Source of the DNA: an uncultured virus (IMG/VR IMGVR_UViG_3300030118_005494)
Lineage: Duplodnaviria; Heunggongvirae; Uroviricota; Caudoviricetes
DNA length: 64,000 bases
Direction: 5' to 3' (one strand)
Virus record (IMG/VR): IMGVR_UViG_3300030118_005494
Part shown: positions 1 through 64,000 of the stretch, one piece after another
Layout of the letters: each line of letters begins with the position of its first letter
Numbering within the stretch: position 1 is the first letter of the stretch
Translations under genes and position numbers: made by a program
The notes under the pieces: generated by a model
Databases searched by the model: none
Told to the model about the DNA's origin: nothing
The model's input: only the letters and a program-made list of their open reading frames with translations

Positions 1-76
1 GTAAAAAACATTCAGCTAAAGCAGCATATGAAAGATATCTTGAAACATATGACGATATTCAACAATAGGAACTACT

Positions 77-511
77 ATGCAAAATTTACCAGAGTACACA
101 TGCCATAAAAAAGTAATGGCATTTTTAATAGGAAAAATTGAAGGTAATCGGATTCACTCAGCTACTAACTTAGGCATGTTTGTGGATGTCGAAGCTGAGT
201 TTTTTGAACGTAACAAGAATACGAATGAACCCGGGTATCTAGTTATTTATGAAAACAACTACGTATCATGGTCGCCTAAAGAAGTATTTGAAGCTGGATA
301 TCATTCCACAGATACAGCATTGGATCGCTTAAAGTATGAATACGCAGATTTGCAGGAAAAAATTAAAAACCTTTCAAATTTCATAGATAACAACACCGCA
401 TTTGATCAATTGGCTGCAGATGTGCAAATACAAATGACAATTCAGCTTAGACACATGAAAAGATACGCAGAATGTTTGGAGTATCGCCTTGAGCTATGGG
501 GTGTAAAATGA
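77..511 (+). CDS. Two-domain small protein; candidate anti-defence (signal-sponge-like) protein
   Basis: N-terminal GYLVIYENNYVSWSPKEVFEAGY motif plus C-terminal helical domain (RLKYEYADLQEKIKNLSNFI...QLRHMKRYAECLEYRL) resembling the crAss001_48/T4 Y16Q-like family from recall; AGGA RBS upstream. Confidence 0.5.
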   Translation: MQNLPEYTCHKKVMAFLIGKIEGNRIHSATNLGMFVDVEAEFFERNKNTNEPGYLVIYENNYVSWSPKEVFEAGYHSTDTALDRLKYEYADLQEKIKNLSNFIDNNTAFDQLAADVQIQMTIQLRHMKRYAECLEYRLELWGVK

Positions 512-1263
512 AAGAAACATATTCACACGAATTTGGATTTTGGCAGAAGATGCTCCAAAAAATATTAGGTATGTGGCGCATAAACAAAGACAGCATTGAC
601 TTTAGCTGGGGATATTTTGCACCTAGATTTGGTTTAGAACTACTAGTTAATCGTGGTGGTTATTTTGACCCAAGATACTCTATTAGTTTTGGTTTCATTT
701 GGGGGATGTTCCATATCAAACTCCCATTTAAGACATCACTAGGAGAAGGGTGTGATCTACCTCGTTATGGGTTCTACATTTCACATAACCAAGTTGTTTT
801 TGTGTGGGGTGGTAAATTCGATAAAGAGTGGGGCCAAGTAACTAGCATCAGATCAAAACATTGGGATATTCCTTTCATATCTTATGTTTTCGAGTTCCAT
901 AAAGTATTAACCAAAGACGATGGTTTAGTATTAGTCAAAGAACTTGAAAAAGATAATCCTGATAGTTGGTATAAGAAAAGCCCTAGATATGAATCAAAAA
1001 CAGTTTCCCGGGTTATTACTGATTGCGATGGTTTGTTGTCTGTGAACATCACCTATGCTGTCAATGTACGTCAGTGGCATCGTAAATGGCTACCTTGGGT
1101 AAAAATGACACACCGAGAACTTGACCTTAGTTTTGATAAAGAATTAGGTTCTGGTAAAGGCTCATGGAAAGGTGGAACAATAGGTGGTAGTGCTCCTATG
1201 CTTGAAAATGAAACACCAGAAGAAGCCTTAGAACGATACTTAGAAGCAAAGGTATTTGAATGA
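496..1263 (+). CDS. Hypothetical protein (aromatic-rich; true start possibly 508)
   Basis: 255-aa ORF overlapping both neighbours; no motif recognised. Confidence 0.6.
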   Translation: MGCKMKETYSHEFGFWQKMLQKILGMWRINKDSIDFSWGYFAPRFGLELLVNRGGYFDPRYSISFGFIWGMFHIKLPFKTSLGEGCDLPRYGFYISHNQVVFVWGGKFDKEWGQVTSIRSKHWDIPFISYVFEFHKVLTKDDGLVLVKELEKDNPDSWYKKSPRYESKTVSRVITDCDGLLSVNITYAVNVRQWHRKWLPWVKMTHRELDLSFDKELGSGKGSWKGGTIGGSAPMLENETPEEALERYLEAKVFE

Positions 1264-1577
1264 TATTTTACTCTCTACCCGTAAATGGGCAGAAAGTAGA
1301 CCCAATGGTATTAGTAGACTCTCGTTTGTCTACTAGTGCTCGTTGGCTATATTCTGTTTTATGTTTTGTTCCCCCTAATGAGTTTGTGTATGTTGAGGAT
1401 TTAAGCTTAGAGCTGGATATCACATCACGAACATTGGTTAATCTTTTAAACGAACTTAGAGATAAAGGGTTTGTGAAAAAAGTGCGTAAAGGCAGATCAT
1501 ACTGTTTCTATATTGGTAATAGTGAAAAATCCGCAGAAGATGTCCAAGGAGCTTGGATAGGAGAAGACGTACTATGA
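1260..1577 (+). CDS. Helix-turn-helix DNA-binding protein
   Basis: LSTSARWLYSVL...EDLSLELDITSRTLVNLLNELRDKGFV is a winged-HTH pattern. Confidence 0.65.
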   Translation: MIFYSLPVNGQKVDPMVLVDSRLSTSARWLYSVLCFVPPNEFVYVEDLSLELDITSRTLVNLLNELRDKGFVKKVRKGRSYCFYIGNSEKSAEDVQGAWIGEDVL

Positions 1578-2305
1578 AAAAATCAAAACTGGTAAAGAAA
1601 AAGCCTGTAGTAGTTGACGATGAAGGGCATATTGAATTAACTGAGTTACGTGATGCTATTCCTGCGAATCTTCGCAGAAGCATCACTCAAGAAACAGTTG
1701 ATGAAATTAATAGTATTATGACGGACGATGAAATGAAATTCTCTTTCCGTGATAATGTTATTGGTTTTAGTAGTGTACTTAAAGATGGTAAGTTTAAGTT
1801 AGTATCGTACTTCAATGCTGTGCGGTATGTATCATATCGACTTAATGGAAATAGCACTGTAGAAGCATGGCGTAAAACATTTCCAGATCGTTACGACACA
1901 CTTATTGATAAAGGTACCAAAGATAAAACAATATCTGCATATGCAAGTAACTATAATGGTACTTTGTTGGTTCAAAAATTATTTGAACAAACCATTACCC
2001 CATCATCAGTATTGTTTAAAGATGTATTCTTTGAAGCTATTCAAACTGAAGTAGATCTAATGCGTACCAGTCAAAGTGATAAAGTACGTCAAGATGCAGC
2101 AGCAACACTTATTCAGCATTTGAAGCCACCAGAAAAGCAAGAACTGGCTGTTACTGTTGAAGACAAGACAGAAAAAGTTATCAGTTCATTGTCTCAAGCA
2201 ACACAAGAATTGGTTGAAGAACGAAAACGCCTATTGCAATCAGGTATGTCATTGAGCGATATTGGAGCTATGAAAAGCCCCATAAAGAGTTCTAACAATG
2301 ATTGA
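1553..2305 (+). CDS. Terminase small subunit (N4 gp69-like); likely start 1574
   Basis: Directly upstream of and overlapping the terminase large subunit; SDKVRQDAAATLIQHLKPPE motif typical of N4-like gp69. Confidence 0.7.
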   Translation: MDRRRRTMKKSKLVKKKPVVVDDEGHIELTELRDAIPANLRRSITQETVDEINSIMTDDEMKFSFRDNVIGFSSVLKDGKFKLVSYFNAVRYVSYRLNGNSTVEAWRKTFPDRYDTLIDKGTKDKTISAYASNYNGTLLVQKLFEQTITPSSVLFKDVFFEAIQTEVDLMRTSQSDKVRQDAAATLIQHLKPPEKQELAVTVEDKTEKVISSLSQATQELVEERKRLLQSGMSLSDIGAMKSPIKSSNND

Positions 2306-3920
2306 TGTCTATGCATTAGATACGGAAGAAAAAGCTCCTACGGTCGTGGAGCTTCTTTCTGAAGTATCATACGATAACCTAAACCTACACATACCAAGTG
2401 ACTTCTCGATAGCTTTCGTAGAATTCATCAAAATGGTCAATGGTGAAGAGGGTGAAGAAAACAGCACTCCACCTATTCACTATGTTATGTTAGATGAACT
2501 GGATGTAAAGCAGAAACATGTAAGTATAGCTAATATGATTCATCGGGGGGCTGCAAAAACAACAGTCTTCGGTGAATACTTATTTCTGTATTTAGCTGTT
2601 TATGGTGAACTTCCTAAATTTGGTCCAATTGACCTTGCTATCTACATTTCAGATTCCATGGAAAACGGTGTTAAAAACATGCGTAAAAACTTGGAATTCC
2701 GTTATGAAGAAAGTGAGTTTTTGCAAGCAATGATACCTGAAGCAAAGTTTACTGATAATCGTTGGGAATTTAAGAACGTTGATGGTAAGCGATTAATCGT
2801 AAAAGGTTACGGTGCTAAGACGGGTGTACGTGGTACCAAAGAATTAGGTAAACGACCACAATTAGCTGTTATTGATGATGTTATTTCAGATGAAGACGCA
2901 GACAGTGATACTGTAATTAAAAAGGTTGAAGATACAATATCTAAAGCAATTGAATATGCAGTACACCCGGATAAAAACATTATCATATGGTCTGGTACTC
3001 CATTTAATGCTCGTGATCCTTTATATAAAGCAGTTGAGTCTGGTGCATGGCAAGTAAACGTCTACCCTGTATGTGAAAAATTTCCGTGTACCCGGGAAGA
3101 GTTTAGAGGTTCATGGGAAGACCGGTTTGACTATGATTACGTCATGGGTAAATACCTTAAAGCTAAAAAACAAGGACAGCTTGAGTCATTCTACCAAGAA
3201 CTCATGTTGCGGATCATGTCTGATGATGAAAAGCTACTAGAGGATTCTGACTATGGTGAATATAAGCTTAGTCAACTAAAACACCAACTAGATAACTTAA
3301 ACATTTATATCACTACTGACTTTGGGGTGTCAGACACAAGTAGAGCAGATTTATCTGCGATTACGGTGTGGGCTGTAAACCACAATAGGCAGGTATTCTG
3401 GATAGATGGAATAGCACGCTCACAGGAAATGGATAAAAACATTGATAACCTGTTTGAACTATGTCAGAAGTACAATCCACTAAGTGTTGGTATTGAAATC
3501 TCAGGACAACAGAAAGGTTTTGTAAAGTGGGTTATGTCAGAAATGCTTAGACGTAATATCTACTTTAATCTTGCATCAAATAATAACGATGGTAAGCCCG
3601 GGATAATGCCAGTAAACAACAAAGCTAAGTATACTCGCTTTAAGGAAATTGTCCCTTGGTTTAAACAAAAACTATTTTATTTCCCTACAGATAAAGCTTC
3701 ACATCCTGCTTTAATTGAAATGCTAGAAGAACTTAACTTGGCAACCAAAGCCAAAGCAAAATCTAAGTATGATGATTGTTTGGATACCATTACACAACTT
3801 ATGTTTATGGATTTAGTGTATCCTAGTCCTGCTGCTGTATTTTCTGAAGGTAGGAGTATATATTCAAGCTATGGATACGAAGCAGAAACAGAAACTGGTT
3901 ATGATAGTTATACAGGATAA
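2298..3920 (+). CDS. terL: Terminase large subunit (N4 gp68-like)
   Basis: HRGAAKTT Walker A variant, LAVIDD Walker B, GTPF coupling motif, nuclease aspartates TTDFG and DDCLD. Confidence 0.95.
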   Translation: MIDVYALDTEEKAPTVVELLSEVSYDNLNLHIPSDFSIAFVEFIKMVNGEEGEENSTPPIHYVMLDELDVKQKHVSIANMIHRGAAKTTVFGEYLFLYLAVYGELPKFGPIDLAIYISDSMENGVKNMRKNLEFRYEESEFLQAMIPEAKFTDNRWEFKNVDGKRLIVKGYGAKTGVRGTKELGKRPQLAVIDDVISDEDADSDTVIKKVEDTISKAIEYAVHPDKNIIIWSGTPFNARDPLYKAVESGAWQVNVYPVCEKFPCTREEFRGSWEDRFDYDYVMGKYLKAKKQGQLESFYQELMLRIMSDDEKLLEDSDYGEYKLSQLKHQLDNLNIYITTDFGVSDTSRADLSAITVWAVNHNRQVFWIDGIARSQEMDKNIDNLFELCQKYNPLSVGIEISGQQKGFVKWVMSEMLRRNIYFNLASNNNDGKPGIMPVNNKAKYTRFKEIVPWFKQKLFYFPTDKASHPALIEMLEELNLATKAKAKSKYDDCLDTITQLMFMDLVYPSPAAVFSEGRSIYSSYGYEAETETGYDSYTG

Positions 3921-3923
3921 GCT

Positions 3924-4652
3924 ATGAAAATTATTGATTTGATGCCATACATAAAACACTCACCACTCCAAGGTTTAAATATGGGTGGTAATGCAACTCC
4001 CGGGGTTTCTGAGTACCACTATGATGAGATTCTTACGTATCTAAATGCAGCACTAATTGAGATTCACACTACAGTAGTTAACCCAATACAGGCAGTAAAA
4101 CTTACACTGGATTCAGCTAAAAGTTTATACATGATTGATTGGGCTTTTGTTGATTCAAATACTACCTCAAGTGAGCCTGTAAAATACCTTTCAGAGGTTT
4201 CTGGATTGCCATTTAAAGACCCTGTGCGTCAGATTGTGGATGTTAAAAGCCAAGACCCTAATAAACCTATCCTGCACTTAAATAACCCAGATCAGCCAGA
4301 CTCACTTTGGATACGTAATAACACTATGTTGTATGTGCCTAAACCGGGTAATTGGGAACAGTTATATGTAACCTATAAGTTTGGACCTAAGCTAATCGAA
4401 GCTAACTATGGTAGTACAGGAAGCACTGCACTACAGCAAGAGGTAGATATCAAGCCTGAGCAAATTAATGCAGTCATTTCTTATTTGGTTTATCGGTGCT
4501 TAAATGCACGATCACATTTAGACCCAAATAACACTAGATTTGCACACAGAACATCATTCTATAACGCAATAAAAGCAGAAGAAGCGACTGTAGCTAATAT
4601 TAATGCAGAAGCAGAATCTGTAAGTATTTTTGAACAAAACGGGTATTTATAA
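3924..4652 (+). CDS. Head-tail adaptor (N4 gp67-like)
   Basis: Position after terL and size (242 aa); ILTYLNAALIEIH N-terminal helix and FEQNGYL C-terminus. Confidence 0.7.
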   Translation: MKIIDLMPYIKHSPLQGLNMGGNATPGVSEYHYDEILTYLNAALIEIHTTVVNPIQAVKLTLDSAKSLYMIDWAFVDSNTTSSEPVKYLSEVSGLPFKDPVRQIVDVKSQDPNKPILHLNNPDQPDSLWIRNNTMLYVPKPGNWEQLYVTYKFGPKLIEANYGSTGSTALQQEVDIKPEQINAVISYLVYRCLNARSHLDPNNTRFAHRTSFYNAIKAEEATVANINAEAESVSIFEQNGYL

Positions 4653-4834
4653 TGGATAGTCAAAAATTAGAAGCAGAGATAATTGTATTAAAAGCTAAAT
4701 TATATGATCTTACTCAGCGTAAGGAGTTACTTGAAAATACAATACATCAGTTACTGCAAGTAAGTGGCAAAGAAACTACAGTAGAACTATTTGAGCACTT
4801 AAAACCTAAAGAAGTTGAAAAACCAGAAAAATAG
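4652..4834 (+). CDS. Small coiled-coil hypothetical protein
   Basis: 60-aa ORF coupled to the upstream gene by TAATG overlap. Confidence 0.65.
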   Translation: MDSQKLEAEIIVLKAKLYDLTQRKELLENTIHQLLQVSGKETTVELFEHLKPKEVEKPEK

Positions 4835-4843
4835 TAAGTACAA

Positions 4844-4911
4844 TGGGTACCTGTGATTAGCCGAATCACCATAAACGGGCTTCCATAACTACAAAAATTC
4901 ACAGGTACTCA
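4844..4911 (+). promoter_or_regulatory. Leader RNA hairpin sequestering the RBS of the first lysis-cassette gene
   Basis: tgggtacctgtga (4844-4856) pairs with tcacaggtactca (4899-4911): 13 bp with one G-U on the + strand, ending 1 nt before ATG 4913. Confidence 0.65.
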
Positions 4912-4912
4912 T

Positions 4913-5314
4913 ATGGACGCCATTCTAGAAGAGTTAGTTAAAATATTTGGAAAACCAATACTGGTTGTAGCAGGATTATTACCTGTTGTTTTTGTTATTG
5001 TGCGTTACTACCTGCAACATAAGAGTATGCGTGAAAGTATTAAAGAGCACTCTAAAGCCATAGCAGACCTTACAACATCACAAAATCTTGCTAAGATAGA
5101 AGCACAAGAGCTTGCTGCCAAAGAGCGAGAATACCTGATTACACAACTTCAGCATGTTCAAGATAAAGTAACGAAAGAGTTGGCAGAAGTGAAAAAAGAT
5201 TTTGGTATAGCTATTGCAGCAATTAAGACATCAACAAACATAACCCAAAAACGTATTGACGATCTATTTACGTCTTTGGTTACAACTGGTTCGAAGGTAG
5301 GCCAAAATGATTAA
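4913..5314 (+). CDS. Single-TM coiled-coil membrane protein (holin/antiholin candidate)
   Basis: Hydrophobic ILVVAGLLPVVFVIVRYYL followed by a long helical tail; first gene of the lysis cluster. Confidence 0.55.
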   Translation: MDAILEELVKIFGKPILVVAGLLPVVFVIVRYYLQHKSMRESIKEHSKAIADLTTSQNLAKIEAQELAAKEREYLITQLQHVQDKVTKELAEVKKDFGIAIAAIKTSTNITQKRIDDLFTSLVTTGSKVGQND

Positions 5315-5768
5315 AGTATTCTTAGTTGACGATGACAAGATATTACTTCCTATGCTTAAGTATGGGCTAGAGGAAGCGGGTAATAGTGTTGAAACATCTA
5401 GCAGCATTGATGCTTATCAGCGTATATGTGAAACCCTTCCAGATGTGATTGTGTTAGATGTTATGATGCCTGTGATTGATGGTATATCACTATGTCAGAT
5501 GTTACGCACAAATCCAAGTACTCAAAACATCCCTACAATTTTCTTAACCAGTGCTGTAACAGAAGAAAATAAAGCACAAGCAGCTTTTTTAGGTGTTATG
5601 CACATGCTACAAAAACCTGTAGAAATTTCACGACTAGCTACAGTCATTCAACAAGAAGATGCACTACACCAAATAAAAGCTACATGGACCAACACAGATA
5701 CAGTCTTATCTGAACTACTACAAAGGTACCCAAATGCAACCGATGAAGATGCAGAAATTTGCACGTAG
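5307..5768 (+). CDS. Stand-alone response-regulator receiver (CheY-like REC) protein
   Basis: VFLVDDD (D8/D9), PDVIVLDVMMPVIDG (phospho-Asp D51), IPTIFLTS (T81), QKP (K103-P104). Confidence 0.95.
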   Translation: MIKVFLVDDDKILLPMLKYGLEEAGNSVETSSSIDAYQRICETLPDVIVLDVMMPVIDGISLCQMLRTNPSTQNIPTIFLTSAVTEENKAQAAFLGVMHMLQKPVEISRLATVIQQEDALHQIKATWTNTDTVLSELLQRYPNATDEDAEICT

Positions 5769-6192
5769 AGCTAATGAAGTAGCTACAGCTATGGGAGCTA
5801 AAAATAAGAATTTCCCATTAGCAGCGTGTGTAGTAGTAGCTCATGAGTCTAAAGGTGGAACTTACTGGGAACAACAGGGAGGTGGTCCTGCACTGGGAAT
5901 TATTCAAATGGAGGATTGGGTTCATGATGATGTGTGGCAAAACTGCGACAATATCCACAAGTACGCTAAACGTCTTAACATAACCCAAAACCTACAATCG
6001 CTTAAGTCTGATCTGGACTACAATATATTTATGATGCGCTGCAGGTTTATTATGGATGTAAACCCATTTCCTTCTTCTCTATATGAAATGGCAGTGTATA
6101 TAAAAAGGTACTGGAATAGTGATATGGGGGCAGCATCCCCAGAAAAATACATTTCTGACTTTGGATGGTGGGCATTACATGATGTGGCTTAA
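5734..6192 (+). CDS. Endolysin, lysozyme/transglycosylase-like fold
   Basis: AHES catalytic-Glu motif, GPALGIIQME, YIKRYWNS; lies just upstream of the spanin pair. Confidence 0.7.
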   Translation: MQPMKMQKFARRANEVATAMGAKNKNFPLAACVVVAHESKGGTYWEQQGGGPALGIIQMEDWVHDDVWQNCDNIHKYAKRLNITQNLQSLKSDLDYNIFMMRCRFIMDVNPFPSSLYEMAVYIKRYWNSDMGAASPEKYISDFGWWALHDVA

Positions 6193-6589
6193 TATACTTG
6201 GATTCATCAAAAACCCTAAAATACTTACCACTATAGCTATTATTTTAGTTGGATATTTTAGTATCACCTATGTGCTAAATTTAAAATATACTGAAGGTTA
6301 TACTGCAGCAGCTGAAAAGTATGAAAAAGCATATAATGCAGAACTAGTAAAAGCATTAAAAGAAAGTGAACAAAAACACTTGATTGCACTGGAGCAGCAG
6401 CGTAAGTTACATGAAATAGCTATTAAAAACGCTGTAGAATCACAAGCAGTATCTACACGAGTACAGAAGGAAATTGAATATGTATATAAAACTGAAAAAG
6501 TGTATATACCTGCTGAGTGTACTGATGTTGTCACTGGCTTTAATGAATTGCTCAACACAGGATATCAGATCATCGGTAGTAGCCCCTGA
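6179..6589 (+). CDS. Inner-membrane spanin (Rz-like)
   Basis: N-terminal TM (ILTTIAIILVGYFSITYVL), coiled-coil periplasmic region and C-terminal Cys (IPAEC...GFNELLN); start taken at ATG 6179 rather than 6119. Confidence 0.7.
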   Translation: MMWLNILGFIKNPKILTTIAIILVGYFSITYVLNLKYTEGYTAAAEKYEKAYNAELVKALKESEQKHLIALEQQRKLHEIAIKNAVESQAVSTRVQKEIEYVYKTEKVYIPAECTDVVTGFNELLNTGYQIIGSSP

Positions 6590-6812
6590 AGTAACTACAC
6601 CTAAAATTGAAATCCCACTAGAACTGCTAAATGAGTGTATTGTTCCTTCTGAATACGTGTATGACCCGTCCTTGTCTTTACAAGATAACAAAAAGAATTT
6701 TGAAATTAACTTCCTAAAAAACACTGAATATATTGCAAAATGCTATATCCTTCAAAGAGACTCAGCAGCAGTTTTAAGAGAGATATCGCAAAATGAGCAA
6801 TACTACTTCTAA
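6480..6812 (+). CDS. Outer-membrane lipoprotein spanin (Rz1-like), overlapping
   Basis: AAGGA RBS before ATG 6480; signal peptide ending LSLALMN-C (imperfect lipobox); Pro-rich IPLELLNECIVP; overlaps the 3' end of the i-spanin in another frame. Confidence 0.7.
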   Translation: MYIKLKKCIYLLSVLMLSLALMNCSTQDIRSSVVAPEVTTPKIEIPLELLNECIVPSEYVYDPSLSLQDNKKNFEINFLKNTEYIAKCYILQRDSAAVLREISQNEQYYF

Positions 6813-7122
6813 AATTAAAAGTACAGCCAACAATATGTTTGGCTTTATTTTTGAACAAACTATAGTACAAACTTTAATTGATTTTAGAATAGCACTTTGG
6901 GCTGCTATTTTATTCACATCAAATTTTGTTTATGATGTTTGGTATTGGTACACTGGTTTTATGGAAAAAGTACTTGAAGCACATGTAGCTACAAATACTT
7001 TGTTTCCAAACGGGTGGGATGTACCAATAGTAGGATTTTTAGGCGTTGCACTAGCTACAGCTATCAAAGCTTACCAATCTATGAGAGAAACAATTAACCA
7101 TAGAAATGGGGAAAGTAAATAA
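6793..7122 (+). CDS. Two-TM membrane protein, holin candidate
   Basis: Hydrophobic segments IALWAAILFTSNFVY and VPIVGFLGVALATAI with a charged C-terminus; last gene of the lysis cluster. Confidence 0.55.
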   Translation: MSNTTSKIKSTANNMFGFIFEQTIVQTLIDFRIALWAAILFTSNFVYDVWYWYTGFMEKVLEAHVATNTLFPNGWDVPIVGFLGVALATAIKAYQSMRETINHRNGESK

Positions 7123-7484
7123 TGGCTGCTGGTGTTTATAATTTTGAATTAGAGCAAGGCGCTGATCATATATTTCGAATTACCTATACCGATGGTGTGG
7201 GTACTCCGATTGATATTACTGGTTACACTGCAGTAGGCACTATTAAACTAAAACTTAGTGATTCAAGTGTTTGGGCAACTATGAACGTAGTTGTTGAAAA
7301 CGGTCCTGCAGGTATTTTCTTTATCTCCATTCCTGCTTCAGAAACTACAGGAAAAATGCTTAAATCAAGCAAACACGACGATTATGTTGAAGCAGTGTAT
7401 GACATTAAAATCACTGATACTTCTGGGAATCAGCACAGACTTTTAAACGGTATCGTTAATATCTCACCAGAAGTGAGTGTGTAA
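7122..7484 (+). CDS. Virion structural protein (beta-rich, tail-fibre associated)
   Basis: AGVYNFELEQGAD...PIDITGYTA...VYDIKITD...RLLNGIVNISPEV pattern common in tail-associated proteins; coupled to the tail-fibre gene. Confidence 0.6.
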   Translation: MAAGVYNFELEQGADHIFRITYTDGVGTPIDITGYTAVGTIKLKLSDSSVWATMNVVVENGPAGIFFISIPASETTGKMLKSSKHDDYVEAVYDIKITDTSGNQHRLLNGIVNISPEVSV

Positions 7485-10400
7485 TGACTGAAAATGTAGT
7501 AGTAAACACAGAAAATAATACTGTAATCGTTAATCCTGTTGTTACAGAAAATACTGTTAATGTTGCTGAAAATACTTCAAATGTCTTTGTAGTTAAACTA
7601 CCTGAGACTCAAGTAAGTGTTGAAGAAACTCCTACACACAATATCGAAATAAACCCGGTAGGTGTTCCTGCTGGTTACTACTTAACTGTCGCTGATTTTC
7701 AAGCACAAGCAACACCAATTGCAGTTGCAGTGTACAGACATATAGCTGAGTTTATATCTTGGACTAACAGCACTGATTTAACTTACAACGTAACAGACCA
7801 CGAAGGTAATCCTGCAGCAGTACCAACATTTAAGGGAATGTTTAATCAAGTTGTAGGTACTGCAATATACTCTTGGCCTTTTGTGTTTGCTGATGACGCA
7901 CAAGGTACTAATTTATCCTCGAACCCAGACGGTAAAAGTTTTATTGGATTTGCAAGCGGTAAAACGTCTCCTACTCCTTCACTAAATCCTGTTGATTATG
8001 TTTGGGTACATTTAGGTGGTGGTTCTGGTTCACTGTCATTAGAGACAGAAGCTAGAATCATAAATAATGGAGATAACACTTACCAGATTGTAAGTACTTA
8101 CTCAGACATCACTATATATGACACGAATAAAGGCAGCATTCCTACTATTGATATAGTGGATAATATTCTTACTGTTAACAATGGAGCAGGTAAGGTATGT
8201 TCCTTTACATCAAACAGTGATGTCATATCTTTCTTAAAGTATATTGATTTTTACTCGGGTGCTACTGGGGATTTGCATGTTGCTGTTTATCAGAACGCAA
8301 ATGACACACCAGAAACCCCATCAGGAGGTTCTTTTAACGGCAGTATCGTAACTGCACCAGCAGGATGGGAAAACAGCCCTACATTCGTTTCAGACGCAAA
8401 TACATGGAGGTCTGAAGCTATATATACAGAAACTACTCCCGGGGTTTGGACATTACAAGGGTACTCTTTTCCTGAAGTATGCACACAAATTGGGGAAGTA
8501 GTAACACCACCTAATTTACTACCTATTGTATTGTTCCCGACTGCAGAGCATATCCTGCAACTTAAATGGACTGGTTCAACTACCACATACCAGATACGAC
8601 TTGTAAACGATATCGGTGAATCTGTGTATGACGCAGTACATAGAGGAAAACATCTATTAATTTCAGATATTGGGTTAGGTAATTACACTGCATACGTAAG
8701 AAGTATTGATGAGTTCGGATTTTCTCCATGGGACACATCAACGTTTACTGTTGCAATTCCTGAGATAAGCACATTAAGTATTGTTGTATCAAATGAGTCA
8801 GTTACTGTATATCCAAACCCAGTACAACGTAGGTTTAATTTAAGTTTAGTTATAACGAGTCAAAATGTAGCTACACCTCCTACAGAGTATATTGAAAGTA
8901 AAAGTCATACCTTCACAGACTTAAACCCTAATACTGGGTATAGAGTGTGGGCAGCGATAAACTGTATATTAGGTTCTAGTACATTTAAGTATTTTGATGT
9001 ACAGACAACAAATGATGATACAAAGCTTAAAACAATCCTAGACCAAGTGTTGCAAGGGATTGATGACGCTATAAATACCCAAAAAGAACGGATTGATGGT
9101 GTACATCAAAGTATTGCAGCATTCCAAGATGATTTAGAAAGTCTGTTAGATGTTATTACAGATACTTCTAGTATTGTTTCTGAAGTTTCAGAAAGGCTAG
9201 ATAAATACACAGTCCAAGCAAACAGTGCGATTAAGCAAGTTATATTTGACAGAAAAGAATCAGATATTGCGTTATTGGATGCGTTTTCACGAAATGTAGC
9301 GTGGCAAGAAGAGTATCGACGTAGGCTCATGAATAACGAGAGACTGATTGATACTCTTGTTTGGGAAGATCCCGAAAACGGTATTATTGTTAATCGTGCA
9401 TTTGCATATACAGAAGAGTCGTTTACTCAAGCACAGTTACTTATTGATGGTGTTCAAGGTAACGTTAATATTCTTGCTGAACGTCAAACTGAAGATAGTA
9501 ACAGTATTACCGATTTAAGGGCAGAGATAGACCTGTTACCCGGGGTTATCACTCAAATAGCAACAGCTATTACCAGTGATGCTGTCACTGCATTGCAACC
9601 TGCGTATAGTTTTAACTTTTTTGACTCAACACAAAATTGGTACGCAGTAAATGGAACAATTACAGCTGGGTTAAGTAAAGTATTACTTACTTGGGGTGAT
9701 ATCAGAAATGACAGTATTTCATATGATGCTGACGACAACCCTTCAATTCGTATTGATTATGAAAGGACTGCAGGTTCAGGTTGGACGGGTGATTTAGAGT
9801 TTATAGCTGACGGTACCACACATACTCTTACTGGTTTTATTGAAGAACCTGTATCGAGTAAAACACTGATCTTATTAAACTTAGCGGGAATAGAAGAATA
9901 CACCGGAACGATAACAAGTCTTCGGATTATCTTAGGTTCAAGCACTTCAGACCACTTTACTATTACTGCAATTACAATTGGTAAATCAGATGCTTCAGTA
10001 CAACAAATTGAAGATTTAACTGCACGAGTAACAATTGCAGAACAGAGTATTGATGCTATTAATGGAGAAATAGCACAACGAGTAACATCTACGTACTACA
10101 ATGCAAACACAATAACATACTCTAATGTTGAGTCTGTACTTGATGGTATCGAAAGTTATGCACTGGTTAAAGCAGCTTATCAAGAGTTAGACGCTAATAA
10201 CACAGTAACAAAAGCTAACAGTGCTGCAACGTTTATTAATGGACAAACTGGCACAATCCAACAACTTACCCAAAGTTTCACAGATTCTATAGCATCAAAT
10301 GAACAATCAATTAGTGATGTACAGCAGGAGCTATCAAGTCAAGATGGGCGAATACTAAATCAGATAGCACAACTAAAATCTAACAAAAGAAGTGATTACG

Positions 10401-12775
10401 AAACTCAACTTGAACTATTAGATAATTTAATTGATGGTAAATATCAAGACCTAACTAGATTAGAAGATAATTTACGTTTTGGTTTGGCTATAAGTGAGTT
10501 AAATGTACAAATTAATGATACTTCAGTATTAGCACAAGATATCACTGAATTACGATCATTAATTGCATCTAGTAACACGTATATTACTGGAATAGCCAGA
10601 CAAGTCTTAGTATTGGAACAAGATATCCAAGGAAACCAATTTGCTGCAGAACAGCTTGAGTTAAGTATCGAAAATTTAAATACTGGTGTAAACGCTGCAG
10701 TTGAACGTATTGTTGCAGTTGAAACTGATACATCTGGCTTACTTCAATCTGTTGCAAGTATCACTTCTACTATTGAAAATCCTACCACAGGATTAAGTGC
10801 TGCGTATGGGTTAGCTCAAGTAGCAAAACAAACCGCTGATGGACTAGTAACATCTGTTTCAGATATTACAGGCCAAATTGAAGATAGTAATACAGGTTTA
10901 GCTGCAACATACCAATTAGTGTTAGAAGCACAGCAGAATATTGAAGGTCTGACTACAAGTGTCACAAGCATTACAAATAAAATAAATGATCCTAGCACTG
11001 GACTTGATGCTGTGGCTAGTTTTGCTAATGGAGTACAGCAATATGCAGAGGGAGTTAGTAGTAGTTTATCGTCATTAAGTGGTGAAGTAAACCACAGTAC
11101 CACAGGGCTGAGTGCTACGTATCAACTAGCAGGACAAGCTAAGTCTAGTGCTGACGGTACGTATCAGGCATTAGTGCTGCTGCAAAACCAAGTAAATGAC
11201 CCTAGTACTGGATTAAACGCTGTAGCGACATTAGCACAAAGCGCAAAAACAACTTCTGATACTGCAGTTGAAAGTATTACAGTTCTTGAAAATAAAGTTA
11301 ATGATTCTGTTACTGGATTGGCTGCTGTCGCTTCAATATCCCAAAGCGCAAAGACAGCAGCTGATGAAAATAGTGATTCAATTACATTAATTGAAAACGT
11401 AATTAATGATCCTACTACAGGGTTAAATGCAACCACAACATTACTACAAACAGTTGAACAAACTGCGAATAATAATACACAAGCGATATCATCACTATCA
11501 TCGAGAATAGATACAGCAGAAGGTGTAGGACAATCGAATTTAGTTTTAGCTACAAAACTAGACAACGAGCTTGCAACAATAAGGTCTATTGCACAACTTG
11601 GTGTTGATGTTAATGGTAGAGCTGCATTTGTTCGAATAGATGGTGAAACAACAAACAGCAAAATTACATTTAAAGCTGATGAATTAGAATGGTTAAATAC
11701 TAACAACAATGTTGCACTTGGGTGGAATGCAACACAGAATAAAATAACTATTGATGCAATTTTGCAGGTAGGGGCCACGGTAGCTGGGAGCAGCACCCCA
11801 ATATCCTCTAGACTTGGTTCCTTAGAAAGTACATCATCTAGTCTTGGATCAGTTGCATTTAAAGATAAAATTGCAGTTGCAGACTTAAATAGTACTGTAA
11901 TTAGTAACGGAAAAATATTAACTACGTTACTTGATGTAGACACTATTCTAGGCACTAATGCGGTATTTAAAGGTAATTTGGCTAGTACTGCTACTTTAAA
12001 TGGTACTACTGTTTCAAATCTTATTAGTAATATTACCGCTAATAGTAATAACCTAACAAACCTAAGTAACTCATTAGGTGCAGCTGCGTATCAAGATAAA
12101 ATAGAAACAGCACTATTAGGTACTACTATATTTTCTGGTGGGTACTTTAAAACAAACCTAATTGACGTTGATACCATTTTAGGTAATACGGCTACTTTCT
12201 TAGGTACGGTACAAGGTGGTAGATTTTTAACATCATCTAATACAAGTAATATTCGTGTAGATATTCATGACGATGGTACTTATCTAATTTGGGTAGGGTC
12301 AGGAAGTAAAACCGATAGTAATGCTGTATTCTTTATTAAGAAAGACGGTACCGGATTTATTAAAGGAACATTCTTCCAAGGCCAAATTTTTGAGTCTAAG
12401 TTAGTACAAAGTACTGATACAGTTTTACAACAAGTTTCTGCGATTACGCATAACTCAGTTTCTAACCCAGTTGAGATTAACGTAACAGTACAGTCAACTT
12501 GGTATGATGATCTTGGGGAAGGGGAAACACAAGTAGTTCTGCGTAGAGACGGAACTATAATAAAAACTTGGGTTCCAGAGTATACTACAAGTTATGTATC
12601 TCAATTGGGTAAATATGTAAATAGAGTAAAAACACAAATATTCACCTATATTGATACCGGCAGTACATCGGGAGATAACGAATATACTATTACATTTATT
12701 ACAACAAATTCTGTTAATGTAGATATTCAAGAAAAAGAAACGATATTTAAAACATATGAAAACAAATTAAATTAA
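7484..12775 (+). CDS. Long tail fibre / host-specificity protein
   Basis: 1763 aa; FN3-like segments (YTAYVRSIDEFGFSPW; DLNPNTGYRVWAA), long coiled coil with 35-aa repeats, beta-rich C-terminus. Confidence 0.8.
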   Translation: MTENVVVNTENNTVIVNPVVTENTVNVAENTSNVFVVKLPETQVSVEETPTHNIEINPVGVPAGYYLTVADFQAQATPIAVAVYRHIAEFISWTNSTDLTYNVTDHEGNPAAVPTFKGMFNQVVGTAIYSWPFVFADDAQGTNLSSNPDGKSFIGFASGKTSPTPSLNPVDYVWVHLGGGSGSLSLETEARIINNGDNTYQIVSTYSDITIYDTNKGSIPTIDIVDNILTVNNGAGKVCSFTSNSDVISFLKYIDFYSGATGDLHVAVYQNANDTPETPSGGSFNGSIVTAPAGWENSPTFVSDANTWRSEAIYTETTPGVWTLQGYSFPEVCTQIGEVVTPPNLLPIVLFPTAEHILQLKWTGSTTTYQIRLVNDIGESVYDAVHRGKHLLISDIGLGNYTAYVRSIDEFGFSPWDTSTFTVAIPEISTLSIVVSNESVTVYPNPVQRRFNLSLVITSQNVATPPTEYIESKSHTFTDLNPNTGYRVWAAINCILGSSTFKYFDVQTTNDDTKLKTILDQVLQGIDDAINTQKERIDGVHQSIAAFQDDLESLLDVITDTSSIVSEVSERLDKYTVQANSAIKQVIFDRKESDIALLDAFSRNVAWQEEYRRRLMNNERLIDTLVWEDPENGIIVNRAFAYTEESFTQAQLLIDGVQGNVNILAERQTEDSNSITDLRAEIDLLPGVITQIATAITSDAVTALQPAYSFNFFDSTQNWYAVNGTITAGLSKVLLTWGDIRNDSISYDADDNPSIRIDYERTAGSGWTGDLEFIADGTTHTLTGFIEEPVSSKTLILLNLAGIEEYTGTITSLRIILGSSTSDHFTITAITIGKSDASVQQIEDLTARVTIAEQSIDAINGEIAQRVTSTYYNANTITYSNVESVLDGIESYALVKAAYQELDANNTVTKANSAATFINGQTGTIQQLTQSFTDSIASNEQSISDVQQELSSQDGRILNQIAQLKSNKRSDYETQLELLDNLIDGKYQDLTRLEDNLRFGLAISELNVQINDTSVLAQDITELRSLIASSNTYITGIARQVLVLEQDIQGNQFAAEQLELSIENLNTGVNAAVERIVAVETDTSGLLQSVASITSTIENPTTGLSAAYGLAQVAKQTADGLVTSVSDITGQIEDSNTGLAATYQLVLEAQQNIEGLTTSVTSITNKINDPSTGLDAVASFANGVQQYAEGVSSSLSSLSGEVNHSTTGLSATYQLAGQAKSSADGTYQALVLLQNQVNDPSTGLNAVATLAQSAKTTSDTAVESITVLENKVNDSVTGLAAVASISQSAKTAADENSDSITLIENVINDPTTGLNATTTLLQTVEQTANNNTQAISSLSSRIDTAEGVGQSNLVLATKLDNELATIRSIAQLGVDVNGRAAFVRIDGETTNSKITFKADELEWLNTNNNVALGWNATQNKITIDAILQVGATVAGSSTPISSRLGSLESTSSSLGSVAFKDKIAVADLNSTVISNGKILTTLLDVDTILGTNAVFKGNLASTATLNGTTVSNLISNITANSNNLTNLSNSLGAAAYQDKIETALLGTTIFSGGYFKTNLIDVDTILGNTATFLGTVQGGRFLTSSNTSNIRVDIHDDGTYLIWVGSGSKTDSNAVFFIKKDGTGFIKGTFFQGQIFESKLVQSTDTVLQQVSAITHNSVSNPVEINVTVQSTWYDDLGEGETQVVLRRDGTIIKTWVPEYTTSYVSQLGKYVNRVKTQIFTYIDTGSTSGDNEYTITFITTNSVNVDIQEKETIFKTYENKLN
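10772..11506 (+). repeat. Seven tandem 105-nt (35-aa) degenerate repeats inside the tail fibre
   Basis: Units begin IENPTTGL, IEDSNTGL, INDPSTGL, VNHSTTGL, VNDPSTGL, VNDSVTGL, INDPTTGL at 35-aa spacing. Confidence 0.9.
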
Positions 12776-12787
12776 AGGCTGACGATC

Positions 12788-14692
12788 ATGACAACTGAAA
12801 CATTGTGGATTGGAGCATCATTAACATTCCAAAATAATAACGATATTGTTGTAGTAAATACTGGTGATGATATCCAAAGTATTGAACCTAATGATGTCTT
12901 ATTTAGTTCTAATTATGGTGAACCTGTAGAAGTAGCTTCAGCCTACATAACTGCTGATGCTTCTCCTGTTACTGTGATTAAATTGACTAAACCATGGCCC
13001 GGGGGTAGTGGTAATTTTAGTGCTACTATTGTACCTAGTGGTACAAGTATTGCTGCTGTAGCTAAAAAACTAAATACACTTCATGATACATACTCTGCGT
13101 TAGCTCAAAACGTATCTAATATCGTAACAGGAGATTCTTTAGTACAGCGTTTAAATGACGGTAGAGTTAAAGGTGCTAATGCAGAAGACAATGATGATTT
13201 AGTTGCTAAAGGTCAGTTTAACGCTCTTGCTCAAAGTTACGTAAGTGGGTATGGTGTTGGGGAGGATGCCTTACCTGCATTTACTGACTGGAACGCAATC
13301 CCCTATCCTTTTAACGGTATGTTGCGTATTCAGACAGGTGCGGTAAATGCCCCAAGTGGGCTGCCTACTAACTATTATTACAACGTAGTGTCTCTAGGAA
13401 ACTCTAACGCAAATCTTCTTGTTATGCCTATTGCTAATGAACAAGACTTATATTTGATTAGACGTTCAGATGCGACAACATTTACATTATTAGGAAATGC
13501 TTTTGGTTATATAGACCATGGTATAGGAGCGGAATTTGGAGCTGCTTGGCCTAATGGTACAGATTTAAACAACACCACTGGAGTAAGACCGGGCGTTTAT
13601 AAAATATACGCGGTTACCCCAACTGAAGCATTAGGTTTTCCTTCAGAATACACAGCAAATGCTAACGTAACCATTATCTTTAATATTGAAGCTTCCACTA
13701 GAATGACAATGATTCTTAGTGATGCTAAAACAGGTGAGACATTTGTAAGAGCTTACAATGGTAGCTGGAAACCTTACAGAAAGTTATTTGACTCTACAAA
13801 CTCCGCTAACCCGTTGGATTTTGGTTTTTGTATACCCGCTGACGCTAATGCTCCTGTTATTACAGCTACTCAAGCGGACACTACAATGCTTCCCACTAGC
13901 GCTGGAAGGGGGCAGTTAGATAATGGTATTTTTACTACATTCATTAACCTACGGGCAAATTTAAACCGTCAAGCACAGTTTCATATGGCTTATGGTGGAG
14001 GAGAACCAAGAGCATTTGCTAGGATGATGGTTGGTGATTTCCAATGGTCTGACATTATAGAATTCTATACTGACCATAACAGTGCAAACCCATTAGATTA
14101 CGGTATTGGTGGTGTAAAAACTCTTCCATCTGGAACAAGTCTATTGTCGATTGCAGAAAACGGACTTTATTATATACCTTCTGCAACTAACGCACCTTCA
14201 GCACAGACTCCTAACTGGGTTGTATTAGTTAATTCTACAAACAACGCTGCATACCGAACTGTTAAAGCGTGGGGTGTCGGTAAAATAGCGGGAAGCTACG
14301 GTGAATACACAAACACATTAGAAAATACTACTTGGGGTGGTTGGCGTCTAGTATACGATTCTGGCAACACTAATTTTAATAGTTTTTCAGCAGAATCTGC
14401 AAATGACATAATAGCATACGGCTACGCTGTAACGTCAGGTATAGTCCAGTTATTCTTCCCTCTTAATTCTAAAACTGCTCCTACTTCTTTGTCTGTCACT
14501 GGAACATTTAAACTGAAAGGAGCAGCAGATGCAGATCGGGCCACAGGAATTACAACGTTAGGTTTAAATAATCTAAGTACAAACAAACTAGGCGTATGCC
14601 GCGTATCTAGTGGTTTGACAGGTGTTGTACAGGGTGAACCCATCGTACTAGTAGCAACGGCATCTGGCGATTCTGTTACGTTTAATTTTTAA
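12788..14692 (+). CDS. Tail fibre protein with pyocin-knob-like modules
   Basis: Repeated modules ending WKPYRKLFDSTNSANPLDFG, WSDIIEFYTDHNSANPLDYG, WGGWRLVYDSGN; ENGLYY/RPGVY knob-type motifs. Confidence 0.8.
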   Translation: MTTETLWIGASLTFQNNNDIVVVNTGDDIQSIEPNDVLFSSNYGEPVEVASAYITADASPVTVIKLTKPWPGGSGNFSATIVPSGTSIAAVAKKLNTLHDTYSALAQNVSNIVTGDSLVQRLNDGRVKGANAEDNDDLVAKGQFNALAQSYVSGYGVGEDALPAFTDWNAIPYPFNGMLRIQTGAVNAPSGLPTNYYYNVVSLGNSNANLLVMPIANEQDLYLIRRSDATTFTLLGNAFGYIDHGIGAEFGAAWPNGTDLNNTTGVRPGVYKIYAVTPTEALGFPSEYTANANVTIIFNIEASTRMTMILSDAKTGETFVRAYNGSWKPYRKLFDSTNSANPLDFGFCIPADANAPVITATQADTTMLPTSAGRGQLDNGIFTTFINLRANLNRQAQFHMAYGGGEPRAFARMMVGDFQWSDIIEFYTDHNSANPLDYGIGGVKTLPSGTSLLSIAENGLYYIPSATNAPSAQTPNWVVLVNSTNNAAYRTVKAWGVGKIAGSYGEYTNTLENTTWGGWRLVYDSGNTNFNSFSAESANDIIAYGYAVTSGIVQLFFPLNSKTAPTSLSVTGTFKLKGAADADRATGITTLGLNNLSTNKLGVCRVSSGLTGVVQGEPIVLVATASGDSVTFNF

Positions 14693-14704
14693 GGTATATG
14701 CATA

Positions 14705-15394
14705 ATGTTAAAATTTATTGATGAGAATGATTTTGTGTTAGTTGATACATTTCAACTCTGTAGTGACAACTCTGTAGAGTGGAGTTATATCTCAGATAGT
14801 GGTTCACACACTGGTGTTATATATGAAGGGTTAGTTTGCACTACATCCATCCAAGATGGTACAACAGAAGTATCTACCGGTTTTAAAAATGCTAAAGTTG
14901 GGGAAACTCCTGTTTTGGATGAAGAAGGGAACCCTGTACTTGATGACAATGGTGATCCAGTAACAGAACCTGTATACGAATCTCAAGAACAATTTGAAAC
15001 AGTACCTAACATGGTAGATGTTGAAATTAATGTTTGGGATAAACTTCAAGAATTACATGCAGACCCTGACAGTCCAGTAACAATACTACCGGTTCCTCAA
15101 AGTGTATTGGATGAAGAGTCTTTAAATACTTTTCGAAGTTCCCGGGCTACAGCTATTCAAACAGCCACTGTAACGACTACAGCAGGTAATTGTTATGATG
15201 CTAATGAGATTGCACAAGAACGTATGAATAGAGCTATTACAGCAGCGTCTGTGGCTGGTATGGATGATAATGATACATTATCTTGGTCTTTAAATAGTGA
15301 TCCTACTGGTGTAATGTCAACAGTAACTATTGCAGACCTAAAAGAAGCATTTGTATTGTCAGTACAGCAAATGGCAACATTAATGACAAGATAG
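14705..15394 (+). CDS. Tail fibre assembly/chaperone-like protein (DUF4376-like C-terminus)
   Basis: FRSSRATAIQTATVTT...YDANEIAQERMNRAI...VTIADLKEA follows a tail-fibre gene. Confidence 0.6.
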   Translation: MLKFIDENDFVLVDTFQLCSDNSVEWSYISDSGSHTGVIYEGLVCTTSIQDGTTEVSTGFKNAKVGETPVLDEEGNPVLDDNGDPVTEPVYESQEQFETVPNMVDVEINVWDKLQELHADPDSPVTILPVPQSVLDEESLNTFRSSRATAIQTATVTTTAGNCYDANEIAQERMNRAITAASVAGMDDNDTLSWSLNSDPTGVMSTVTIADLKEAFVLSVQQMATLMTR

Positions 15395-15421
15395 CTATAC
15401 AATCTAATAGAGGGATTTACC

Positions 15422-15853
15422 ATGCTCATCATTCTAACTAGAAGTAATCATTGGATAAGTAGAGCAATACGTTTAGTTATTTGGGATGAGCATTCACATG
15501 GAGGTATTGTAATAGGTGATAATGTTTACGAAGCATCAGGACCGAAAGGTGGGGTAGTAGTTACTCCACTTTCTGAGTTTAAAAAACAGTACACAAATTG
15601 GGAATATTGGCAGCTACCTACAAAAGGTAATTACCAAGAAAAAGCTAAAGCATTAGTAAATTCAAAATATGATCATGGTGCTTTAATTAAACATCTTACA
15701 AGGCTTAATAAATCCAGACCGGATGAATGGTATTGTTTTGAGTATATTGCTTACTGTTCTGGGGTTTTTAATATAGACTTGTGTGATAGGGTAACTTCTG
15801 TCCACCTAAAAATGGTTGGAACAAAAATAAAAAGTTATGATGAAAGGGCATAA
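15422..15853 (+). CDS. Permuted papain-like NlpC/P60 (YiiX/YebB-like) hydrolase
   Basis: HSHGGIV (His) precedes KYD...WYCFEY (Cys), the permuted catalytic order; VYEA and GV motifs. Confidence 0.75.
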   Translation: MLIILTRSNHWISRAIRLVIWDEHSHGGIVIGDNVYEASGPKGGVVVTPLSEFKKQYTNWEYWQLPTKGNYQEKAKALVNSKYDHGALIKHLTRLNKSRPDEWYCFEYIAYCSGVFNIDLCDRVTSVHLKMVGTKIKSYDERA

Positions 15854-15855
15854 AA

Positions 15856-18777
15856 ATGCAATTAAACCTTATAACTAAAAGTCTATACAGCAAACTATAT
15901 AATAACATACACGAAAGTAATGTAGTAATGCAGCGAGCATTACCTCTGTTTGATTCGGTATCGAAAACTTATATCAACTATGATACTCCATTTGTGTGCG
16001 ATGGTAATTTTGAAGTTGAATTTAACTTTTATATTACTGAAGTTGGGTCTGGGAATGGTTTTTTTGCATTATACAGTGAAGATCAGACTCAATATTTATC
16101 TGGAAAACTAAATGACGCTGGAACAGACTACCAAATTAAAATGCAATCTGATGGGGTTACTCCCGGGCAAGGTTTAGCTAACTTAGCAGATAATCAAGCA
16201 CACAAAGCTAACTTTAAGTTAAGTGTGGATGGGTCTATTGAAGTTCGAGTAGACGATGTCATAGCGTACACCAGTACGCATAATGATATGAGTAGAGTTA
16301 TCGGAACAGAATTCCGAGCAATAGTAGGCTGTTTAAATAATGCTGTAGGAAATGAAACATTTAGTCATCTAAAAGGGTACATATGGGACTTCAAGGTCTG
16401 GATTAATGGCCATAAAGAAAATGGTGAGTTATGGATTAATGACCCAATTAATAAGCCTAAATATGATGTATACCCTTTAAGTACCTACAAACAAGAACCA
16501 AATTTATTTGAAAGTTTGGATGCACCATACGGACCTGAAAAAGTATCTACTTATATAACTTCTGGTGGTTCAACTCAGTTAACTTCAGTAGACGGTGAAA
16601 TCAATGTTTATCGAGTTAATGCAAACTCATCTTGGCTCATCAGGAAGCAGAATACATTTAGTAAAGGGGTTTACCTTGTTGATGTCGAGTATGACATGAC
16701 TGAGCAGTGGAGCCTGCAAAATATTGGTGGGTACGTCTATTCTCACCGTGACTCAGGCCCAGTAGTGACTACTAAAGCAGGTTCAAATGGGACATTGAGA
16801 TATGTGTTTGAGTGTGACGCAGATGGGCACTCACTCAGCGTAGTAATTACAAGTAACACAAACCCTGATGATATTGGCAAGAACCTTAGAATTAAAAAAT
16901 TCAATATTAGACCTTTATCATACAATGTTGCAGCAGCGTATAATTTCATAGAATCTGACTACACAATATTTAAGACTAACAGTAATAAATGGACTACAGA
17001 TAACTTAGTACAAAATGGTAGTTTTAGTGACGGAAGCACAAACTGGGTATTTGCAAACGGGTGGTCTGTCATTAACGGAAAAGCCAAAAGAGACGGTGAC
17101 AGTGTTAATGATGGTATCCAGTACTTTAACTTGTTCAATAAAGGAAGTAGATACGAGCTAGAGTATACAACTGATCAACGTACTGTAGGTAGCCTAATAG
17201 CGTATGTCAGTCAAGGTGGGCAACGTGTAGATACTGCTACAAACTCTGGATTAAATATGAAACATAAGTATGAGTTTGTTAGTGATTTTACTGATAAGCT
17301 ACTACTGAGTGGAACAAATAGTTGGGATGGTGCTGTTGATAATGTCAGTGTAAAAGAAATATTAAATCAGCCAATTCTACCTAAATCACGTAAGTTTACA
17401 TTTTTTGACAATATAGCCCAAACTACCATGGTTTTTGATTCTGCTGTACCGCTAGGGTTAAATTGGAAAATTAAAGTAAAATTTAGTGTAGATAATCTGA
17501 ACTCATTAAGAACAATTGTAGGTAATGGGGGCAGTGGTGCACAATCAATGTTTGGCATTCGAATTGATACTGATGGTGATGGAGGTAGGATACGCGCAGT
17601 ATTACCTCGTTCTGCAAATTCATTAGCTTCACGGGCTTGGCCTCATGCTAATGTAGGGGCAATTGAGCCAAACGTAATGCATACTGTTGAGCTGTCCTGT
17701 GCAAACGGCTCTGATTTTACTTTCATAGTGGATAATATTGTAGATAGTGTCACTTTCAACGATATTGATACTGATATTGTTGTTAAAAATATTGGCGCTA
17801 TGACATCCTCAATAACTCATTTTGCTGGCTATATCGCTGATTTGGAAATAGATGTTGATGGTGAAAGTATCGTCAATATGCCTATCAATGGGAATTACCA
17901 AGAAGACCGTGCCAATTTAGTGTTAAATACATTATCGGAATTAACTCCGCTAAATTATGATTTATCAGTTGTTGGTTATGTCACTAATGAAAGCTCTGAT
18001 GTTGAAATGCAAGTTGGAAAAGATAGTGTTGAAATTTGGCGAAACAGCAACACAACTGGTCAATTTGGGTGGAACCTTGCAAACATCACAGACGTTAATG
18101 AATACATACTAGAGTTTGATGTAGAGGTATTCACAGGTAGTGGTATGGTGCAATTTTGGACTGATTCATGGTCTGGTCGAGGTTTCTCTGCTTTTACTGA
18201 AGGTGATAGATTTAAGTTCCGTGAAAAACTACACAACATAGGTAGAATTAGATTTAAAGTTGCTGACTCAGGTGGTATTGCACATATTAAATTTAGTAAC
18301 ATAAAAGTATGGAAAATTGAGGATGGTAAACCTTGCGCTAGGGCAGACAATTTTTTGTTAAGTGATTCTCAGCACTTCAAATACTGGAAAGAAGGTAAGT
18401 ATCTTGGTCCTGAACTTATAACAGAAAGTGTGTGGAAAACTCCGTCACTTGCTAGAGACGCTTGGGTATTTGATGCTCAAACAGACACTTGGACGTTAAC
18501 TGGGGATGGTAGTGCCGAAGAATTAACTTTTGTAACTACTTCTGAGCAACCGCAGCATATGTTTTTAACAGTTGGTGTCTTAGCAGTATCAGGTGCAGGT
18601 GCTGGTCTTAGTATAACATCTGCTAACCCACCCTATATAATTACTGAGCCGGGTTTATACACAGCAATCATTGATCTTAATGAACATGTGCGGCAACAGT
18701 TTAAACGTGCTGGTGGTGTTGTAAATGCCACAATATCTAGACCCTCTCTGCGTAAAATATTGGAGCTAAAATCATGA
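15856..18777 (+). CDS. Large LamG/concanavalin-like and carbohydrate-binding-module protein (appendage or receptor-binding candidate)
   Basis: Two LamG-like units (HLKGYIWDFKV; HFAGYIADLEI) and CBM-like NLVQNGSFSDGSTNW...VDNVSVKE segment. Confidence 0.6.
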   Translation: MQLNLITKSLYSKLYNNIHESNVVMQRALPLFDSVSKTYINYDTPFVCDGNFEVEFNFYITEVGSGNGFFALYSEDQTQYLSGKLNDAGTDYQIKMQSDGVTPGQGLANLADNQAHKANFKLSVDGSIEVRVDDVIAYTSTHNDMSRVIGTEFRAIVGCLNNAVGNETFSHLKGYIWDFKVWINGHKENGELWINDPINKPKYDVYPLSTYKQEPNLFESLDAPYGPEKVSTYITSGGSTQLTSVDGEINVYRVNANSSWLIRKQNTFSKGVYLVDVEYDMTEQWSLQNIGGYVYSHRDSGPVVTTKAGSNGTLRYVFECDADGHSLSVVITSNTNPDDIGKNLRIKKFNIRPLSYNVAAAYNFIESDYTIFKTNSNKWTTDNLVQNGSFSDGSTNWVFANGWSVINGKAKRDGDSVNDGIQYFNLFNKGSRYELEYTTDQRTVGSLIAYVSQGGQRVDTATNSGLNMKHKYEFVSDFTDKLLLSGTNSWDGAVDNVSVKEILNQPILPKSRKFTFFDNIAQTTMVFDSAVPLGLNWKIKVKFSVDNLNSLRTIVGNGGSGAQSMFGIRIDTDGDGGRIRAVLPRSANSLASRAWPHANVGAIEPNVMHTVELSCANGSDFTFIVDNIVDSVTFNDIDTDIVVKNIGAMTSSITHFAGYIADLEIDVDGESIVNMPINGNYQEDRANLVLNTLSELTPLNYDLSVVGYVTNESSDVEMQVGKDSVEIWRNSNTTGQFGWNLANITDVNEYILEFDVEVFTGSGMVQFWTDSWSGRGFSAFTEGDRFKFREKLHNIGRIRFKVADSGGIAHIKFSNIKVWKIEDGKPCARADNFLLSDSQHFKYWKEGKYLGPELITESVWKTPSLARDAWVFDAQTDTWTLTGDGSAEELTFVTTSEQPQHMFLTVGVLAVSGAGAGLSITSANPPYIITEPGLYTAIIDLNEHVRQQFKRAGGVVNATISRPSLRKILELKS

Positions 18778-19130
18778 AAGTATATTTAATTTGGGCTGTT
18801 GCATTGGCCGAAGAGATCGATACAACAGATCGTGACCGGTATATTGAAAAGTTCCCTTGTGCTGCAAAATATGAACCTTTTTACTTGTTCCCAGCAGAAC
18901 AAGAAGAAGTTACCGCATTGACTTGCGAAGTAGTAGACCTTTCATCTAAATTACTGGTTGAAAGTGCAGAAGATAAGTACAATGAAACAGATATTACTTA
19001 TGCTGAATTTGATGCTATGGCAGATGAATTAATAAACCAAGGATTTAGTGGTAGAGCTATTGTATTAAGTGTAGCCCAAGGTAAGTACTTAAAAGAATCT
19101 AGATATCCAGAGCCTGAAACAGGAGAGTAA
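18774..19130 (+). CDS. Hypothetical acidic protein
   Basis: 118-aa ORF coupled by ATGA overlap, GGAG RBS. Confidence 0.65.
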   Translation: MKVYLIWAVALAEEIDTTDRDRYIEKFPCAAKYEPFYLFPAEQEEVTALTCEVVDLSSKLLVESAEDKYNETDITYAEFDAMADELINQGFSGRAIVLSVAQGKYLKESRYPEPETGE

Positions 19131-19131
19131 A

Positions 19132-19380
19132 ATGCAAGTGTTAACAGACCAACAAATATTTGGTGGTAAAGGCACCAGAAAACAATGCTTATTTAAAGCT
19201 GAACCAAATTCAGGTGAAGTTATTTTGAAAAATATTAGTTCTGATGGTACTTATGTTGAAGTTAAACGATTTGACTCAGCATCGACACCAGCAGAATTAA
19301 AAGTACTTTATTACGATTTTGCTGGGGATTATTTTCAAGTAGAATTAACAGTAGACGCTACAGCATCTATTAGTGAATAA
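19132..19380 (+). CDS. Hypothetical protein
   Basis: 82-aa ORF with AGGAG RBS. Confidence 0.65.
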   Translation: MQVLTDQQIFGGKGTRKQCLFKAEPNSGEVILKNISSDGTYVEVKRFDSASTPAELKVLYYDFAGDYFQVELTVDATASISE

Positions 19381-21508
19381 AAGTATCGAGGTAATGATGG
19401 ACGTTAATGAAGATAAATTACAAAAGCCCATTGATTTGAAAGACTGGAAAAAGGCTCCATCATTACAATCAATACTTGATGATGTTTCTGACGCTGCAGA
19501 ATCTTTGGATAACCACTTAGAAACAGTAAAACGTTGGATTGATAATTTATACGTTAAGGGTTCTGCAAAACCTAAAAAGGTTAAAGGAAAATCCAACTTT
19601 GTTCCTAAGTTAATCCGTAAACAGTTTGAGTGGCGCTGTGCTGCGTTATCTGCTCCCTTTCTTAGTAACCCTAACTTATATCAAACAGCACCTAGAACAC
19701 ACGCAGATGTGGAATCAGCACGTAAAAATGGTCTGATACTTAACTACCAATTTAATTACCTTTTGGATAAAGAACGTATCATCAATAAGATTGTACGGAC
19801 TAACGAAGCTGAAGGTACTGTTATTATTAAAGTTGGGTGGGAAGAGAAAAAACGTGTTATTGAGGTTGAAGAAGAACAGTTTGATTATGTTCCTGCAGTT
19901 TCAGAAGAAGAACAACAAGTAGCACAAGCTATTATTGCCCAATATGAGAGTGACCCTAGTGTATTTGGGCAAAAAGGTAATGAGCACTTTTTAACAGCAC
20001 TTCAGATGTCTTTAACGTCTGATACTATGTACATTCCAGTATCTGCGGGTATTGAAACAGTAGAAAAAGAAATAGTTGTTAAAAACCAACCTACTGTTGA
20101 AGTATGTAATATTCAAGATGTTACATTTGACCCGTCATGCAAAGAAGATTACACCAAAGCTAAATTTGTTGAGCACAGATTCGAAAGCAGTATTGCAGAC
20201 CTTAGAGAATTGGGTATTTATGAAAATCTCGATAATGTAAAAGTTGAAGACAATACAATTAAAGGTATTGATCACGTATCCAATGATCGTGGTATCCCTA
20301 ATCAAAATTTTGACTTTAATGACCGAGAACGTAAACGAATTATGGTACATGAGTACTGGGGTTTACGTGATATTCATGGTGACGGAATTTTAACTACGTA
20401 TGTTGTTACTTATGTAGGTGACACAGTTATCCGTATGGATGATGATGTGTATCCAGATGGTGAATTTCCTTTTGTTGTTATAACGCATACACCAATTAAA
20501 AACAGTGTATACGGTGAACCTGACGGTGAGTTGTTAGAAGATAATCAAAAACTTTCTGGTGCACTTACCCGGGGTATTCTTGATACTGTTGGTTCAGTGG
20601 CTGCAGGACAACGAGGAACTGCTAAAGGTTGGTTAGACGCATACAACTACAAACGCTACGAAGAAGGGTTACATTTCCAATTTAATCCTAATATGCGAAT
20701 GGACCAAGCGTTCTATGAAACACAGATGCGCGATATTCCTGCATCCGCACTAACACTACTCGAATATCAAAATAATGACGCAGAGAGCTTTACCGGGACA
20801 AAAACATACGGTAACGAAGGTGTTTCAGGAAACGCATTAGGTAACAGTGTAGGGGGAATTAACCAAGCTGTATCTGCAAGTGCATTACGAGATTCAGATA
20901 TTCTAATTCGTTTGGTTAGCGGAATTAGAAAAATAGGCTATAAAATTATAGCAATGAATAAAGAATTTCTTAGTCCAGTTGAAGAAATTCGAATTACAGA
21001 TAGTCAGTTTGAAACAATTGAATTAGATGAACTTCAGGGTGAAGTGGATATTATTTTATTCCATTCAACAACTGAAGAAGACCAGAAAAAAGCAAATCAG
21101 ATTTCATTTTTATTGCAAACTTTAGGTCCAAATGCATCTTGGGAAGAGCGTATGCCATTATTGGCTAAACTTGCTGATTTACAGAAAATGCCAGATTTGG
21201 CTGAGTATTATCGCAATTACAGACCTCAACCAAATCCTGCTGATGAACTAACTTTAGAGAAATTAAAACTAGAAATTGAAAACTTACGTGCAGAAAACCT
21301 TGAAATTAGAACTAAAGCGATGTTAAATCAAGCTTCAGCTAAAGACAAAAATTCTTCAGCTAATCTGAAGGATTTAGATTTAATTGAAACTGAATCGGGT
21401 GTTAAATCTGAAAGACGTAAAGATGAGATTAGATCTCAGTCTGAAGGAAATAAAGAACTCGAAATACTTAAACATAACTTATCCACTACCAACGCTGATA
21501 AAGCTTAA
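19373..21508 (+). CDS. Portal protein (N4 gp59-like); start may be 19394 or 19397
   Basis: PKLIRKQFEWRCAALSAPFLS, VHEYWG, YGEPDGELLEDNQK motifs; synteny before gp58/57/56. Confidence 0.92.
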   Translation: MNKSIEVMMDVNEDKLQKPIDLKDWKKAPSLQSILDDVSDAAESLDNHLETVKRWIDNLYVKGSAKPKKVKGKSNFVPKLIRKQFEWRCAALSAPFLSNPNLYQTAPRTHADVESARKNGLILNYQFNYLLDKERIINKIVRTNEAEGTVIIKVGWEEKKRVIEVEEEQFDYVPAVSEEEQQVAQAIIAQYESDPSVFGQKGNEHFLTALQMSLTSDTMYIPVSAGIETVEKEIVVKNQPTVEVCNIQDVTFDPSCKEDYTKAKFVEHRFESSIADLRELGIYENLDNVKVEDNTIKGIDHVSNDRGIPNQNFDFNDRERKRIMVHEYWGLRDIHGDGILTTYVVTYVGDTVIRMDDDVYPDGEFPFVVITHTPIKNSVYGEPDGELLEDNQKLSGALTRGILDTVGSVAAGQRGTAKGWLDAYNYKRYEEGLHFQFNPNMRMDQAFYETQMRDIPASALTLLEYQNNDAESFTGTKTYGNEGVSGNALGNSVGGINQAVSASALRDSDILIRLVSGIRKIGYKIIAMNKEFLSPVEEIRITDSQFETIELDELQGEVDIILFHSTTEEDQKKANQISFLLQTLGPNASWEERMPLLAKLADLQKMPDLAEYYRNYRPQPNPADELTLEKLKLEIENLRAENLEIRTKAMLNQASAKDKNSSANLKDLDLIETESGVKSERRKDEIRSQSEGNKELEILKHNLSTTNADKA

Positions 21509-21511
21509 GGA

Positions 21512-21901
21512 ATGATAATGCAACAACACAACGGTACTATCACAGTCACTCAAGAACAGTTCGAAGAAGAGACACGACAACTAAAAGCAGATGTCGAACG
21601 CTCTGACCGTTTAAAAGAACTTGAAGATAACCCTATCTTTAAAGAGTTATTCTTAGAACGGTACCTTAAAGAAGAACCTCAACGAATTACTTCACTATTG
21701 GCTTTGTCAGTACAAAACAACAGTAATAACGGACAAAATAGTCAACGTATGCTGTCTCGTGAAAGTTTAGATAACCAGTTAATGGGTATTTCTCAATTTG
21801 CACATTATTGTCGAATTATTCATAACATGGGGCATGCAGCTGCAGATCAGTTAGCGCACCGTGAAGTAGTAGACTCTGAAGACGATACAACTGAGGAATA
21901 A
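21512..21901 (+). CDS. N4 gp58-like conserved protein
   Basis: LKELEDNPIFKELFLERYLKEEPQR motif and synteny. Confidence 0.7.
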   Translation: MIMQQHNGTITVTQEQFEEETRQLKADVERSDRLKELEDNPIFKELFLERYLKEEPQRITSLLALSVQNNSNNGQNSQRMLSRESLDNQLMGISQFAHYCRIIHNMGHAAADQLAHREVVDSEDDTTEE

Positions 21902-21905
21902 GACT

Positions 21906-23048
21906 ATGGGTAGAGAACTTGATACTGCAAGCGACGAAGAATTCGACCGTTTATTTGATCAAGCACTTTACTCTGGTGAGGGGGAAGCTGATGCTTCCTC
22001 TGAATCCGAAGAAAGTGCAGATGATAGTACAGAAGTTACTTCAGAAGATTTTAATGAAGAATCTGATGATAATGTTGAAGAAGAAGAGTCTTCTGAAGAA
22101 CATTCTGATACTGATGAAGACGATTCAGAGGAAGAAACTTCTGAAGATGATGAAGTAGAAGATACGGAAGAATCAGACGAAACAGATTCTGAGGATGAAG
22201 ATAAAGATCCTGACGAATCCGATTATAAATCTCAGATTGAAGAATTATTAAGTCCATTCCGAGCTAACGGTATGGATATGTCTGTTAAAAACGTTAGTGA
22301 AGCTCGTCGCTTAATGCAGATGGGTGCGAACTATAATAAAAAGATGGGTATCTTAAAACCCAGACTTAATTTAGTTCGAGTACTTGAAGATAACGATTTA
22401 TTAGACCAAGATAAAATTAATCAATTAATTGATGTATCAAAAGGTGATGCTAAAGCAATTTCAGCTTTACTAAATAATTTAGGAGTTGACCCTTTAACAT
22501 TATCAAGTGATACTGACGATTATAAACCAAATACTTACAATGTTAACGAAGAACTACAAGCTATAGAAGATGTACTAGAAGATATTAAAGATGCTTCACC
22601 ATCGACTTATCGCACATTAGATTCTTCCGTTATTAATAAGTGGGATGTGCAGAGTGTACAAGCTTTTGCACAAAAGCCTGAACTACTTGAAGTAGTTGCA
22701 CAACATATCGGAACCAAAACAGATAATGGCACTTCGGTATTTGAGACTATTAGCAATGAACTTCAACGAAGAAAGGCTATTGGACTTCAGAAAGGAGTTT
22801 CAGACTTACAAGCTTATCATGATATTGGCTTAGAACTATTTGGCAATCCAGAGGAACCAAAAGATGTTATTAAACCTAAAGTCACTAAGCGAAAGCCTGA
22901 CCCTGAACGAAAACGTAAAGTAACAGCATCATCTAAGCAAAGTGCGAGTAAACCTAAAGCTAAAGGCAAAAAGGAACTCACTTCATCTGCTCTAGATAAT
23001 TTATCAGATGCTGAATTCGATGCGTACATGGACAAGATGTTAGGTTAA
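21906..23048 (+). CDS. N4 gp57-like protein (scaffold; often annotated tape measure)
   Basis: Very acidic N-terminus, PFRANG...LMQMGANYNKKM motif, C-terminal LSDAEF; precedes the major capsid gene. Confidence 0.8.
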   Translation: MGRELDTASDEEFDRLFDQALYSGEGEADASSESEESADDSTEVTSEDFNEESDDNVEEEESSEEHSDTDEDDSEEETSEDDEVEDTEESDETDSEDEDKDPDESDYKSQIEELLSPFRANGMDMSVKNVSEARRLMQMGANYNKKMGILKPRLNLVRVLEDNDLLDQDKINQLIDVSKGDAKAISALLNNLGVDPLTLSSDTDDYKPNTYNVNEELQAIEDVLEDIKDASPSTYRTLDSSVINKWDVQSVQAFAQKPELLEVVAQHIGTKTDNGTSVFETISNELQRRKAIGLQKGVSDLQAYHDIGLELFGNPEEPKDVIKPKVTKRKPDPERKRKVTASSKQSASKPKAKGKKELTSSALDNLSDAEFDAYMDKMLG

Positions 23049-23076
23049 ACCCATTTATTTTTAAGGAAGACATAAT

Positions 23077-24255
23077 ATGTCACGCGAATATAAAGACCCC
23101 TATGGCGGTACCGATTCCCAGATTGGTACTCAGTTTAACGAGTTTCATTATGCACGTAAGGCACTAATTGAAACGCTACCTAATCAGCACTTTATGCCAA
23201 TGGCTGATGTAACCATGCAGCCTAAGCATTATGGTAAGAACATCAAAAAGTATTTGTATGTTCCTTTACTGGATGAGCGTAACGTAAATGACCAAGGTAT
23301 TAACGCAGCTGGTGCTGTAATTGCTGATGGTAACTTGTACGGTGGCGCTAAAGACATTGGTGCTATTACTGCTGCTCTACCTACTATTGGTGAGAACGGT
23401 GGACGTGTTAACCGAGTTGGCTTTACTCGTCTTGAACTGGAAGGTTCAATGGAAGAATTTGGTTTCTTCGATGAGTACACTAAAGACTCAGTTGACTTTG
23501 ATACTGATGCACAACTGATGATGCACGTTAACCGTGAAATGCTACGTGGTGCAACTGAAGTATATGAAGATGTATTGCAAGTTGACTTGCTTAACGCTGC
23601 TGGTGTAGTTCGTTATGCGGGTATTGCAACTAGTGATGCAACTATCACTGGTGAAGGTACTGCTTCACTTGTAGATTATGACGATTTTGTACGTCTAAAC
23701 ATTATCTTGAATGATAACCAAACACCTAAGAAAACCACTATGGTTGTTGGTTCATCTATGACGGATACCCGTACTATTCGTTCAGCACGTTATATGTTCA
23801 TTGGTTCTGAACTTGAACCTACTGTTGAACAGATTACTAACTACTTCGGTGAAGCTGCGTTTGTTTCAGTTGAGAAGTACGCTGATGCAGCAACAATTGC
23901 TACTGATGAAATTGGTTCAATTGGTGCATTCCGTCTTATCTCAGTACCTAAAATGCTTCATTGGGCAGGTGCAGGTGCAAACGTTAGTTCTAACCCGGGC
24001 TTCCACGCTTCAAATGGTAAGTACGATATCTTCCCAATGCTTGTTGTTGGTGATGGTTCATTTACTACCATTGGTTTTGCAATGTCTGGTAAAAATACCA
24101 AATATCGCATTATCCATAAGCCACCCGGTGAAGAAACTGCAGACCGTACTGACCCGTATGGTAAAACAGGGTTTATGTCTATCACATGGTGGTACGGTAC
24201 ATTAATCCTGCGTGCAGAACGTATTGGTCTAATCAAGACTGTTGCTCGTATGTAA
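23077..24255 (+). CDS. Major capsid protein (N4 gp56-like)
   Basis: YVPLLDERNVNDQGI, ENGGRVNRVGFTR, DPYGKTGFMSITWWYG motifs; strong AAGGA RBS; followed by a terminator. Confidence 0.95.
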   Translation: MSREYKDPYGGTDSQIGTQFNEFHYARKALIETLPNQHFMPMADVTMQPKHYGKNIKKYLYVPLLDERNVNDQGINAAGAVIADGNLYGGAKDIGAITAALPTIGENGGRVNRVGFTRLELEGSMEEFGFFDEYTKDSVDFDTDAQLMMHVNREMLRGATEVYEDVLQVDLLNAAGVVRYAGIATSDATITGEGTASLVDYDDFVRLNIILNDNQTPKKTTMVVGSSMTDTRTIRSARYMFIGSELEPTVEQITNYFGEAAFVSVEKYADAATIATDEIGSIGAFRLISVPKMLHWAGAGANVSSNPGFHASNGKYDIFPMLVVGDGSFTTIGFAMSGKNTKYRIIHKPPGEETADRTDPYGKTGFMSITWWYGTLILRAERIGLIKTVARM

Positions 24256-24262
24256 TTGAATT

Positions 24263-24293
24263 GGCTACCTCTTCGGGGGTAGCCTTTACTTTG
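24263..24293 (+). terminator. Rho-independent terminator
   Basis: ggctacctc-TTCG-ggggtagcc followed by tttacttt. Confidence 0.85.
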
Positions 24294-24324
24294 TAATAGG
24301 GTTCCACCCCACCAAGGAAATCAA

Positions 24325-24927
24325 ATGGCTGAATTAACTGAAAAGCAAAAACGAATTGAAGCACTTAAAGAGAAGTGTGACGAGTACGGAATTACTTATG
24401 CACCCCAAGCGGGTGAATCAAAACTGCAGCAACTGCTAGATGCTTATTATAAAGAGCAAGAAGAACTATCGGGTATGCAGAATAATGTAACAACTGCAGA
24501 TGTAGATGAAACTGAAGAAGAAACATCTACTGATGAAAAACCACTAACTAAAGCTGAATTGTACGAACAAGTTAAACGTGAAGCGACTAAACTTATCCGA
24601 GTACGTATTACTTGTATGGACCCTGCGTTTAAAAAGCGTAAGAGTGATCTGTTTAAAGTAAGTAACAAAGCTATTGGTATTGTTGGTCGTTGTGTACAAT
24701 TTGACGGTAAACCTACCCACGTAGAGCAAGTTATTCTTGATGTTATGCGTGCTAAACGTTTCCAAATGTTTGAAGAAGAAACAGTACAAACAGCGTTCGG
24801 TCCACGTAAAGTTAAGAAAGGTCGTCAAGTACCTTCATTTGCTATTGAAGTTCTTCCTCCACTAACTGAGAAAGAATTAAAAGAATTGGCAGCAGACCAA
24901 GCTGCTCGTGGCAGCATTGACGGTTAA
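24325..24927 (+). CDS. N4 gp55-like protein
   Basis: KLIRVRITCMDP and FAIEVLPPLTEKELKELAADQAA motifs; synteny. Confidence 0.8.
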   Translation: MAELTEKQKRIEALKEKCDEYGITYAPQAGESKLQQLLDAYYKEQEELSGMQNNVTTADVDETEEETSTDEKPLTKAELYEQVKREATKLIRVRITCMDPAFKKRKSDLFKVSNKAIGIVGRCVQFDGKPTHVEQVILDVMRAKRFQMFEEETVQTAFGPRKVKKGRQVPSFAIEVLPPLTEKELKELAADQAARGSIDG

Positions 24928-24947
24928 GTAAAAGCTAAGGAATACTC

Positions 24948-25985
24948 ATGGCTGAGATCAATATTACTGATGTAACCAATGAAGATAACACTGGCATTTT
25001 AGATATCATACTGCGTAAGTATGAGTCTATAATCCAAGGAGAATTCAACAAAGGTAATATTGCTCAGTCAGACTATTCCAGTGCTTTTATTAATGGCTAT
25101 CAAGCTACATTACAGCAAGCATTTCAATTCATACTAAATAAACAACAATCCGATAAACAAGCTGAGTTATTGGCTGCACAAGTAAGTAAGACAGGGGTTG
25201 AAGAGAATTTAGTAACTGCTCAAATTCAATTAACTAATACTCAGAAAACTAAAGGTGATTCTGAAATTGCCATTTTAGCTCAAGAGTTAATTAACCTGAC
25301 TACAGCCAAAACTAAGATGGATAAAGAAATTTCCATTTTGGATTCTCAACGTCTTAATATTGATAGTGAAACAACACTTAACACCACTCGAAATACTAAC
25401 TTAGGTAAGGAAGGGTTACGTATTGATAAAGAAGTGGATGTACTGTCTGAAGACATTCTTGTTAAGAAAGCTCAAGTTACTCAGATGTCTACTGAGAATA
25501 CTCGTATCACTGCTCAGAAGAACTTGATTGTACAACAAGAAGCTAACGCACTACTTGAACGAGATAGTATTACAGCTCAGAAAGACCTTGTAATCAGCCA
25601 AAAAGCTAAAGTTGATGCTGATATACTAAACATACCTAAACAAGGCTCACAGCTTGATGCACAGACTGCATTGCTAGGACAACAACTGACTAATGCTGTT
25701 ACTGATAACGCCACACAACTTAAACAGCAAACTAAAATAGATGGGGAAGTTGCGCTACTTTCTGTTCGTAAATTTGCTGAAGAAGCTCAGTACTTGGATA
25801 CTGTAGACGGTAATGCTGTAGTTGGTGTTATCGGTAAGAAAAAAGCATTGTACGATGCCCAAATTACTGGTTTCACTAATGACTATGATGTTAAGTTACG
25901 TAATCTTAAAGCTAATGTATTCAGTGTTATGCGTGGTACTGATGATGCATTGGTGCCTGCTGCTAATATCTATGATGATATCTAA
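24948..25985 (+). CDS. N4 gp54-like structural protein
   Basis: Long Gln/Leu-rich helical repeats and GVIGKKKALYDAQITGF motif; synteny. Confidence 0.75.
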   Translation: MAEINITDVTNEDNTGILDIILRKYESIIQGEFNKGNIAQSDYSSAFINGYQATLQQAFQFILNKQQSDKQAELLAAQVSKTGVEENLVTAQIQLTNTQKTKGDSEIAILAQELINLTTAKTKMDKEISILDSQRLNIDSETTLNTTRNTNLGKEGLRIDKEVDVLSEDILVKKAQVTQMSTENTRITAQKNLIVQQEANALLERDSITAQKDLVISQKAKVDADILNIPKQGSQLDAQTALLGQQLTNAVTDNATQLKQQTKIDGEVALLSVRKFAEEAQYLDTVDGNAVVGVIGKKKALYDAQITGFTNDYDVKLRNLKANVFSVMRGTDDALVPAANIYDDI

Positions 25986-25987
25986 AT

Positions 25988-28096
25988 ATGGGCATATTCA
26001 GTACTCGATACAAAGTCACGGTAGACGTTGTTTCATCGACTGTTATTGACGAAACCTATAAAACTGACTTCACTAAAACTGCTATTCTGCAAGCTGCACT
26101 AGACGAAAATACTACAGTATCTAGTGCACTTAGCCATTCATTACATAAAGGTTTATCCTTTCAAGCAAACCAGTACTTACAAAAAGCCAAAGATATTTCT
26201 TCGTTGGTTTCCCCCACTGAGATAACAAACTTAATTGGTATCCCCTACGAAAGTGTACGGGAAGCTCTTATTGATATGCTGGATCAAGATGTTGTAGTTA
26301 TTGACGCATACAATACAGAAGCAGACCCAGATATATTGGCTAGAGAGTATGTAATAAACAATCTGGAAGGTACTGATACGGGTACTACACTAACGTTTAA
26401 ACATCCAAGTGAAGATACCTCAGTAACGTTTACTGAAGGTGTTTTTGATGAAGCAGAGTTAGTAATTAAATATGTAGACACTAACAGTACAGAATATGAA
26501 ATAAGAGTAGACTACGATTATTTTGATTTTAGTAAGGATTACTTGCATGTTAAGTATTCTTTGGTAAATGAGAGTAACATTAGGTATTGGGTGTATAACC
26601 CAGATACTGCTATGCTGCACTTCCCTAATTTAGAAAAAGTAACGATAGAAAACTTCTCAGATAACTATTACCCAATTTTGATCATTCGAAACAACTTCAA
26701 TGATTTGAATGACACTATAACTGATGAAGAAAGGGGAAAACTTAATAGAGCACTTTCTAAAATCGGAATGGACTTTGATACACTACATAATGAAATACTG
26801 ACGGTAAAAGATGGTAATGATCCATCCCAAATGGAAGACGTGTTTCTTATGTTTGGGTGTGATGTCCTATCTGATGATTTTCATGATAAACGGTATGTCT
26901 ATAAATTTTTCGAAAATGCTTACTTTAGGCAAACATACACAAAAGCAGACTTTGATGCTTGGGCAGCTACTACCCAAAGTAAAAAACAAGAATTAAAACG
27001 CAATATACTTTCTTTCTCAGAAGATAACTCTTTCAAAACAAGCATAGTATTCAACTACATTGAACGTAAAACAATTAATGGAGTTTTACCTACAGGGAAC
27101 AAAGTTGAAGTTGAACTAGATATAGAACCTTCTCATACTATATTTAAAGTAGTGTTATTGGATACTTCCAAAATATACCTACGATTGCAGATAAATCCTA
27201 CGCAATATGTTGAGTACTGTGTACACGGTTTACACCAAAGTCATGAAGTGTATGACAACCCTAAAAACGACAAAACTAAAGGACTGACAATAAACTTAGA
27301 AGATGCTCAAGCATTCAAAGATAATAATGAAAGTAAAGGAATATACTTACCTGTTGCTCGTACCACCTTATATCAGATTCCCGGTACTTATCGTAATTAC
27401 GTCCTCCAAAATAGTCTCCGAGTATTGATATATGCTTCAGATGTTCAGAAGGTTAGGTGGTACGAGCGCAGTATTTTTAGGGTACTAGTTCAGATCATAA
27501 TAATCGCAATATCCATAATCTCACAGAACTACCAAGGTATTGGTTGGGCACTTGCGCTAGAAGTAGTTGCACAGATAGTACTGCACATAATAATAAGTAA
27601 GATTTTGGTTAAAATGTTTGAATTGGTTGTTGGGGTTATTGGAATTGAAAACTCAGCAATTGTTGCAGCAATACTAACTATAGCAGCGATAACCTATGGT
27701 ATCTCATTAGACGAAGCTGCGTTTAGTTTTATTGCAGACTCTATGGAAGTAGTAGATGCATTAATTGAAGCAACGTCCAATGTACTACAAGACGAGTATA
27801 AACAAGCGTTAGACAAGTACTTGGATATGGAAAAAGCTTTTAATGAAGAAATGGAAACATTAAAAGATATCCAAGAAGAACTTAACACAGGTTTAGATAT
27901 CTCAAGAATAATTGCTGATTCTAATGCAATAAATTATATTGAAAGCCCTGATGAGTTTTTTGCACGAACTTTACTAGCTAATCCTGCAGAGTACTCAGTA
28001 AGTGCTGTTAGTAGATTTGTGGATTCAATGTTAGACTTACCTAGAAAGGTAGACACAATAGCGTTATCAGAGAATAAAGGTGGAGACAATGCCTGA
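25988..28096 (+). CDS. N4 gp53-like virion protein with hydrophobic C-terminal helices
   Basis: MGIFS start, KVRWYE followed by several TM-like helices; synteny. Confidence 0.7.
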   Translation: MGIFSTRYKVTVDVVSSTVIDETYKTDFTKTAILQAALDENTTVSSALSHSLHKGLSFQANQYLQKAKDISSLVSPTEITNLIGIPYESVREALIDMLDQDVVVIDAYNTEADPDILAREYVINNLEGTDTGTTLTFKHPSEDTSVTFTEGVFDEAELVIKYVDTNSTEYEIRVDYDYFDFSKDYLHVKYSLVNESNIRYWVYNPDTAMLHFPNLEKVTIENFSDNYYPILIIRNNFNDLNDTITDEERGKLNRALSKIGMDFDTLHNEILTVKDGNDPSQMEDVFLMFGCDVLSDDFHDKRYVYKFFENAYFRQTYTKADFDAWAATTQSKKQELKRNILSFSEDNSFKTSIVFNYIERKTINGVLPTGNKVEVELDIEPSHTIFKVVLLDTSKIYLRLQINPTQYVEYCVHGLHQSHEVYDNPKNDKTKGLTINLEDAQAFKDNNESKGIYLPVARTTLYQIPGTYRNYVLQNSLRVLIYASDVQKVRWYERSIFRVLVQIIIIAISIISQNYQGIGWALALEVVAQIVLHIIISKILVKMFELVVGVIGIENSAIVAAILTIAAITYGISLDEAAFSFIADSMEVVDALIEATSNVLQDEYKQALDKYLDMEKAFNEEMETLKDIQEELNTGLDISRIIADSNAINYIESPDEFFARTLLANPAEYSVSAVSRFVDSMLDLPRKVDTIALSENKGGDNA

Positions 28097-28472
28097 AGAA
28101 GATCTAAATTTAAGTAATATCTTAAATAATTTAACAATGTTTAGTTCTGGCAGCGGAAGTACCCCAGCTACTGGAGCTAGTGGGTTTAACTTTGGTGGTA
28201 TGTTTGGTGAAAATGGTTGGGCAATGCCAGCACTAAATACAATTAGTGGATTGGGTAATCTCTATATGGGTTTACGTAATTTTGGTATGCAGAAAGACCA
28301 GTTTCGCCAAAACAGTCAATTAATGCGAACTAACCTAGCTAATCAAGCTAAGTTAACAAATGCAGCTTTAAATGACCGCCAGATTGCACGTAATGCAATT
28401 AACCCGGGTATTCATGAAGATGCTGCATCCTATATGAGTAAATGGGGTGTATCAGGTAAGTTAGGAGGTTAA
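28089..28472 (+). CDS. N4 gp52-like small ejection protein
   Basis: Gly-rich N-half, NLANQAKLTNAALNDRQIAR motif; start at ATG 28089 after GGAG. Confidence 0.7.
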   Translation: MPEEDLNLSNILNNLTMFSSGSGSTPATGASGFNFGGMFGENGWAMPALNTISGLGNLYMGLRNFGMQKDQFRQNSQLMRTNLANQAKLTNAALNDRQIARNAINPGIHEDAASYMSKWGVSGKLGG

Positions 28473-28473
28473 C

Positions 28474-29694
28474 ATGCCTATTACTTGGAAGAATGTAAAT
28501 CAAGTTGGTTCCACTGGTTCTGGTTTGGGTAGTAATGCTTTAACCGGAATTAACCGTGCCGCAGATAATTTTAATACAGCATTACAGAATATTGCTGAAC
28601 GTGATAAGCGTGAAAAAGAAAAAGCAGGTCAACGGAGCCTAGCAGCATTCCAACAAGGCATAATTAACCAAGACCAACTAGGTCCACTGGATATTAGTCA
28701 ATTAGGTCCAGAAGCTAATCCTCTGGCTGCTGTGACAATGTATTTAGCTGATGAGCAGCGTAGACTAGGTAACACTGAAACTAACGCTGATATCGAAGCT
28801 ACGAAGGCTGGAACAGCGAAAACAATACAAGACACTGCTAACAGTATTATCCAAACCCAGAATGATACGTTAAGAGCTAATACAGGTTCTCGTTTAGCTG
28901 ACAGTAACATTGCTCGTAATGGTGTACTAAACCGTAGTTCGCAACTACAAGACAGAGTTACAAATTATGGTTTTGACCGTAGAGTTCAAGCAGATAAAGC
29001 TAGTGATGTTCAAGCTGTTGTAGATGCAGTACGAGGTTCTACCGGTTTCATTCGTGATGAAAACTTCAAAGATAGTTTAATTTTGGATAACCTACTGACA
29101 GAACAGAATGTAAACCCAGATGGAACTCCATTTGACTCTAACCTACACAGTCAAGGTACTATTGATAATACGTTAAAGTATTTACAAGACCAGATAGCTA
29201 GTAGACAACAATCACGTAATGCACTGTTCAGACAAAACCCTGCTACGGATGATGTAGGTTCATTTGAAGCAGCTGTTGCAGCAGGACTTAAAAATAATGC
29301 TGTAGTATCTCGTGACCCTGAGTTATTTGATGATGAAGGTATTGAGAGTTCTGTTAAATCTGTTGTAGAAACTTTGAATAAAGATCCTGAACTTAAAAAG
29401 TTAGGTATTAGTGTAGAACCTCGCCATGTACTTGAAGTGCTGTCAGGAGATAATGGCCCTGAGTCTTCTTGGTATGATGAGTCATTTAACGCAAGTAAAT
29501 TTGAGACTGCATTAAAAAATCTGATTAGACGTGAAGATGAAATTCGATACGATGAACAAAAATACCTAGAACTATACAACAACTTAAGTAGTGCAGGGAT
29601 TGAAGCAGAGTTGTCTGCTAGAGATTTAGCTAAAAAGATTGCTACTGGTCGAACACCTAGACCAGATAATCCCAGACAAGCCCACGGTTCATAA
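28474..29694 (+). CDS. Ejection/internal virion protein (N4 gp51 position)
   Basis: MPITWKNV start, no Cys seen, AGGAGG RBS, immediately before vRNAP. Confidence 0.65.
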   Translation: MPITWKNVNQVGSTGSGLGSNALTGINRAADNFNTALQNIAERDKREKEKAGQRSLAAFQQGIINQDQLGPLDISQLGPEANPLAAVTMYLADEQRRLGNTETNADIEATKAGTAKTIQDTANSIIQTQNDTLRANTGSRLADSNIARNGVLNRSSQLQDRVTNYGFDRRVQADKASDVQAVVDAVRGSTGFIRDENFKDSLILDNLLTEQNVNPDGTPFDSNLHSQGTIDNTLKYLQDQIASRQQSRNALFRQNPATDDVGSFEAAVAAGLKNNAVVSRDPELFDDEGIESSVKSVVETLNKDPELKKLGISVEPRHVLEVLSGDNGPESSWYDESFNASKFETALKNLIRREDEIRYDEQKYLELYNNLSSAGIEAELSARDLAKKIATGRTPRPDNPRQAHGS

Positions 29695-29699
29695 GAAAT

Positions 29700-29727
29700 A
29701 ACCACCCTACGGGGTGGTTTTTTATTT
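29700..29727 (+). terminator. Rho-independent terminator
   Basis: aaccaccc-TACG-gggtggtt followed by ttttattt. Confidence 0.85.
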
Positions 29728-29772
29728 GGTTAAGGATTAAAGTTATAGCATTCCAGAATTAAAGGTTTAGCT

Positions 29773-32700
29773 ATGGCACGTTTTGTTGAAAACCCTGAAG
29801 AAGGTTCTATTAACCAGTATCCTAATACTCCTGATGTAAAACAAGCAGCGAGTGATTTACTTAAACGTGGATACTCTTCTCAGCAAATTGCAGATACTGT
29901 TGCTAATAACCCAATTAATCCTCAGTTTGGTGCAGCACTAGTAAGTGAAGCACAGACACAAGAACAAGCAAATATTCCTCAAGCTGCCCCTAAGGTAGTT
30001 GATACAACGCAACCAGAAGAAGCTCCGGCTATTAGTGCTGATGTACAAGAAACATTACCTAGTGTTGTGGCTGAAACTCAAAATAGTGTTACAGAAGCAG
30101 TACAGCAAGCTAAATCCAGTATTACACCATACACCCAAACAACTAACCGGGGTACATTGGATACTATCAATGATCTCAGTTTAGATTTGGGTAAAGGTGT
30201 AGTGAGCATTCTAGAAACTGGATACGAATTAGTAAATCTTGGTTTTAAAAATGCGCAGCAACTGACGACTAAACCTAGTGAATTTTTATATCGAATGAAG
30301 CAGGGTGAAAACCCAGTTAATATTTTACGTGACCCAAGTTTTGTTATGAACAATGACTTAGGTAACGCATCTGCTGTACGTAAACTTGCAGACAATGTGC
30401 GAGAACGTATTGATGAATTTCGCTCAGATGCAGGTAAACGCAATGTCAAAAATGCAAGTGAACTTATATCCACACATAGTCAAATATTTGATGAAGATTT
30501 GAAAACTAAAACTGATTCAAATGGGAATAACAGCTGGTGGGATATTGTTCAATCTGAATCAGTAAAAGCTGTTGATGTTATGTCAGTGTATATGGACCAC
30601 CCTGAAACACTAACAAGTACAGCTGTAGAATCTGGATTACAGTTTATTGTTCCTGCCAGTGCTGCAGGTGTATATACAAAAGTAGCTACAAAAGCAGGTA
30701 AAGAATCTGCTGAAGCAATAGCACGTAATGCTGAAAATATTAGTGCTGCTACTATTGGATTAATGGAAGGTACTAGTACTGCAGGTGATGCGGTAGAGCG
30801 TGTACGTGAAACTTCATTAGAGGATTTAGCTCGTACATCCGATTTATATAATTCACTACTAAAAGATGGTGTAAAACCTGAAGATGCCCGGGAATTGGTA
30901 GCACAAAATGTTGGGGATTCGATAGTTGCTTTAAATACTTTAGGTGCTGGTCTGATTAGTAAACTAACCGGTGCAGCAAAACTAGAAGGTAATCTATTTA
31001 CTCAGGCTGGTACCAGTCTTTTAAACTTACCAGTTAAAGCACTTATTGGTGGTGCAAAAGAAGGGCTAGAAGAAGGTGCACAATCTGGAATTGGTACACT
31101 ATCTGATAATCTGTTTACTTCGTTGGCTGCTGATCGTTCAGTTAAGTTACATGAAGGATTAGGTGAATCTGTAGGTATTGGTTTAATCACTGGTGTTACG
31201 TCTGGTACTGCCATGAGTGGAGCAGGTGCGATAGCACAAACTGCGACAGGAAGTAATCCAGTAAGTTATTTAGCTGATTTAAACAAACTTAAAAATGGTG
31301 AAGCTGCTGACGTTACAAATCCAGAGAATAGTAATTACAGCCCGTATAAAGCTATTAGTGCTTTATTGGATTCCCGGGTATTAACTGCAGAACGATTACA
31401 AGACGAAGATAAGAAAAAAGAACACTTAGACCAAGTAGGTGTTCATGTTAAGCGTTTACAGGATATTTGGCGCAATCAAATTGAACGCTATGAAAATGCT
31501 ACTCCAAAAGATAAAGCTGCAGAAGCAGAGAAACTAAATAAACTTACTGATGAGTTCCAAGAAGTAAATTCAGTATGGAAACAATATAACGAATACCTAA
31601 AAGAAGGTGATGTTGCTAAAGCTAAAGAGGTATTTGGAAACCTTGAAATTGCAGATGAAACAACAATCAACAATACCTTAAAAATATTAGGTTCTAGTCC
31701 TGACTCATTCTCAGAAGAGTACTTAAATACTTTAGCCGAAAATGAGTTATTAAACGATGATCAAGTGTCTAATATTGAAGCTATTAAAGAATACAAAGCA
31801 GCATCCAAAAAGTACCTTAGTGAACGTAAAGACACTGCTACTGTTAATGCTAACGTGGTGGTTGGTGGAGTGGGGTATGTTGGTACTCGACAATATTTAG
31901 ACGCTATTAGTAATGCTTTAAGCCGTAATGACACTACTAATGCACAGAAAAGCTATAATGACTTAGTTGCTTTTGCTGACAGACATAAAGCCAAATTAGA
32001 CTTGGCTACACGAACGTTTAATGCAGTTGTAAACAACGAACCAAATGCCAAAGCATTACAGGACGAATTCACTGAAAAGTACTCTAGTGAAGGTACTGCG
32101 TATATTGAAATCAATTCAGCCAGAATGATTGGTAATATGCGTAATGAAGTTGATGTAATGAATAAAGCATTGGAAGCTGCAGAAAGTCAGTTCAAATTAA
32201 CCGAAACTGAAATAGCTCCTGTATCCACTTCTGAGCCTGTTTTACCTGAAACTGATACTACGGAAGCTTCAAGTACTGAATCTCAGCCAGAGATTGCAGG
32301 AGAGGAAGAATTAGACGCAGGAAACATTGCAGAATCGGAGTTTGAATCTGAAATAGCAAAATCAGTAGATATAACTGAAAAGCAAGTATCAAAAACACTG
32401 AAAGATAGCAAACTACCTTTTGTAGATGTTAAGTCTACTATGCGTGAATTTAAAACTGCATTACAAGATTATGCTAGTACATTGGATATTAGTGCTAATC
32501 CAACTAAAGCAGTAAGAAAAGCAGTACGTGAATTTAAAAATGGATTCTCTGATTTTGTTAATGGAACTGTACGGAAAAATGCTCCTACTAATTTTTACCG
32601 TTTAGGTGCCAGAGCAGCGAATACAGCAATTAACAAGATTAATATCATTCCAACCCGGGTATTAGAAAGTAGTGCAGCAGTAGCTGCAAGATTTACTGCT

Positions 32701-35700
32701 AAACGAAGTACAGCATTAGCACATACCGTAAGAGACTTTTACAAAAAAGTTTTAAATGACCCTGAAAGTATTGAAGGTATCACTGCAGAAGATTTACCTG
32801 CATTACGAGTGTTTCGTAGATTTCACCGAAACATAAGTAAACATGTAGATGCTACTCTAGAAAATGTACTTAATGTAAATGGAGAAAACTTCAAAAACTT
32901 TGGGTTATCCGGGTTTGTTAATGAAAACAACTACAATGAAATAAAAGATGCTGTAACTACGAGTGCGTTTGAGTATTTGGGTAACACAGCAGGTAAGGTA
33001 ATTAATGACGATAGTGCTATAGCTGCATTGGTTGGTATTGAAGAAGAAGAAGTAACAGCAGCTCATAGAAAGGTTTATCGTGAGTTAGGGGATACATCTA
33101 GAAATGTATTTGAAACAGTAGGGGCTAATGTTCTACGTCAATTAGGTATATCACCTAAAAAAGATATGACCAAACTAGAGTATGAACGTATTCGTATTGC
33201 ATTAGGGCAAGCAGCAATTGAAGCACTAAATAAAGCTGCTATTGTTGAACGTATTTCACTTCCAAATAGTGTAGCAGTTGACTTAGGTATTGGATTACCT
33301 AATGGGGCTAGTATTGAAGAAAAAACTGATTTTATTCGGTTAGCTAGAACCAGAAAAAACAACAAACCAGAATTACATTCAACCACTAATTATTTTATTG
33401 ATAACTTTGCTTTGTATGGTGAAAGGTATAATCGTATTTTTGGTTATGAAGTAAATACACCTAGTTTTACAGTACCCAAAGTACCAGAGTTAGTTAAACG
33501 AGTAGGAACTAAAATTCCACGTAAATTACGTAATACTCTGCGCAAGCATAGTAAACGTACTTTAACTAAGAAAAGTTCATTTAACTCATTTACAAAATTA
33601 AGTGAACAAACACAAGAAAAGCTTATTGGGGTTGTCTTGGGTGATGGGTTGTCAGAGTTACACGCAGTGGAACGAGACAACATTGAAGGAAGTACTAATG
33701 TACAGTTACGCAGGGATTTAAAGAATAGCCTATTGTGGGGTGAAATTTCAGAAGGAAGGGATTTTTATGTTGGGCATGAAGTATGGTCAAACTTCCGTAT
33801 GGGTATTTCAAACAGCTATGTGAATATCCAAGGAAGTAAAGTAGCTAGAGGATTATTTGGTTACTCTGATCATAATGATGTTATTGACAGCAATGGTGCA
33901 CGACTGTATTTCAAAATGGCAGTACTGCAGTCTTTTGGAGAAAAAATCGAAAGAATGTCAGTAGCTGATATTGAAAGTAAATTCGATTCTTTCATTGCTG
34001 ACCCACAAATTGAATCTGCTATTCAAGCAGTGCAAGATATCGAATCAGGTAAATTTGACACTAAAGACGATGATGTAAAAGCAGATTATGAAAGTTTAAT
34101 TGTAGATGTGATAGAACGTGGTGGAGAAAATCTAGCTACATATCACGCTTTAGTAGCATTGACTAAATACGATGATACAAATGCTTTCCCTACTGATTTG
34201 GCTTTAGAAGTAGATGGTATTACTAACGGTGTTTTATTATCGGTATTACAGTTTGGTGGGTATGGTTCCAACTCCACTAACGTTACGTTGGACGATATTC
34301 GCAGTGGTGGAGTATTCTCTGACGGAACTACTGGATACGCTGAGTTTATTACACAAAATGGTGCTAGAGACTTTTATGAAAAATTAGCAGTTCAGTGGGA
34401 TCAAATGGTAAGTCTTGAACTGCAGGGTGTTAATGAGGATATTCAAAAAGGTTTAGCATTCTTTAATGACAGCATGGTAGACAGCCTAACTGATATTGTA
34501 ACGTCATTTGGCCGTAAGATAGCAAAAGCACCTACTATGGTGTTTGTGTATGGCTCAGGTATGCAAGGGATTATTGATGATTTTCTTGAGAATGAGCTAC
34601 TCAAGTTATATCAAAGAATGGCAAAGATAAACGATGAAAGTGATTTTGATACTTTTGTTGAACATCTTAATTTACTGGATATAGACACTTCAAATTTAAC
34701 ATATCAAAACCGTAGAGAAGTTTTGTTTTTGGATGAAGCTCAAGTTAAAGCATCTTTCCAACCTTATGCTTCAGCACTGAATAATGCGTTAACAAATACT
34801 TTTGATACGTTACTTGAACGCAGAAACACAATTACTGGACTAAGTAACATTGCTACTAGTATGTTTCAGGTAATGTATAACAGTGCTTTGGCTAAACGGA
34901 AAAAAGCGTTAGGTTTGGGTAAAAATGATCTTTTATCTGACGAAGACCAAACAAAGTTATTTGAAGATTTAGTTAAGTATTCACCTACAGTTAATACCTA
35001 CTTATCTGATGGATTATCAGATGGTATGCGCATATTTAAACTAAGCAGAGAATACACAAATTCTGTGGCTACATTGGATTTAGGTAAGAACCCTAGTCGT
35101 AAACTATACGTACAGCCTGATGGTTCATTGGCTCCTGCTAATACAACTTTCAAATCATTGAACAGTAAAATACCTACTATAGGTATTGAGTTACCCGGGG
35201 CAAGTGCAGTAGTTAAGTTAGTACACCAGTTAGATGCAGGTATCATGGAACGAGTATTACGTAACTACACTGTACTAAATGTGCATGATGCTATTTATGT
35301 TAAACCGTCTGAAGCCGCTGACGCGACACAGACTCTTAACTATGCTACTGCATTACTAAGTCAAGATTACTCTATTGTAGATGAAATCGTAGGCATGTAT
35401 GACAGGGTAGAAAAAGGATTTTTACGAATAGCAACAAAACAACAAGACAGTAAAATTCGCAAAACCAGAAAAGGAAAATTAAAGAAAGCAATCCTATCTA
35501 GGTATGCAGTACAAAATGATGTTACTCGTAATCGCTCTGAAATATTCAGTCAAGTAACTAACTGGGACCAGTATTCGTTATATGGTGGTTCTGTGAATGT
35601 GCATGATATCTCTGATTTACAAGAATTAGAGTACACCACAGAAACCGCTGACATTACAGAAGACCTAGAAACAATACTGAATAAAGTACTTTCAGTAGAC

Positions 35701-38700
35701 TCTAAGTACTTAAAATCAAGTAGTGATGTGTTTGGGTCATTTAACCCAAACGAAAGCACAACAATTACTAAAAATACAAGTGAACGTCTGCTAAATGACT
35801 TGATTAAAATGGATAACACAATATCCAGTGAGCAAGAGAATCACTTACGTACTGTACTTCGAGAAATTGTTAATGAGGTGCTTGTTCCAACACAAGTAGA
35901 AATAGAAAACCAAAGCCAAAAGAACATAGGTCAATATCATACTGAACTTAATCGCATAGACTTAAAACTAACAAACAGTTCTGTGAGTGTAGGAAACGCA
36001 GCTGCAAGCGAAGTGTACGTACACGAACTTATACACGCAGTAACTCAGTTAGCAATTGAGAATAACAAAAAACTATATGATCACTTGTATAGTATTTATG
36101 AAAGTGCACGTAAGGTCATTACTGTTGATATGTTGGCTGGACCTAACGCAACACAACAAGAAAAAGACCAAGCACAACAAATATGGAATTATGTATTTGC
36201 TAACACTGTATCTGTTAATGGTGTGAACGCTTCATTACATGAATTCATGGCTTACAGTCTTACTAATGAAAAATTCCGTAATGCACTTAAAAACGTAAAA
36301 GTAACTGGTAATACCCGAGTTAAACGTAATCGTAATACTTATCGTGGTAAGTACAATTCGTCTTTCCTACGTCAATTGGATGGTGTATTTGAGTTTGTAT
36401 GGGAAGTATTTAAAGACATCCTACAAGCTTTAGCTCAGAAAAGATTAGATGTACACAAAACTAGCGCTGATGTTGCTATGTTTGCTTTGGCTAAACACTT
36501 TGCTGAAATCGAAGTTAAAAGCACTAATAAACTTAGTCAGTATAGTAAATACATGGATAAAGCTAACAAAGCTGTAGTGGATACTATTAGCAATTTTATT
36601 GTGTCTCCATTAACAAATTTAGGTAAAAAAGTAGACTCAAACACTAGGGTTTTACGTACTGTGGCTGAAGCTGTTCGAGTTACTTCAAGAGCTAAAGATA
36701 TTACATACGCTGGTACCGCTGAAGCGATGAAAAGCCTAGCTAGTTATATGCGTCTTACTGAAGATAGTTTGGCTAGAGCTATGGCTAATGAATTATCAGG
36801 TGCTACTAAATCTCGTAGAGGTTGGAATCGTTTAATGAGATTGAGTCACCTTATTGTTGACCAAGCAAGAACCAAACAAAAAACAGAAGTACAGCGAGTC
36901 ATTAACGATAAGTTCTACACAGAATTGTCCAAAGAAGAAAAACGTGCATTCTATAATGTTGGCTTACGTTTAGACCTATCTTCGTTACTTCCTGAAACAG
37001 ATGTAACAAAAGAATTATCTGATGCTGAGTACAACAAAAGTAAAGCAGAACGTGAAAACGCTCTGAAACGCATTCTGAGACTACTTGAGGATGAAGGCTA
37101 CTTACGTGATGAAATCAACAGAATTCATTCTGAGATTAGCGCACAGACAACAGCAAAGCATGCAAAACATATTATTGAGTACTCAGATTCACTTGGATTA
37201 GATATTGCGACAGGTGCAATCAACACAGAAAACCATGCAATGAATGCTCACGTAATTGTTAACGCATACAACAATACAACTTTAAGTCCAAATGGGGATT
37301 TAGAATTACTCGAAAAGTTGTCAGATGAGTTAGCTACATTACGTGGCATAGATTATGCAGCACAAGAAGATAAAAAAGTATTTGTAGACAGCTTTTATAA
37401 AGAGTTATCAGCAGCAGAAAGAAACTATGACGATAATGGATTTATGTTTAGTTTGCAGATGCATAACTACTTTAAACGAGAGTCGTTAGATAAACTGTTT
37501 AATGGCAACAAAATTCAAGTAGCTAAAGGTTACATGCGTGAAGAAACTGATCCTTACGTAGATATGATTTTTGTTAAGAAGCATGCAATTCCTTTTATGG
37601 AAAAAGAAGGGTATGTACTTCACAACAAAGCTGCTTATGATGCTCGGGATATTAATCAAGCTCAGTATTACATTATGACCCGGGATACCTTAAGTATTGA
37701 GCCTTGGATGAAGACTACAGTGTCATTCACAGGTAAGCGTGCTATGGGTACCAGACTAGTCGATAAATACCGTCTAGATACTGATGCAGTTGTATCCGCT
37801 ATTGAAGCAAATAATGACAATGAGCAGATAAGTAAAGAGATTGCTAAACGACAACAGAAAGGTAAGTATTACCGGTCTGACGCTGCGCTACGACCTATCT
37901 TTACTCCTTCAGGTAGAATCTCAGGTTATCGTTATGTGATGAACCATGAAAGCCGTGAAAGAATACTAAAACTTAACACTGATTTTGATGCTGCATTAGG
38001 TAGATTAAGTGGAAGTATTCTGGATAAAGTTAACTCTGAAATGATTAACAGAGAAGTCGTTAAAGAAGCTAAATCACAATACGACAAAGCGTATAAAACA
38101 GATGCGACTAACTTTGTTTGGATTGGTCCTGAAGTACGTAATCCTAAACATCGTGAGCTATGGCATCAAATTCCAGATGATATGAAAAAGGCTGTTGAAG
38201 ATATCTGGGGTGTTGAACGTTTTGCAGTAAATAAAGACGACTTCACTAAGATATTTGGCTTCCGTAAATTTGCATTAGCAGATTGGGCACAAAACCAATT
38301 AGAAATTGAACAAAGTATGCGTGACTTCAAAGGTGTTATTCACGAAAGTATTTTACGTGCACTGGCTGGTCATACATCTAGACGTATTGGTCGTGGGTTA
38401 CAAGAACTGACTACAATAGCTAAAGACTCAATTGTAATTAAGACCTTTGATGTATTACTTGGTAACGTAGTAAGTAACATGATCATACTGTTAACTGAAG
38501 GCATGAATCCACTGCGAGCCGGTAAATGGGCTATAGAAGGGTGGAAGTATGCTGAACAGTACCAAGATAACCAAGCTGAAATTGTGGATTTAGAGAATGA
38601 AATTAACTCTAGTCCTAATTTAACAGCACAGGAGATACGTACTAAACAAGCTCAGATTGCACGACTAAAAAATAACATGAGAACTAACCCTGTACACGAT

Positions 38701-39294
38701 TTGGTGGAACGTGGCGTGTTCCAGACTATTGTTGAAGATTTGGATTTTGAAGACTCTAGGTACACTTATCTAAGTAAACTGCAAGATAAGGTAGCACCTG
38801 CGACAGATTATGTACCTGACGCTGTTAAGGATTTAAGTTCATTAGTGTTTATGACACATGATACTAAGATGTACAAAACATTAAGAAACTTCACACAGTT
38901 AAGTGATTTTGCGGGTAGGTATGCTTTACATAAGCATAATATGGAAATGAATAATATGAGTGTTGAAGACTCGGTAGATATGATTATGGACACTTTTGTA
39001 GACTATGATTCACCTACGCATAGAAGCATCCAGTATATGAATGATATTGGCTTATTCATGTTCACTAAATTCTTTTTAAGAATCCAAAAAGTAATATTTA
39101 GACAAGCATTAAATAAGCCAGTTAACACAGTATTACTGATGTTGTTACAGCAGCTATTGCAGGTAAACACATCCAATATATTTGGAACCTTTGCAGGTGA
39201 TCCTGATAACTGGATGAATCGGGTAATGACTCCAGTAGATAATATTGAAAATGTGGTGAACTTACATGGACTAGGTATTAACGTTTTACGATAA
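29773..39294 (+). CDS. Virion-encapsidated RNA polymerase (N4 gp50-like vRNAP)
   Basis: 3173 aa; T7-like motif A (EVDGITNG), motif B (RKIAKAPTMVFVYG), motif C (NVHDAI); no cysteine found on reading, as in N4 vRNAP. Confidence 0.95.
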   Translation: MARFVENPEEGSINQYPNTPDVKQAASDLLKRGYSSQQIADTVANNPINPQFGAALVSEAQTQEQANIPQAAPKVVDTTQPEEAPAISADVQETLPSVVAETQNSVTEAVQQAKSSITPYTQTTNRGTLDTINDLSLDLGKGVVSILETGYELVNLGFKNAQQLTTKPSEFLYRMKQGENPVNILRDPSFVMNNDLGNASAVRKLADNVRERIDEFRSDAGKRNVKNASELISTHSQIFDEDLKTKTDSNGNNSWWDIVQSESVKAVDVMSVYMDHPETLTSTAVESGLQFIVPASAAGVYTKVATKAGKESAEAIARNAENISAATIGLMEGTSTAGDAVERVRETSLEDLARTSDLYNSLLKDGVKPEDARELVAQNVGDSIVALNTLGAGLISKLTGAAKLEGNLFTQAGTSLLNLPVKALIGGAKEGLEEGAQSGIGTLSDNLFTSLAADRSVKLHEGLGESVGIGLITGVTSGTAMSGAGAIAQTATGSNPVSYLADLNKLKNGEAADVTNPENSNYSPYKAISALLDSRVLTAERLQDEDKKKEHLDQVGVHVKRLQDIWRNQIERYENATPKDKAAEAEKLNKLTDEFQEVNSVWKQYNEYLKEGDVAKAKEVFGNLEIADETTINNTLKILGSSPDSFSEEYLNTLAENELLNDDQVSNIEAIKEYKAASKKYLSERKDTATVNANVVVGGVGYVGTRQYLDAISNALSRNDTTNAQKSYNDLVAFADRHKAKLDLATRTFNAVVNNEPNAKALQDEFTEKYSSEGTAYIEINSARMIGNMRNEVDVMNKALEAAESQFKLTETEIAPVSTSEPVLPETDTTEASSTESQPEIAGEEELDAGNIAESEFESEIAKSVDITEKQVSKTLKDSKLPFVDVKSTMREFKTALQDYASTLDISANPTKAVRKAVREFKNGFSDFVNGTVRKNAPTNFYRLGARAANTAINKINIIPTRVLESSAAVAARFTAKRSTALAHTVRDFYKKVLNDPESIEGITAEDLPALRVFRRFHRNISKHVDATLENVLNVNGENFKNFGLSGFVNENNYNEIKDAVTTSAFEYLGNTAGKVINDDSAIAALVGIEEEEVTAAHRKVYRELGDTSRNVFETVGANVLRQLGISPKKDMTKLEYERIRIALGQAAIEALNKAAIVERISLPNSVAVDLGIGLPNGASIEEKTDFIRLARTRKNNKPELHSTTNYFIDNFALYGERYNRIFGYEVNTPSFTVPKVPELVKRVGTKIPRKLRNTLRKHSKRTLTKKSSFNSFTKLSEQTQEKLIGVVLGDGLSELHAVERDNIEGSTNVQLRRDLKNSLLWGEISEGRDFYVGHEVWSNFRMGISNSYVNIQGSKVARGLFGYSDHNDVIDSNGARLYFKMAVLQSFGEKIERMSVADIESKFDSFIADPQIESAIQAVQDIESGKFDTKDDDVKADYESLIVDVIERGGENLATYHALVALTKYDDTNAFPTDLALEVDGITNGVLLSVLQFGGYGSNSTNVTLDDIRSGGVFSDGTTGYAEFITQNGARDFYEKLAVQWDQMVSLELQGVNEDIQKGLAFFNDSMVDSLTDIVTSFGRKIAKAPTMVFVYGSGMQGIIDDFLENELLKLYQRMAKINDESDFDTFVEHLNLLDIDTSNLTYQNRREVLFLDEAQVKASFQPYASALNNALTNTFDTLLERRNTITGLSNIATSMFQVMYNSALAKRKKALGLGKNDLLSDEDQTKLFEDLVKYSPTVNTYLSDGLSDGMRIFKLSREYTNSVATLDLGKNPSRKLYVQPDGSLAPANTTFKSLNSKIPTIGIELPGASAVVKLVHQLDAGIMERVLRNYTVLNVHDAIYVKPSEAADATQTLNYATALLSQDYSIVDEIVGMYDRVEKGFLRIATKQQDSKIRKTRKGKLKKAILSRYAVQNDVTRNRSEIFSQVTNWDQYSLYGGSVNVHDISDLQELEYTTETADITEDLETILNKVLSVDSKYLKSSSDVFGSFNPNESTTITKNTSERLLNDLIKMDNTISSEQENHLRTVLREIVNEVLVPTQVEIENQSQKNIGQYHTELNRIDLKLTNSSVSVGNAAASEVYVHELIHAVTQLAIENNKKLYDHLYSIYESARKVITVDMLAGPNATQQEKDQAQQIWNYVFANTVSVNGVNASLHEFMAYSLTNEKFRNALKNVKVTGNTRVKRNRNTYRGKYNSSFLRQLDGVFEFVWEVFKDILQALAQKRLDVHKTSADVAMFALAKHFAEIEVKSTNKLSQYSKYMDKANKAVVDTISNFIVSPLTNLGKKVDSNTRVLRTVAEAVRVTSRAKDITYAGTAEAMKSLASYMRLTEDSLARAMANELSGATKSRRGWNRLMRLSHLIVDQARTKQKTEVQRVINDKFYTELSKEEKRAFYNVGLRLDLSSLLPETDVTKELSDAEYNKSKAERENALKRILRLLEDEGYLRDEINRIHSEISAQTTAKHAKHIIEYSDSLGLDIATGAINTENHAMNAHVIVNAYNNTTLSPNGDLELLEKLSDELATLRGIDYAAQEDKKVFVDSFYKELSAAERNYDDNGFMFSLQMHNYFKRESLDKLFNGNKIQVAKGYMREETDPYVDMIFVKKHAIPFMEKEGYVLHNKAAYDARDINQAQYYIMTRDTLSIEPWMKTTVSFTGKRAMGTRLVDKYRLDTDAVVSAIEANNDNEQISKEIAKRQQKGKYYRSDAALRPIFTPSGRISGYRYVMNHESRERILKLNTDFDAALGRLSGSILDKVNSEMINREVVKEAKSQYDKAYKTDATNFVWIGPEVRNPKHRELWHQIPDDMKKAVEDIWGVERFAVNKDDFTKIFGFRKFALADWAQNQLEIEQSMRDFKGVIHESILRALAGHTSRRIGRGLQELTTIAKDSIVIKTFDVLLGNVVSNMIILLTEGMNPLRAGKWAIEGWKYAEQYQDNQAEIVDLENEINSSPNLTAQEIRTKQAQIARLKNNMRTNPVHDLVERGVFQTIVEDLDFEDSRYTYLSKLQDKVAPATDYVPDAVKDLSSLVFMTHDTKMYKTLRNFTQLSDFAGRYALHKHNMEMNNMSVEDSVDMIMDTFVDYDSPTHRSIQYMNDIGLFMFTKFFLRIQKVIFRQALNKPVNTVLLMLLQQLLQVNTSNIFGTFAGDPDNWMNRVMTPVDNIENVVNLHGLGINVLR

Positions 39295-39300
39295 AAATAG

Positions 39301-39359
39301 TGGCAAAAATTTAATCTTCAATTTCTATTGAACTCATGATTACCTTTTTGCCATTTTTT
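39301..39359. terminator. Possible terminator at the convergence of the late and middle arms
   Basis: tggcaaaaa (39301-39309) / tttttgcca (39345-39353) inverted repeat, A-rich on the left and T-run on the right. Confidence 0.35.
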
Positions 39360-39565
39360 CTTATTTCATACAAAACCAGAGAGTTACCAAAAGAATAAAT
39401 ACCTGCTTCTATAGTGTTATAGAGTACAAACGCATCTAAAAAAGTATCTAGTTTAATTTTACGTTTAGAGTCAATATGTAATTCGTACGAATCAACTCGT
39501 AAGATTAAATGACGAAGTAAGTAAAATGGAATTAAAAGCCATAAAAAAACAATACGAAGTATCAT
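39311..39565 (-). CDS. Hypothetical protein
   Basis: 84-aa ORF, hydrophobic N-terminus, coupled to the neighbour. Confidence 0.55.
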   Translation of the reverse strand: MILRIVFLWLLIPFYLLRHLILRVDSYELHIDSKRKIKLDTFLDAFVLYNTIEAGIYSFGNSLVLYEIRKNGKKVIMSSIEIED

Positions 39566-39813
39566 AAATTAGCCTTTATCATCTCTTTTTCAGTAGCAAA
39601 ACATAAAGTAACGTCTGTTTCATTATAAACAGCATTGATGAATTCGGTAATATTCTTTGTGCTAACTACTGAAGATATGGATGAATTTGTTCTAGCTTCG
39701 GCATCAATAAGACCGAGCAATGTGTTTGGGTTTAACGAAGTATGTTCGGAAACTTTAAAAGGATTCCAAATCACATAACGCTTTGTTAGTAAAGTACTGG
39801 TGGTTTTATTCAT
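39562..39813 (-). CDS. Hypothetical protein
   Basis: 83-aa ORF in a tightly packed operon. Confidence 0.6.
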   Translation of the reverse strand: MNKTTSTLLTKRYVIWNPFKVSEHTSLNPNTLLGLIDAEARTNSSISSVVSTKNITEFINAVYNETDVTLCFATEKEMIKANL

Positions 39814-39816
39814 AAT

Positions 39817-40077
39817 TCACTTTGAATTTAGCTCCATTTGTTCTGAAACCATCTGAATTAAAGTAGGTTTAATTTCTGAAGCTTCGTATACTATGACTTC
39901 TTTTGAGCCTACTTTAATAATATACTCAATAGTCATACCATCAGGGTCGAATAGAGATATAGAAACAGATACAGAAAAGTTAGTGTAATTGGCCCCAGCA
40001 GCAGAGAATAAATGAGTATCAATGGTAATATCAGAGAAATCAGTATTTTCAATTACTTTTAATGTTTTATGAGTCAT
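39817..40077 (-). CDS. Hypothetical protein
   Basis: 86-aa ORF with AAGGA RBS. Confidence 0.65.
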   Translation of the reverse strand: MTHKTLKVIENTDFSDITIDTHLFSAAGANYTNFSVSVSISLFDPDGMTIEYIIKVGSKEVIVYEASEIKPTLIQMVSEQMELNSK

Positions 40078-40087
40078 ATTTTGTCCT

Positions 40088-40456
40088 TTAAATCTTTTTA
40101 TTTTGTTGGCGTAGCTGGTTTGCTGCTAGTTCATTACTGAGTAGGCATCGACTATGGATTTTGTTGGCCTTGTCTTCATCTATAAGTGGAAGTTGTATAA
40201 ATCCCATCTTAACGCCATTTAAAATAAACTCGGATCTCTCGTCGCATAGCAAATCTAATTCATTCCGTTTACGCTCTGCTGTTTCAACTTGCTCTTGTAG
40301 CTTTAATATAACTTCCTTTTGTTTTTGAATTCTTAAATCTAAGCCTTCAAGATGATTAGTTAATTCTTGCACTAAAGCAGAAATTAATAACATCTGATCA
40401 TTATGTGGGTATGTTTTGCGAAGCTTTTGAATTTCGGATAGTAGTCGTTCTGACAT
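40088..40456 (-). CDS. Coiled-coil hypothetical protein
   Basis: 122-aa ORF with AAGGAG RBS. Confidence 0.7.
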   Translation of the reverse strand: MSERLLSEIQKLRKTYPHNDQMLLISALVQELTNHLEGLDLRIQKQKEVILKLQEQVETAERKRNELDLLCDERSEFILNGVKMGFIQLPLIDEDKANKIHSRCLLSNELAANQLRQQNKKI

Positions 40457-40467
40457 AGTAACTCCTT

Positions 40468-40524
40468 AAAGTAAAACAGCCCCTACAATCAACGACAGAC
40501 CAATGTAATTAATGTAAGGGGCTG
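40468..40524 (-). terminator. Large-loop hairpin plus U-tract (terminator or sRNA 3' end)
   Basis: cagcccctaca (40477-40487) / tgtaaggggctg (40513-40524), 25-nt loop, followed on the - strand by TTTTACTTT. Confidence 0.55.
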
Positions 40525-40568
40525 AGTATCCAAATAGTTTGAAGGTTCGAAAAGAGCTATTTGAATTA

Positions 40569-40718
40569 GGTCAAGGTGGGTGGATTCGAACCACACTCCA
40601 TTAAAATATACTTAGCTATTTGCATTTCACTAAATAAACTTTAGTGTTTTCTTCCCATACCATTTACTTGGCACTAGCTCTGATGCACCAGTAACTAATG
40701 TTGCAGGGAACCACCTCG
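40569..40718 (-). ncRNA. tRNA-like structured RNA (~150 nt, non-canonical)
   Basis: 5' CGAGGTG pairs with 3' CACCTTG followed by A-CC; T-arm GTGG-TTCGAAT-CCAC at canonical spacing; enlarged interior with several hairpins. Confidence 0.6.
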
Positions 40719-40980
40719 GTAGAAATAAGTGTAGGCTTTCCACCTACTTGCTGGGTTGAGGATCAGGATGTGACCACCATTATCTAGTATTACAATCTCT
40801 GTGTATCAAGTACAAGAATCCCATTACTGGGTAATGTAAGTTTCATAGCTCAACTAGATTTTGCTCCACTTACACCATTTTGTCATAACCAGACTTTTTG
40901 TAAAACAGTCTTAACCATACAGGGATTCGGGCTGTTAAACTCACTTCACAGAAGATACTAAAATTAGACTAGGAGAAGAA

Positions 40981-41172
40981 CTATTTTGTAGTATTAGACT
41001 TATTGGAAAAGATATCTTGTAGTGCTCCTAGAATAGCAATAATAACTACTCCACCTATTACAGCAAAACCTGCTACATATGAAAAAGCAGCTACCAGTAA
41101 ACCAATACCGATAGCTGCTACTATGCAGAGAATTACTATAAATGCACTAAATAGTGTTTTTAGAATTCCCAT
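40981..41172 (-). CDS. Small two-TM membrane protein
   Basis: 63 aa, almost entirely hydrophobic. Confidence 0.65.
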   Translation of the reverse strand: MGILKTLFSAFIVILCIVAAIGIGLLVAAFSYVAGFAVIGGVVIIAILGALQDIFSNKSNTTK

Positions 41173-41185
41173 GGTGGAAGATCAC

Positions 41186-41629
41186 TTACTTTTTTTGAAA
41201 AAGACGTTTACGTTTAGGCTTAGTATCAACTTCTTCTTCTTCTTCGGTTTCCTCTTCCTCAGAATCTAGATCTTCTTCTTCCTCTTCAGGTTCTTCTTCC
41301 TCGGATTCTTCCTCTTCTTCAGCTTCTTGTTCTGCTTTACGAGCAGCTTCCATTTCAGCTTTAGTTCGACGCTTACGGCGCTTCGGTTTAGGTGCTTCCT
41401 CTTCCTCTGCTTCATCGTCAGCAGAGTTATCTACTTCTTCAGCCTTTGGTGTAGATTTCAGAGTAGAACGCTTAGAAAGCGATTTGGAGGGCTTTTCTGC
41501 TTCTGGTTCAATTGCAGCAGATTTAGATTCTAAACCTAACACCATAACTTCAGTAATTTGTGCTGATTCTACATTTAGAGCAGCAGATACGATGTTAATA
41601 AGTTCTTCTTTATTTAATACAATTTTCAT
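41186..41629 (-). CDS. Low-complexity acidic/basic protein
   Basis: MKIVLNKEEL N-terminus, KPKRRKRRTKAEMEAAR basic patch, poly-Glu tract, KRLFQKK end. Confidence 0.7.
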   Translation of the reverse strand: MKIVLNKEELINIVSAALNVESAQITEVMVLGLESKSAAIEPEAEKPSKSLSKRSTLKSTPKAEEVDNSADDEAEEEEAPKPKRRKRRTKAEMEAARKAEQEAEEEEESEEEEPEEEEEDLDSEEEETEEEEEVDTKPKRKRLFQKK

Positions 41630-42177
41630 TTTCGATTATATACCTGTGTTAGTAAGTTAAATTCATTGAGATTTACACCAGCATGAATAGCTCCAACAGC
41701 ATCAGCAATGTGTTCACATTTATCTTTTGCTTTTGGAAAACTAGAAATCATATGAGGATATTCAGAATGTAGCCAAGATATCATTTGCTCTTTGGTTGCA
41801 CCTTTACCTGCAGTATGTTGCTTTAGGTATTTTGGATCAACAATAATAGCGGGTAAATTATACATATGTTGAATTGCTGCTAAAAGCATAATACAAATTG
41901 CATAACTTTTTTGCGCTGCAGATGTTTGACTTCCTATAGGTAGTTCAATGAAGAGTATATCAACATCTTTAACAAAATCAGCAACAGCACTAAGAATTGT
42001 TTTGCACCGTTCAAGATCATCAGACCTAACTGTATTGGTTTTAGTTGTATTTTTAGTTGTCTGCGCTAAAGCAGTAGTAGACAATTCAAATAAACCTTCA
42101 GATAAATCTAATGTACCTTTAGCCATTCCAACATTACGTAATGCAGGGTCTAAACCTGCAATGATAATCTTTGACAT
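41626..42177 (-). CDS. RuvC-like Holliday junction resolvase
   Basis: IAGLDPALRNVG, FIELP, ATKEQMI, EHIADA catalytic motifs. Confidence 0.85.
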   Translation of the reverse strand: MSKIIIAGLDPALRNVGMAKGTLDLSEGLFELSTTALAQTTKNTTKTNTVRSDDLERCKTILSAVADFVKDVDILFIELPIGSQTSAAQKSYAICIMLLAAIQHMYNLPAIIVDPKYLKQHTAGKGATKEQMISWLHSEYPHMISSFPKAKDKCEHIADAVGAIHAGVNLNEFNLLTQVYNRK

Positions 42178-42187
42178 ATTTTACCCA

Positions 42188-42216
42188 TAAAAATAGAGCA
42201 CTTAATGTGCCCTATT
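42188..42216 (-). terminator. Rho-independent terminator
   Basis: - strand AATAGGGCAC-ATTAA-GTGCTCTATT then TTTA; G-U pair consistent with the - strand. Confidence 0.65.
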
Positions 42217-42248
42217 AGTATGAAAGAATTTTCAGATATTGCAATTAC

Positions 42249-42992
42249 TTATTTTTTAAATAATGCTTTTTTCTTTTTAGGTGCATCAGATTCACCTTCA
42301 TCATCTTCAGATGATCTGCCACCTAATCGACCTGATTTACGACGAGAAGACTTTTTACCTTTCTCTTCTTTTGTAGTTTGATCATCAATGTAGCCTTCGC
42401 TGCGTTGTAACCAAGATTCATAGAAGGTAAATTCTTCTTCTTCGGCTTCAATCTCAGGAACAGTAGCGTATTCGTATTCTTCGGCAGCACAGAAAGCTTT
42501 ATTGATTTTATTGGTAAAACCTTCAGTACCATTATTTTTAGTGTACTTAACTTTGTAAATACCTAAGTAAATTTGTTCACCGATAGCATCAGTAATAACT
42601 TCACACTCTTCAACAACTTCTTTAGAGCCATTCCAAACTTTACAGTTTTTAAGTTCAGTTTCAACTTCATCTAAAGACTCTTCAATAGTAAGTTGAAGAA
42701 TTGAATCGACTAAAGCCCAGCCTTGCATTGTTACTGGTTCTTTATCTCGGTTAAGGTAGTAATTCTTACAACCATTATCTTTATTGGTTGTCATTACAAT
42801 TGTTTCATTACGTTGTACACCTGATTCAGTTGTGTACTGTATTGTGCAAGTAATAGAACCGTTTTTAGACTCACCTAAAAACATGTTATCAATGGTACAA
42901 AGATAAATATTACTATCTAGGGCAGCATTACCCACGTAGTTAGTTTCACCTTTAGCTTTCTTATTTTTTGCTGCTTTGCTTAGTAATCCCAT
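42249..42992 (-). CDS. Single-stranded DNA-binding protein (N4 gp45-like)
   Basis: ALDSNIY, NYYL..DK, NKINKAF motifs, C-terminal KKALF; synteny after gp44. Confidence 0.75.
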   Translation of the reverse strand: MGLLSKAAKNKKAKGETNYVGNAALDSNIYLCTIDNMFLGESKNGSITCTIQYTTESGVQRNETIVMTTNKDNGCKNYYLNRDKEPVTMQGWALVDSILQLTIEESLDEVETELKNCKVWNGSKEVVEECEVITDAIGEQIYLGIYKVKYTKNNGTEGFTNKINKAFCAAEEYEYATVPEIEAEEEEFTFYESWLQRSEGYIDDQTTKEEKGKKSSRRKSGRLGGRSSEDDEGESDAPKKKKALFKK

Positions 42993-42994
42993 TA

Positions 42995-43738
42995 TTAATC
43001 CTCTTCATAGAATTCAATTAGTCGTTCAAGAACATGGCAGATATCGTTATCAATAAATAACTCGGAATCGTCCCACATATCAATAGGGAAACGATTACGG
43101 TATTGAAGTGTATCTTTGGTTTTGTCTGTTTGGAAAACATACTTAGATTTAAGTCGTTTTTCTTTTTCAGTGATATTTAAGTAATCATTCTCTACCCCTT
43201 TAAGTACATCAGTAGATACTTTGCGGGCTAGTACAATATTATTGAAGTATGACTCTACACCATTATTCATGATGGAGCCTTTAACTTTAACAATTGTTTT
43301 GCTATCACCTGTAGCATTGTCAATCACATCAGCTACGTGTGCAAGAATGATGATATTTTTTGTTGAACGTGCAGCATAGTCTTGAATAAGTGACTTAAAG
43401 AACTGTGCATACGCACCCCAAGCTTGTTGGGTATTCTTAGAATCTACAACGTACAATGATTCGTACTGGTCCATTAAGAAAGTCAGAGTATCAATAATGA
43501 TTGTATGACACTCATCATCTTCTTCAGCAGCATCGAAGTAATCAAAAATATCTTCAGGGTCAGTTACTGAAGCGCACTGAAATTTATTTTTAAATGGTGG
43601 TTTCTTATTAGCTTCACAGCTTAAATAATACACCCCTTCTTGCTCCGGTAAGTTTCTTAGACTGGTAGATTTACCAGCATCAGACTCACCAATAACAAGT
43701 ACAATATTGTTATTACCTTCTTGTACAATTTCAGACAT
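42995..43738 (-). CDS. AAA/Sak4-like ATPase (N4 gp44-like)
   Basis: GESDAGKS Walker A, IIIDTLTFLMD Walker B, VKGS..NNGVESYF. Confidence 0.85.
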   Translation of the reverse strand: MSEIVQEGNNNIVLVIGESDAGKSTSLRNLPEQEGVYYLSCEANKKPPFKNKFQCASVTDPEDIFDYFDAAEEDDECHTIIIDTLTFLMDQYESLYVVDSKNTQQAWGAYAQFFKSLIQDYAARSTKNIIILAHVADVIDNATGDSKTIVKVKGSIMNNGVESYFNNIVLARKVSTDVLKGVENDYLNITEKEKRLKSKYVFQTDKTKDTLQYRNRFPIDMWDDSELFIDNDICHVLERLIEFYEED

Positions 43739-45876
43739 TATTTACCCTTTAGTTTTTTGCGTACAGTTGTCATGATAGTTCCATCAATTTCAGAACGTGA
43801 CAGTTTATTCGCTAGTTTATCATTAAGCTCATACACAGCATTACGGACAGTTGTTTCATCATTATCCGCATCAACAAGAACTAAGGCATATTTAAGTAAT
43901 TGTTGGTTTCTGTTTCCATCGCCAGTATTACTAATAAACCATCGCTCAAGTGCATCAAAGTTAGCATATCGAGCATTATCTTTTTTGAGTTCTTCGTTTT
44001 TGGCTGTGTCTGGAATGAACATGAGTACGTTTAATAACTCACCATCATTGTCACACCACTCACCATCATGTGTTGCCCATTTACGAGAACGTTGACCTGT
44101 TTTAGTGTCTATCTCGATTGGCAGCCACTCAAAGATGTTATGCATGAATGTTTTATACTCGTCCATATCCATTTTAAGAATATGTGATATAGGGAGTATC
44201 ATGCGATATCTGTGATGATCTTCTGTGTGTCGTTTTGTTGTATGTAAGTGGTAGGTGTACTGTTCAAATAGCTTTTGGGCTACAGGAATAGGAGTACCAT
44301 CATCGATATCAAGTACAATACAGTTAAACCCGGGTAATGCATTATCGTCATGACGATACCCGTTTTTAAAGCTATGGTTACACCAGTGCAAACCATCAGC
44401 AGTAGTCAAATCAGAAAGTTGATCAAAGTCTGCTTTAACTGATTCATACCCTTCCGTAATATCATCACTGTAAGATAAGTACAATTCAGATAGCTTGGTT
44501 TTTTCTAGCTTCTCACCAGAAAGGAATTGAATACCATTGTGGTAGCTTCGACGTATTACTAAATTACGTCTCCAACCATCAGCAATAGCTAAATCTTCAA
44601 GCATTTTACGCTGTTGGGTACCACCTTTATAGAATGGTAAATCTTCTTCTAGGTCTGGTTGTGTTAGTGGGGTAGGAGAAGCAACAATGTAGTTTGCTAA
44701 TTTAACGTATGGACGATCACGAGTCATAATCCGGTTAAATGCTTCACCAGATTCTTCAACTAACTTAATAGCTGATTTCAGGTGTTCTTCAGTGATTTCT
44801 ATATCGCCATCCACGTAAGCATATGCACCAGCTATTTTGATAGCTTTAAAGTACCTGTGAGCCATTTCAGCACGTTTAATTTCATCATGCTCAGGCATCT
44901 TAGCTGCACGTTTTTCACAGAATAATTGATACTCAAGCCAAAGTAGAATTACATCTACTTCCATTGTCATTTGATGATCAAAGTAATCAACATCAGCTAA
45001 CTCTGCAATATGTGAAGCTAGGTTATCAATATACTCGTTTGTGTTAGTGCTTGTTTGGATATCGTAAAGCTGTTGTGGGGTGATATTTAAGTTTTTAGCA
45101 CCCGGGTCAGAATAACCAAATACAGAACGTCTAGCATATCCTGTTTCCATAAATGAATTGAATTCATCCTCTACTTTACCCCCATCAAAAACTTTAGCAG
45201 GAGTACCGTACAACATAGCATTAGCTGGTGTTCTACCATCTATTTCTTCGTTACGTTGACTATCATTGGTATTCTTTATCAGTTTGGTTTTAGTTTTACC
45301 GATATCATACAACTCAAGATATAAAGTAATTACTTCACCATTACCTAATAGGTTAGAGCCAATTTCATCAATCTCAAGGTTCATAGAACCTGCACCAGCC
45401 ATTAGTAGTTGATGTCTAAGTTGTTTTACAGCAGGTACAGTACCTGAATCAAAAGAGAATAATAATGGACCAAGCTTTTCAAATTCAGCAATAGCTCGTT
45501 CCAGTTCAATAGAATCATCACTCTCTTTCTTTTTGGCACGTTGAATAGCCAGCTTTGCTAAACTTTTCTCTGCAACAGCTGGATAAACTTCATTCAAAAA
45601 TTTATCTCTGAATGGCTTTAATACCTGTTCTTCCATGATTGCAGTTGAATGGCCTTTACCTGATCCTGATGTTGCTAAATTAATAGCATACATGTTGATA
45701 GGTAATACCCCGCGAACATGTGTATTAACACTGGCTCGCATCATAGAAGCTACTTTACAGAAGTTATATGCTACAAGTACTCGGAAAAACAAAGGACTAT
45801 TGTTTTGTGTTTTTGTACAGAGAATTTTAACAAGTTCTTCTGAAGTTTCGTTATACTCTAGATTGGATAAATCCAT
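43738..45876 (-). CDS. DNA primase / replication protein (N4 gp43-like)
   Basis: ATSGSGKG P-loop, IVLDIDDG, HTTKRH and C-terminal GNRNQQLLKYA primase-C motif. Confidence 0.88.
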   Translation of the reverse strand: MDLSNLEYNETSEELVKILCTKTQNNSPLFFRVLVAYNFCKVASMMRASVNTHVRGVLPINMYAINLATSGSGKGHSTAIMEEQVLKPFRDKFLNEVYPAVAEKSLAKLAIQRAKKKESDDSIELERAIAEFEKLGPLLFSFDSGTVPAVKQLRHQLLMAGAGSMNLEIDEIGSNLLGNGEVITLYLELYDIGKTKTKLIKNTNDSQRNEEIDGRTPANAMLYGTPAKVFDGGKVEDEFNSFMETGYARRSVFGYSDPGAKNLNITPQQLYDIQTSTNTNEYIDNLASHIAELADVDYFDHQMTMEVDVILLWLEYQLFCEKRAAKMPEHDEIKRAEMAHRYFKAIKIAGAYAYVDGDIEITEEHLKSAIKLVEESGEAFNRIMTRDRPYVKLANYIVASPTPLTQPDLEEDLPFYKGGTQQRKMLEDLAIADGWRRNLVIRRSYHNGIQFLSGEKLEKTKLSELYLSYSDDITEGYESVKADFDQLSDLTTADGLHWCNHSFKNGYRHDDNALPGFNCIVLDIDDGTPIPVAQKLFEQYTYHLHTTKRHTEDHHRYRMILPISHILKMDMDEYKTFMHNIFEWLPIEIDTKTGQRSRKWATHDGEWCDNDGELLNVLMFIPDTAKNEELKKDNARYANFDALERWFISNTGDGNRNQQLLKYALVLVDADNDETTVRNAVYELNDKLANKLSRSEIDGTIMTTVRKKLKGK

Positions 45877-46901
45877 TAGTCTGCTAATCCTCTTTTCTTT
45901 AATTGTTGGTACTGATTACATATAGGTCTGGAAGAACAGTATTCGCATGCTCTTGCTTTACCTTTATCTACTACTTTAACAACAATACCTTTGCCTTTTT
46001 CTCGTTTGTGTTGGTTAGCTTGTCTTTTCTCATCTTCAGTAAACGATTTTGAACAACGTTTACCTGCTTTATAGGACTCTTCTGAAGACCAATATTTATA
46101 CGAGACAACATCTCTCATCCATAAGTCTTCAGCATCACATTCAGGAAGCTTAGAATCAGGAAGTTTTTGTAGTTTCTGTATTTGTGGTATTTTCCAGTTT
46201 AAATACTCTTCTGTTTGCTTCACAGAAGCTAACTCAAAGTCCGTAGCAATAATTGGATGCTCTGGATAGTTACTTTGAGTATTGGCTTCGTAGCCACGAA
46301 AATCAGTAAAAAACCGTATAATAGTGATATGGTCTGCTGTGATATTTTCTGGATCTAACCAACGGTAAATACTGCCTTGTTGTGCGTACTTAAGGTCATT
46401 AGACTCATTTTTATATGCAAACACATTAGTCATTTTAAAATCTTGCAATGCTCTTTTAAATGCAAAATCAAGCTGACCAGAGACTGTCATACCTGCAATA
46501 TCACGATATTTACGTTTTTCGAGTTCAACAGGAATATCGTTAGGATGAGCATCATACCACTCTTTTGGCATGTTTATTGATATACGTTCTGCTACATGCT
46601 TTGGGATACCTAAAGATTTACATAACGGGACTATATTTCTAGGGTCACGCCACACTTTTTCAATAGCAGCGTGAATAGCAGAACCTAGACGAGAACGAAA
46701 CAAAGTCATTACATCAATTGGATCAGTGTCACTAGGTGTAACTCTAGATCCTAATATGATTTGTCGTAATGGCTTTATAAGTGTAGTTGTACTTATAACT
46801 TTCTCATCAGGATTATAGTCGTAATCATCTTTAGCTAACCACAATGCAACACTTAAAGGTAGGTCAGTACCATTTGCATATTGAGGCATAAATAAATCCA
46901 T
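45876..46901 (-). CDS. PD-(D/E)XK exonuclease (N4 gp42-like)
   Basis: GSAIH, SGQLD, QDFK, QGSIYRWL and C-terminal CEYC...C cluster. Confidence 0.85.
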   Translation of the reverse strand: MDLFMPQYANGTDLPLSVALWLAKDDYDYNPDEKVISTTTLIKPLRQIILGSRVTPSDTDPIDVMTLFRSRLGSAIHAAIEKVWRDPRNIVPLCKSLGIPKHVAERISINMPKEWYDAHPNDIPVELEKRKYRDIAGMTVSGQLDFAFKRALQDFKMTNVFAYKNESNDLKYAQQGSIYRWLDPENITADHITIIRFFTDFRGYEANTQSNYPEHPIIATDFELASVKQTEEYLNWKIPQIQKLQKLPDSKLPECDAEDLWMRDVVSYKYWSSEESYKAGKRCSKSFTEDEKRQANQHKREKGKGIVVKVVDKGKARACEYCSSRPICNQYQQLKKRGLAD

Positions 46902-46910
46902 TGGTTAGTC

Positions 46911-46932
46911 AAAAAAGCCACCGAAGGTGGCT
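46911..46932 (-). terminator. Rho-independent terminator (GAA-triloop hairpin on the + strand)
   Basis: agccacc-gaa-ggtggct preceded by an A-run on + (U-tract on -). Confidence 0.75.
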
Positions 46933-46937
46933 ATATT

Positions 46938-47909
46938 TTAGAATAGTGCTTTGTCATGGTTTGGTATTAATTGTCGGTTTTGAACCCAATTAACAAAATT
47001 ACCACTATTGAGACTACCATCTAATTTGACACCTGTTAAGCCTTTATATTGTGATGCTGAAATAGAGGTAACAGGAACTTTTGTAACCATATCATATAGG
47101 TTAGGGTCAAATGGTGTGGCTTGATGTTCAGAAGGTGAAGCATGTACTTTATTGCCACCAAACAGCTTATCAATAACACTTCCTGTTTTTTCGTCAGAAG
47201 CATCATTATTTCTGAATGACGTTTGTGCACACAATGACATAGATAGTTCTTTTGCAGCATCAATAGTTAATTCTGCGTTGGTTACTGGGTGGAAATACTG
47301 AATCTCAGGTTTTCCATGCTCAGAACGAAACTTACGAGTAACAAAAGGAACATGCCACTGACCATGAGTTAAAGGCACATACTCTAATGATTCCCGTGCT
47401 TCTTTAACTTTAGTGGCAAGAATTTCAATCTCAGGAAATGCCATAGGGTCAATACGGAGCCAATCGAAGTTTTCCCATTCAGTTGAAGTAAGCACAATAC
47501 GGATGTTTGAGAATGGTTCTAACAAACGACAGGCATGTTGTTTATGGATATTTAATCCACCTTCAGATTCTGGTAAGCCTAAAGCAGCTACAATTTCTGA
47601 AATAGTTTTTAATCCAGTTTGATAAAGTAACTCTGCTTTTGTTAGTACTTCTTCATCGGTAATGCGATTTCCTGCCATACCAGATTTGTTTGAAGTCCAC
47701 TGATAGATTGCAGGGTTTTCGTTAGCATTTTGGATAGCTTTTTTAGTTGGAATAGCCCGGGTACTTGCAGAGTTTTTACTGAAAACGCGATGTGTCAGTA
47801 ATTCTGCATGTAATGTTCTTGGGTATTCACATAAAACAGTAGCAATCTTTTTTCGAGTGTGTAAACACATTGACCCCATTACAGGAGTTACTTTAATTGA
47901 GTTCTTCAT
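46938..47909 (-). CDS. thyX: Flavin-dependent thymidylate synthase
   Basis: HAELLTHRVFSKNSASTRAIP ThyX motif; HKQHACRLLEPF; HASPSEHQATP. Confidence 0.9.
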   Translation of the reverse strand: MKNSIKVTPVMGSMCLHTRKKIATVLCEYPRTLHAELLTHRVFSKNSASTRAIPTKKAIQNANENPAIYQWTSNKSGMAGNRITDEEVLTKAELLYQTGLKTISEIVAALGLPESEGGLNIHKQHACRLLEPFSNIRIVLTSTEWENFDWLRIDPMAFPEIEILATKVKEARESLEYVPLTHGQWHVPFVTRKFRSEHGKPEIQYFHPVTNAELTIDAAKELSMSLCAQTSFRNNDASDEKTGSVIDKLFGGNKVHASPSEHQATPFDPNLYDMVTKVPVTSISASQYKGLTGVKLDGSLNSGNFVNWVQNRQLIPNHDKALF

Positions 47910-50517
47910 ATATCTCTTCTACGTGGTTATTAACAATAGTTTCAATCTGATCACTTGAAACATCTAAAGGTAGTGTTACGTGGTATGCCCAATTAGGGTA
48001 GAAAATGTCTAAGTTACCCCCAAGAGTTACTTCATCGTGTTGGATTTCAGGAAGTTCTTGCCAGAACATTTCAGTAGTAACTACTTTATTTGTCCATGTA
48101 ATGACTTCAGGACATTCAAGTACGATAAAGTATTGAGCATCATGAATATGTGCTATAGGTAGAACAAACTCTGCATACTTTGAATTCAGTGTCTGTTCTT
48201 GTACTGCTATTCCTGCTCTGTTATTGAGCATACCGTAAGATTGCCCACAGGCGTTCCCTACAGTCCTAGATTCAGCTACAGCTTCATAAGGCATAGACTT
48301 AGACCCGTAGACACAATTTTTCAATGTAGGCGTTCTCAGACGCAATCCAAAGGCAATATCTATATAGCCATGTTTGGCTGCAAACTGAATACGTTCTTCT
48401 ACCCACTCATCGGATTTTGAATACATAGTGTGGAATGCTTCATAGATGCGTATGGCCTTCTCTTTAGGAAAACCACAGTTATTCATAAGAGTGTAATGAG
48501 TACCCAGATAAGTAAGGGCAAAAGTAGGTGCTTTACTTTCTTTTCTGTGGCTCTTATATAGATGCTCAATTGAATTTATACTCTCTACTGAATTAGGGTC
48601 AATATCTGGCATTTCATCAGAATAGTAATAATAAGCACGCAAACAGTGACCATCATACCCATCGGTATAAACTTTGAGTTTATTTGGGTCTTTGGTTGTT
48701 AATGCACTTATCCTATCTTCTAGTGAAGCAAAGTCAGCACCTACCATAATCCATCCCGGGGGAGCTTCAAAACAAGACTTAATTAGTTTTGCATATGGAT
48801 TACCTGCAGAAGGGATATTCTGCATGTTAGGACTTTTAGAAGACATTCTGCCACTCTTGGTACCACCTAGTACAAAATTACCATGGAGGTACCAATGACC
48901 ATCTATGTGCTTAACCATTTTGGTAATAAATTTTGATGTAAAGTTTTGGATAAGTATTTTTACATCAGCATAGTCACATAGTAGTTGAACCATGTTTTTT
49001 ATTTTTTGGTCATCAGTATGGTTTATTAGCTTTTTGATGTGTTTAGCTTTAACTGATGGTTTTTTAGATTTGTTTAAATCTAATACAGGGAGTTCACAAA
49101 AAGTGTATAAAAGGTTCTGAGTTTGAGAAGAAGAATTAGGGTTATACTTAACATAGCTAAAATGACTAAATGGCGCTGTTTTATTTTTCCAATCAGCATG
49201 TTTTTTATCATGTTCAATCCATTGAAGTTCTTCAGTAAATAGTTTAATAACATCATTTTTTTGTATTTCTTTGTATAAATTTTTACGAATTGCTTTTAAC
49301 TTTCTATGGACTTTAAAAGTTTGTTTTCTATTTAGTGGCATACCCACTAAATTCATTTGAGTAACAAGAGCAATTGATGGCCTAAAAATAGTGTCATGTA
49401 CTGATTCTTGATTATCTTGAATAAGTACAGGCATATTTTTTTCGTACAGATAATAAGTACCTGCAGTATCTTTACCATTATACTGTAATAGCTTAGATAC
49501 TGGTATTACTCGAATATCATCTATATCGTCTTCTAGAGCATAATTACCGAGATACTCTAATACGTTTTCTTTTAAGCCAAGTGAATTTTTAACAGTGTTG
49601 TTAGTTGCAAGATAAGTGATTAGTTTTGTGTCAATTACATTATGTTGAAATGCCCGGATACCTTCTAACATCCCGGGAATATGTCCAAGCTGTTCTTTCA
49701 TGTAAAGAACAAATATCAAAACACTAAGATCATATGGGGCATTATGAAAAACTAATTCACCTTCATAGTGTGTAAAGAAGTCTAATAATGTTTCTCTAAC
49801 ATCATAATTAGGGCAAAACTCGTGGTAATGTGTTTCATGTTTTATTTGCTGTAGGTCACATGAAAATGCAATTGCTTCAGTTTTACTTTTAGCAAATGCT
49901 ATTGTAGCAATACCCGCTTCATGGAATTCAAGGGAGTAAGCTTCAATATCTACTGCAAGTTTTGGCTCATTAAAATATGATTGCAGACCTGCTACTATTT
50001 CATCAAGAGTATTAAGCACAGTTACGTTAATTTCTGGTTCATCTTGGAACTGAGTCACAGTGGTTCCAAGGTGTTTAACAATGTGCTTTAAACAAACTTG
50101 TATCTTAGGTTCTATGGCTGGGTTATGAAGAATTGCTTGGTAGTTAGGAAGCAAAAGAACATCTATATGTTCAAACCCGGGAATAACACATTTTAGTGTT
50201 GTACCATAAAAACCTTCAGCTTTTCTGCTATTAGTGAGGACTTTAAAATAGGCAGAATCAGCGATGATAATTGTTTGAATATCTTGTGAAACAAGTTGGG
50301 GTAGCAGGTCTGCGTAAAACTCCTTAATTTCTGTATTGGATACTTTATTGTTACTGTTGTACGGACACCCTATAGCAACAAAATTGGAAATATCTACATT
50401 GTATTTTTCTAAAAAATCCAAGTAGTAATATTCTAATAAGTTTTCTTTTAATGCAGATTCTTTTATTAACAGCGCAACACTAAAATCGTCATTTTCAGAA
50501 AATGAGATATATTCCAT
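47893..50517 (-). CDS. DNA polymerase, family A (N4 gp39-like)
   Basis: Exonuclease motifs DIEAY, FHNAPYD, YNGKD; polymerase motifs GADFASLE, RKESKAPTFALTY, HIHDA. Confidence 0.95.
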   Translation of the reverse strand: MEYISFSENDDFSVALLIKESALKENLLEYYYLDFLEKYNVDISNFVAIGCPYNSNNKVSNTEIKEFYADLLPQLVSQDIQTIIIADSAYFKVLTNSRKAEGFYGTTLKCVIPGFEHIDVLLLPNYQAILHNPAIEPKIQVCLKHIVKHLGTTVTQFQDEPEINVTVLNTLDEIVAGLQSYFNEPKLAVDIEAYSLEFHEAGIATIAFAKSKTEAIAFSCDLQQIKHETHYHEFCPNYDVRETLLDFFTHYEGELVFHNAPYDLSVLIFVLYMKEQLGHIPGMLEGIRAFQHNVIDTKLITYLATNNTVKNSLGLKENVLEYLGNYALEDDIDDIRVIPVSKLLQYNGKDTAGTYYLYEKNMPVLIQDNQESVHDTIFRPSIALVTQMNLVGMPLNRKQTFKVHRKLKAIRKNLYKEIQKNDVIKLFTEELQWIEHDKKHADWKNKTAPFSHFSYVKYNPNSSSQTQNLLYTFCELPVLDLNKSKKPSVKAKHIKKLINHTDDQKIKNMVQLLCDYADVKILIQNFTSKFITKMVKHIDGHWYLHGNFVLGGTKSGRMSSKSPNMQNIPSAGNPYAKLIKSCFEAPPGWIMVGADFASLEDRISALTTKDPNKLKVYTDGYDGHCLRAYYYYSDEMPDIDPNSVESINSIEHLYKSHRKESKAPTFALTYLGTHYTLMNNCGFPKEKAIRIYEAFHTMYSKSDEWVEERIQFAAKHGYIDIAFGLRLRTPTLKNCVYGSKSMPYEAVAESRTVGNACGQSYGMLNNRAGIAVQEQTLNSKYAEFVLPIAHIHDAQYFIVLECPEVITWTNKVVTTEMFWQELPEIQHDEVTLGGNLDIFYPNWAYHVTLPLDVSSDQIETIVNNHVEEIYEELN

Positions 50518-50525
50518 AAAAATTA

Positions 50526-51140
50526 TTACCCTAAAAGTGAATTGGCGTAAAACACTAACCCTAGTTCATTTATATCTTTTTTGAATTTTTTCTTAAAAGT
50601 ATCTGCTACTTTAGTTGCTTGTTCTTTACTTAGCTGTTGTATTGGTTGTACAGGAATAACGTTATAGCTTATAAGAGCATTAGGGACATTGTGTTGAAGT
50701 AAATTCAAAAAGTCGTATAAAGTATCGTATCGTACTTGATCTGATGAAAGATCAATAACATCAACATCAGTAGGTACAGTTGATTTTATAGCCTTACGAT
50801 AAGCAAGCCTAAACCAAGAATAAAATTTACATAATATTCTAAATCCCCGAAGAAAGTCTGAGTTATTTTTTATAGTAGCTAAAAATTCTTCACGATATTC
50901 GTCTGCAACTGGAAACACACTTAAAGTTTCTGGGTCTTTATTTGTAGTAACTCCATAAGGTCCAGCACTAACAATACCTACTGTAGCTGTAAAAACCATA
51001 TTAGACTTGTCTAATACTTCATTAATGTCTTTACAGTATTGACAGTCTAAGTTTTCAATTGAAGATACACAATGTCGTAGTACTGTATCTGGAAACAGGA
51101 CAACTGACCTGTTTGGGTTTGGAAGAATCTCTTTATTCAT
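50526..51140 (-). CDS. Hypothetical protein (between helicase and polymerase)
   Basis: 204-aa ORF at the N4 gp38 position. Confidence 0.65.
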   Translation of the reverse strand: MNKEILPNPNRSVVLFPDTVLRHCVSSIENLDCQYCKDINEVLDKSNMVFTATVGIVSAGPYGVTTNKDPETLSVFPVADEYREEFLATIKNNSDFLRGFRILCKFYSWFRLAYRKAIKSTVPTDVDVIDLSSDQVRYDTLYDFLNLLQHNVPNALISYNVIPVQPIQQLSKEQATKVADTFKKKFKKDINELGLVFYANSLLG

Positions 51141-51147
51141 GTTAAGC

Positions 51148-52491
51148 CTATGTGTCGTAATAGAGGTAAGCTTTGTCTGCAGTACGGGTTAAGCCTACAT
51201 AGATAAGTCTAAGCGCAGTATCGTATGTGATGTGTTGTGAATCTTCAATATCCGACATATCAATAAACACAGTGTCTAAAGTCATTCCTTGGATTTTGTG
51301 TATTGTCGAAGAATACGTTGGGCGCAGATCTGCAAAAAATGACTTTAATCGAAAATAATCTGACCACATCATGTTTGATGCGAACGCTTTTTGTAGTTTT
51401 AAGTACGTATTTATATCTACAGGAATTTTAACATTAACACTAGATAATCCTTTGTGTCCGTCAGGCTGTACTGTATATACACGATAATTCACAGAAAGGT
51501 GTGACATTTCAGGATGTGGTGGTGTATATGTTTCTACTTGATTGGAGACACCAGTAACAATAACTTTTTGGTTATTTCGAATTACTATAGAATTTTGCTT
51601 ATTTTTTACTACTCCATTTGAGACTAGAGGTTCATCTAGCACAAAACGATCAGCAGGAAACCCAAGAGCTTCTCGGATGTTTAAGTTATGTTGTATTGCA
51701 GTAGCATTGTGATAAACCAAGACTCTAGCATTGGTAGATGGGTTTTGTTTAAAGTGATCAATTACTTTTTGTGAAAATTCTTCACCATCTAAGGCAAATA
51801 CATGCTTATTATCTGGTTCAATATATGGAAGTGATTTAATACCTTCTTTAATAGCTTTACGATACTCTGTAGCGATATCAATAATAGGGTTATCCCCGGT
51901 AGTTCGCATAACTTCAGTGAGTTCAATTTTATACTCAGAATCAATATCAAACACAGGAGAAGTACCAGAACTATCTCCAAGTAATTGAGCGGAGTCACCT
52001 ACATACACTATTTTACAATTATCTGATTGTTTAACTAATTTACGTATTAAAGCTAATGCACTAGCTGTAATATACGAAGCTTCATCAATAAAAATAATGC
52101 AATTACTTAATGGAATAGTATCACGAGTTTCACGTAATGATGTTTCACCTGTTTTGTAATTTTCAAATAATTTTAAGCCAAGCAAACTGTGGTAAGTTGT
52201 TGCATCAAAATCAGTAATTGATTGGATATTTTCTGCAGCTTGGTTTGTAGTAGCGGTAAGATAAATAGTATGAACACTACTATCTAGAACATCATTGTTT
52301 CCAGAGTGTAGCTTAGAATCAAATTCAATTGCAGCTAGTGCTTGATTAATTAATTCTCTGACTACAGTTGTTTTTCCGCAGCCAGAGTAACCAGCAAGAA
52401 TAAATTCGTATGCTTCAGGATTTAAGATAAAATCCAAAAATAATTCAACAGCTTTTTGTTGTTTTTCATTTAATTGCATATTACACCTCAA
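51148..52491 (-). CDS. SF1 DNA helicase (Dda/RecD-like, N4 gp37-like)
   Basis: GYSGCGKT, FIDEAS, VGDSAQL, LTEVMR, TIHKIQGMT, YVGLTR. Confidence 0.93.
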   Translation of the reverse strand: MRCNMQLNEKQQKAVELFLDFILNPEAYEFILAGYSGCGKTTVVRELINQALAAIEFDSKLHSGNNDVLDSSVHTIYLTATTNQAAENIQSITDFDATTYHSLLGLKLFENYKTGETSLRETRDTIPLSNCIIFIDEASYITASALALIRKLVKQSDNCKIVYVGDSAQLLGDSSGTSPVFDIDSEYKIELTEVMRTTGDNPIIDIATEYRKAIKEGIKSLPYIEPDNKHVFALDGEEFSQKVIDHFKQNPSTNARVLVYHNATAIQHNLNIREALGFPADRFVLDEPLVSNGVVKNKQNSIVIRNNQKVIVTGVSNQVETYTPPHPEMSHLSVNYRVYTVQPDGHKGLSSVNVKIPVDINTYLKLQKAFASNMMWSDYFRLKSFFADLRPTYSSTIHKIQGMTLDTVFIDMSDIEDSQHITYDTALRLIYVGLTRTADKAYLYYDT

Positions 52492-53629
52492 AGTGGATTA
52501 GTGTGCCAAAATCCACTTCAGCATATTTGTTATTAACACAAGCCCAAATAACAGGATATGGGGTTGGTTCTGTTATTTTGTCACAACACAAATCTGACAG
52601 TACTACTAATACTGTAGGGTTAATGTCATTGGTATAGTCAAATACAGGCTGTAACTCAGTACCGTTTCTGCCACTAAATTCAAGTGAATAAATGTCATCA
52701 GAAGATGTGATTTTATGTACAGACCTGATAGCGTCATCAAAAACAATAATGGTAAATTCTTCTATATTGAATGTTTGCTGTACATGGTTAATGTGAGATA
52801 AGAAAGAATTAAATTCCTTTTCAGTAACTGAAGCACTTAGGTCTATAGCATATGCAATAGTAGTTAAACCTTCAGAGTACAGTGAAGGAGCATAAAAAGG
52901 GTACCACATGTTAGGTTTTGCATATGAATAATCATCTTTTATGTAACCATCAACCATAGTGTTAAGTAATGTCTCAACATCTATTTTAGGCTCCATAACG
53001 GCTGTTACAGCTTGTTTAAACATATCAGGAAGGTCTGAATACATTCCTTGCATTTTCATTGCTGTAGCTGCTTGCTTAATCAATGATTGAGATTTTTGAA
53101 TAACTTCATTAGTTGGTGTTAGTTTTTCTTTTAGTTCTTCTGGGAGTTTGTCAAAGTCAGGTACAATATCGTCTAAATCAGGACGATCCATTTTTGGAAA
53201 ATCAACCAATAGTTTTTCGTATATTTGCTGGATAGTTAAACCAATATACTCAGGGTTATGTAGCACCCAATTAGGCAATTTAAAACTACTTCCAATGAAT
53301 GTATCATTAATGAAATAATCCATAGCATAATTCATTAATTTCTGTTCACGTTGGGTGCTTAACGATTTTATAATGGGACAATGATTTAAAACTACATGGG
53401 CCAATTCATGAACTAGAGAACCTAATAAACACTCAAAAGATTCTTGCTCTATCATTTTTGGGTTAATAAGAAAATCAACACCGTTAGTTGCAAATGTGGG
53501 AACATGTTCAGTAAACACTACATTTGCGCTAAGAAAAACAGTAGCAAGAAATGGTATTCCTGATTTTTGGTTTACCATTAATTGATACCGAGCTTTTGAA
53601 ATAACTTTATTACATTCTTCTATATTCAT
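52481..53629 (-). CDS. Metallopeptidase-like plus VWA domain protein (DUF2201-like)
   Basis: HELAH (HExxH), IDLSAS MIDAS motif, GRNGTEL, LSDL. Confidence 0.85.
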   Translation of the reverse strand: MNIEECNKVISKARYQLMVNQKSGIPFLATVFLSANVVFTEHVPTFATNGVDFLINPKMIEQESFECLLGSLVHELAHVVLNHCPIIKSLSTQREQKLMNYAMDYFINDTFIGSSFKLPNWVLHNPEYIGLTIQQIYEKLLVDFPKMDRPDLDDIVPDFDKLPEELKEKLTPTNEVIQKSQSLIKQAATAMKMQGMYSDLPDMFKQAVTAVMEPKIDVETLLNTMVDGYIKDDYSYAKPNMWYPFYAPSLYSEGLTTIAYAIDLSASVTEKEFNSFLSHINHVQQTFNIEEFTIIVFDDAIRSVHKITSSDDIYSLEFSGRNGTELQPVFDYTNDINPTVLVVLSDLCCDKITEPTPYPVIWACVNNKYAEVDFGTLIHFEV

Positions 53630-53631
53630 AA

Positions 53632-54714
53632 TTACATCAACTGAAGACCAGCTTTAGTTTGAAGGGCACGATAAGTAGCTTTAGCACGTAACCTTGGGTT
53701 TCGTCTTAATACGTCTTTACAGAAGCATGAAATGAACTCAGGAGGGATACGTTGCATAAAGTATGAAATTGCAGTATCAACATCATCATCTTGTCCAAAC
53801 TCTTGCGAGAGACGCACAGAGAGCATATACGCAATAGAGGGTGAACTAGGTATTGGTACTGTAGTTGGATTTTTTAGAATTTCATCAATTTTTGGAGCTT
53901 CTCTGAAGTACTCACATTCTGCAATAAATTTGATTGCATGCTTAATGCCAATGGCACCTGCTATACGCATTGTATGCGCTTGTGTGATGTCTTCTATGTC
54001 TTCTATCATAGGACTCAAGAAATCTGTCCAAGTACGCTCACAAGGGTATGTGAGGTCTGTATCTTTTGGATTGAAGTCATTAAGCATTCCCGGGTCATTA
54101 CGGATGTACGCAATAATGCGGCTATCTACATTTGATTTGATAGCGTAATCAAGCCAACTATCTAGATCTGACCGTACAGGGATATGGAATAGACGAGACT
54201 TCAAGGCAGTACTCATAGGAAGCACATGAGCGTTGTCTGTAACTAAGTTACCAGTAGCAGCACATATTACACTTTCATGTAGTTTATTTTGACCTACTAA
54301 ACCATCTAGGATGATGCCATAAGCTGCGCTTTGAACGGCTTTAGCACATGAAGAAAGTTCCTCAAAGACAATAAGCCAACCATCGTAAGTTCCAATTTCT
54401 TTACCTTTTTTATCATATTTCTTAGGTAATTCATCACCCTCAACAGGAAATTGTTCCATAGGGATAAACTTACTTTTATTACCAGAAACAACAGGAAAAC
54501 CATTGATAGCAACGGGGTCGTAATAAGCTAAACGAATATCAATAAATAGTAGATTATACTCTTCAGCAATACTTTGTAGTGTCTTGGATTTACCTACCCC
54601 GGGTGAACTAGTCAAATATGGTACAAGTCCTGCGTCCATAGCATCCATAGCTAGTTCTTTGGCTTCAGGCAATGTTGAAGAAAATTGAGACATATCAAGT
54701 GGATTAGTGTCCAT
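53632..54714 (-). CDS. MoxR-like AAA ATPase (N4 gp24-like)
   Basis: SSPGVGKS, IVFEEL, AATGN, ALKSRL, PCERTW; adjacent to the VWA gene. Confidence 0.85.
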   Translation of the reverse strand: MDTNPLDMSQFSSTLPEAKELAMDAMDAGLVPYLTSSPGVGKSKTLQSIAEEYNLLFIDIRLAYYDPVAINGFPVVSGNKSKFIPMEQFPVEGDELPKKYDKKGKEIGTYDGWLIVFEELSSCAKAVQSAAYGIILDGLVGQNKLHESVICAATGNLVTDNAHVLPMSTALKSRLFHIPVRSDLDSWLDYAIKSNVDSRIIAYIRNDPGMLNDFNPKDTDLTYPCERTWTDFLSPMIEDIEDITQAHTMRIAGAIGIKHAIKFIAECEYFREAPKIDEILKNPTTVPIPSSPSIAYMLSVRLSQEFGQDDDVDTAISYFMQRIPPEFISCFCKDVLRRNPRLRAKATYRALQTKAGLQLM

Positions 54715-54715
54715 A

Positions 54716-54907
54716 TTAACCTTCTAATAAATTTGTTAGTGTTTTTGCTTGAATAGTTGTATCAACTATTTCACGAAATTCTGATTCAATTAGTTTTAGT
54801 TTATTAGCTAAAGCTACTGACAAAGCAGCAGTGTCAATATTTCTGTGTGGGTTTGTTTCTACTGTTTCAGCCAATTTAATTAATTCAGATATAGTAAGAT
54901 TTTCCAT
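54716..54907 (-). CDS. Hypothetical protein
   Basis: 63-aa ORF in the operon. Confidence 0.6.
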   Translation of the reverse strand: MENLTISELIKLAETVETNPHRNIDTAALSVALANKLKLIESEFREIVDTTIQAKTLTNLLEG

Positions 54908-54919
54908 TACTACCCCAGA

Positions 54920-54936
54920 ACAAACCGAAGGTTTGT
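54920..54936. promoter_or_regulatory. Intergenic GAA-triloop hairpin lacking a U-tract
   Basis: acaaacc-gaa-ggtttgt perfect 7-bp stem. Confidence 0.4.
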
Positions 54937-54946
54937 ACTTATGTTG

Positions 54947-55540
54947 TTAAAGTAAATATTCAAAATCAGTATCAACCAATTTAGAAATTTTTAAGTAATA
55001 ACCAAAAATAACTATATCAATACTATGTACAGGGACATCTAAATTTTCTAATTTTTTGTTAATATGATGGAGTTCATATTGAGTAGATGGAGAAAGTTCG
55101 GAGTGCGTACTAATAAAATGGATAGCATCAAAATTGTCTTTTAATTCTAAAATAGTATCAAGTTCTGAGACAAATCGTAAATCGGGAATAATAGTAATTT
55201 TGTCTGTGTATTGAGGTTTTGCAGCAGTCTCTAAAACATGTTTTGCAAATACAGAATTACCATACAAATCCTTATATAGAGTTTGGTATGCTTCAAGTAT
55301 TTTTCGTGGAGTTATTTTTAAATTAAAGCCATGTTTACTATATACAATTTCAGTGTCTTTATATTCATCAGTAAAATTTGAAGTTTTTAAGCCAGTATCC
55401 TCTTGTACCATTGTACATAAAAGGGTAGCAAATGCTGAAATATCTACAGTATAAAGATTTTCTAGATGATTTTGTAAGTACTTGGCTGTAACATCTTTAC
55501 CAGATCGCTTATCACCCATAATAACAATTAATTTATTCAT
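54947..55540 (-). CDS. Deoxynucleoside monophosphate kinase
   Basis: GDKRSGKD P-loop, AFA, TPRKIL, IIPDLRF..E (T4 gp1/T5 dnk-like). Confidence 0.8.
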   Translation of the reverse strand: MNKLIVIMGDKRSGKDVTAKYLQNHLENLYTVDISAFATLLCTMVQEDTGLKTSNFTDEYKDTEIVYSKHGFNLKITPRKILEAYQTLYKDLYGNSVFAKHVLETAAKPQYTDKITIIPDLRFVSELDTILELKDNFDAIHFISTHSELSPSTQYELHHINKKLENLDVPVHSIDIVIFGYYLKISKLVDTDFEYLL

Positions 55541-55722
55541 TTAAGTTCTTTACCTTTTAAGTTAATAAGCCTTTGGTTAGTAATTGAAGCTGATTCTCTC
55601 CATTGACCTTTATGTAAATAGAGAGCGTAAAAACCATTAGGATTTGTTTTATAAAACGTACCTGAAATTAAGTATTGTCTTTCTTTTGACATAAAAAATA
55701 GGGTGCTAGGCACCCTTTCCAT
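55537..55722 (-). CDS. Hypothetical protein
   Basis: 61-aa ORF coupled to the kinase gene. Confidence 0.55.
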   Translation of the reverse strand: MERVPSTLFFMSKERQYLISGTFYKTNPNGFYALYLHKGQWRESASITNQRLINLKGKELK

Positions 55723-55740
55723 AACGGGGAGGAATAAAAC

Positions 55741-56334
55741 TTATTCTTTATCTTTGCGTGCTACAGCTTGTGCATCAGAATAAGAACCAGATGAATACCG
55801 GGCGTTGGTGCCAGTAAGAAGTTTTTCTTGGTTAGCTTGAATGGCTTCATTAATAAAATCATCAACGTTATCCAGTAATTGCGCTTTATGTACAAACATT
55901 TCAACCTTAGTACGAACTGCGTTATAGAAAATACGTAATGCATCTAATTGGTCTTGTTTTGGTGTGTCTTTTGCATACACTACATGTTTTTTTAAAACAC
56001 CAAATGGACCTAGTACATCGTTAATCGGGTCTACAAGTAAAGTTTGAGTAATGTAAGATAGGTTATCTTTGAATTCACCTTGAATTGTAGATGCATACCC
56101 CATCAGATAAAACATGAAATCGCCCAACTCTTCGGTAACGTTTTTGGAATCATTGTTATAAATTGCAGCCTGTAATTCATTAAACTCATCAAACAAGCCT
56201 GTAAGCATATGCCAACGATTAATAAGTTCTGGTGTCATTTGGCTTAATAGTTCTTCTGGGTCTTTAATTAAGACAAGAGGAACATCATGTGTATACTGTG
56301 CTAAAGCAAGTACTAAGTTTTGTTTTGTGATCAT
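55741..56334 (-). CDS. MazG-like NTP pyrophosphohydrolase
   Basis: HMLTGLFDEFNEL...EELGDFMFY and N.EKL...RY...YSDAQAVARKDK. Confidence 0.8.
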   Translation of the reverse strand: MITKQNLVLALAQYTHDVPLVLIKDPEELLSQMTPELINRWHMLTGLFDEFNELQAAIYNNDSKNVTEELGDFMFYLMGYASTIQGEFKDNLSYITQTLLVDPINDVLGPFGVLKKHVVYAKDTPKQDQLDALRIFYNAVRTKVEMFVHKAQLLDNVDDFINEAIQANQEKLLTGTNARYSSGSYSDAQAVARKDKE

Positions 56335-56345
56335 TATATTTCCTA

Positions 56346-56795
56346 TTAAAATTCTTGGTAAACACCAAGTGCTGTGAAAATTTCCATAACCTGATCATTA
56401 GTCAAATTATGTCCATTAATTGATGCAATCCATCCAGCCCCAATAAGTCTACCTTTATTCATGGTATCCAATACAGTTTTGTGATGACTGTTAAATGTGT
56501 CTATCATTTCGGTATGGGTTTTAGGGTCTTTGTTTTGGATTGCTTCAAATTCTAGGGAATGTTTAAAAGTACCGTCAGAACGTTTCTTTACACTAAACCC
56601 AGCCATATACATCATCCATTGATATCGGAGTGTAGTTAATGCTTCATAGTCTTTTAGGCTAATTTGGGTTATTACTTGTTTTTTATGTAAATGATATAAA
56701 ACTACTTTTTGGTTATACATTCCATTTGTAGCAAATACTGCTACTTTGTTACGCATTGATGCTCTGAAAAGTAATGCTTGTTTTTGTTTGTTCAT
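56346..56795 (-). CDS. Hypothetical protein
   Basis: 149-aa ORF in the operon. Confidence 0.65.
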   Translation of the reverse strand: MNKQKQALLFRASMRNKVAVFATNGMYNQKVVLYHLHKKQVITQISLKDYEALTTLRYQWMMYMAGFSVKKRSDGTFKHSLEFEAIQNKDPKTHTEMIDTFNSHHKTVLDTMNKGRLIGAGWIASINGHNLTNDQVMEIFTALGVYQEF

Positions 56796-56798
56796 AGT

Positions 56799-57032
56799 TT
56801 ATCCAAATGATTTACGGGCATCAGCTTCATTATCAAATAAACGACAACCCCAAACAGTGAGTTTTTTGCTGTCATATAACGAACGCATATCACTATCTTT
56901 CATTACAGCATCACAAGCTTTTCCAAAGTTTAATGCAGTAGCACTACCTAAGAATTTTGCAGTATCTGTGTTGCCTGTGATGTTGTATCCTTCCATCCAA
57001 ACATTAAATTGTTTTGGCTTCTTTTTTGGCAT
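56799..57032 (-). CDS. Small conserved-looking hypothetical protein
   Basis: WMEGY..TG and WGCRLFDNEADARKSFG motifs; AAGGA RBS. Confidence 0.7.
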   Translation of the reverse strand: MPKKKPKQFNVWMEGYNITGNTDTAKFLGSATALNFGKACDAVMKDSDMRSLYDSKKLTVWGCRLFDNEADARKSFG

Positions 57033-57043
57033 TACGATTCCTT

Positions 57044-57274
57044 TTATTTTTTAATAGCTAGTTTGACACCTTCAAGAGTTTTCCAGAACAAGATCAAAAC
57101 CATAGTGGAAATAATGACAATGCCCATGAAGACCCAACCTACAACCAAGAAAGAAATTCTAGCCCAACGTTTTTGGAGAATAGTAAAATCATTTTTGTAT
57201 TCTTGGATAAGGATAGAATTTAAAACAAAGTTAACTACAACAATAGCGAGTATTGAAAGTATTTCATTTAGCAT
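57044..57274 (-). CDS. Small two-TM membrane protein
   Basis: Two hydrophobic segments in 76 aa. Confidence 0.6.
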   Translation of the reverse strand: MLNEILSILAIVVVNFVLNSILIQEYKNDFTILQKRWARISFLVVGWVFMGIVIISTMVLILFWKTLEGVKLAIKK

Positions 57275-57569
57275 TACGATTTCTTTTATCCCTCAGTATG
57301 CAATTTTTCTTATGTGTAACTGGGTTTAGGTGATTAGGGTTAACACAAGCCCGATTACAGCAAGAATGGTCTAACTCACGATTCTCAATATTACCCCCAA
57401 CAAGAATGGTGTAAATGGCTCTGTGCGCCATATTACGGACACCTTTGTACCAAGTACGCTGATAACCATTAGGAGTTGGATCTTTGCCTTCAAATAGCCA
57501 ACAGGAGGTTTCAGGGCATACTTTAATTTTTTCTTGCATATGTGGGGGCAATACTGAGATATCGTACAT
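57264..57569 (-). CDS. HNH endonuclease (His-Cys type)
   Basis: CWL...GY...AHR...LDHSCCNRACVNPNHL...N. Confidence 0.88.
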   Translation of the reverse strand: MYDISVLPPHMQEKIKVCPETSCWLFEGKDPTPNGYQRTWYKGVRNMAHRAIYTILVGGNIENRELDHSCCNRACVNPNHLNPVTHKKNCILRDKRNRNAK

Positions 57570-58657
57570 TATTTTAGCTTACCTTGTCTGTATTGGTCTG
57601 TAACATCTTCTACGACTTTGTAACTACATACTCGGACTTTTGTATGATCATAATCAGAAGGGATTGATACAAAGTCTTGAGGTCGAACAATGCATTTAAT
57701 TACACGAATACGAGTATCAGCACCATATGAACTTAGGTAAGATGGTGCACATACATGTAAACCTCTAGAGCATGTTTGATCAGGGTCTTCGACTACAGAA
57801 CTGCGAAGCATTGTTACAGTTTCACCTACACCGTTGAAAATAGTATTTGAATAGAGATCCATAAAATCATTGTCTACTTTTTTATAGCATACAACGTTAC
57901 CTTTATCAGTTATTTCAATGTGGGCTTTTTTAATAAAAGTCCAAATTCTTTCATAAATATTGAGTGAAGGGCATGCTTGAATATTTTCAAAGAACTTCAA
58001 TAAATGCTCAAAAGGTTCTTCCCGGGTAAATGCATCTATAAGGTCATCTGCAAAATTATTTTTAATTGGCGTATCATTCATAAAGAATTGGTCATTCTCA
58101 ATTCTAAAATTGCCTTTTAAATACTTCTGTGCAGCAATTTTAATTGAAGCCAGTTCTAGTGCTTTTTCATTGTTACCTAGGGTCAATTCTAAAGCAATGT
58201 CTTGGTACTTAGGATGTTCTTTGGTTACAGCTAAAGAATCACCATCATCCAGTAAGAGGGTGATAAAAGAACCGGGGTCAATTGTCGCAGAAATAATAGT
58301 ACGCTTTTCATTTGTACTTTCTGTTGGTGTATCTGCCTTATCCGCAACTTCTGGTTCAGCAGTTTCAGGCTTTTTTACAGGAGCTTTAGGTCTAGATTTT
58401 TTAGGAGTTTTATCAGAGTCAGCTAAAACTTTCTTAGGATCTTTCTTGGGTTTATCTTTTGTTATAGTAGTGGCAGTAGTTTTATTTTCTTTGTGTAATC
58501 CTACGTTACTTAAAATCCTGTTTAAAGTTCTAGGGCTAATATCAAACTCTGCAGCTAGTTTTGTTTTGTTAACAGCACCATCTTTGAGTCTTTTTTCATA
58601 CTCAGTAATTATACTGTTGTTACGCTTTTCTACTTGGTTGGGTGTTAATTTTGTCAT
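57569..58657 (-). CDS. rIIB: rIIB-like protector from prophage-induced early lysis
   Basis: N-terminal HTH, CYKKV...DLYS, CSRGLHVC, DFVSIPSDY..KVRVCSY. Confidence 0.92.
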   Translation of the reverse strand: MTKLTPNQVEKRNNSIITEYEKRLKDGAVNKTKLAAEFDISPRTLNRILSNVGLHKENKTTATTITKDKPKKDPKKVLADSDKTPKKSRPKAPVKKPETAEPEVADKADTPTESTNEKRTIISATIDPGSFITLLLDDGDSLAVTKEHPKYQDIALELTLGNNEKALELASIKIAAQKYLKGNFRIENDQFFMNDTPIKNNFADDLIDAFTREEPFEHLLKFFENIQACPSLNIYERIWTFIKKAHIEITDKGNVVCYKKVDNDFMDLYSNTIFNGVGETVTMLRSSVVEDPDQTCSRGLHVCAPSYLSSYGADTRIRVIKCIVRPQDFVSIPSDYDHTKVRVCSYKVVEDVTDQYRQGKLK

Positions 58658-60935
58658 ACTTGTTTGCCTTATGAATTAAAATAAATAGTCGTTGTAGCCT
58701 GCTTAGTGTATTACGACTAAGCTTAATTCCTAAATATTTTGGGTTTTGTAATAAACGTTCTATTTTTGCTAGTTTCTTTGCTAAAGTTCTTGCTACATGT
58801 TTAACATAGCTTAATTCAGATCTTGGAACTTTTGGGATAAAATAATCACAAAAAGGAAGCATTGATATATTTTTATCTTCTTCATGTTCAATCAAGAAAT
58901 CTGAGTAGTTTCGTAAAAAGTTAAAAACATTTTTGTACAAATACTCTAATGTTGAGTCATTTACTAACTTATAGATTGTTTTATAGTAATCAGTGTAATT
59001 AAAGTATAAACTACTTTCGAATACAGAAATCTGTGCTGCTCGTAAATGAAGTTTATAAAGCTTTTTACTTTTTTGTGTTTTATTAGCAAAGTCAGAACCA
59101 AGTAAAAAAGAATAACGTTTAGATTCTTTTATTTTGTAATACGCAGATGAAGATACAAAAACAAATCTAATATTACTTTTCAATAAAAAGTTTGCTTTTA
59201 GAAATACTAAATATTCAAGCATATATGTGAATGTACGTTTGTATGTCACATCTACAAAATAAGTAGTATAATTAGGATCTTCAGATAGTGTACTGAAGAA
59301 CGCTAGTGTAGTCTTTCCAATTTCTGTTGTGTGTACTACGCTTGTGTTATCGGAATTACAATAAGCCACATCAAACCATGTTCGTGGTTGTGATGCTTTT
59401 ACTTTCTGTTGTATTTTTTCTTCTTGTTCTTTTGGTAACTTTGGTAAATCAACAACTACTATTTCATCATAATACTTCTGTAATTTACTTTTTAGTTTTT
59501 GAACGTTTTCACTATCTATAACTAAAAAACCATTTGATCTATGAGAAGCATAGGTAGAAAAAGCAGAATCATAACTAATTTCACCATGGTTTAAAAAATA
59601 CCCTAATTTATGTCTCATTTGAGGTTGCTTAACATATATAGTACAAGTTTTATTAGGGCTTGCTATGTGTTTTTCATAGTTAAATTTAAATGTTTTTTCT
59701 TTACTTGGATAGCAAACTGATACATTAAAAAGGTTAGAAACAGTATCTAGTGTACTATTTAATTTACTTCTCCATATTGGAATGAAGTGCACTAGACTAG
59801 TTCTCTTTTCTAGTGCACTCCAAAAAAATGTATAATTTCGTTTAATGTAATCTTTTGTAGTATTACCAAACTTTGTATTGTTTAAATTATCAGTAATAAC
59901 TGAATACGAATTTTTTCGGTTAGCCCAAACAAAAGTTAAAATTTCTTTTTTATAGTGTTTTAAAATTTTACTAAGCAAAAGACTTACTACATGGTTAGTT
60001 CTTTCACTATATTCTAAATTTTCACGATCTGGTTTAATATCTACAGCATCAACAGGAACATCTACGACAAATTGATATATTCCAGAAAGACTTTGAATTG
60101 CACTTAATTCTTCTTTCCATTTTTCTCCATGGTCTGAGTCTAGAGATAAAGGATAAAGTACACATCCCATGCGAATTGCAAAACTAGACTGATAATGGAT
60201 ATTAGCAGAGTAAAGAGGAAGTGATATTTCTGAAAGCTCTAATTCATTGTCTTGGGTAGGTAGATCAATTTTAACATTTAAGAAAGTTTTAGGGTTTTCC
60301 AGAGTATAACGATACCTGATATTATCACGACCAAAAACATTAGGTTTTACATCAAATGCGCTTAGTTCTTCTTCAAATGCATTAACAAATTTTTGGATGT
60401 TATTTTCTGATACAGGAACCTTTACCATTACACCGTTAGGCTCATCTGTTGGACCTTCTTGGAGTAGTTCTAATGGATTTTCATTCTTTTGGATACTGCT
60501 TCTGAATGTTCTACGAATACCATCTAAATATGTTGTAATGAAATAAACTTCAGTAATTGCAAATGGACTTTTACCTCCAATACCCCAACCACCAATAGAG
60601 TTACTTTCAGAGTTTTTAGATGAGTTGCCTAGCACTGAGTACACTTTAACAACTTGGTCTATATCCATAGAACAGCCATAGTCACGTACTATAAAGTACG
60701 GGTCTAATTTAGTTGGTAGAGTTACATCAAAAGGTTGATCTTGTTTGTTTACTGCAATGTGCGCATCTAAGCAGTTGGTGCATAGTTCACGAACAATTGC
60801 ATTGATTGGACGTAAATATAAGCTTTTAGTTAAGATAGTAAAAACTGTATTGTTCTGTTTGGCAGTATAATCCACTTTCATTAAAGGCTTAATGCCGATT
60901 GTTTTTACTTGGCTTTTAGTTAAGTTAAGACGCAT
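58620..60935 (-). CDS. rIIA: rIIA-like protein
   Basis: GHKL-type N-terminus LY..PINAIVRELCTNCLDAH, VRDYG, IGGWGIGGKSPF; upstream of rIIB. Confidence 0.9.
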   Translation of the reverse strand: MRLNLTKSQVKTIGIKPLMKVDYTAKQNNTVFTILTKSLYLRPINAIVRELCTNCLDAHIAVNKQDQPFDVTLPTKLDPYFIVRDYGCSMDIDQVVKVYSVLGNSSKNSESNSIGGWGIGGKSPFAITEVYFITTYLDGIRRTFRSSIQKNENPLELLQEGPTDEPNGVMVKVPVSENNIQKFVNAFEEELSAFDVKPNVFGRDNIRYRYTLENPKTFLNVKIDLPTQDNELELSEISLPLYSANIHYQSSFAIRMGCVLYPLSLDSDHGEKWKEELSAIQSLSGIYQFVVDVPVDAVDIKPDRENLEYSERTNHVVSLLLSKILKHYKKEILTFVWANRKNSYSVITDNLNNTKFGNTTKDYIKRNYTFFWSALEKRTSLVHFIPIWRSKLNSTLDTVSNLFNVSVCYPSKEKTFKFNYEKHIASPNKTCTIYVKQPQMRHKLGYFLNHGEISYDSAFSTYASHRSNGFLVIDSENVQKLKSKLQKYYDEIVVVDLPKLPKEQEEKIQQKVKASQPRTWFDVAYCNSDNTSVVHTTEIGKTTLAFFSTLSEDPNYTTYFVDVTYKRTFTYMLEYLVFLKANFLLKSNIRFVFVSSSAYYKIKESKRYSFLLGSDFANKTQKSKKLYKLHLRAAQISVFESSLYFNYTDYYKTIYKLVNDSTLEYLYKNVFNFLRNYSDFLIEHEEDKNISMLPFCDYFIPKVPRSELSYVKHVARTLAKKLAKIERLLQNPKYLGIKLSRNTLSRLQRLFILIHKANKYDKINTQPSRKA

Positions 60936-61537
60936 TACTTTTCCCCGTATTTTTCTGCTGCGTATGTTGTGTAATGTTCTTGGTATGCTTTTGCATTTTT
61001 TACTAGAAAATCAGAAAGAACTTCTTCGTTATCTACAACCCAAACAGAAGCAAAAGTATGTAGTTCTTTTTGGATCATATAAGTTACATCTTCAATGCTG
61101 TAACCAGCAAAGTCTGAGTAGTAATTAATTAAGTCGAATGCAGCCCCATTTATTGCTTGTTTTATGCTACTGAAGTTAGCGTACACAAAAATATTGTTTG
61201 CAATTAAGTACCGAATAAACATAGGTTGTGCAGCTATTCCTATTGCTTTACCTCGTATTTCTTGTTTCATTCGATATTTTTTATCAAACTTAATACGAAT
61301 ACTTTTATAGAAGTTAGCCATGGTTTTATAGTCATAATACTCTTCAACTAAAAGTGGGATTGTACTTACTCTGGTTCTGAGGGTTATTGTAATCCCATCA
61401 AATAACTTTGTTTCTGCGTTTGTTCCTACAGGTAATTCTTTAAATAATACCGGAATTTCTTTTACGCTAAAGTAATAACTAATACTTCCTACTACAGCCA
61501 GAAATACGGCAATAAAAATAAAAATTGAAATAATCAT
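60935..61537 (-). CDS. Membrane-anchored hypothetical protein
   Basis: N-terminal TM helix; GGAG RBS. Confidence 0.65.
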   Translation of the reverse strand: MIISIFIFIAVFLAVVGSISYYFSVKEIPVLFKELPVGTNAETKLFDGITITLRTRVSTIPLLVEEYYDYKTMANFYKSIRIKFDKKYRMKQEIRGKAIGIAAQPMFIRYLIANNIFVYANFSSIKQAINGAAFDLINYYSDFAGYSIEDVTYMIQKELHTFASVWVVDNEEVLSDFLVKNAKAYQEHYTTYAAEKYGEK

Positions 61538-61553
61538 GGTAACTCCATAGGTG

Positions 61554-61643
61554 AAATAAAATGCACATTAAACTGTAGATAATCATTACGGACGAGAGCA
61601 TGAACGTAAATTAAAATTAAGACTATCTACAGATTAATATGCA
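61554..61643 (-). ncRNA. Candidate hairpin sRNA with loop antisense to the RNAP II subunit 2 RBS
   Basis: 23-bp inverted repeat 61562-61584 / 61621-61643 with two G-U pairs on the - strand, U-tract after it; loop TGCTCTCGTCC is complementary to the leader at 62773-62783. Confidence 0.6.
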
Positions 61644-61724
61644 CTGGACTATCTAGTTTTAGGGTATAGGGTAAAGTAGCTAAAAATAGCTGTTTTAAGT
61701 AAAGTTAGGATATTATTTTTAAAA

Positions 61725-61765
61725 AATAAAATACCAGAAAAAGACACCGAAGGTGTCCTTTCCTG
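61725..61765 (-). terminator. Rho-independent terminator after RNAP II subunit 2
   Basis: gacacc-gaa-ggtgtc core (61743-61757), stem extendable with G-U pairs, T-rich tail on the - strand. Confidence 0.75.
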
Positions 61766-61782
61766 TATATTTTTTATTCAAT

Positions 61783-62772
61783 TTAGCATATATGATATTC
61801 AGCTGTTTTCATTAGAGTAGATAGTTTAGAAGTTCTCTTTCTAGTTCTTATGAACTTTCCTGAAACTTCTCTTGCTATCGTATCTAATAAGTTCGAATCA
61901 GCTAGTTCTTTGAATATCTTTAAGTAGTGATACCTCAGTTCATTTACTCTATTTGGAAGTACTGCAAAACAGTCATGAATACTTAAGATAGGAAAGTTGC
62001 ATCGTCTGCGTAATTCTCTAACTACATATCCGTCTATAGACTGTACTATGTTTGCTGGCATTGGCTTGTTGTACGTACTGGTAGTATTGTCAGTGAATTG
62101 ATATGTGAAAGTAGTACCTTCTAATTCATTGATTTCTACCTTAGTTTGGAACTTATCCAGTACAGGTACATGTGCAACATGACCATCAGGTAATGTCCAT
62201 TGGTGGTACAGTGCTTTACTGTTCCAGAATGACAGCATTAAGTACATAAGGTCTGTAGCCCCGGGAAACTCTTCAGCAAGGGTTGTATAGAACATTTCAA
62301 GTTCATGTGTATCCTTGCCAAATACCTTCTGAGGTTCTGCTGTAGAAGCATAAAAGAATGTCATTGTAGGTGGTTTGATCACACTTCGTTCAAGGCGCTT
62401 ACCTACAAATTTAGACATTGTTTCAGCCATATTGTTGTAAGCACACTGACACCCATTAACGTTAATGAGATTGACATTCTCAGCAGTGTCAGGACATCCA
62501 GACAGTACAGCTAATATTTGCAACCCAGAAGCTGTAGCATCGAACATAACAGGTATGTTACAAGGTTCACCTTTATACGCTGCATCTATGGCTCTAACAG
62601 TTTTAGCTGCAAGTATTGCTTCTTTCCCTGTTTCCAGTATTTCTTCTCTGTTTATGTTGTTGTGATATACAGCTTGACCTATCTCTAATCTTTCATCCCA
62701 ATCTTCTTTATCGAAGCCTAAATTATTGGCTAAGTTAATGAATAAATACTCTAAACCTGTAAATTGGCGCAT
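61783..62772 (-). CDS. RNA polymerase II subunit 2 (N4 gp16-like, T7-like C-terminal half)
   Basis: Motif A FDATASGLQ, motif B RSVIKPPTMTFFY, ANIVQSIDG, motif C IHDCF. Confidence 0.93.
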   Translation of the reverse strand: MRQFTGLEYLFINLANNLGFDKEDWDERLEIGQAVYHNNINREEILETGKEAILAAKTVRAIDAAYKGEPCNIPVMFDATASGLQILAVLSGCPDTAENVNLINVNGCQCAYNNMAETMSKFVGKRLERSVIKPPTMTFFYASTAEPQKVFGKDTHELEMFYTTLAEEFPGATDLMYLMLSFWNSKALYHQWTLPDGHVAHVPVLDKFQTKVEINELEGTTFTYQFTDNTTSTYNKPMPANIVQSIDGYVVRELRRRCNFPILSIHDCFAVLPNRVNELRYHYLKIFKELADSNLLDTIAREVSGKFIRTRKRTSKLSTLMKTAEYHIC

Positions 62773-62796
62773 TGCTCTCGTCCTTATTTCAGATAT

Positions 62797-62818
62797 AAAA
62801 AAGCCCCAATTAAGGGGC
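62797..62818 (-). terminator. Rho-independent terminator
   Basis: gcccc-aattaa-ggggc with A6 on + (U-tract on -). Confidence 0.7.
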
Positions 62819-62838
62819 GTATTCAGTGTTGATACTAC

Positions 62839-63006
62839 CTAGTTCATCATTTTCCAATCTTGGACAAATGAAGCTGTCTGTGCTCGGGTTAAGTTAAACT
62901 TAGTTCGAACTGTGTCGTATACTGTGATGCTGTCATATTTTCCATCATCCTTAAGTTGACTAATGAACTCCATAACTGCTTTTTTCACATCTTTAGTTTT
63001 AGACAC
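62839..63006 (-). CDS. 55-aa hypothetical protein between the RNAP II subunits (absent from the ORF track)
   Basis: AGGAG RBS, GTG start, MSKTKDVKKAVMEFISQLKDDGKYDSITVYDTVRTKFNLTRAQTASFVQDWKMMN-stop; fills the gap and overlaps the subunit 1 stop. Confidence 0.7.
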   Translation of the reverse strand: MSKTKDVKKAVMEFISQLKDDGKYDSITVYDTVRTKFNLTRAQTASFVQDWKMMN

Positions 63007-63913
63007 TTGTTATTTCTCCTTTTGCAAAGTTAATAAGTGCTTTCTTATATTCAGTTGATTGTATATTGATATGATGTCCTTTAGAGTACATACGCCCTCT
63101 ACTATCATACCCGTAACGCAAATAGAATCTGTTACCTGCGTCTAGTATTTCGTTATACACTTGTTTGCTTGTATTAACCAATAGTTCAAATTGTCGTTTC
63201 TTTTCAATTGTATCTAGTGGCTTATTACTTTTCTCTGGAATTTTAAGTACCTCAGTATCCAGAGTTAAGGCTTGCTGTGCATATAAATTCAGCGCATCTA
63301 CAGCTATGTTAGGTGTATTTCTGGCTAAATGATGTCCTAACATACATGAGCCATCTACGTTGCTGTAAGAGCCATCTGTGGAGACATCTTGATATGCCAT
63401 TGGCGGTATTAGAGAAGGTGGAACATACATAAAACTATTTATCAGTTCAATTGTATCTTCATCCAATTCCATACAGGCAGTAACATACATTTCATTGTAC
63501 TCGTTAAAGTCAATATCCACTAAATCTGCTTCTGCCATTAAGACTATCAATTCAGCTGCTGTAGTGACTTTATCTCGGGTAGTGAAATCAGCAAACAAAG
63601 TATTATTGAACCACCCCATAGTAGCTCCACATACAGCTTGAATTGACATTGTTTCATTGCTGGCTAATAGCGGGGTTAACACGTATAGAAAGAAATCAGT
63701 AACCTTGTTAAGTTCTAACTTCAGTATGTTTAACCTAGTTCGTTTTGATTCATACCCGGGGTCGTGTTTAACCCATTCCTTAAATGAAATAAATGCTTGC
63801 ATGAAATGCAACCGCATATCCAAATCTTCAAGTAATTCTTTCTCGATTATTTTACGGATATTCTTTTTGGAATATCTGAGTTCTAAATCAAGTTGTTGTT
63901 GTAAAGCATTCAT
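62999..63913 (-). CDS. RNA polymerase II subunit 1 (N4 gp15-like)
   Basis: YESKRTRL, YVPPSLIPP, YDSRGRMYSKGHHINIQ (DxRGR motif); AAGGAG RBS. Confidence 0.92.
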   Translation of the reverse strand: MNALQQQLDLELRYSKKNIRKIIEKELLEDLDMRLHFMQAFISFKEWVKHDPGYESKRTRLNILKLELNKVTDFFLYVLTPLLASNETMSIQAVCGATMGWFNNTLFADFTTRDKVTTAAELIVLMAEADLVDIDFNEYNEMYVTACMELDEDTIELINSFMYVPPSLIPPMAYQDVSTDGSYSNVDGSCMLGHHLARNTPNIAVDALNLYAQQALTLDTEVLKIPEKSNKPLDTIEKKRQFELLVNTSKQVYNEILDAGNRFYLRYGYDSRGRMYSKGHHINIQSTEYKKALINFAKGEITSV

Positions 63914-63930
63914 ACTATCTCCTTAAAAAT

Positions 63931-63951
63931 TAAAAGGCTCCCGAAGGAGCC
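63931..63951 (-). terminator. Rho-independent terminator
   Basis: - strand GGCTCC-TTCG-GGAGCC-TTTT. Confidence 0.8.
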
Positions 63952-64000
63952 AATTAGGTTATTTAAAGTTCGATATCATCAGTTTCAATGAACTGGATAG

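What the first reader, a model, noticed from the sequence alone, without database searches (positions are those of the whole stretch)
40567..40720. ~150-nt tRNA-mimic RNA with acceptor stem and T-arm but an enlarged, non-tRNA interior
Seen (- strand): 5' CGAGGTG (40718-40712) pairs with CACCTTG (40578-40572), then discriminator A and CC(T); the T-loop TTCGAAT sits in GTGG/CCAC at canonical distance. The ~115-nt interior has no standard D or anticodon arm but holds stems GTGCCA/TGGTAT, CACTAAA/TTTAGTG and AGCTA/TAGCT. Known: acceptor plus T-arm is what RNase P, CCA-adding enzyme and EF-Tu recognise; T4 makes stable tRNA-like species I/II RNAs of similar size and unclear function. Inference: a processed stable RNA, possibly a decoy for anticodon nucleases or other tRNA-targeting defences.
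Basis: partly seen in the sequence, partly recalled or inferred. Interest (0 to 1): 0.72.

Follow-up and report, generated by a model that had tools for sequence, protein, structure and literature searches.

The report
Non-decoding tRNA-shaped RNA gene in phages
This marine phage carries a gene for a 150-base RNA that keeps a transfer RNA's two ends and elbow but cannot read codons, and the same RNA is conserved in unrelated marine phages, so it probably has a job outside protein synthesis that is still unknown.

Summary
On the minus strand, 40718-40568, lies a ~150-nt RNA gene. It has a 7-bp acceptor stem, a T arm, an N73-CC tail and a non-tRNA interior. ARAGORN and Rfam call nothing there.

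It is conserved. The only blastn matches in GenBank phages cover exactly this element, in Alteromonas phages PT15-A5 and AD45-P1. Two complete ~310-kb jumbo phage genomes carry a 57%-identical copy.

Across the five sequences, 85.7% of cells in my 45-pair structure are standard pairs, against 38-47% in slid controls. Sixteen pairs change on both sides.

The fold is a cloverleaf-like four-way junction:
- The D position holds a 5-bp helix bearing two hairpins.
- The anticodon position holds a 14-17-bp rod.
- The loops GUGCAU and GAAAUGCAAAUA are invariant and complementary over 5 nt. The second resembles a tRNA-Cys anticodon loop.

It is not a tRNA or a tmRNA. My model gives T4 RNAC only tRNA-level scores and T5 RNA1/RNA2 none, though all share the architecture and tRNA-cluster setting.

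Best reading, about 0.4: a stable tRNA mimic matured by tRNA-processing enzymes and acting as a decoy or binder. Expression and function are untested.

The parts
40568..40718 (-). whole tRNA-shaped RNA gene (151 nt counted to the base after N73-CC)
   Evidence: model R1, 146 bits; blastn conservation limited to this span
40712..40718 (-). acceptor stem, 5' strand (CGAGGUG); C1 and G4 invariant
   Evidence: 7 of 7 pairs standard in 5 of 5 sequences, 3 pairs changed on both sides
40572..40578 (-). acceptor stem, 3' strand (CACCUUG)
40568..40571 (-). tail: discriminator A, then C-C-U; N73-CC is present in 5 of 5 sequences, and A76 is encoded in 3 of 5
40706..40710 (-). D-position helix, 5' strand (UUCCC)
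   Evidence: helix 2, 92% of cells paired, 2 pairs changed on both sides
40652..40656 (-). D-position helix, 3' strand (GGGAA)
40675..40697 (-). hairpin A; invariant loop GUGCAU at 40688-40683
   Evidence: helix 3, 4 pairs changed on both sides
40659..40672 (-). hairpin B (GCCAA / UUGGU core, 3-4-nt loop of variable sequence)
   Evidence: forms in each of the 5 sequences on its own, but no compensatory change (helix 4)
40599..40646 (-). long arm at the anticodon position (14-17 bp with bulges); invariant 12-nt loop GAAAUGCAAAUA at 40628-40617
   Evidence: helices 5 and 6: 4 pairs changed on both sides; loop coordinates
40579..40595 (-). T arm (stem GUGG/CCAC plus a U.C first pair; T loop UUCGAAU at 40590-40584)
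   Evidence: helix 7, 3 pairs changed on both sides
40731..40747 (-). small terminator-like hairpin 12 nt upstream of the RNA's first base
40473..40524 (-). strong terminator-like hairpin plus U run, about 45 nt downstream of the RNA's tail; the next ORF's AAGGAG and ATG follow
   Evidence: (trailer folds to -28 kcal/mol, z -4.5)

Best explanation
WHAT IT IS (about 0.9). This is a gene for a ~150-nt non-decoding, tRNA-shaped RNA. The phage is an N4-like marine phage.

The fold is a cloverleaf-like four-way junction:
- a 7-bp acceptor stem ending in N73-CC;
- a T arm with a 7-nt T loop;
- at the D position, a 5-bp helix that opens into two hairpins, A and B;
- at the anticodon position, a 14-17-bp rod capped by an invariant 12-nt loop.

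HOW IT WORKS (inferred, about 0.4 for the whole chain).
1. It is transcribed with its neighbours.
2. Host RNase P cuts before C1.
3. The 3' end is trimmed to N73-CC and completed by the CCA-adding enzyme.
4. The tRNA frame makes it stable and gives it the surfaces by which tRNA-binding proteins recognise tRNA.
5. It cannot decode. It acts in trans as a tRNA mimic through its two invariant loops. GUGCAU and GAAAUGCAAAUA are complementary over UGCAU/AUGCA and could kiss. The second contains AUGCAAAU, a near copy of a tRNA-Cys anticodon loop.
6. The most likely use is as a decoy or binder for a host factor that acts on tRNA, such as a tRNA-cleaving or tRNA-modifying defence effector.

Shown: sequence, fold, conservation, covariation, and distribution once per genome in three phage lineages.
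Inferred: processing, stability, trans action and the target.
For: Conservation limited to the element
- All 4 GenBank phage records that match window 40300-41000 match only the RNA.
- Pairwise identity to the window is 73% for PT15-A5, 69% for AD45-P1 and 58% for the jumbo copies.

Structure
- Each of the 5 sequences folded alone gives the same architecture.
- On the 5-sequence alignment, 85.7% of 223 cells are standard pairs, against 38-47% with partners slid by 1-3 columns.
- 16 of 45 pairs change on both sides, against 3-7 when slid.
- 0 of 500 shuffles reach the covariation score.
- Caveat: the structure was derived from these same sequences, and only about 4 are independent.
- 59 of 90 paired columns vary, against 27 of 64 unpaired. 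Both loops are invariant.

tRNA-processing signature
- C1-G72 and N73-C-C are present in 5 of 5 sequences.
- The gene lies in or beside tRNA genes in AD45-P1, PT15-A5 and the jumbo phages.

Selection on this RNA in particular
- It is the only tRNA-like gene in the 64-kb window.
- In PT15-A5 it is intact while the adjacent tRNA-Met homologue lacks its anticodon arm.
- There is one copy per genome in 4 of 4 complete or GenBank genomes searched.

Loop resemblance
- The jumbo phage's own tRNA-Cys has UUGCAAAU at positions 32-39. The RNA's loop has AUGCAAAU.

Context from papers
- tRNAs, including their 3' tails and anticodon arms, are frequent targets of bacterial anti-phage systems, and phage tRNAs can neutralise them. 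I saw only the listing and abstract starts: PMC12851939, PMC11464382, PMC10264068, PMC12445682.
Against: - No evidence of a discrete ~150-nt transcript. The metatranscriptome data are contigs and say nothing about ends or local level at 40568-40718.
- No partner protein is known. The two flanking ORFs tested have no relative in the other four genomes.
- A decoy must compete with a very large tRNA pool, and nothing here shows high abundance or high affinity.
- The loop-loop pairing cannot be tested by covariation, because both loops never vary.
- The tRNA-Cys resemblance is a 7-8-mer. By my rough estimate it is expected by chance at the percent level.
- The T loop of the Alteromonas-phage copies is GUCGAUA, with G at the position of T54. 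The discriminator varies (A, A, U, U, C). The G-U pair sits at 2:71 in three copies and 3:70 in two. No single synthetase identity set is therefore kept.
- Only 5 sequences are known.
Confidence: 0.4

Rival explanations
1. Processing handle. The RNA is mainly a cutting and stabilising signal. Its tRNA frame recruits RNase P and 3' trimming enzymes to separate and end neighbouring transcripts, as tRNA punctuation does. The RNA itself has no trans function.
For: In the window it lies between a terminator-like hairpin that ends a heavily represented upstream region and a strong terminator. It sits among tRNAs in the jumbo phages and AD45-P1. Earlier notes of this scan proposed this reading for similar RNAs.
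Against: A cutting signal needs only the acceptor and T arm. Here 115 interior nucleotides are kept, with two invariant loops and compensated helices, across phages whose flanking genes are unrelated. In PT15-A5 it is the first element after a promoter-like block, with nothing upstream to release.
Confidence: 0.2
2. Base-pairing regulator in a tRNA scaffold. The invariant loops pair with another RNA. For example, loop A (which contains UGC) could pair with the anticodon of host tRNA-Cys, or the 12-nt loop with an mRNA. The tRNA frame only provides maturation and stability.
For: Two invariant single-stranded loops of 6 and 12 nt. The UGC / GCA complementarity.
Against: The complement of the 12-nt loop is not enriched in the phage's own 64 kb. 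With up to 2 mismatches there are 11 matches against 14.7 expected, and the only exact one is the gene itself. Host targets could not be searched because the host is unknown.
Confidence: 0.12
3. Chargeable tRNA-like RNA that enters the ribosome or another aminoacyl-tRNA-using pathway. This would be a minimal tmRNA-like rescue RNA or an amino-acid donor.
For: Acceptor stem, T arm and N73-CC are kept. Related N4-like contigs carry a permuted tmRNA downstream of the primase (L340, L356, sequence). The jumbo copies have G3:U70.
Against: ARAGORN, which finds those tmRNAs, finds none here. No reading frame with a stop is shared: the jumbo copies have no stop in any frame after the loop (by eye on the sequences). 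G-U is at 2:71 in three copies. The discriminator varies. The arm is about 5 bp longer than a tRNA's anticodon-D stack. Rfam tmRNA and tRNA models do not match.
Confidence: 0.08
4. Decaying tRNA gene with insertions, or a chance resemblance.
For: Phage tRNA clusters do contain degenerate tRNAs, such as the anticodon-arm-less tRNA-Met homologue in PT15-A5.
Against: The interior is the best-conserved part. Helices are maintained by compensatory change between copies only 57% identical.
Confidence: 0.03

Closest known systems
Phage T4 species 1 RNA (RNAC, rnaC; NC_000866 70908-71046, 139 nt)
   Same: A stable-RNA gene in a phage tRNA cluster of about the same size. It has a canonical T arm next to an acceptor-like stem. 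Its minimum-energy fold has a large arm at the D position and a non-anticodon hairpin before the T arm. Its function is still unknown (passages read in PMC3014915, and PMC12685909).
   Different: There is no specific homology. Model R1 gives it 26.4 bits, all from the acceptor and T arm, and ordinary tRNAs reach 24.3 bits. T4 RNAC lacks the GUGCAU and GAAAUGCAAAUA loops, and its acceptor has two U.U mismatches.
Phage T5 RNA1 and RNA2, annotated 'tRNA-like stable RNA with unknown functions' (NC_005859 30501-30644 and 32959-33083)
   Same: Sizes of 144 and 125 nt, located inside the tRNA gene region, annotated as tRNA-like, function unknown.
   Different: R1 does not match RNA1 at E<=10. It matches only 15 nt of the T-loop region of RNA2, at 6.9 bits.
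tmRNA, including the permuted two-piece form found in related N4-like contigs
   Same: A tRNA-like acceptor and T arm without an anticodon. A phage-borne example lies downstream of the primase gene (ARAGORN tmRNA* in L340 and L356).
   Different: The RNA here has a four-way rather than three-way junction, no tag reading frame with a stop in all copies, no conserved G3:U70, and a length of 150 nt rather than ~350. ARAGORN and Rfam do not call it.
Bacterial Y RNA-like YrlA (tRNA-mimicking module), recalled from Chen et al. 2014, not read here
   Same: A non-coding RNA that imitates the tRNA elbow and acceptor, also reported in phages (recalled).
   Different: In YrlA the RNA ends form the Ro-binding stem and the tRNA-like part is internal (recalled). 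Here the ends form the acceptor with a free N73-CC tail. No Rfam match of any kind.

Membership tests
canonical tRNA (Rfam RF00005; ARAGORN) | cloverleaf with a 3-4-bp D stem and small D loop, and a 5-bp anticodon stem with a 7-nt loop | tested here: not met
   ARAGORN finds 0 genes in the window. There is no RF00005 match at E<=10 on 40400-40900, nor on the PT15-A5 and jumbo copies at E<=0.01. The D position holds a three-way junction, and the anticodon position a 14-17-bp arm with a 12-nt loop.
canonical tRNA (Rfam RF00005; ARAGORN) | 7-bp acceptor stem, T arm with a 7-nt T loop directly abutting it, discriminator plus CC(A) | tested here: met
   (5 of 5 sequences)
tmRNA | tag reading frame with resume codon and in-frame stop | tested here: not met
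   Reading on from GCA or from after AAAUAGC gives a stop after 0-9 codons in three copies. The two jumbo copies have no stop in any frame before the 3' end (by eye on the sequences). ARAGORN finds none, though it finds tmRNA* in L340 and L356.
tmRNA | G3:U70 alanine identity pair in the acceptor stem | tested here: not met
   G-U is at 2:71 in the window, PT15-A5 and AD45-P1, and at 3:70 only in the two jumbo copies.
T4 RNAC (species 1 RNA) family | sequence and structure homology to T4 rnaC | tested here: not met
   R1 scores rnaC at 26.4 bits. Ordinary tRNAs in the same searches score up to 24.3 bits. This was tested one way only, with my model against T4. No model of rnaC was built.
T4 RNAC (species 1 RNA) family | stable ~140-nt RNA encoded in a phage tRNA cluster with a tRNA-like 3' part | tested here: inconclusive
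   Setting and architecture are met. Stability and discrete size are not testable with contig-only RNA data.
T4 RNAC (species 1 RNA) family | 5' end made by RNase P (recalled from the 1970s T4 literature, not read here) | not testable with these tools
   Only the substrate features (acceptor/T-arm stack, N73-CC) can be seen.
T5 RNA1 / RNA2 tRNA-like stable RNAs | sequence and structure homology | tested here: not met
   No R1 match to RNA1. A 6.9-bit partial match to RNA2.

The most novel reading that the evidence does not exclude
The RNA is a tRNA mimic that carries both halves of a decoding event. One loop copies the tRNA-Cys anticodon loop (AUGCAAAU). The other contains the matching Cys codon (UGC). 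They are held so that they pair with each other over 5 bp. To an anticodon-sensing nuclease, a synthetase or modification enzyme, or the ribosomal decoding centre, it would look like a tRNA already engaged with its codon. It would act as a high-affinity trap or plug. If so, phages from three lineages share a purpose-built inhibitor of a tRNA-directed host process.
Probability: 0.1. Interest if true: 0.85.

Novelty: new variant of a known kind. Interest (0 to 1): 0.55.

Why it matters
Stable tRNA-like RNAs have been known in phages T4 and T5 for about fifty years without a function. This family is a cleaner case to work on.
- It is small, with sharply defined invariant loops.
- It is kept in an N4-like phage that has no tRNA genes in the 64 kb seen.
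- It is present in two cultured phage-host pairs: Alteromonas phages PT15-A5 and AD45-P1.

tRNAs are now recognised as a main battleground between bacterial immunity and phages (listing and abstract starts). A conserved non-decoding tRNA look-alike is therefore a natural candidate counter-measure. If a target were found, it could explain the whole class.

Tried and rejected
Searches for more members
- Exact-pattern scans found only the same five sequences. I ran 5 on viral contigs, 1 on metagenome contigs and 1 on one genome per prokaryote species.
- Everything else returned was a chance or coding match (scripts; model searches).
- These scans need exact conserved motifs, so divergent members would be missed.

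Model R1 on N4-like relatives
- I searched 36 of the 38 loci found by the primase, leaving out L330 and L331, which are fragments of the window's own contig. There were no members, only tRNAs, tmRNA pieces and L329's truncated copy.
- blastn of the jumbo copy against GenBank phages gave no match.

Own assembly
- It is not held. The nearest record, G001, is a 29-kb fragment without the RNA.

RNA-seq
- All four runs laid are contigs. They show neither ends, strand nor local level for 40568-40718.

Neighbouring proteins
- The flanking ORFs 40088-40456 and 41186-41629 have no relatives in the four other genomes. The tool warns that an empty answer shows nothing.
- PHROGs finds nothing for the six small ORFs nearest the RNA.

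Readings rejected
- 'It is the phage's tRNA-Cys': the jumbo phage has a normal tRNA-Cys(GCA) elsewhere.
- 'Antisense targets in the phage': not enriched.
- tmRNA reading: see the membership test.

Earlier findings of this scan
- Nothing turned up by place or by sequence.

Full report
**1. What is in the sequence**

On the minus strand:
- CGAGGUG (40718-40712) pairs with CACCUUG (40578-40572). This gives seven pairs, one of them G-U.
- The tail that follows is A-C-C-U.
- The T loop UUCGAAU (40590-40584) is closed by GUGG/CCAC, directly next to the acceptor 3' strand.
- The 115 nt between have no D arm or anticodon arm.

ARAGORN finds no tRNA or tmRNA gene anywhere in the 64-kb window. Rfam finds nothing at gathering score. 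At E<=10 on 40400-40900 it finds nothing tRNA-related. No ORF of 40 aa or more covers 40457-40980 on either strand.

**2. The phage**

- The window carries a 3173-aa ORF (29773-39294) and a primase (43738-45876; PHROG 2135, E 1e-296).
- The best GenBank relatives of the primase are N4-like Vibrio phages of ~78 kb, at 51-52% identity.
- A 73.5-kb metagenome contig holds the same RNA sequence (L327).
- The RNA lies in a 524-nt gap between small unknown ORFs, about 3 kb downstream of the primase.

**3. It is conserved, and only it**

- blastn of 40300-41000 against 50,697 phage records matched 4 records (3 phages: Alteromonas phages PT15-A5, AD45-P1 and AD45-P2). The matches cover only 40561-40731 or 40609-40731, in stretches annotated as nothing.
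- A 14-mer scan and later pattern scans added two complete jumbo phage genomes of 306.5 and 310.7 kb with terminal repeats.
- Identity to the window is 73%, 69% and 58% respectively. The two jumbo copies are 98% alike.
- Each of the four genomes that could be searched whole has exactly one copy.
- Seven pattern scans of viral, metagenome and prokaryote collections gave no further member. Neither did a covariance model run over 36 of the 38 loci of N4-like relatives.
- So the family, as far as exact-motif scans can see, has five sequences in three phage lineages. All are marine where the source is known.

**4. The fold**

Each sequence folded on its own gives the same architecture (window -42.6 kcal/mol, z -2.77):
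- **Acceptor:** 7 bp.
- **D position:** one nucleotide after the acceptor, a 5-bp helix (UUCCC/GGGAA; UUCUC/GAGAA in the Alteromonas phages; a 7-bp version shifted by one register in the jumbo phages). It opens into two hairpins.
  - Hairpin A has 8-12 bp and the invariant loop GUGCAU.
  - Hairpin B has the core GCCAA/UUGGU and a 3-4-nt loop that is GUAA, GCCA, GAAA or GUA.
- **Linker:** A-rich.
- **Anticodon position:** a 14-17-bp arm with bulges, closed by G-C and Y-G pairs around the invariant 12-nt loop GAAAUGCAAAUA.
- **T arm**, then the acceptor 3' strand.

Counting my 45-pair structure on the model-fitted alignment:

| Measure | Observed | Control |
|---|---|---|
| Cells that are standard pairs | 85.7% of 223 | 38-47% (partners slid 1-3 columns) |
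| Pairs changed on both sides | 16 of 45 | 3-7 (slid) |
| Shuffles reaching the covariation score | 0 of 500 | - |

- The acceptor is paired in 100% of cells, with 3 compensated pairs. The T stem has 3, hairpin A has 4, the D-position helix has 2 and the long arm has 4.
- Hairpin B has none and rests on its presence in every sequence.
- Caveats: the structure came from these sequences, only about four are independent, and two helices change register between clades, so the alignment understates pairing there.
- Stems vary more than loops: 59 of 90 paired columns vary, against 27 of 64 unpaired.

**5. Features that bear on mechanism**

- C1-G72, G4-C69 and N73-C-C are invariant. A76 is encoded in 3 of 5 copies. 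From established knowledge of bacterial tRNA maturation (recalled, not tested here), an acceptor/T-arm stack with a 3' RCC is the RNase P substrate, and the CCA-adding enzyme completes the end.
- The discriminator (A, A, U, U, C) and the position of the G-U pair (2:71 or 3:70) are not kept. The Alteromonas-phage T loop is GUCGAUA. No one synthetase identity set is therefore preserved.
- UGCAU of loop A is complementary to AUGCA of the 12-nt loop. Both loops are invariant, so covariation cannot test this contact.
- The 12-nt loop contains AUGCAAAU. The jumbo phage's own tRNA-Cys(GCA) has UUGCAAAU at positions 32-39. Loop A contains the Cys codon UGC. I rate this resemblance as suggestive only.

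**6. Setting**

- *Window.* A small terminator-like hairpin (40747-40731) lies 12 nt upstream. A strong terminator-like hairpin (40524-40477, then a U run) lies ~45 nt downstream.
- *AD45-P1.* The RNA lies in a row of unusual elements: a 71-nt and a 143-nt tRNA-like RNA and a 102-nt hairpin RNA upstream, and a normal tRNA-Met downstream.
- *PT15-A5.* The same promoter-like block is followed directly by this RNA. Next comes a 62-nt tRNA-Met homologue that has lost its anticodon arm.
- *Jumbo phage.* The RNA sits inside a 23-tRNA region.
- The two flanking proteins tested are not shared between carriers.

**7. Expression**

- Four marine metatranscriptome runs from one study hold the whole 701-nt stretch. 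Two runs from another study hold a small share of it.
- When laid, all four chosen runs are contigs, so they cannot show ends, strand or local level at the RNA.
- They do show that the stretch just upstream is heavily represented. Short contigs over 40761-40851 have depths of 9,650-13,567, and the one over 40822-41267 has 5,528. The 16-kb contig that contains the RNA has a mean depth of 559.
- The only contigs in the second study cover 40749-40919. That region has no notable fold (z 0.03). It is probably the 3' part of the upstream mRNA.

**8. What it is not**

- **Not a tRNA or tmRNA.** See the membership tests.
- **Not the phage's tRNA-Cys.** The jumbo phage has a normal one.
- **Not a relic.** The interior is conserved and compensated.
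- **Not shown to be a homologue of T4 RNAC or T5 RNA1/RNA2.** R1 gives T4 rnaC 26.4 bits, from the acceptor and T arm alone. Ordinary tRNAs reach 24.3 bits, and the T5 RNAs do not match.

It does share their kind: a ~125-150-nt RNA gene inside a phage tRNA cluster, with a tRNA frame and a non-decoding interior, of unknown function.
- T4: passages in PMC3014915 and PMC12685909.
- T5: record annotation.
- T4 rnaC and AD45-P1's 143-nt element fold with the same plan: a large arm at the D position and a short non-anticodon hairpin before the T arm.
- Earlier notes of this scan list several further anticodon-less tRNA-shaped phage RNAs in other genomes. I treat them as leads only.

**9. Explanation and odds**

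- That this is a functional, structured, tRNA-shaped RNA gene: about 0.9.
- That it is matured by the tRNA-processing enzymes and acts in trans as a tRNA mimic, most likely a decoy or binder for a host factor that acts on tRNA: about 0.4.
- Rivals:
  - a pure processing handle (0.2);
  - a base-pairing regulator in a tRNA scaffold (0.12);
  - a chargeable RNA used by the ribosome or another pathway (0.08);
  - relic or chance (0.03).
- The complement of the 12-nt loop is not enriched in the phage's own 64 kb.

**10. Novelty**

- Rfam 15 has no family that matches.
- The GenBank records of PT15-A5 and AD45-P1 annotate nothing there.
- My four paper searches turned up no description of it. That does not show it is undescribed. 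The supplementary tables of PMC10690425 were not opened.
- I file it as a new variant of the known kind 'phage tRNA-like stable RNA'.

Noticed in passing
window 40749-40919 (and up to about 41300): The stretch just upstream of the RNA is heavily represented in marine metatranscriptome contigs. Depths are 5,500-13,500, against a mean of 559 for the 16-kb contig that holds the RNA. It is the only part assembled in two runs of a second study. It has no notable fold (z 0.03). It is probably the 3' end of the mRNA of the small ORFs 40981-41172 and 41186-41629, ending at the hairpin 40747-40731.
   Followed up: partly
L329 (IMGVR_UViG_3300030117_005509) 13080-13449: This contig is identical to the window up to the middle of the hairpin A loop (GGTGCATCA) and then continues with unrelated, coding-looking sequence. 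It is probably an assembly chimera or a recombinant that cuts the RNA gene.
   Followed up: partly
L356 15181-15572 and L340 14994-15392: Two N4-like viral contigs (primase 48% identical to the window's) carry a permuted two-piece tmRNA gene. The tags are ANDDYYESNVLPMAA and ANDSDFYGDNVLPMAA. In L340 the gene lies next to tRNAs (none called in L356) and, in both, downstream of the primase.
   Followed up: partly
L002 (AD45-P1) 1622-1764, 1776-1877, 1889-1959, minus strand: The AD45-P1 cluster holds three more unannotated structured RNAs upstream of this one. The first is a 143-nt tRNA-like RNA (acceptor CCCCAA/UUGGGG, T arm, ACCA) with a very large D-position arm. The second is a 102-nt hairpin RNA. 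The third is a 71-nt tRNA-like RNA that weakly matches Rfam mascRNA-menRNA (24.2 bits).
   Followed up: partly
L001 (PT15-A5) 1439-1500, minus strand: A 62-nt homologue of AD45-P1's tRNA-Met that lacks the anticodon arm. It still scores 43.1 bits on the Rfam tRNA model, and ARAGORN does not call it.
   Followed up: partly
L376 10502-10598 (= L461 11301-11397), minus strand: The jumbo phage encodes a tRNA with anticodon UUA, a predicted ochre (UAA) suppressor, among 23 tRNAs. This hints at stop-codon reassignment or read-through in this phage.
   Followed up: no
L376 6362-6437, minus strand: Directly upstream of the jumbo copy lies an uncalled tRNA-like gene. It has acceptor GUAGGUG/CACCUGC, a CCA anticodon-like loop and an encoded GCCA end. 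Rfam gives only a weak tRNA-Sec match (32.3 bits).
   Followed up: partly
L002 (AD45-P1) 798-1196: A 133-aa protein annotated with COG0317 (guanosine polyphosphate pyrophosphohydrolase/synthetase) lies about 180 nt downstream of the AD45-P1 tRNA-Met, at the end of the cluster that holds this RNA. It is possibly a small alarmone hydrolase.
   Followed up: no
L460 15839-15959, minus strand: A 121-nt stretch of the jumbo phage scores 17.4 bits with R1. It may be another enlarged tRNA-like RNA.
   Followed up: no

Follow-up and report, generated by a model that had tools for sequence, protein, structure and literature searches.

A predicted RNA stem-loop beyond the RNA polymerase II genes of a marine N4-like phage and the complementarity of its loop to their start regions

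In the N4-like phages, transcription relies on a cascade of three polymerases, in which the middle promoters and the hand-over from early to middle transcription are still poorly understood (PMC4496689; PMC9163698). The locus analysed here raises a question that touches this hand-over: what is the role of a long inverted repeat that lies just beyond the genes of the phage RNA polymerase II (RNAPII) and whose spacer is complementary to the ribosome-binding site of one of these genes? A sequence-only reading had proposed a trans-acting antisense small RNA, or a fold-back 3' element on read-through mRNA, limiting RNAPII synthesis by negative feedback. Masking of the RNAPII start regions by the loop, if it occurs, would be an uncomplicated form of RNA feedback on the polymerase of a phage, and one of the few cases in which the leader of an mRNA acts in trans. 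Early expression would then give way to middle expression through a product-driven RNA switch, for which the literature searched gave no precedent among N4-like phages. Should the loop not act so, the element would still indicate where the first transcription unit after the early genes probably begins in this uncultured lineage of marine schitoviruses.

The RNAPII locus and its minus strand hairpin

The window, i.e. the whole 64,000-nt stretch of DNA that was analysed, belongs to a marine N4-like phage (Schitoviridae). Its minus strand carries genes from 39.3 to 64 kb, and the block of plus strand genes terminates in an ORF of 3173 aa. Among isolate phages (475 records), none reaches 60% protein identity and the DNA match is limited to 81 nt. 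The public runs that contain the stretch are marine or algal metagenomes, plus one organism run. The genes of the locus and the terminator-like hairpins between them, in the order of minus strand transcription, are as follows.

62999..63913, minus strand: RNAPII subunit 1 (RNAPII-1, N4 gp15-like), 304 aa; phrog_2166 'N4-like RNA polymerase', E 4.8e-59
62839..63006, minus strand: small ORF of 55 aa (ORF list), without PHROG or Pfam match
62803..62818, minus strand: terminator-like GC-rich hairpin GCCCC-TTAATT-GGGGC, then a T run (terminator scan)
62770..62786, minus strand: RNAPII-2 start region, UAAGGACGAGAGCA plus AUG, the proposed target (sequence, 11-mer search)
61783..62772, minus strand: RNAPII subunit 2 (RNAPII-2, large subunit, N4 gp16-like, palm/fingers part), 329 aa; phrog_2051 and PF00940
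61735..61765, minus strand: terminator-like hairpin of 14 pairs (6 G-C) with a TTCG-centred loop, then a T run (terminator scan)
60935..61537, minus strand: next gene, 200 aa, with a hydrophobic N-terminus (ORF list, sequence), without family in PHROG or Pfam
58620..60935, minus strand: rIIA-like gene, downstream of the 200-aa gene
57569..58657, minus strand: rIIB-like gene, downstream of the 200-aa gene

The two RNAPII ORFs correspond to the split RNAPII of an N4-like phage and therefore the gene had rightly been called RNAP II subunit 2. Indeed, ORF 61783..62772 matches phrog_2051 'RNA polymerase' with an E value of 2.2e-96 and Pfam PF00940 with an E value of 4e-17. Its product has 117 homologues, one of which (P0002) is 64% identical. 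The two terminator-like hairpins frame this gene, the first, which may be a terminator or an N4-type hairpin promoter, being located immediately upstream of its start region and the second directly 3' of its stop codon, between the stop and the stem-loop that is the subject of this work. The latter lies in a 245-nt spacer, 3' of the RNAPII terminator-like hairpin and 24 nt from the ATG of the next gene. Reading along the minus strand, one meets the stop codon of RNAPII-2, the terminator-like hairpin, an AT-rich spacer, the stem-loop, the sequence UUUUAUUU, the GGAG and the ATG at 61537. The spacer thus includes the following features.

61644..61734, minus strand: AT-rich spacer of about 90 nt (sequence)
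61562..61643, minus strand: stem-loop with two 23-nt arms and a 36-nt loop that includes a 5-bp upper stem (inverted repeat, fold)
61590..61602, minus strand: anti-start-region sequence CAUGCUCUCGUCC in the 14-nt apical loop (sequence, 11-mer search)
61547..61561, minus strand: U-rich tail (UUUUAUUUCACC...) between the stem and the Shine-Dalgarno sequence GGAG of the next gene (sequence)

A 40-aa minus strand ORF (61479..61601) begins at the AUG of the loop and overlaps the next gene out of frame; no Shine-Dalgarno sequence was seen by eye for this ORF.

The 23-bp inverted repeat with its 36-nt loop, noticed from the letters of the sequence, was recovered at 61562-61584 / 61621-61643, the two arms being complementary at 20 of 23 positions (87%) and lying 36 nt apart. 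It ranks third by length among the 41 inverted pairs of the whole window that are at most 120 nt apart, and it is the most complementary of the local inverted pairs of at least 19 nt; no further copy of the arms exists in the window at up to 3 mismatches. The inverted repeat is clearly more than chance. Its three mismatches, which are C.A, A.A and A.C on the plus strand, become G.U, U.U and U.G on the minus strand, so that two of them turn into G-U pairs on the minus strand only, exactly as had been claimed. The folds agree with this: the minus strand RNA folds at -31.3 kcal/mol (z -6.41) and the plus strand RNA at -24.1 kcal/mol (z -3.83), with none of 200 shuffles equalling the fold in either case. 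Because of the G-U asymmetry and of these energies, the repeat is best read as a minus strand RNA hairpin. In the minus strand fold, the helix consists of 12 + 12 pairs flanking one U.U mismatch, and the hairpin persists in a 157-nt leader context (MFE -35.8). The U-rich tail UUUUAUUU that had been pointed out is indeed present 3' of the stem on the same strand. That the hairpin is a real RNA element, at the early/middle boundary, is almost certain.

In N4-like phages, promoters and terminators are found as hairpins at stage boundaries, and the hairpin promoters of the N4 virion RNA polymerase (vRNAP) and of LUZ7 combine a GC-rich stem of 5-7 bp (at least 6 bp in LUZ7) with a 3-4-nt loop and precede the start site by about 11-15 nt (PMC4496689; PMC9163698). 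The present element resembles them in belonging to the same phage family, in its location at a stage boundary and in being an inverted repeat placed before a transcription unit. It differs from them by its size, with 23-bp AU-rich arms and a 36-nt spacer that depart from the known promoters, and by its inclusion within a contig of an RNA library. These promoters bear on a DNA-level role, in which the repeat would be a cruciform or protein site at the early/middle boundary (loading of the ssDNA-dependent RNAPII and its cofactor, operator or origin) and the 14-mer repeated in the loop and in the RNAPII-2 start region would mark two binding sites. Such a role would fit the AT-rich spacer, the confinement of the 14-mer to two neighbouring intergenic regions, as well as the need of N4 RNAPII for single-stranded AT-rich promoter DNA and the existence of N4 and LUZ7 promoters that are DNA hairpins (PMC4496689; PMC9163698). 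However, both transition mismatches favour the pairing of the RNA of one strand, a selection that a cruciform would not impose, the known hairpin promoters have GC-rich stems of 5-7 bp and loops of 3-4 nt, and the arms occur nowhere else in the window. We therefore hold a DNA-level role to be improbable.

The hairpin as a possible leader of the next transcription unit

Four public runs were compared over 61000-63000, among which X12 is the one RNA library and X15 a DNA run. In X12, the hairpin, its U tail and the genes downstream lie on a single 8990-nt contig, which covers 61000-61656, extends further below 61000 and ends at 61656, 13 nt upstream of the stem, while the 3' part of RNAPII-2 lies in a separate contig (61760-62230); these contigs give neither strand, ends nor level, and the RNA library may include DNA carry-over. 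The cover of X12 has a gap at 61657-61759, its contigs stopping at 61656 and 61760, and the DNA run X15 crosses this gap; coming from the contigs of one run of one study, the gap was taken as a lead and not as evidence for the start or end of a transcript. A ranking of genes by contig depth (88.7 vs 21.3 and 48.6) was likewise abandoned, these depths being unsuitable for the purpose.

The location of the stem-loop and the running of the X12 contig into the downstream genes are compatible with a leader of the next transcription unit. The reading that we prefer, with a confidence just short of an even chance, is that the minus strand RNA stem-loop lies in the 5' leader of the next transcription unit beyond the RNAPII genes and that its 24-pair helix acts in cis. 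The transcript would begin, or would be processed, just upstream of the stem, and the unit would comprise the genes of the 200-aa protein, the rIIA-like and rIIB-like genes and onward. The helix would act in cis on the downstream mRNA as an RNase III-type processing site, as a 5' protective hairpin or, together with the U tail, as a partial terminator. Besides the contiguity of the X12 contig, the mismatches that favour the minus strand RNA and the position 3' of the terminator-like hairpin are consistent with such a leader. The placing of promoters and terminators as hairpins at stage boundaries in N4-like phages, and the frequent read-through of terminators in LUZ7, also agree with it (PMC4496689; PMC9163698). 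Furthermore, structured spacers are common at the equivalent position in the family, as 19 of 42 relatives show a z below -3 for the fold of the stretch that precedes the next ORF; their sequences are unrelated and many correspond to GC-rich terminator-like hairpins.

The criteria that define known leader and terminator elements bear on these options. With 12 + 12 pairs, the predicted fold has the near-continuous double-stranded RNA, of about 20 bp at least, that is characteristic of RNase III sites. Conversely, the stem-loop does not have the short GC-rich stem and 3-8-nt loop that precede the U run of an intrinsic terminator, and the scan made no call: its stem is AU-rich, its loop is 36 nt long, the X12 contig passes through it and the U-rich tail alone fits. 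RNase III hairpins are found in phage leaders and intergenic regions, for example R0.3 and R1.1 of T7 and the leader of N in lambda, the T7 sites carrying characteristic internal loops. Like them, the present element has a long stem (about two turns) that precedes a Shine-Dalgarno sequence, at the boundary of a transcription unit and beside RNA polymerase genes; in contrast to the T7 sites, it is predicted to form a near-perfect 24-pair stem with a large loop.

Several observations argue against this leader reading. A hairpin involved in stability or processing needs no 36-nt loop with an accessible 14-nt apical loop. The fact that both RNAPII start regions come first among the 63 candidate partners of the loop is left unexplained by a purely local role. 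Moreover, no promoter was found: the scan for terminators and promoters detected no sigma-70-like site on the minus strand of the spacer, the promoter motif ACCCTATA has 3 matches vs 1.88 expected, and no repeated motif emerged. The sequence TACTTAA was tried as a promoter motif and rejected, its occurrences being scattered across coding sequence. Finally, the hairpin was found in none of 65 relative loci. If the element is nevertheless a leader, the match to RNAPII-2 is not needed for its main role and may be a coincidence.

Complementarity of the loop to the RNAPII start regions

With up to 1 mismatch allowed, the window contains just two sites of the 11-mer GGACGAGAGCA, one at 61590-61600 (plus strand) and the other at 62773-62783 (minus strand), vs 0.24 sites expected; two or more sites were obtained in 1 of 100 shuffles. 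The loop 11-mer is thus the exact complement of the 11 nt that precede the ATG of subunit 2 (ORF 61783..62772, minus strand) and adjoin it, which agrees with the initial observation. The match lengthens to 14 nt at 93% (13/14), and the loop 11-mer lies 183-195 nt beyond the stop codon of RNAPII-2, in line with the first estimate of about 190 nt. In the predicted ensemble, 10 of the 13 nt of the anti-start-region sequence have an unpaired probability of 0.83-1.0, and the energies needed for opening are +2.5 kcal/mol for this sequence and +4.3 kcal/mol for the 11 nt of the target. The predicted duplex of the loop with RNAPII-2 reaches from -20.2 (11-mer alone) to -24.4 kcal/mol, the values set against these opening costs in the ensemble calculation being -20.2 to -22.4.

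A scan of the loop against start regions, which had been suggested as a check, ranks RNAPII-2 first. Its start region is the best partner of the loop (-24.4 kcal/mol) among the 57 start regions of the window (mean -10.4, sd 3.1) and also exceeds six early-gene start regions located beyond the window (-7.6 to -11.1). The start region of RNAPII-1 is next, at -17.8, pairing over its AUG through 10 contiguous pairs, 2 of them G-U, plus GGA/UCC; the third-ranked one, at -16.0 kcal/mol, is close to it.

These data bear on a riboregulator, which we consider possible but rather doubtful. The loop would pair with the Shine-Dalgarno-to-AUG segment of RNAPII-2 and, more weakly, with the start region of RNAPII-1, and would block their translation; it would be carried by the leader of the next mRNA or by a short RNA resulting from termination at the U tail or from cleavage of the stem. 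As this RNA would be made from the time the next transcription unit comes into action, it would exert a feedback on, or a shut-off of, RNAPII synthesis. In its strongest form, which we regard as tentative, the loop of the stem-loop at the 5' end of the first post-early transcript would mask both RNAPII start regions and thereby end the synthesis of the middle-gene RNA polymerase. The 11 contiguous Watson-Crick pairs adjoining the AUG, the favourable balance between duplex and opening energies, the mostly unpaired state predicted for the anti-start-region nucleotides and the ranks of the two RNAPII genes all argue for it, and this activity would account both for the large loop and for the ranking of both start regions. 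However, the advance of RNAPII-1 over the third-ranked region is small, and two sites of the minus strand that are not start regions pair about equally well with the loop, at -25.5 near 44470 and -23.2 near 46130. Furthermore, the X12 contig is joined to the downstream genes, which fits a leader better than a free-standing small RNA.

The sequence-only reading had considered that chance was an unlikely explanation for a GC-rich 11-mer placed in this loop. Only 3 of 300 shuffled loops attain -24.4 with any start region; however, the match was found post hoc, the finding having been selected for it, and 111 of 3000 shuffled loops are antisense over 11 nt to at least one of the 57 start regions, the matches being mostly AT-rich. 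The GC-richness of the 11-mer, which had served as an argument, loses its weight: the GC content of the target (7/11) is common to 5 of the 57 start regions and is therefore not distinctive. Globally, the match between the loop and the ribosome-binding site is only moderately more than chance.

Antisense RNAs that mask ribosome-binding sites are known in phages, such as the c4 RNA of P1 and P7, which acts on icd/ant, and the sar RNA of P22, which acts on ant. The c4 RNA is processed from a longer transcript and has a two-loop arrangement. By its anatomy, the present element would appear most similar either to these RNAs or to the RNase III leader hairpins of T7 and lambda. Like c4 and sar, it is a phage stem-loop complementary, through its loop, to the Shine-Dalgarno sequence and start region of a gene close by in the cluster, and it displays two of their defining traits, i.e. 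a contiguous complementarity (11 nt exact, 13/14) and a loop predicted to be accessible. It differs from them in matching no Rfam family, C4 included (0 matches at E <=1 in 60000-64000 and 0 at gathering score in the whole window), and in its location 3' of the gene proposed as target, on what appears to be the next transcript. It also differs from c4 in having a single loop with 11 nt. In the literature searched, including PMC4496689, PMC7145618 and PMC9163698, no report was found of antisense control of RNAPII in N4-like phages. Putative small RNAs, some of which are thought to be processed, have been described between orf69 and orf70 of LUZ7 (PMC9163698). They are also intergenic non-coding RNAs of a schitovirus, but they belong to the late region and have no known target (PMC9163698).

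The same complementarity could be used within a single molecule, the loop located in the 3' part of a read-through RNAPII mRNA pairing with the start region 1.17 kb upstream. This resembles the fold-back inhibition (fbi/tac) of the hok mRNA, in which a 3' element is complementary to the 5' translation region. Here too, the two complementary segments, a 3' element and a 5' translation region, belong to one gene cluster, and terminators frequently permit read-through in LUZ7 (PMC9163698). However, a strong terminator-like hairpin of 14 pairs followed by a T run separates RNAPII-2 from the stem-loop, the X12 contig carrying the hairpin joins the downstream genes and not RNAPII-2, no continuous transcript being seen in the runs compared, and the context is not that of a toxin and its antitoxin. 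This fold-back is therefore disfavoured and we judge it very improbable. Of the mechanism initially proposed, the minus strand RNA hairpin and RNAPII-2 as its best predicted partner stand, while the intervening terminator-like hairpin argues against the 3' fold-back, and the continuity of the X12 contig with the downstream genes is better matched by a leader than by a free small RNA.

Relatives, close copies and strain variation

The search for relatives gave 81 loci, of which L001 and L002 belong to the IMG/VR contig of the phage itself (as does a further locus, L117, a stretch of the same contig) and 79 come from distant relatives with 34-45% protein identity. After fused or ambiguous starts and duplicates had been dropped by eye, 32 loci with an ATG preceded by a Shine-Dalgarno sequence at the start of the match, including L002, were kept, and the 28-nt start region of each was compared with the 300 nt that follow the stop codon, within its own locus and across loci. 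Under this protocol, the phage studied here reaches 11 nt and -26.2 kcal/mol, whereas only 1 of the 930 cross-pairs between relatives reaches 11 nt and their minimum energy is -22.5, so that its own pair exceeds all of them, in favour of a riboregulator. However, the own pairs of the 31 distant relatives do not differ from the cross-pairs (mean longest match 6.7 vs 6.5 nt; -12.8 vs -12.8 kcal/mol). Complementarity is thus not conserved in these 31 distant relatives, an outcome that the sequence-only reading had named as evidence against itself and that also departs from the kept complementarity typical of antisense RNAs directed against ribosome-binding sites. An antisense feedback on RNAPII would be an attractive idea, moderately supported by the statistics and unconserved, which we put below the cis-acting leader and regard as somewhat unlikely.

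The hairpin itself is a singleton at these distances. A covariance model applied to the 65 relative loci at E <=10 gave as sole match a fragment of 12.6 bits (E 8.6). A pattern made of the core of the arms (9+9 nt) retrieved 55 IMG/VR loci, in which the extended arms exist only in the phage's own contig, while the arms of the other 54 loci can form 0-6 of the 12 further pairs and their loops are unrelated. This isolation would also be expected if the element had no function and had arisen recently, by inverted duplication or as a recombination scar, in a spacer under little constraint, its match to the start region being due to chance. Such an origin seems unlikely in view of the z of -6.41 for the fold and of the unchanged state of the element in strains that differ by 1.4% and 2.8% nearby, the latter being weak evidence. 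No flanking direct repeat indicating a miniature transposon was seen by eye.

The strain of run X15 shows 19 differences in 1347 nt (61000-62346), i.e. 1.4%, all 19 of them being located outside 61540-61663. In the X15 contig that covers 62414-63000, none of the differences listed (10 of 11) falls within 62773-62786. In the strain of run X20, which differs by 2.8% nearby, the differences listed (10 of 11 in 61274-671) are all within 61348-61501. The hairpin and the 62773-62786 target are therefore without change in both strains among the differences listed; for the hairpin this is weak evidence of constraint because only about 1.2 changes would be expected in its 82 nt for X15. Among the closest copies, L001, L002 and L137 show no difference from the window where they overlap it, and the metagenome scan gave one locus, which is identical.

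Predicted pairing of the loop with the RNAPII-1 start region

The start region of RNAPII-1 (62999-63913, about 63914-63935 for the start region) is predicted to pair with the 36-nt loop (61585-61620) of the stem-loop downstream of RNAPII-2, at -17.8 kcal/mol. The predicted duplex comprises 10 contiguous pairs spanning the AUG, two of the 10 being G-U, and this region ranks second among 57 start regions as predicted partner of the loop.

Hairpins and a shared motif around RNAPII-2

Another hairpin, GC-rich and recurrent on the coding strand, has the form CCC-TTAATT-GGG (loop TTAATT) and is followed by a T run. It is found at the following places:

Occurrences of the TTAATT-loop hairpin
Window 62803-62818, coding strand: just upstream of RNAPII-2
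Relative loci L040, L045, L055, L064, L067, L069, L071, L073 and L075: downstream of the RNAPII-2 gene

Its frequency across the distant relatives (9 of the 79 loci) is close to that of TTCG-loop hairpins (10 of 79). The TTAATT-loop hairpins are candidate terminators or candidate N4-type hairpin promoters.

A motif close to ATACTTAAGATTA is common to five relatives (L053, L055, L063, L066 and L078), where it lies in the spacer that follows the RNAPII-2 terminator, between the terminator's T run and a small inverted repeat. This motif may be a promoter of the next unit in the sub-clade concerned. The only counterpart in the window is TACTTAAAA, on the - strand, from 61701.

Strain divergence and a possible endonuclease in the genes that follow

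The 200-aa gene that comes after the stem-loop (60935-61537, - strand) was compared with contigs from one public metagenome (run X20). Likeness to the window is 84% in the segment 61004-61273, with 42 differences among 270 nt, whereas it reaches about 97% in the adjoining 61274-61671, with 11 among 398 nt, and this disparity between neighbouring segments suggests a mosaic exchange within the gene. Beyond the rIIB-like gene, a 101-aa ORF (57264-57569, - strand), whose start overlaps the rIIB-like stop (TAATG), gives a sub-threshold match to an HNH endonuclease family (Pfam HNH_3, E 5.5e-05, 23.2 bits for a cut-off of 24.8).

Two further intergenic stretches

Amid - strand genes, 524 nt of the window (40457-40980, - strand) are devoid of any ORF of at least 50 aa. 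This gap holds GGTTCGAATCC, a string resembling a tRNA T-arm; ARAGORN detected neither tRNA nor tmRNA in it, and no Rfam family was found there. Past the high end of the window, on a stretch of the phage's own IMG/VR contig (L001), the spacer 1381-1535 precedes a 91-aa early ORF that belongs to no family. Two short hairpins, GTGTGC-TTC-GCACAT and GTCC-TTCG-GGAC, were recognized in it by eye and are candidate hairpin promoters of the vRNAP type.
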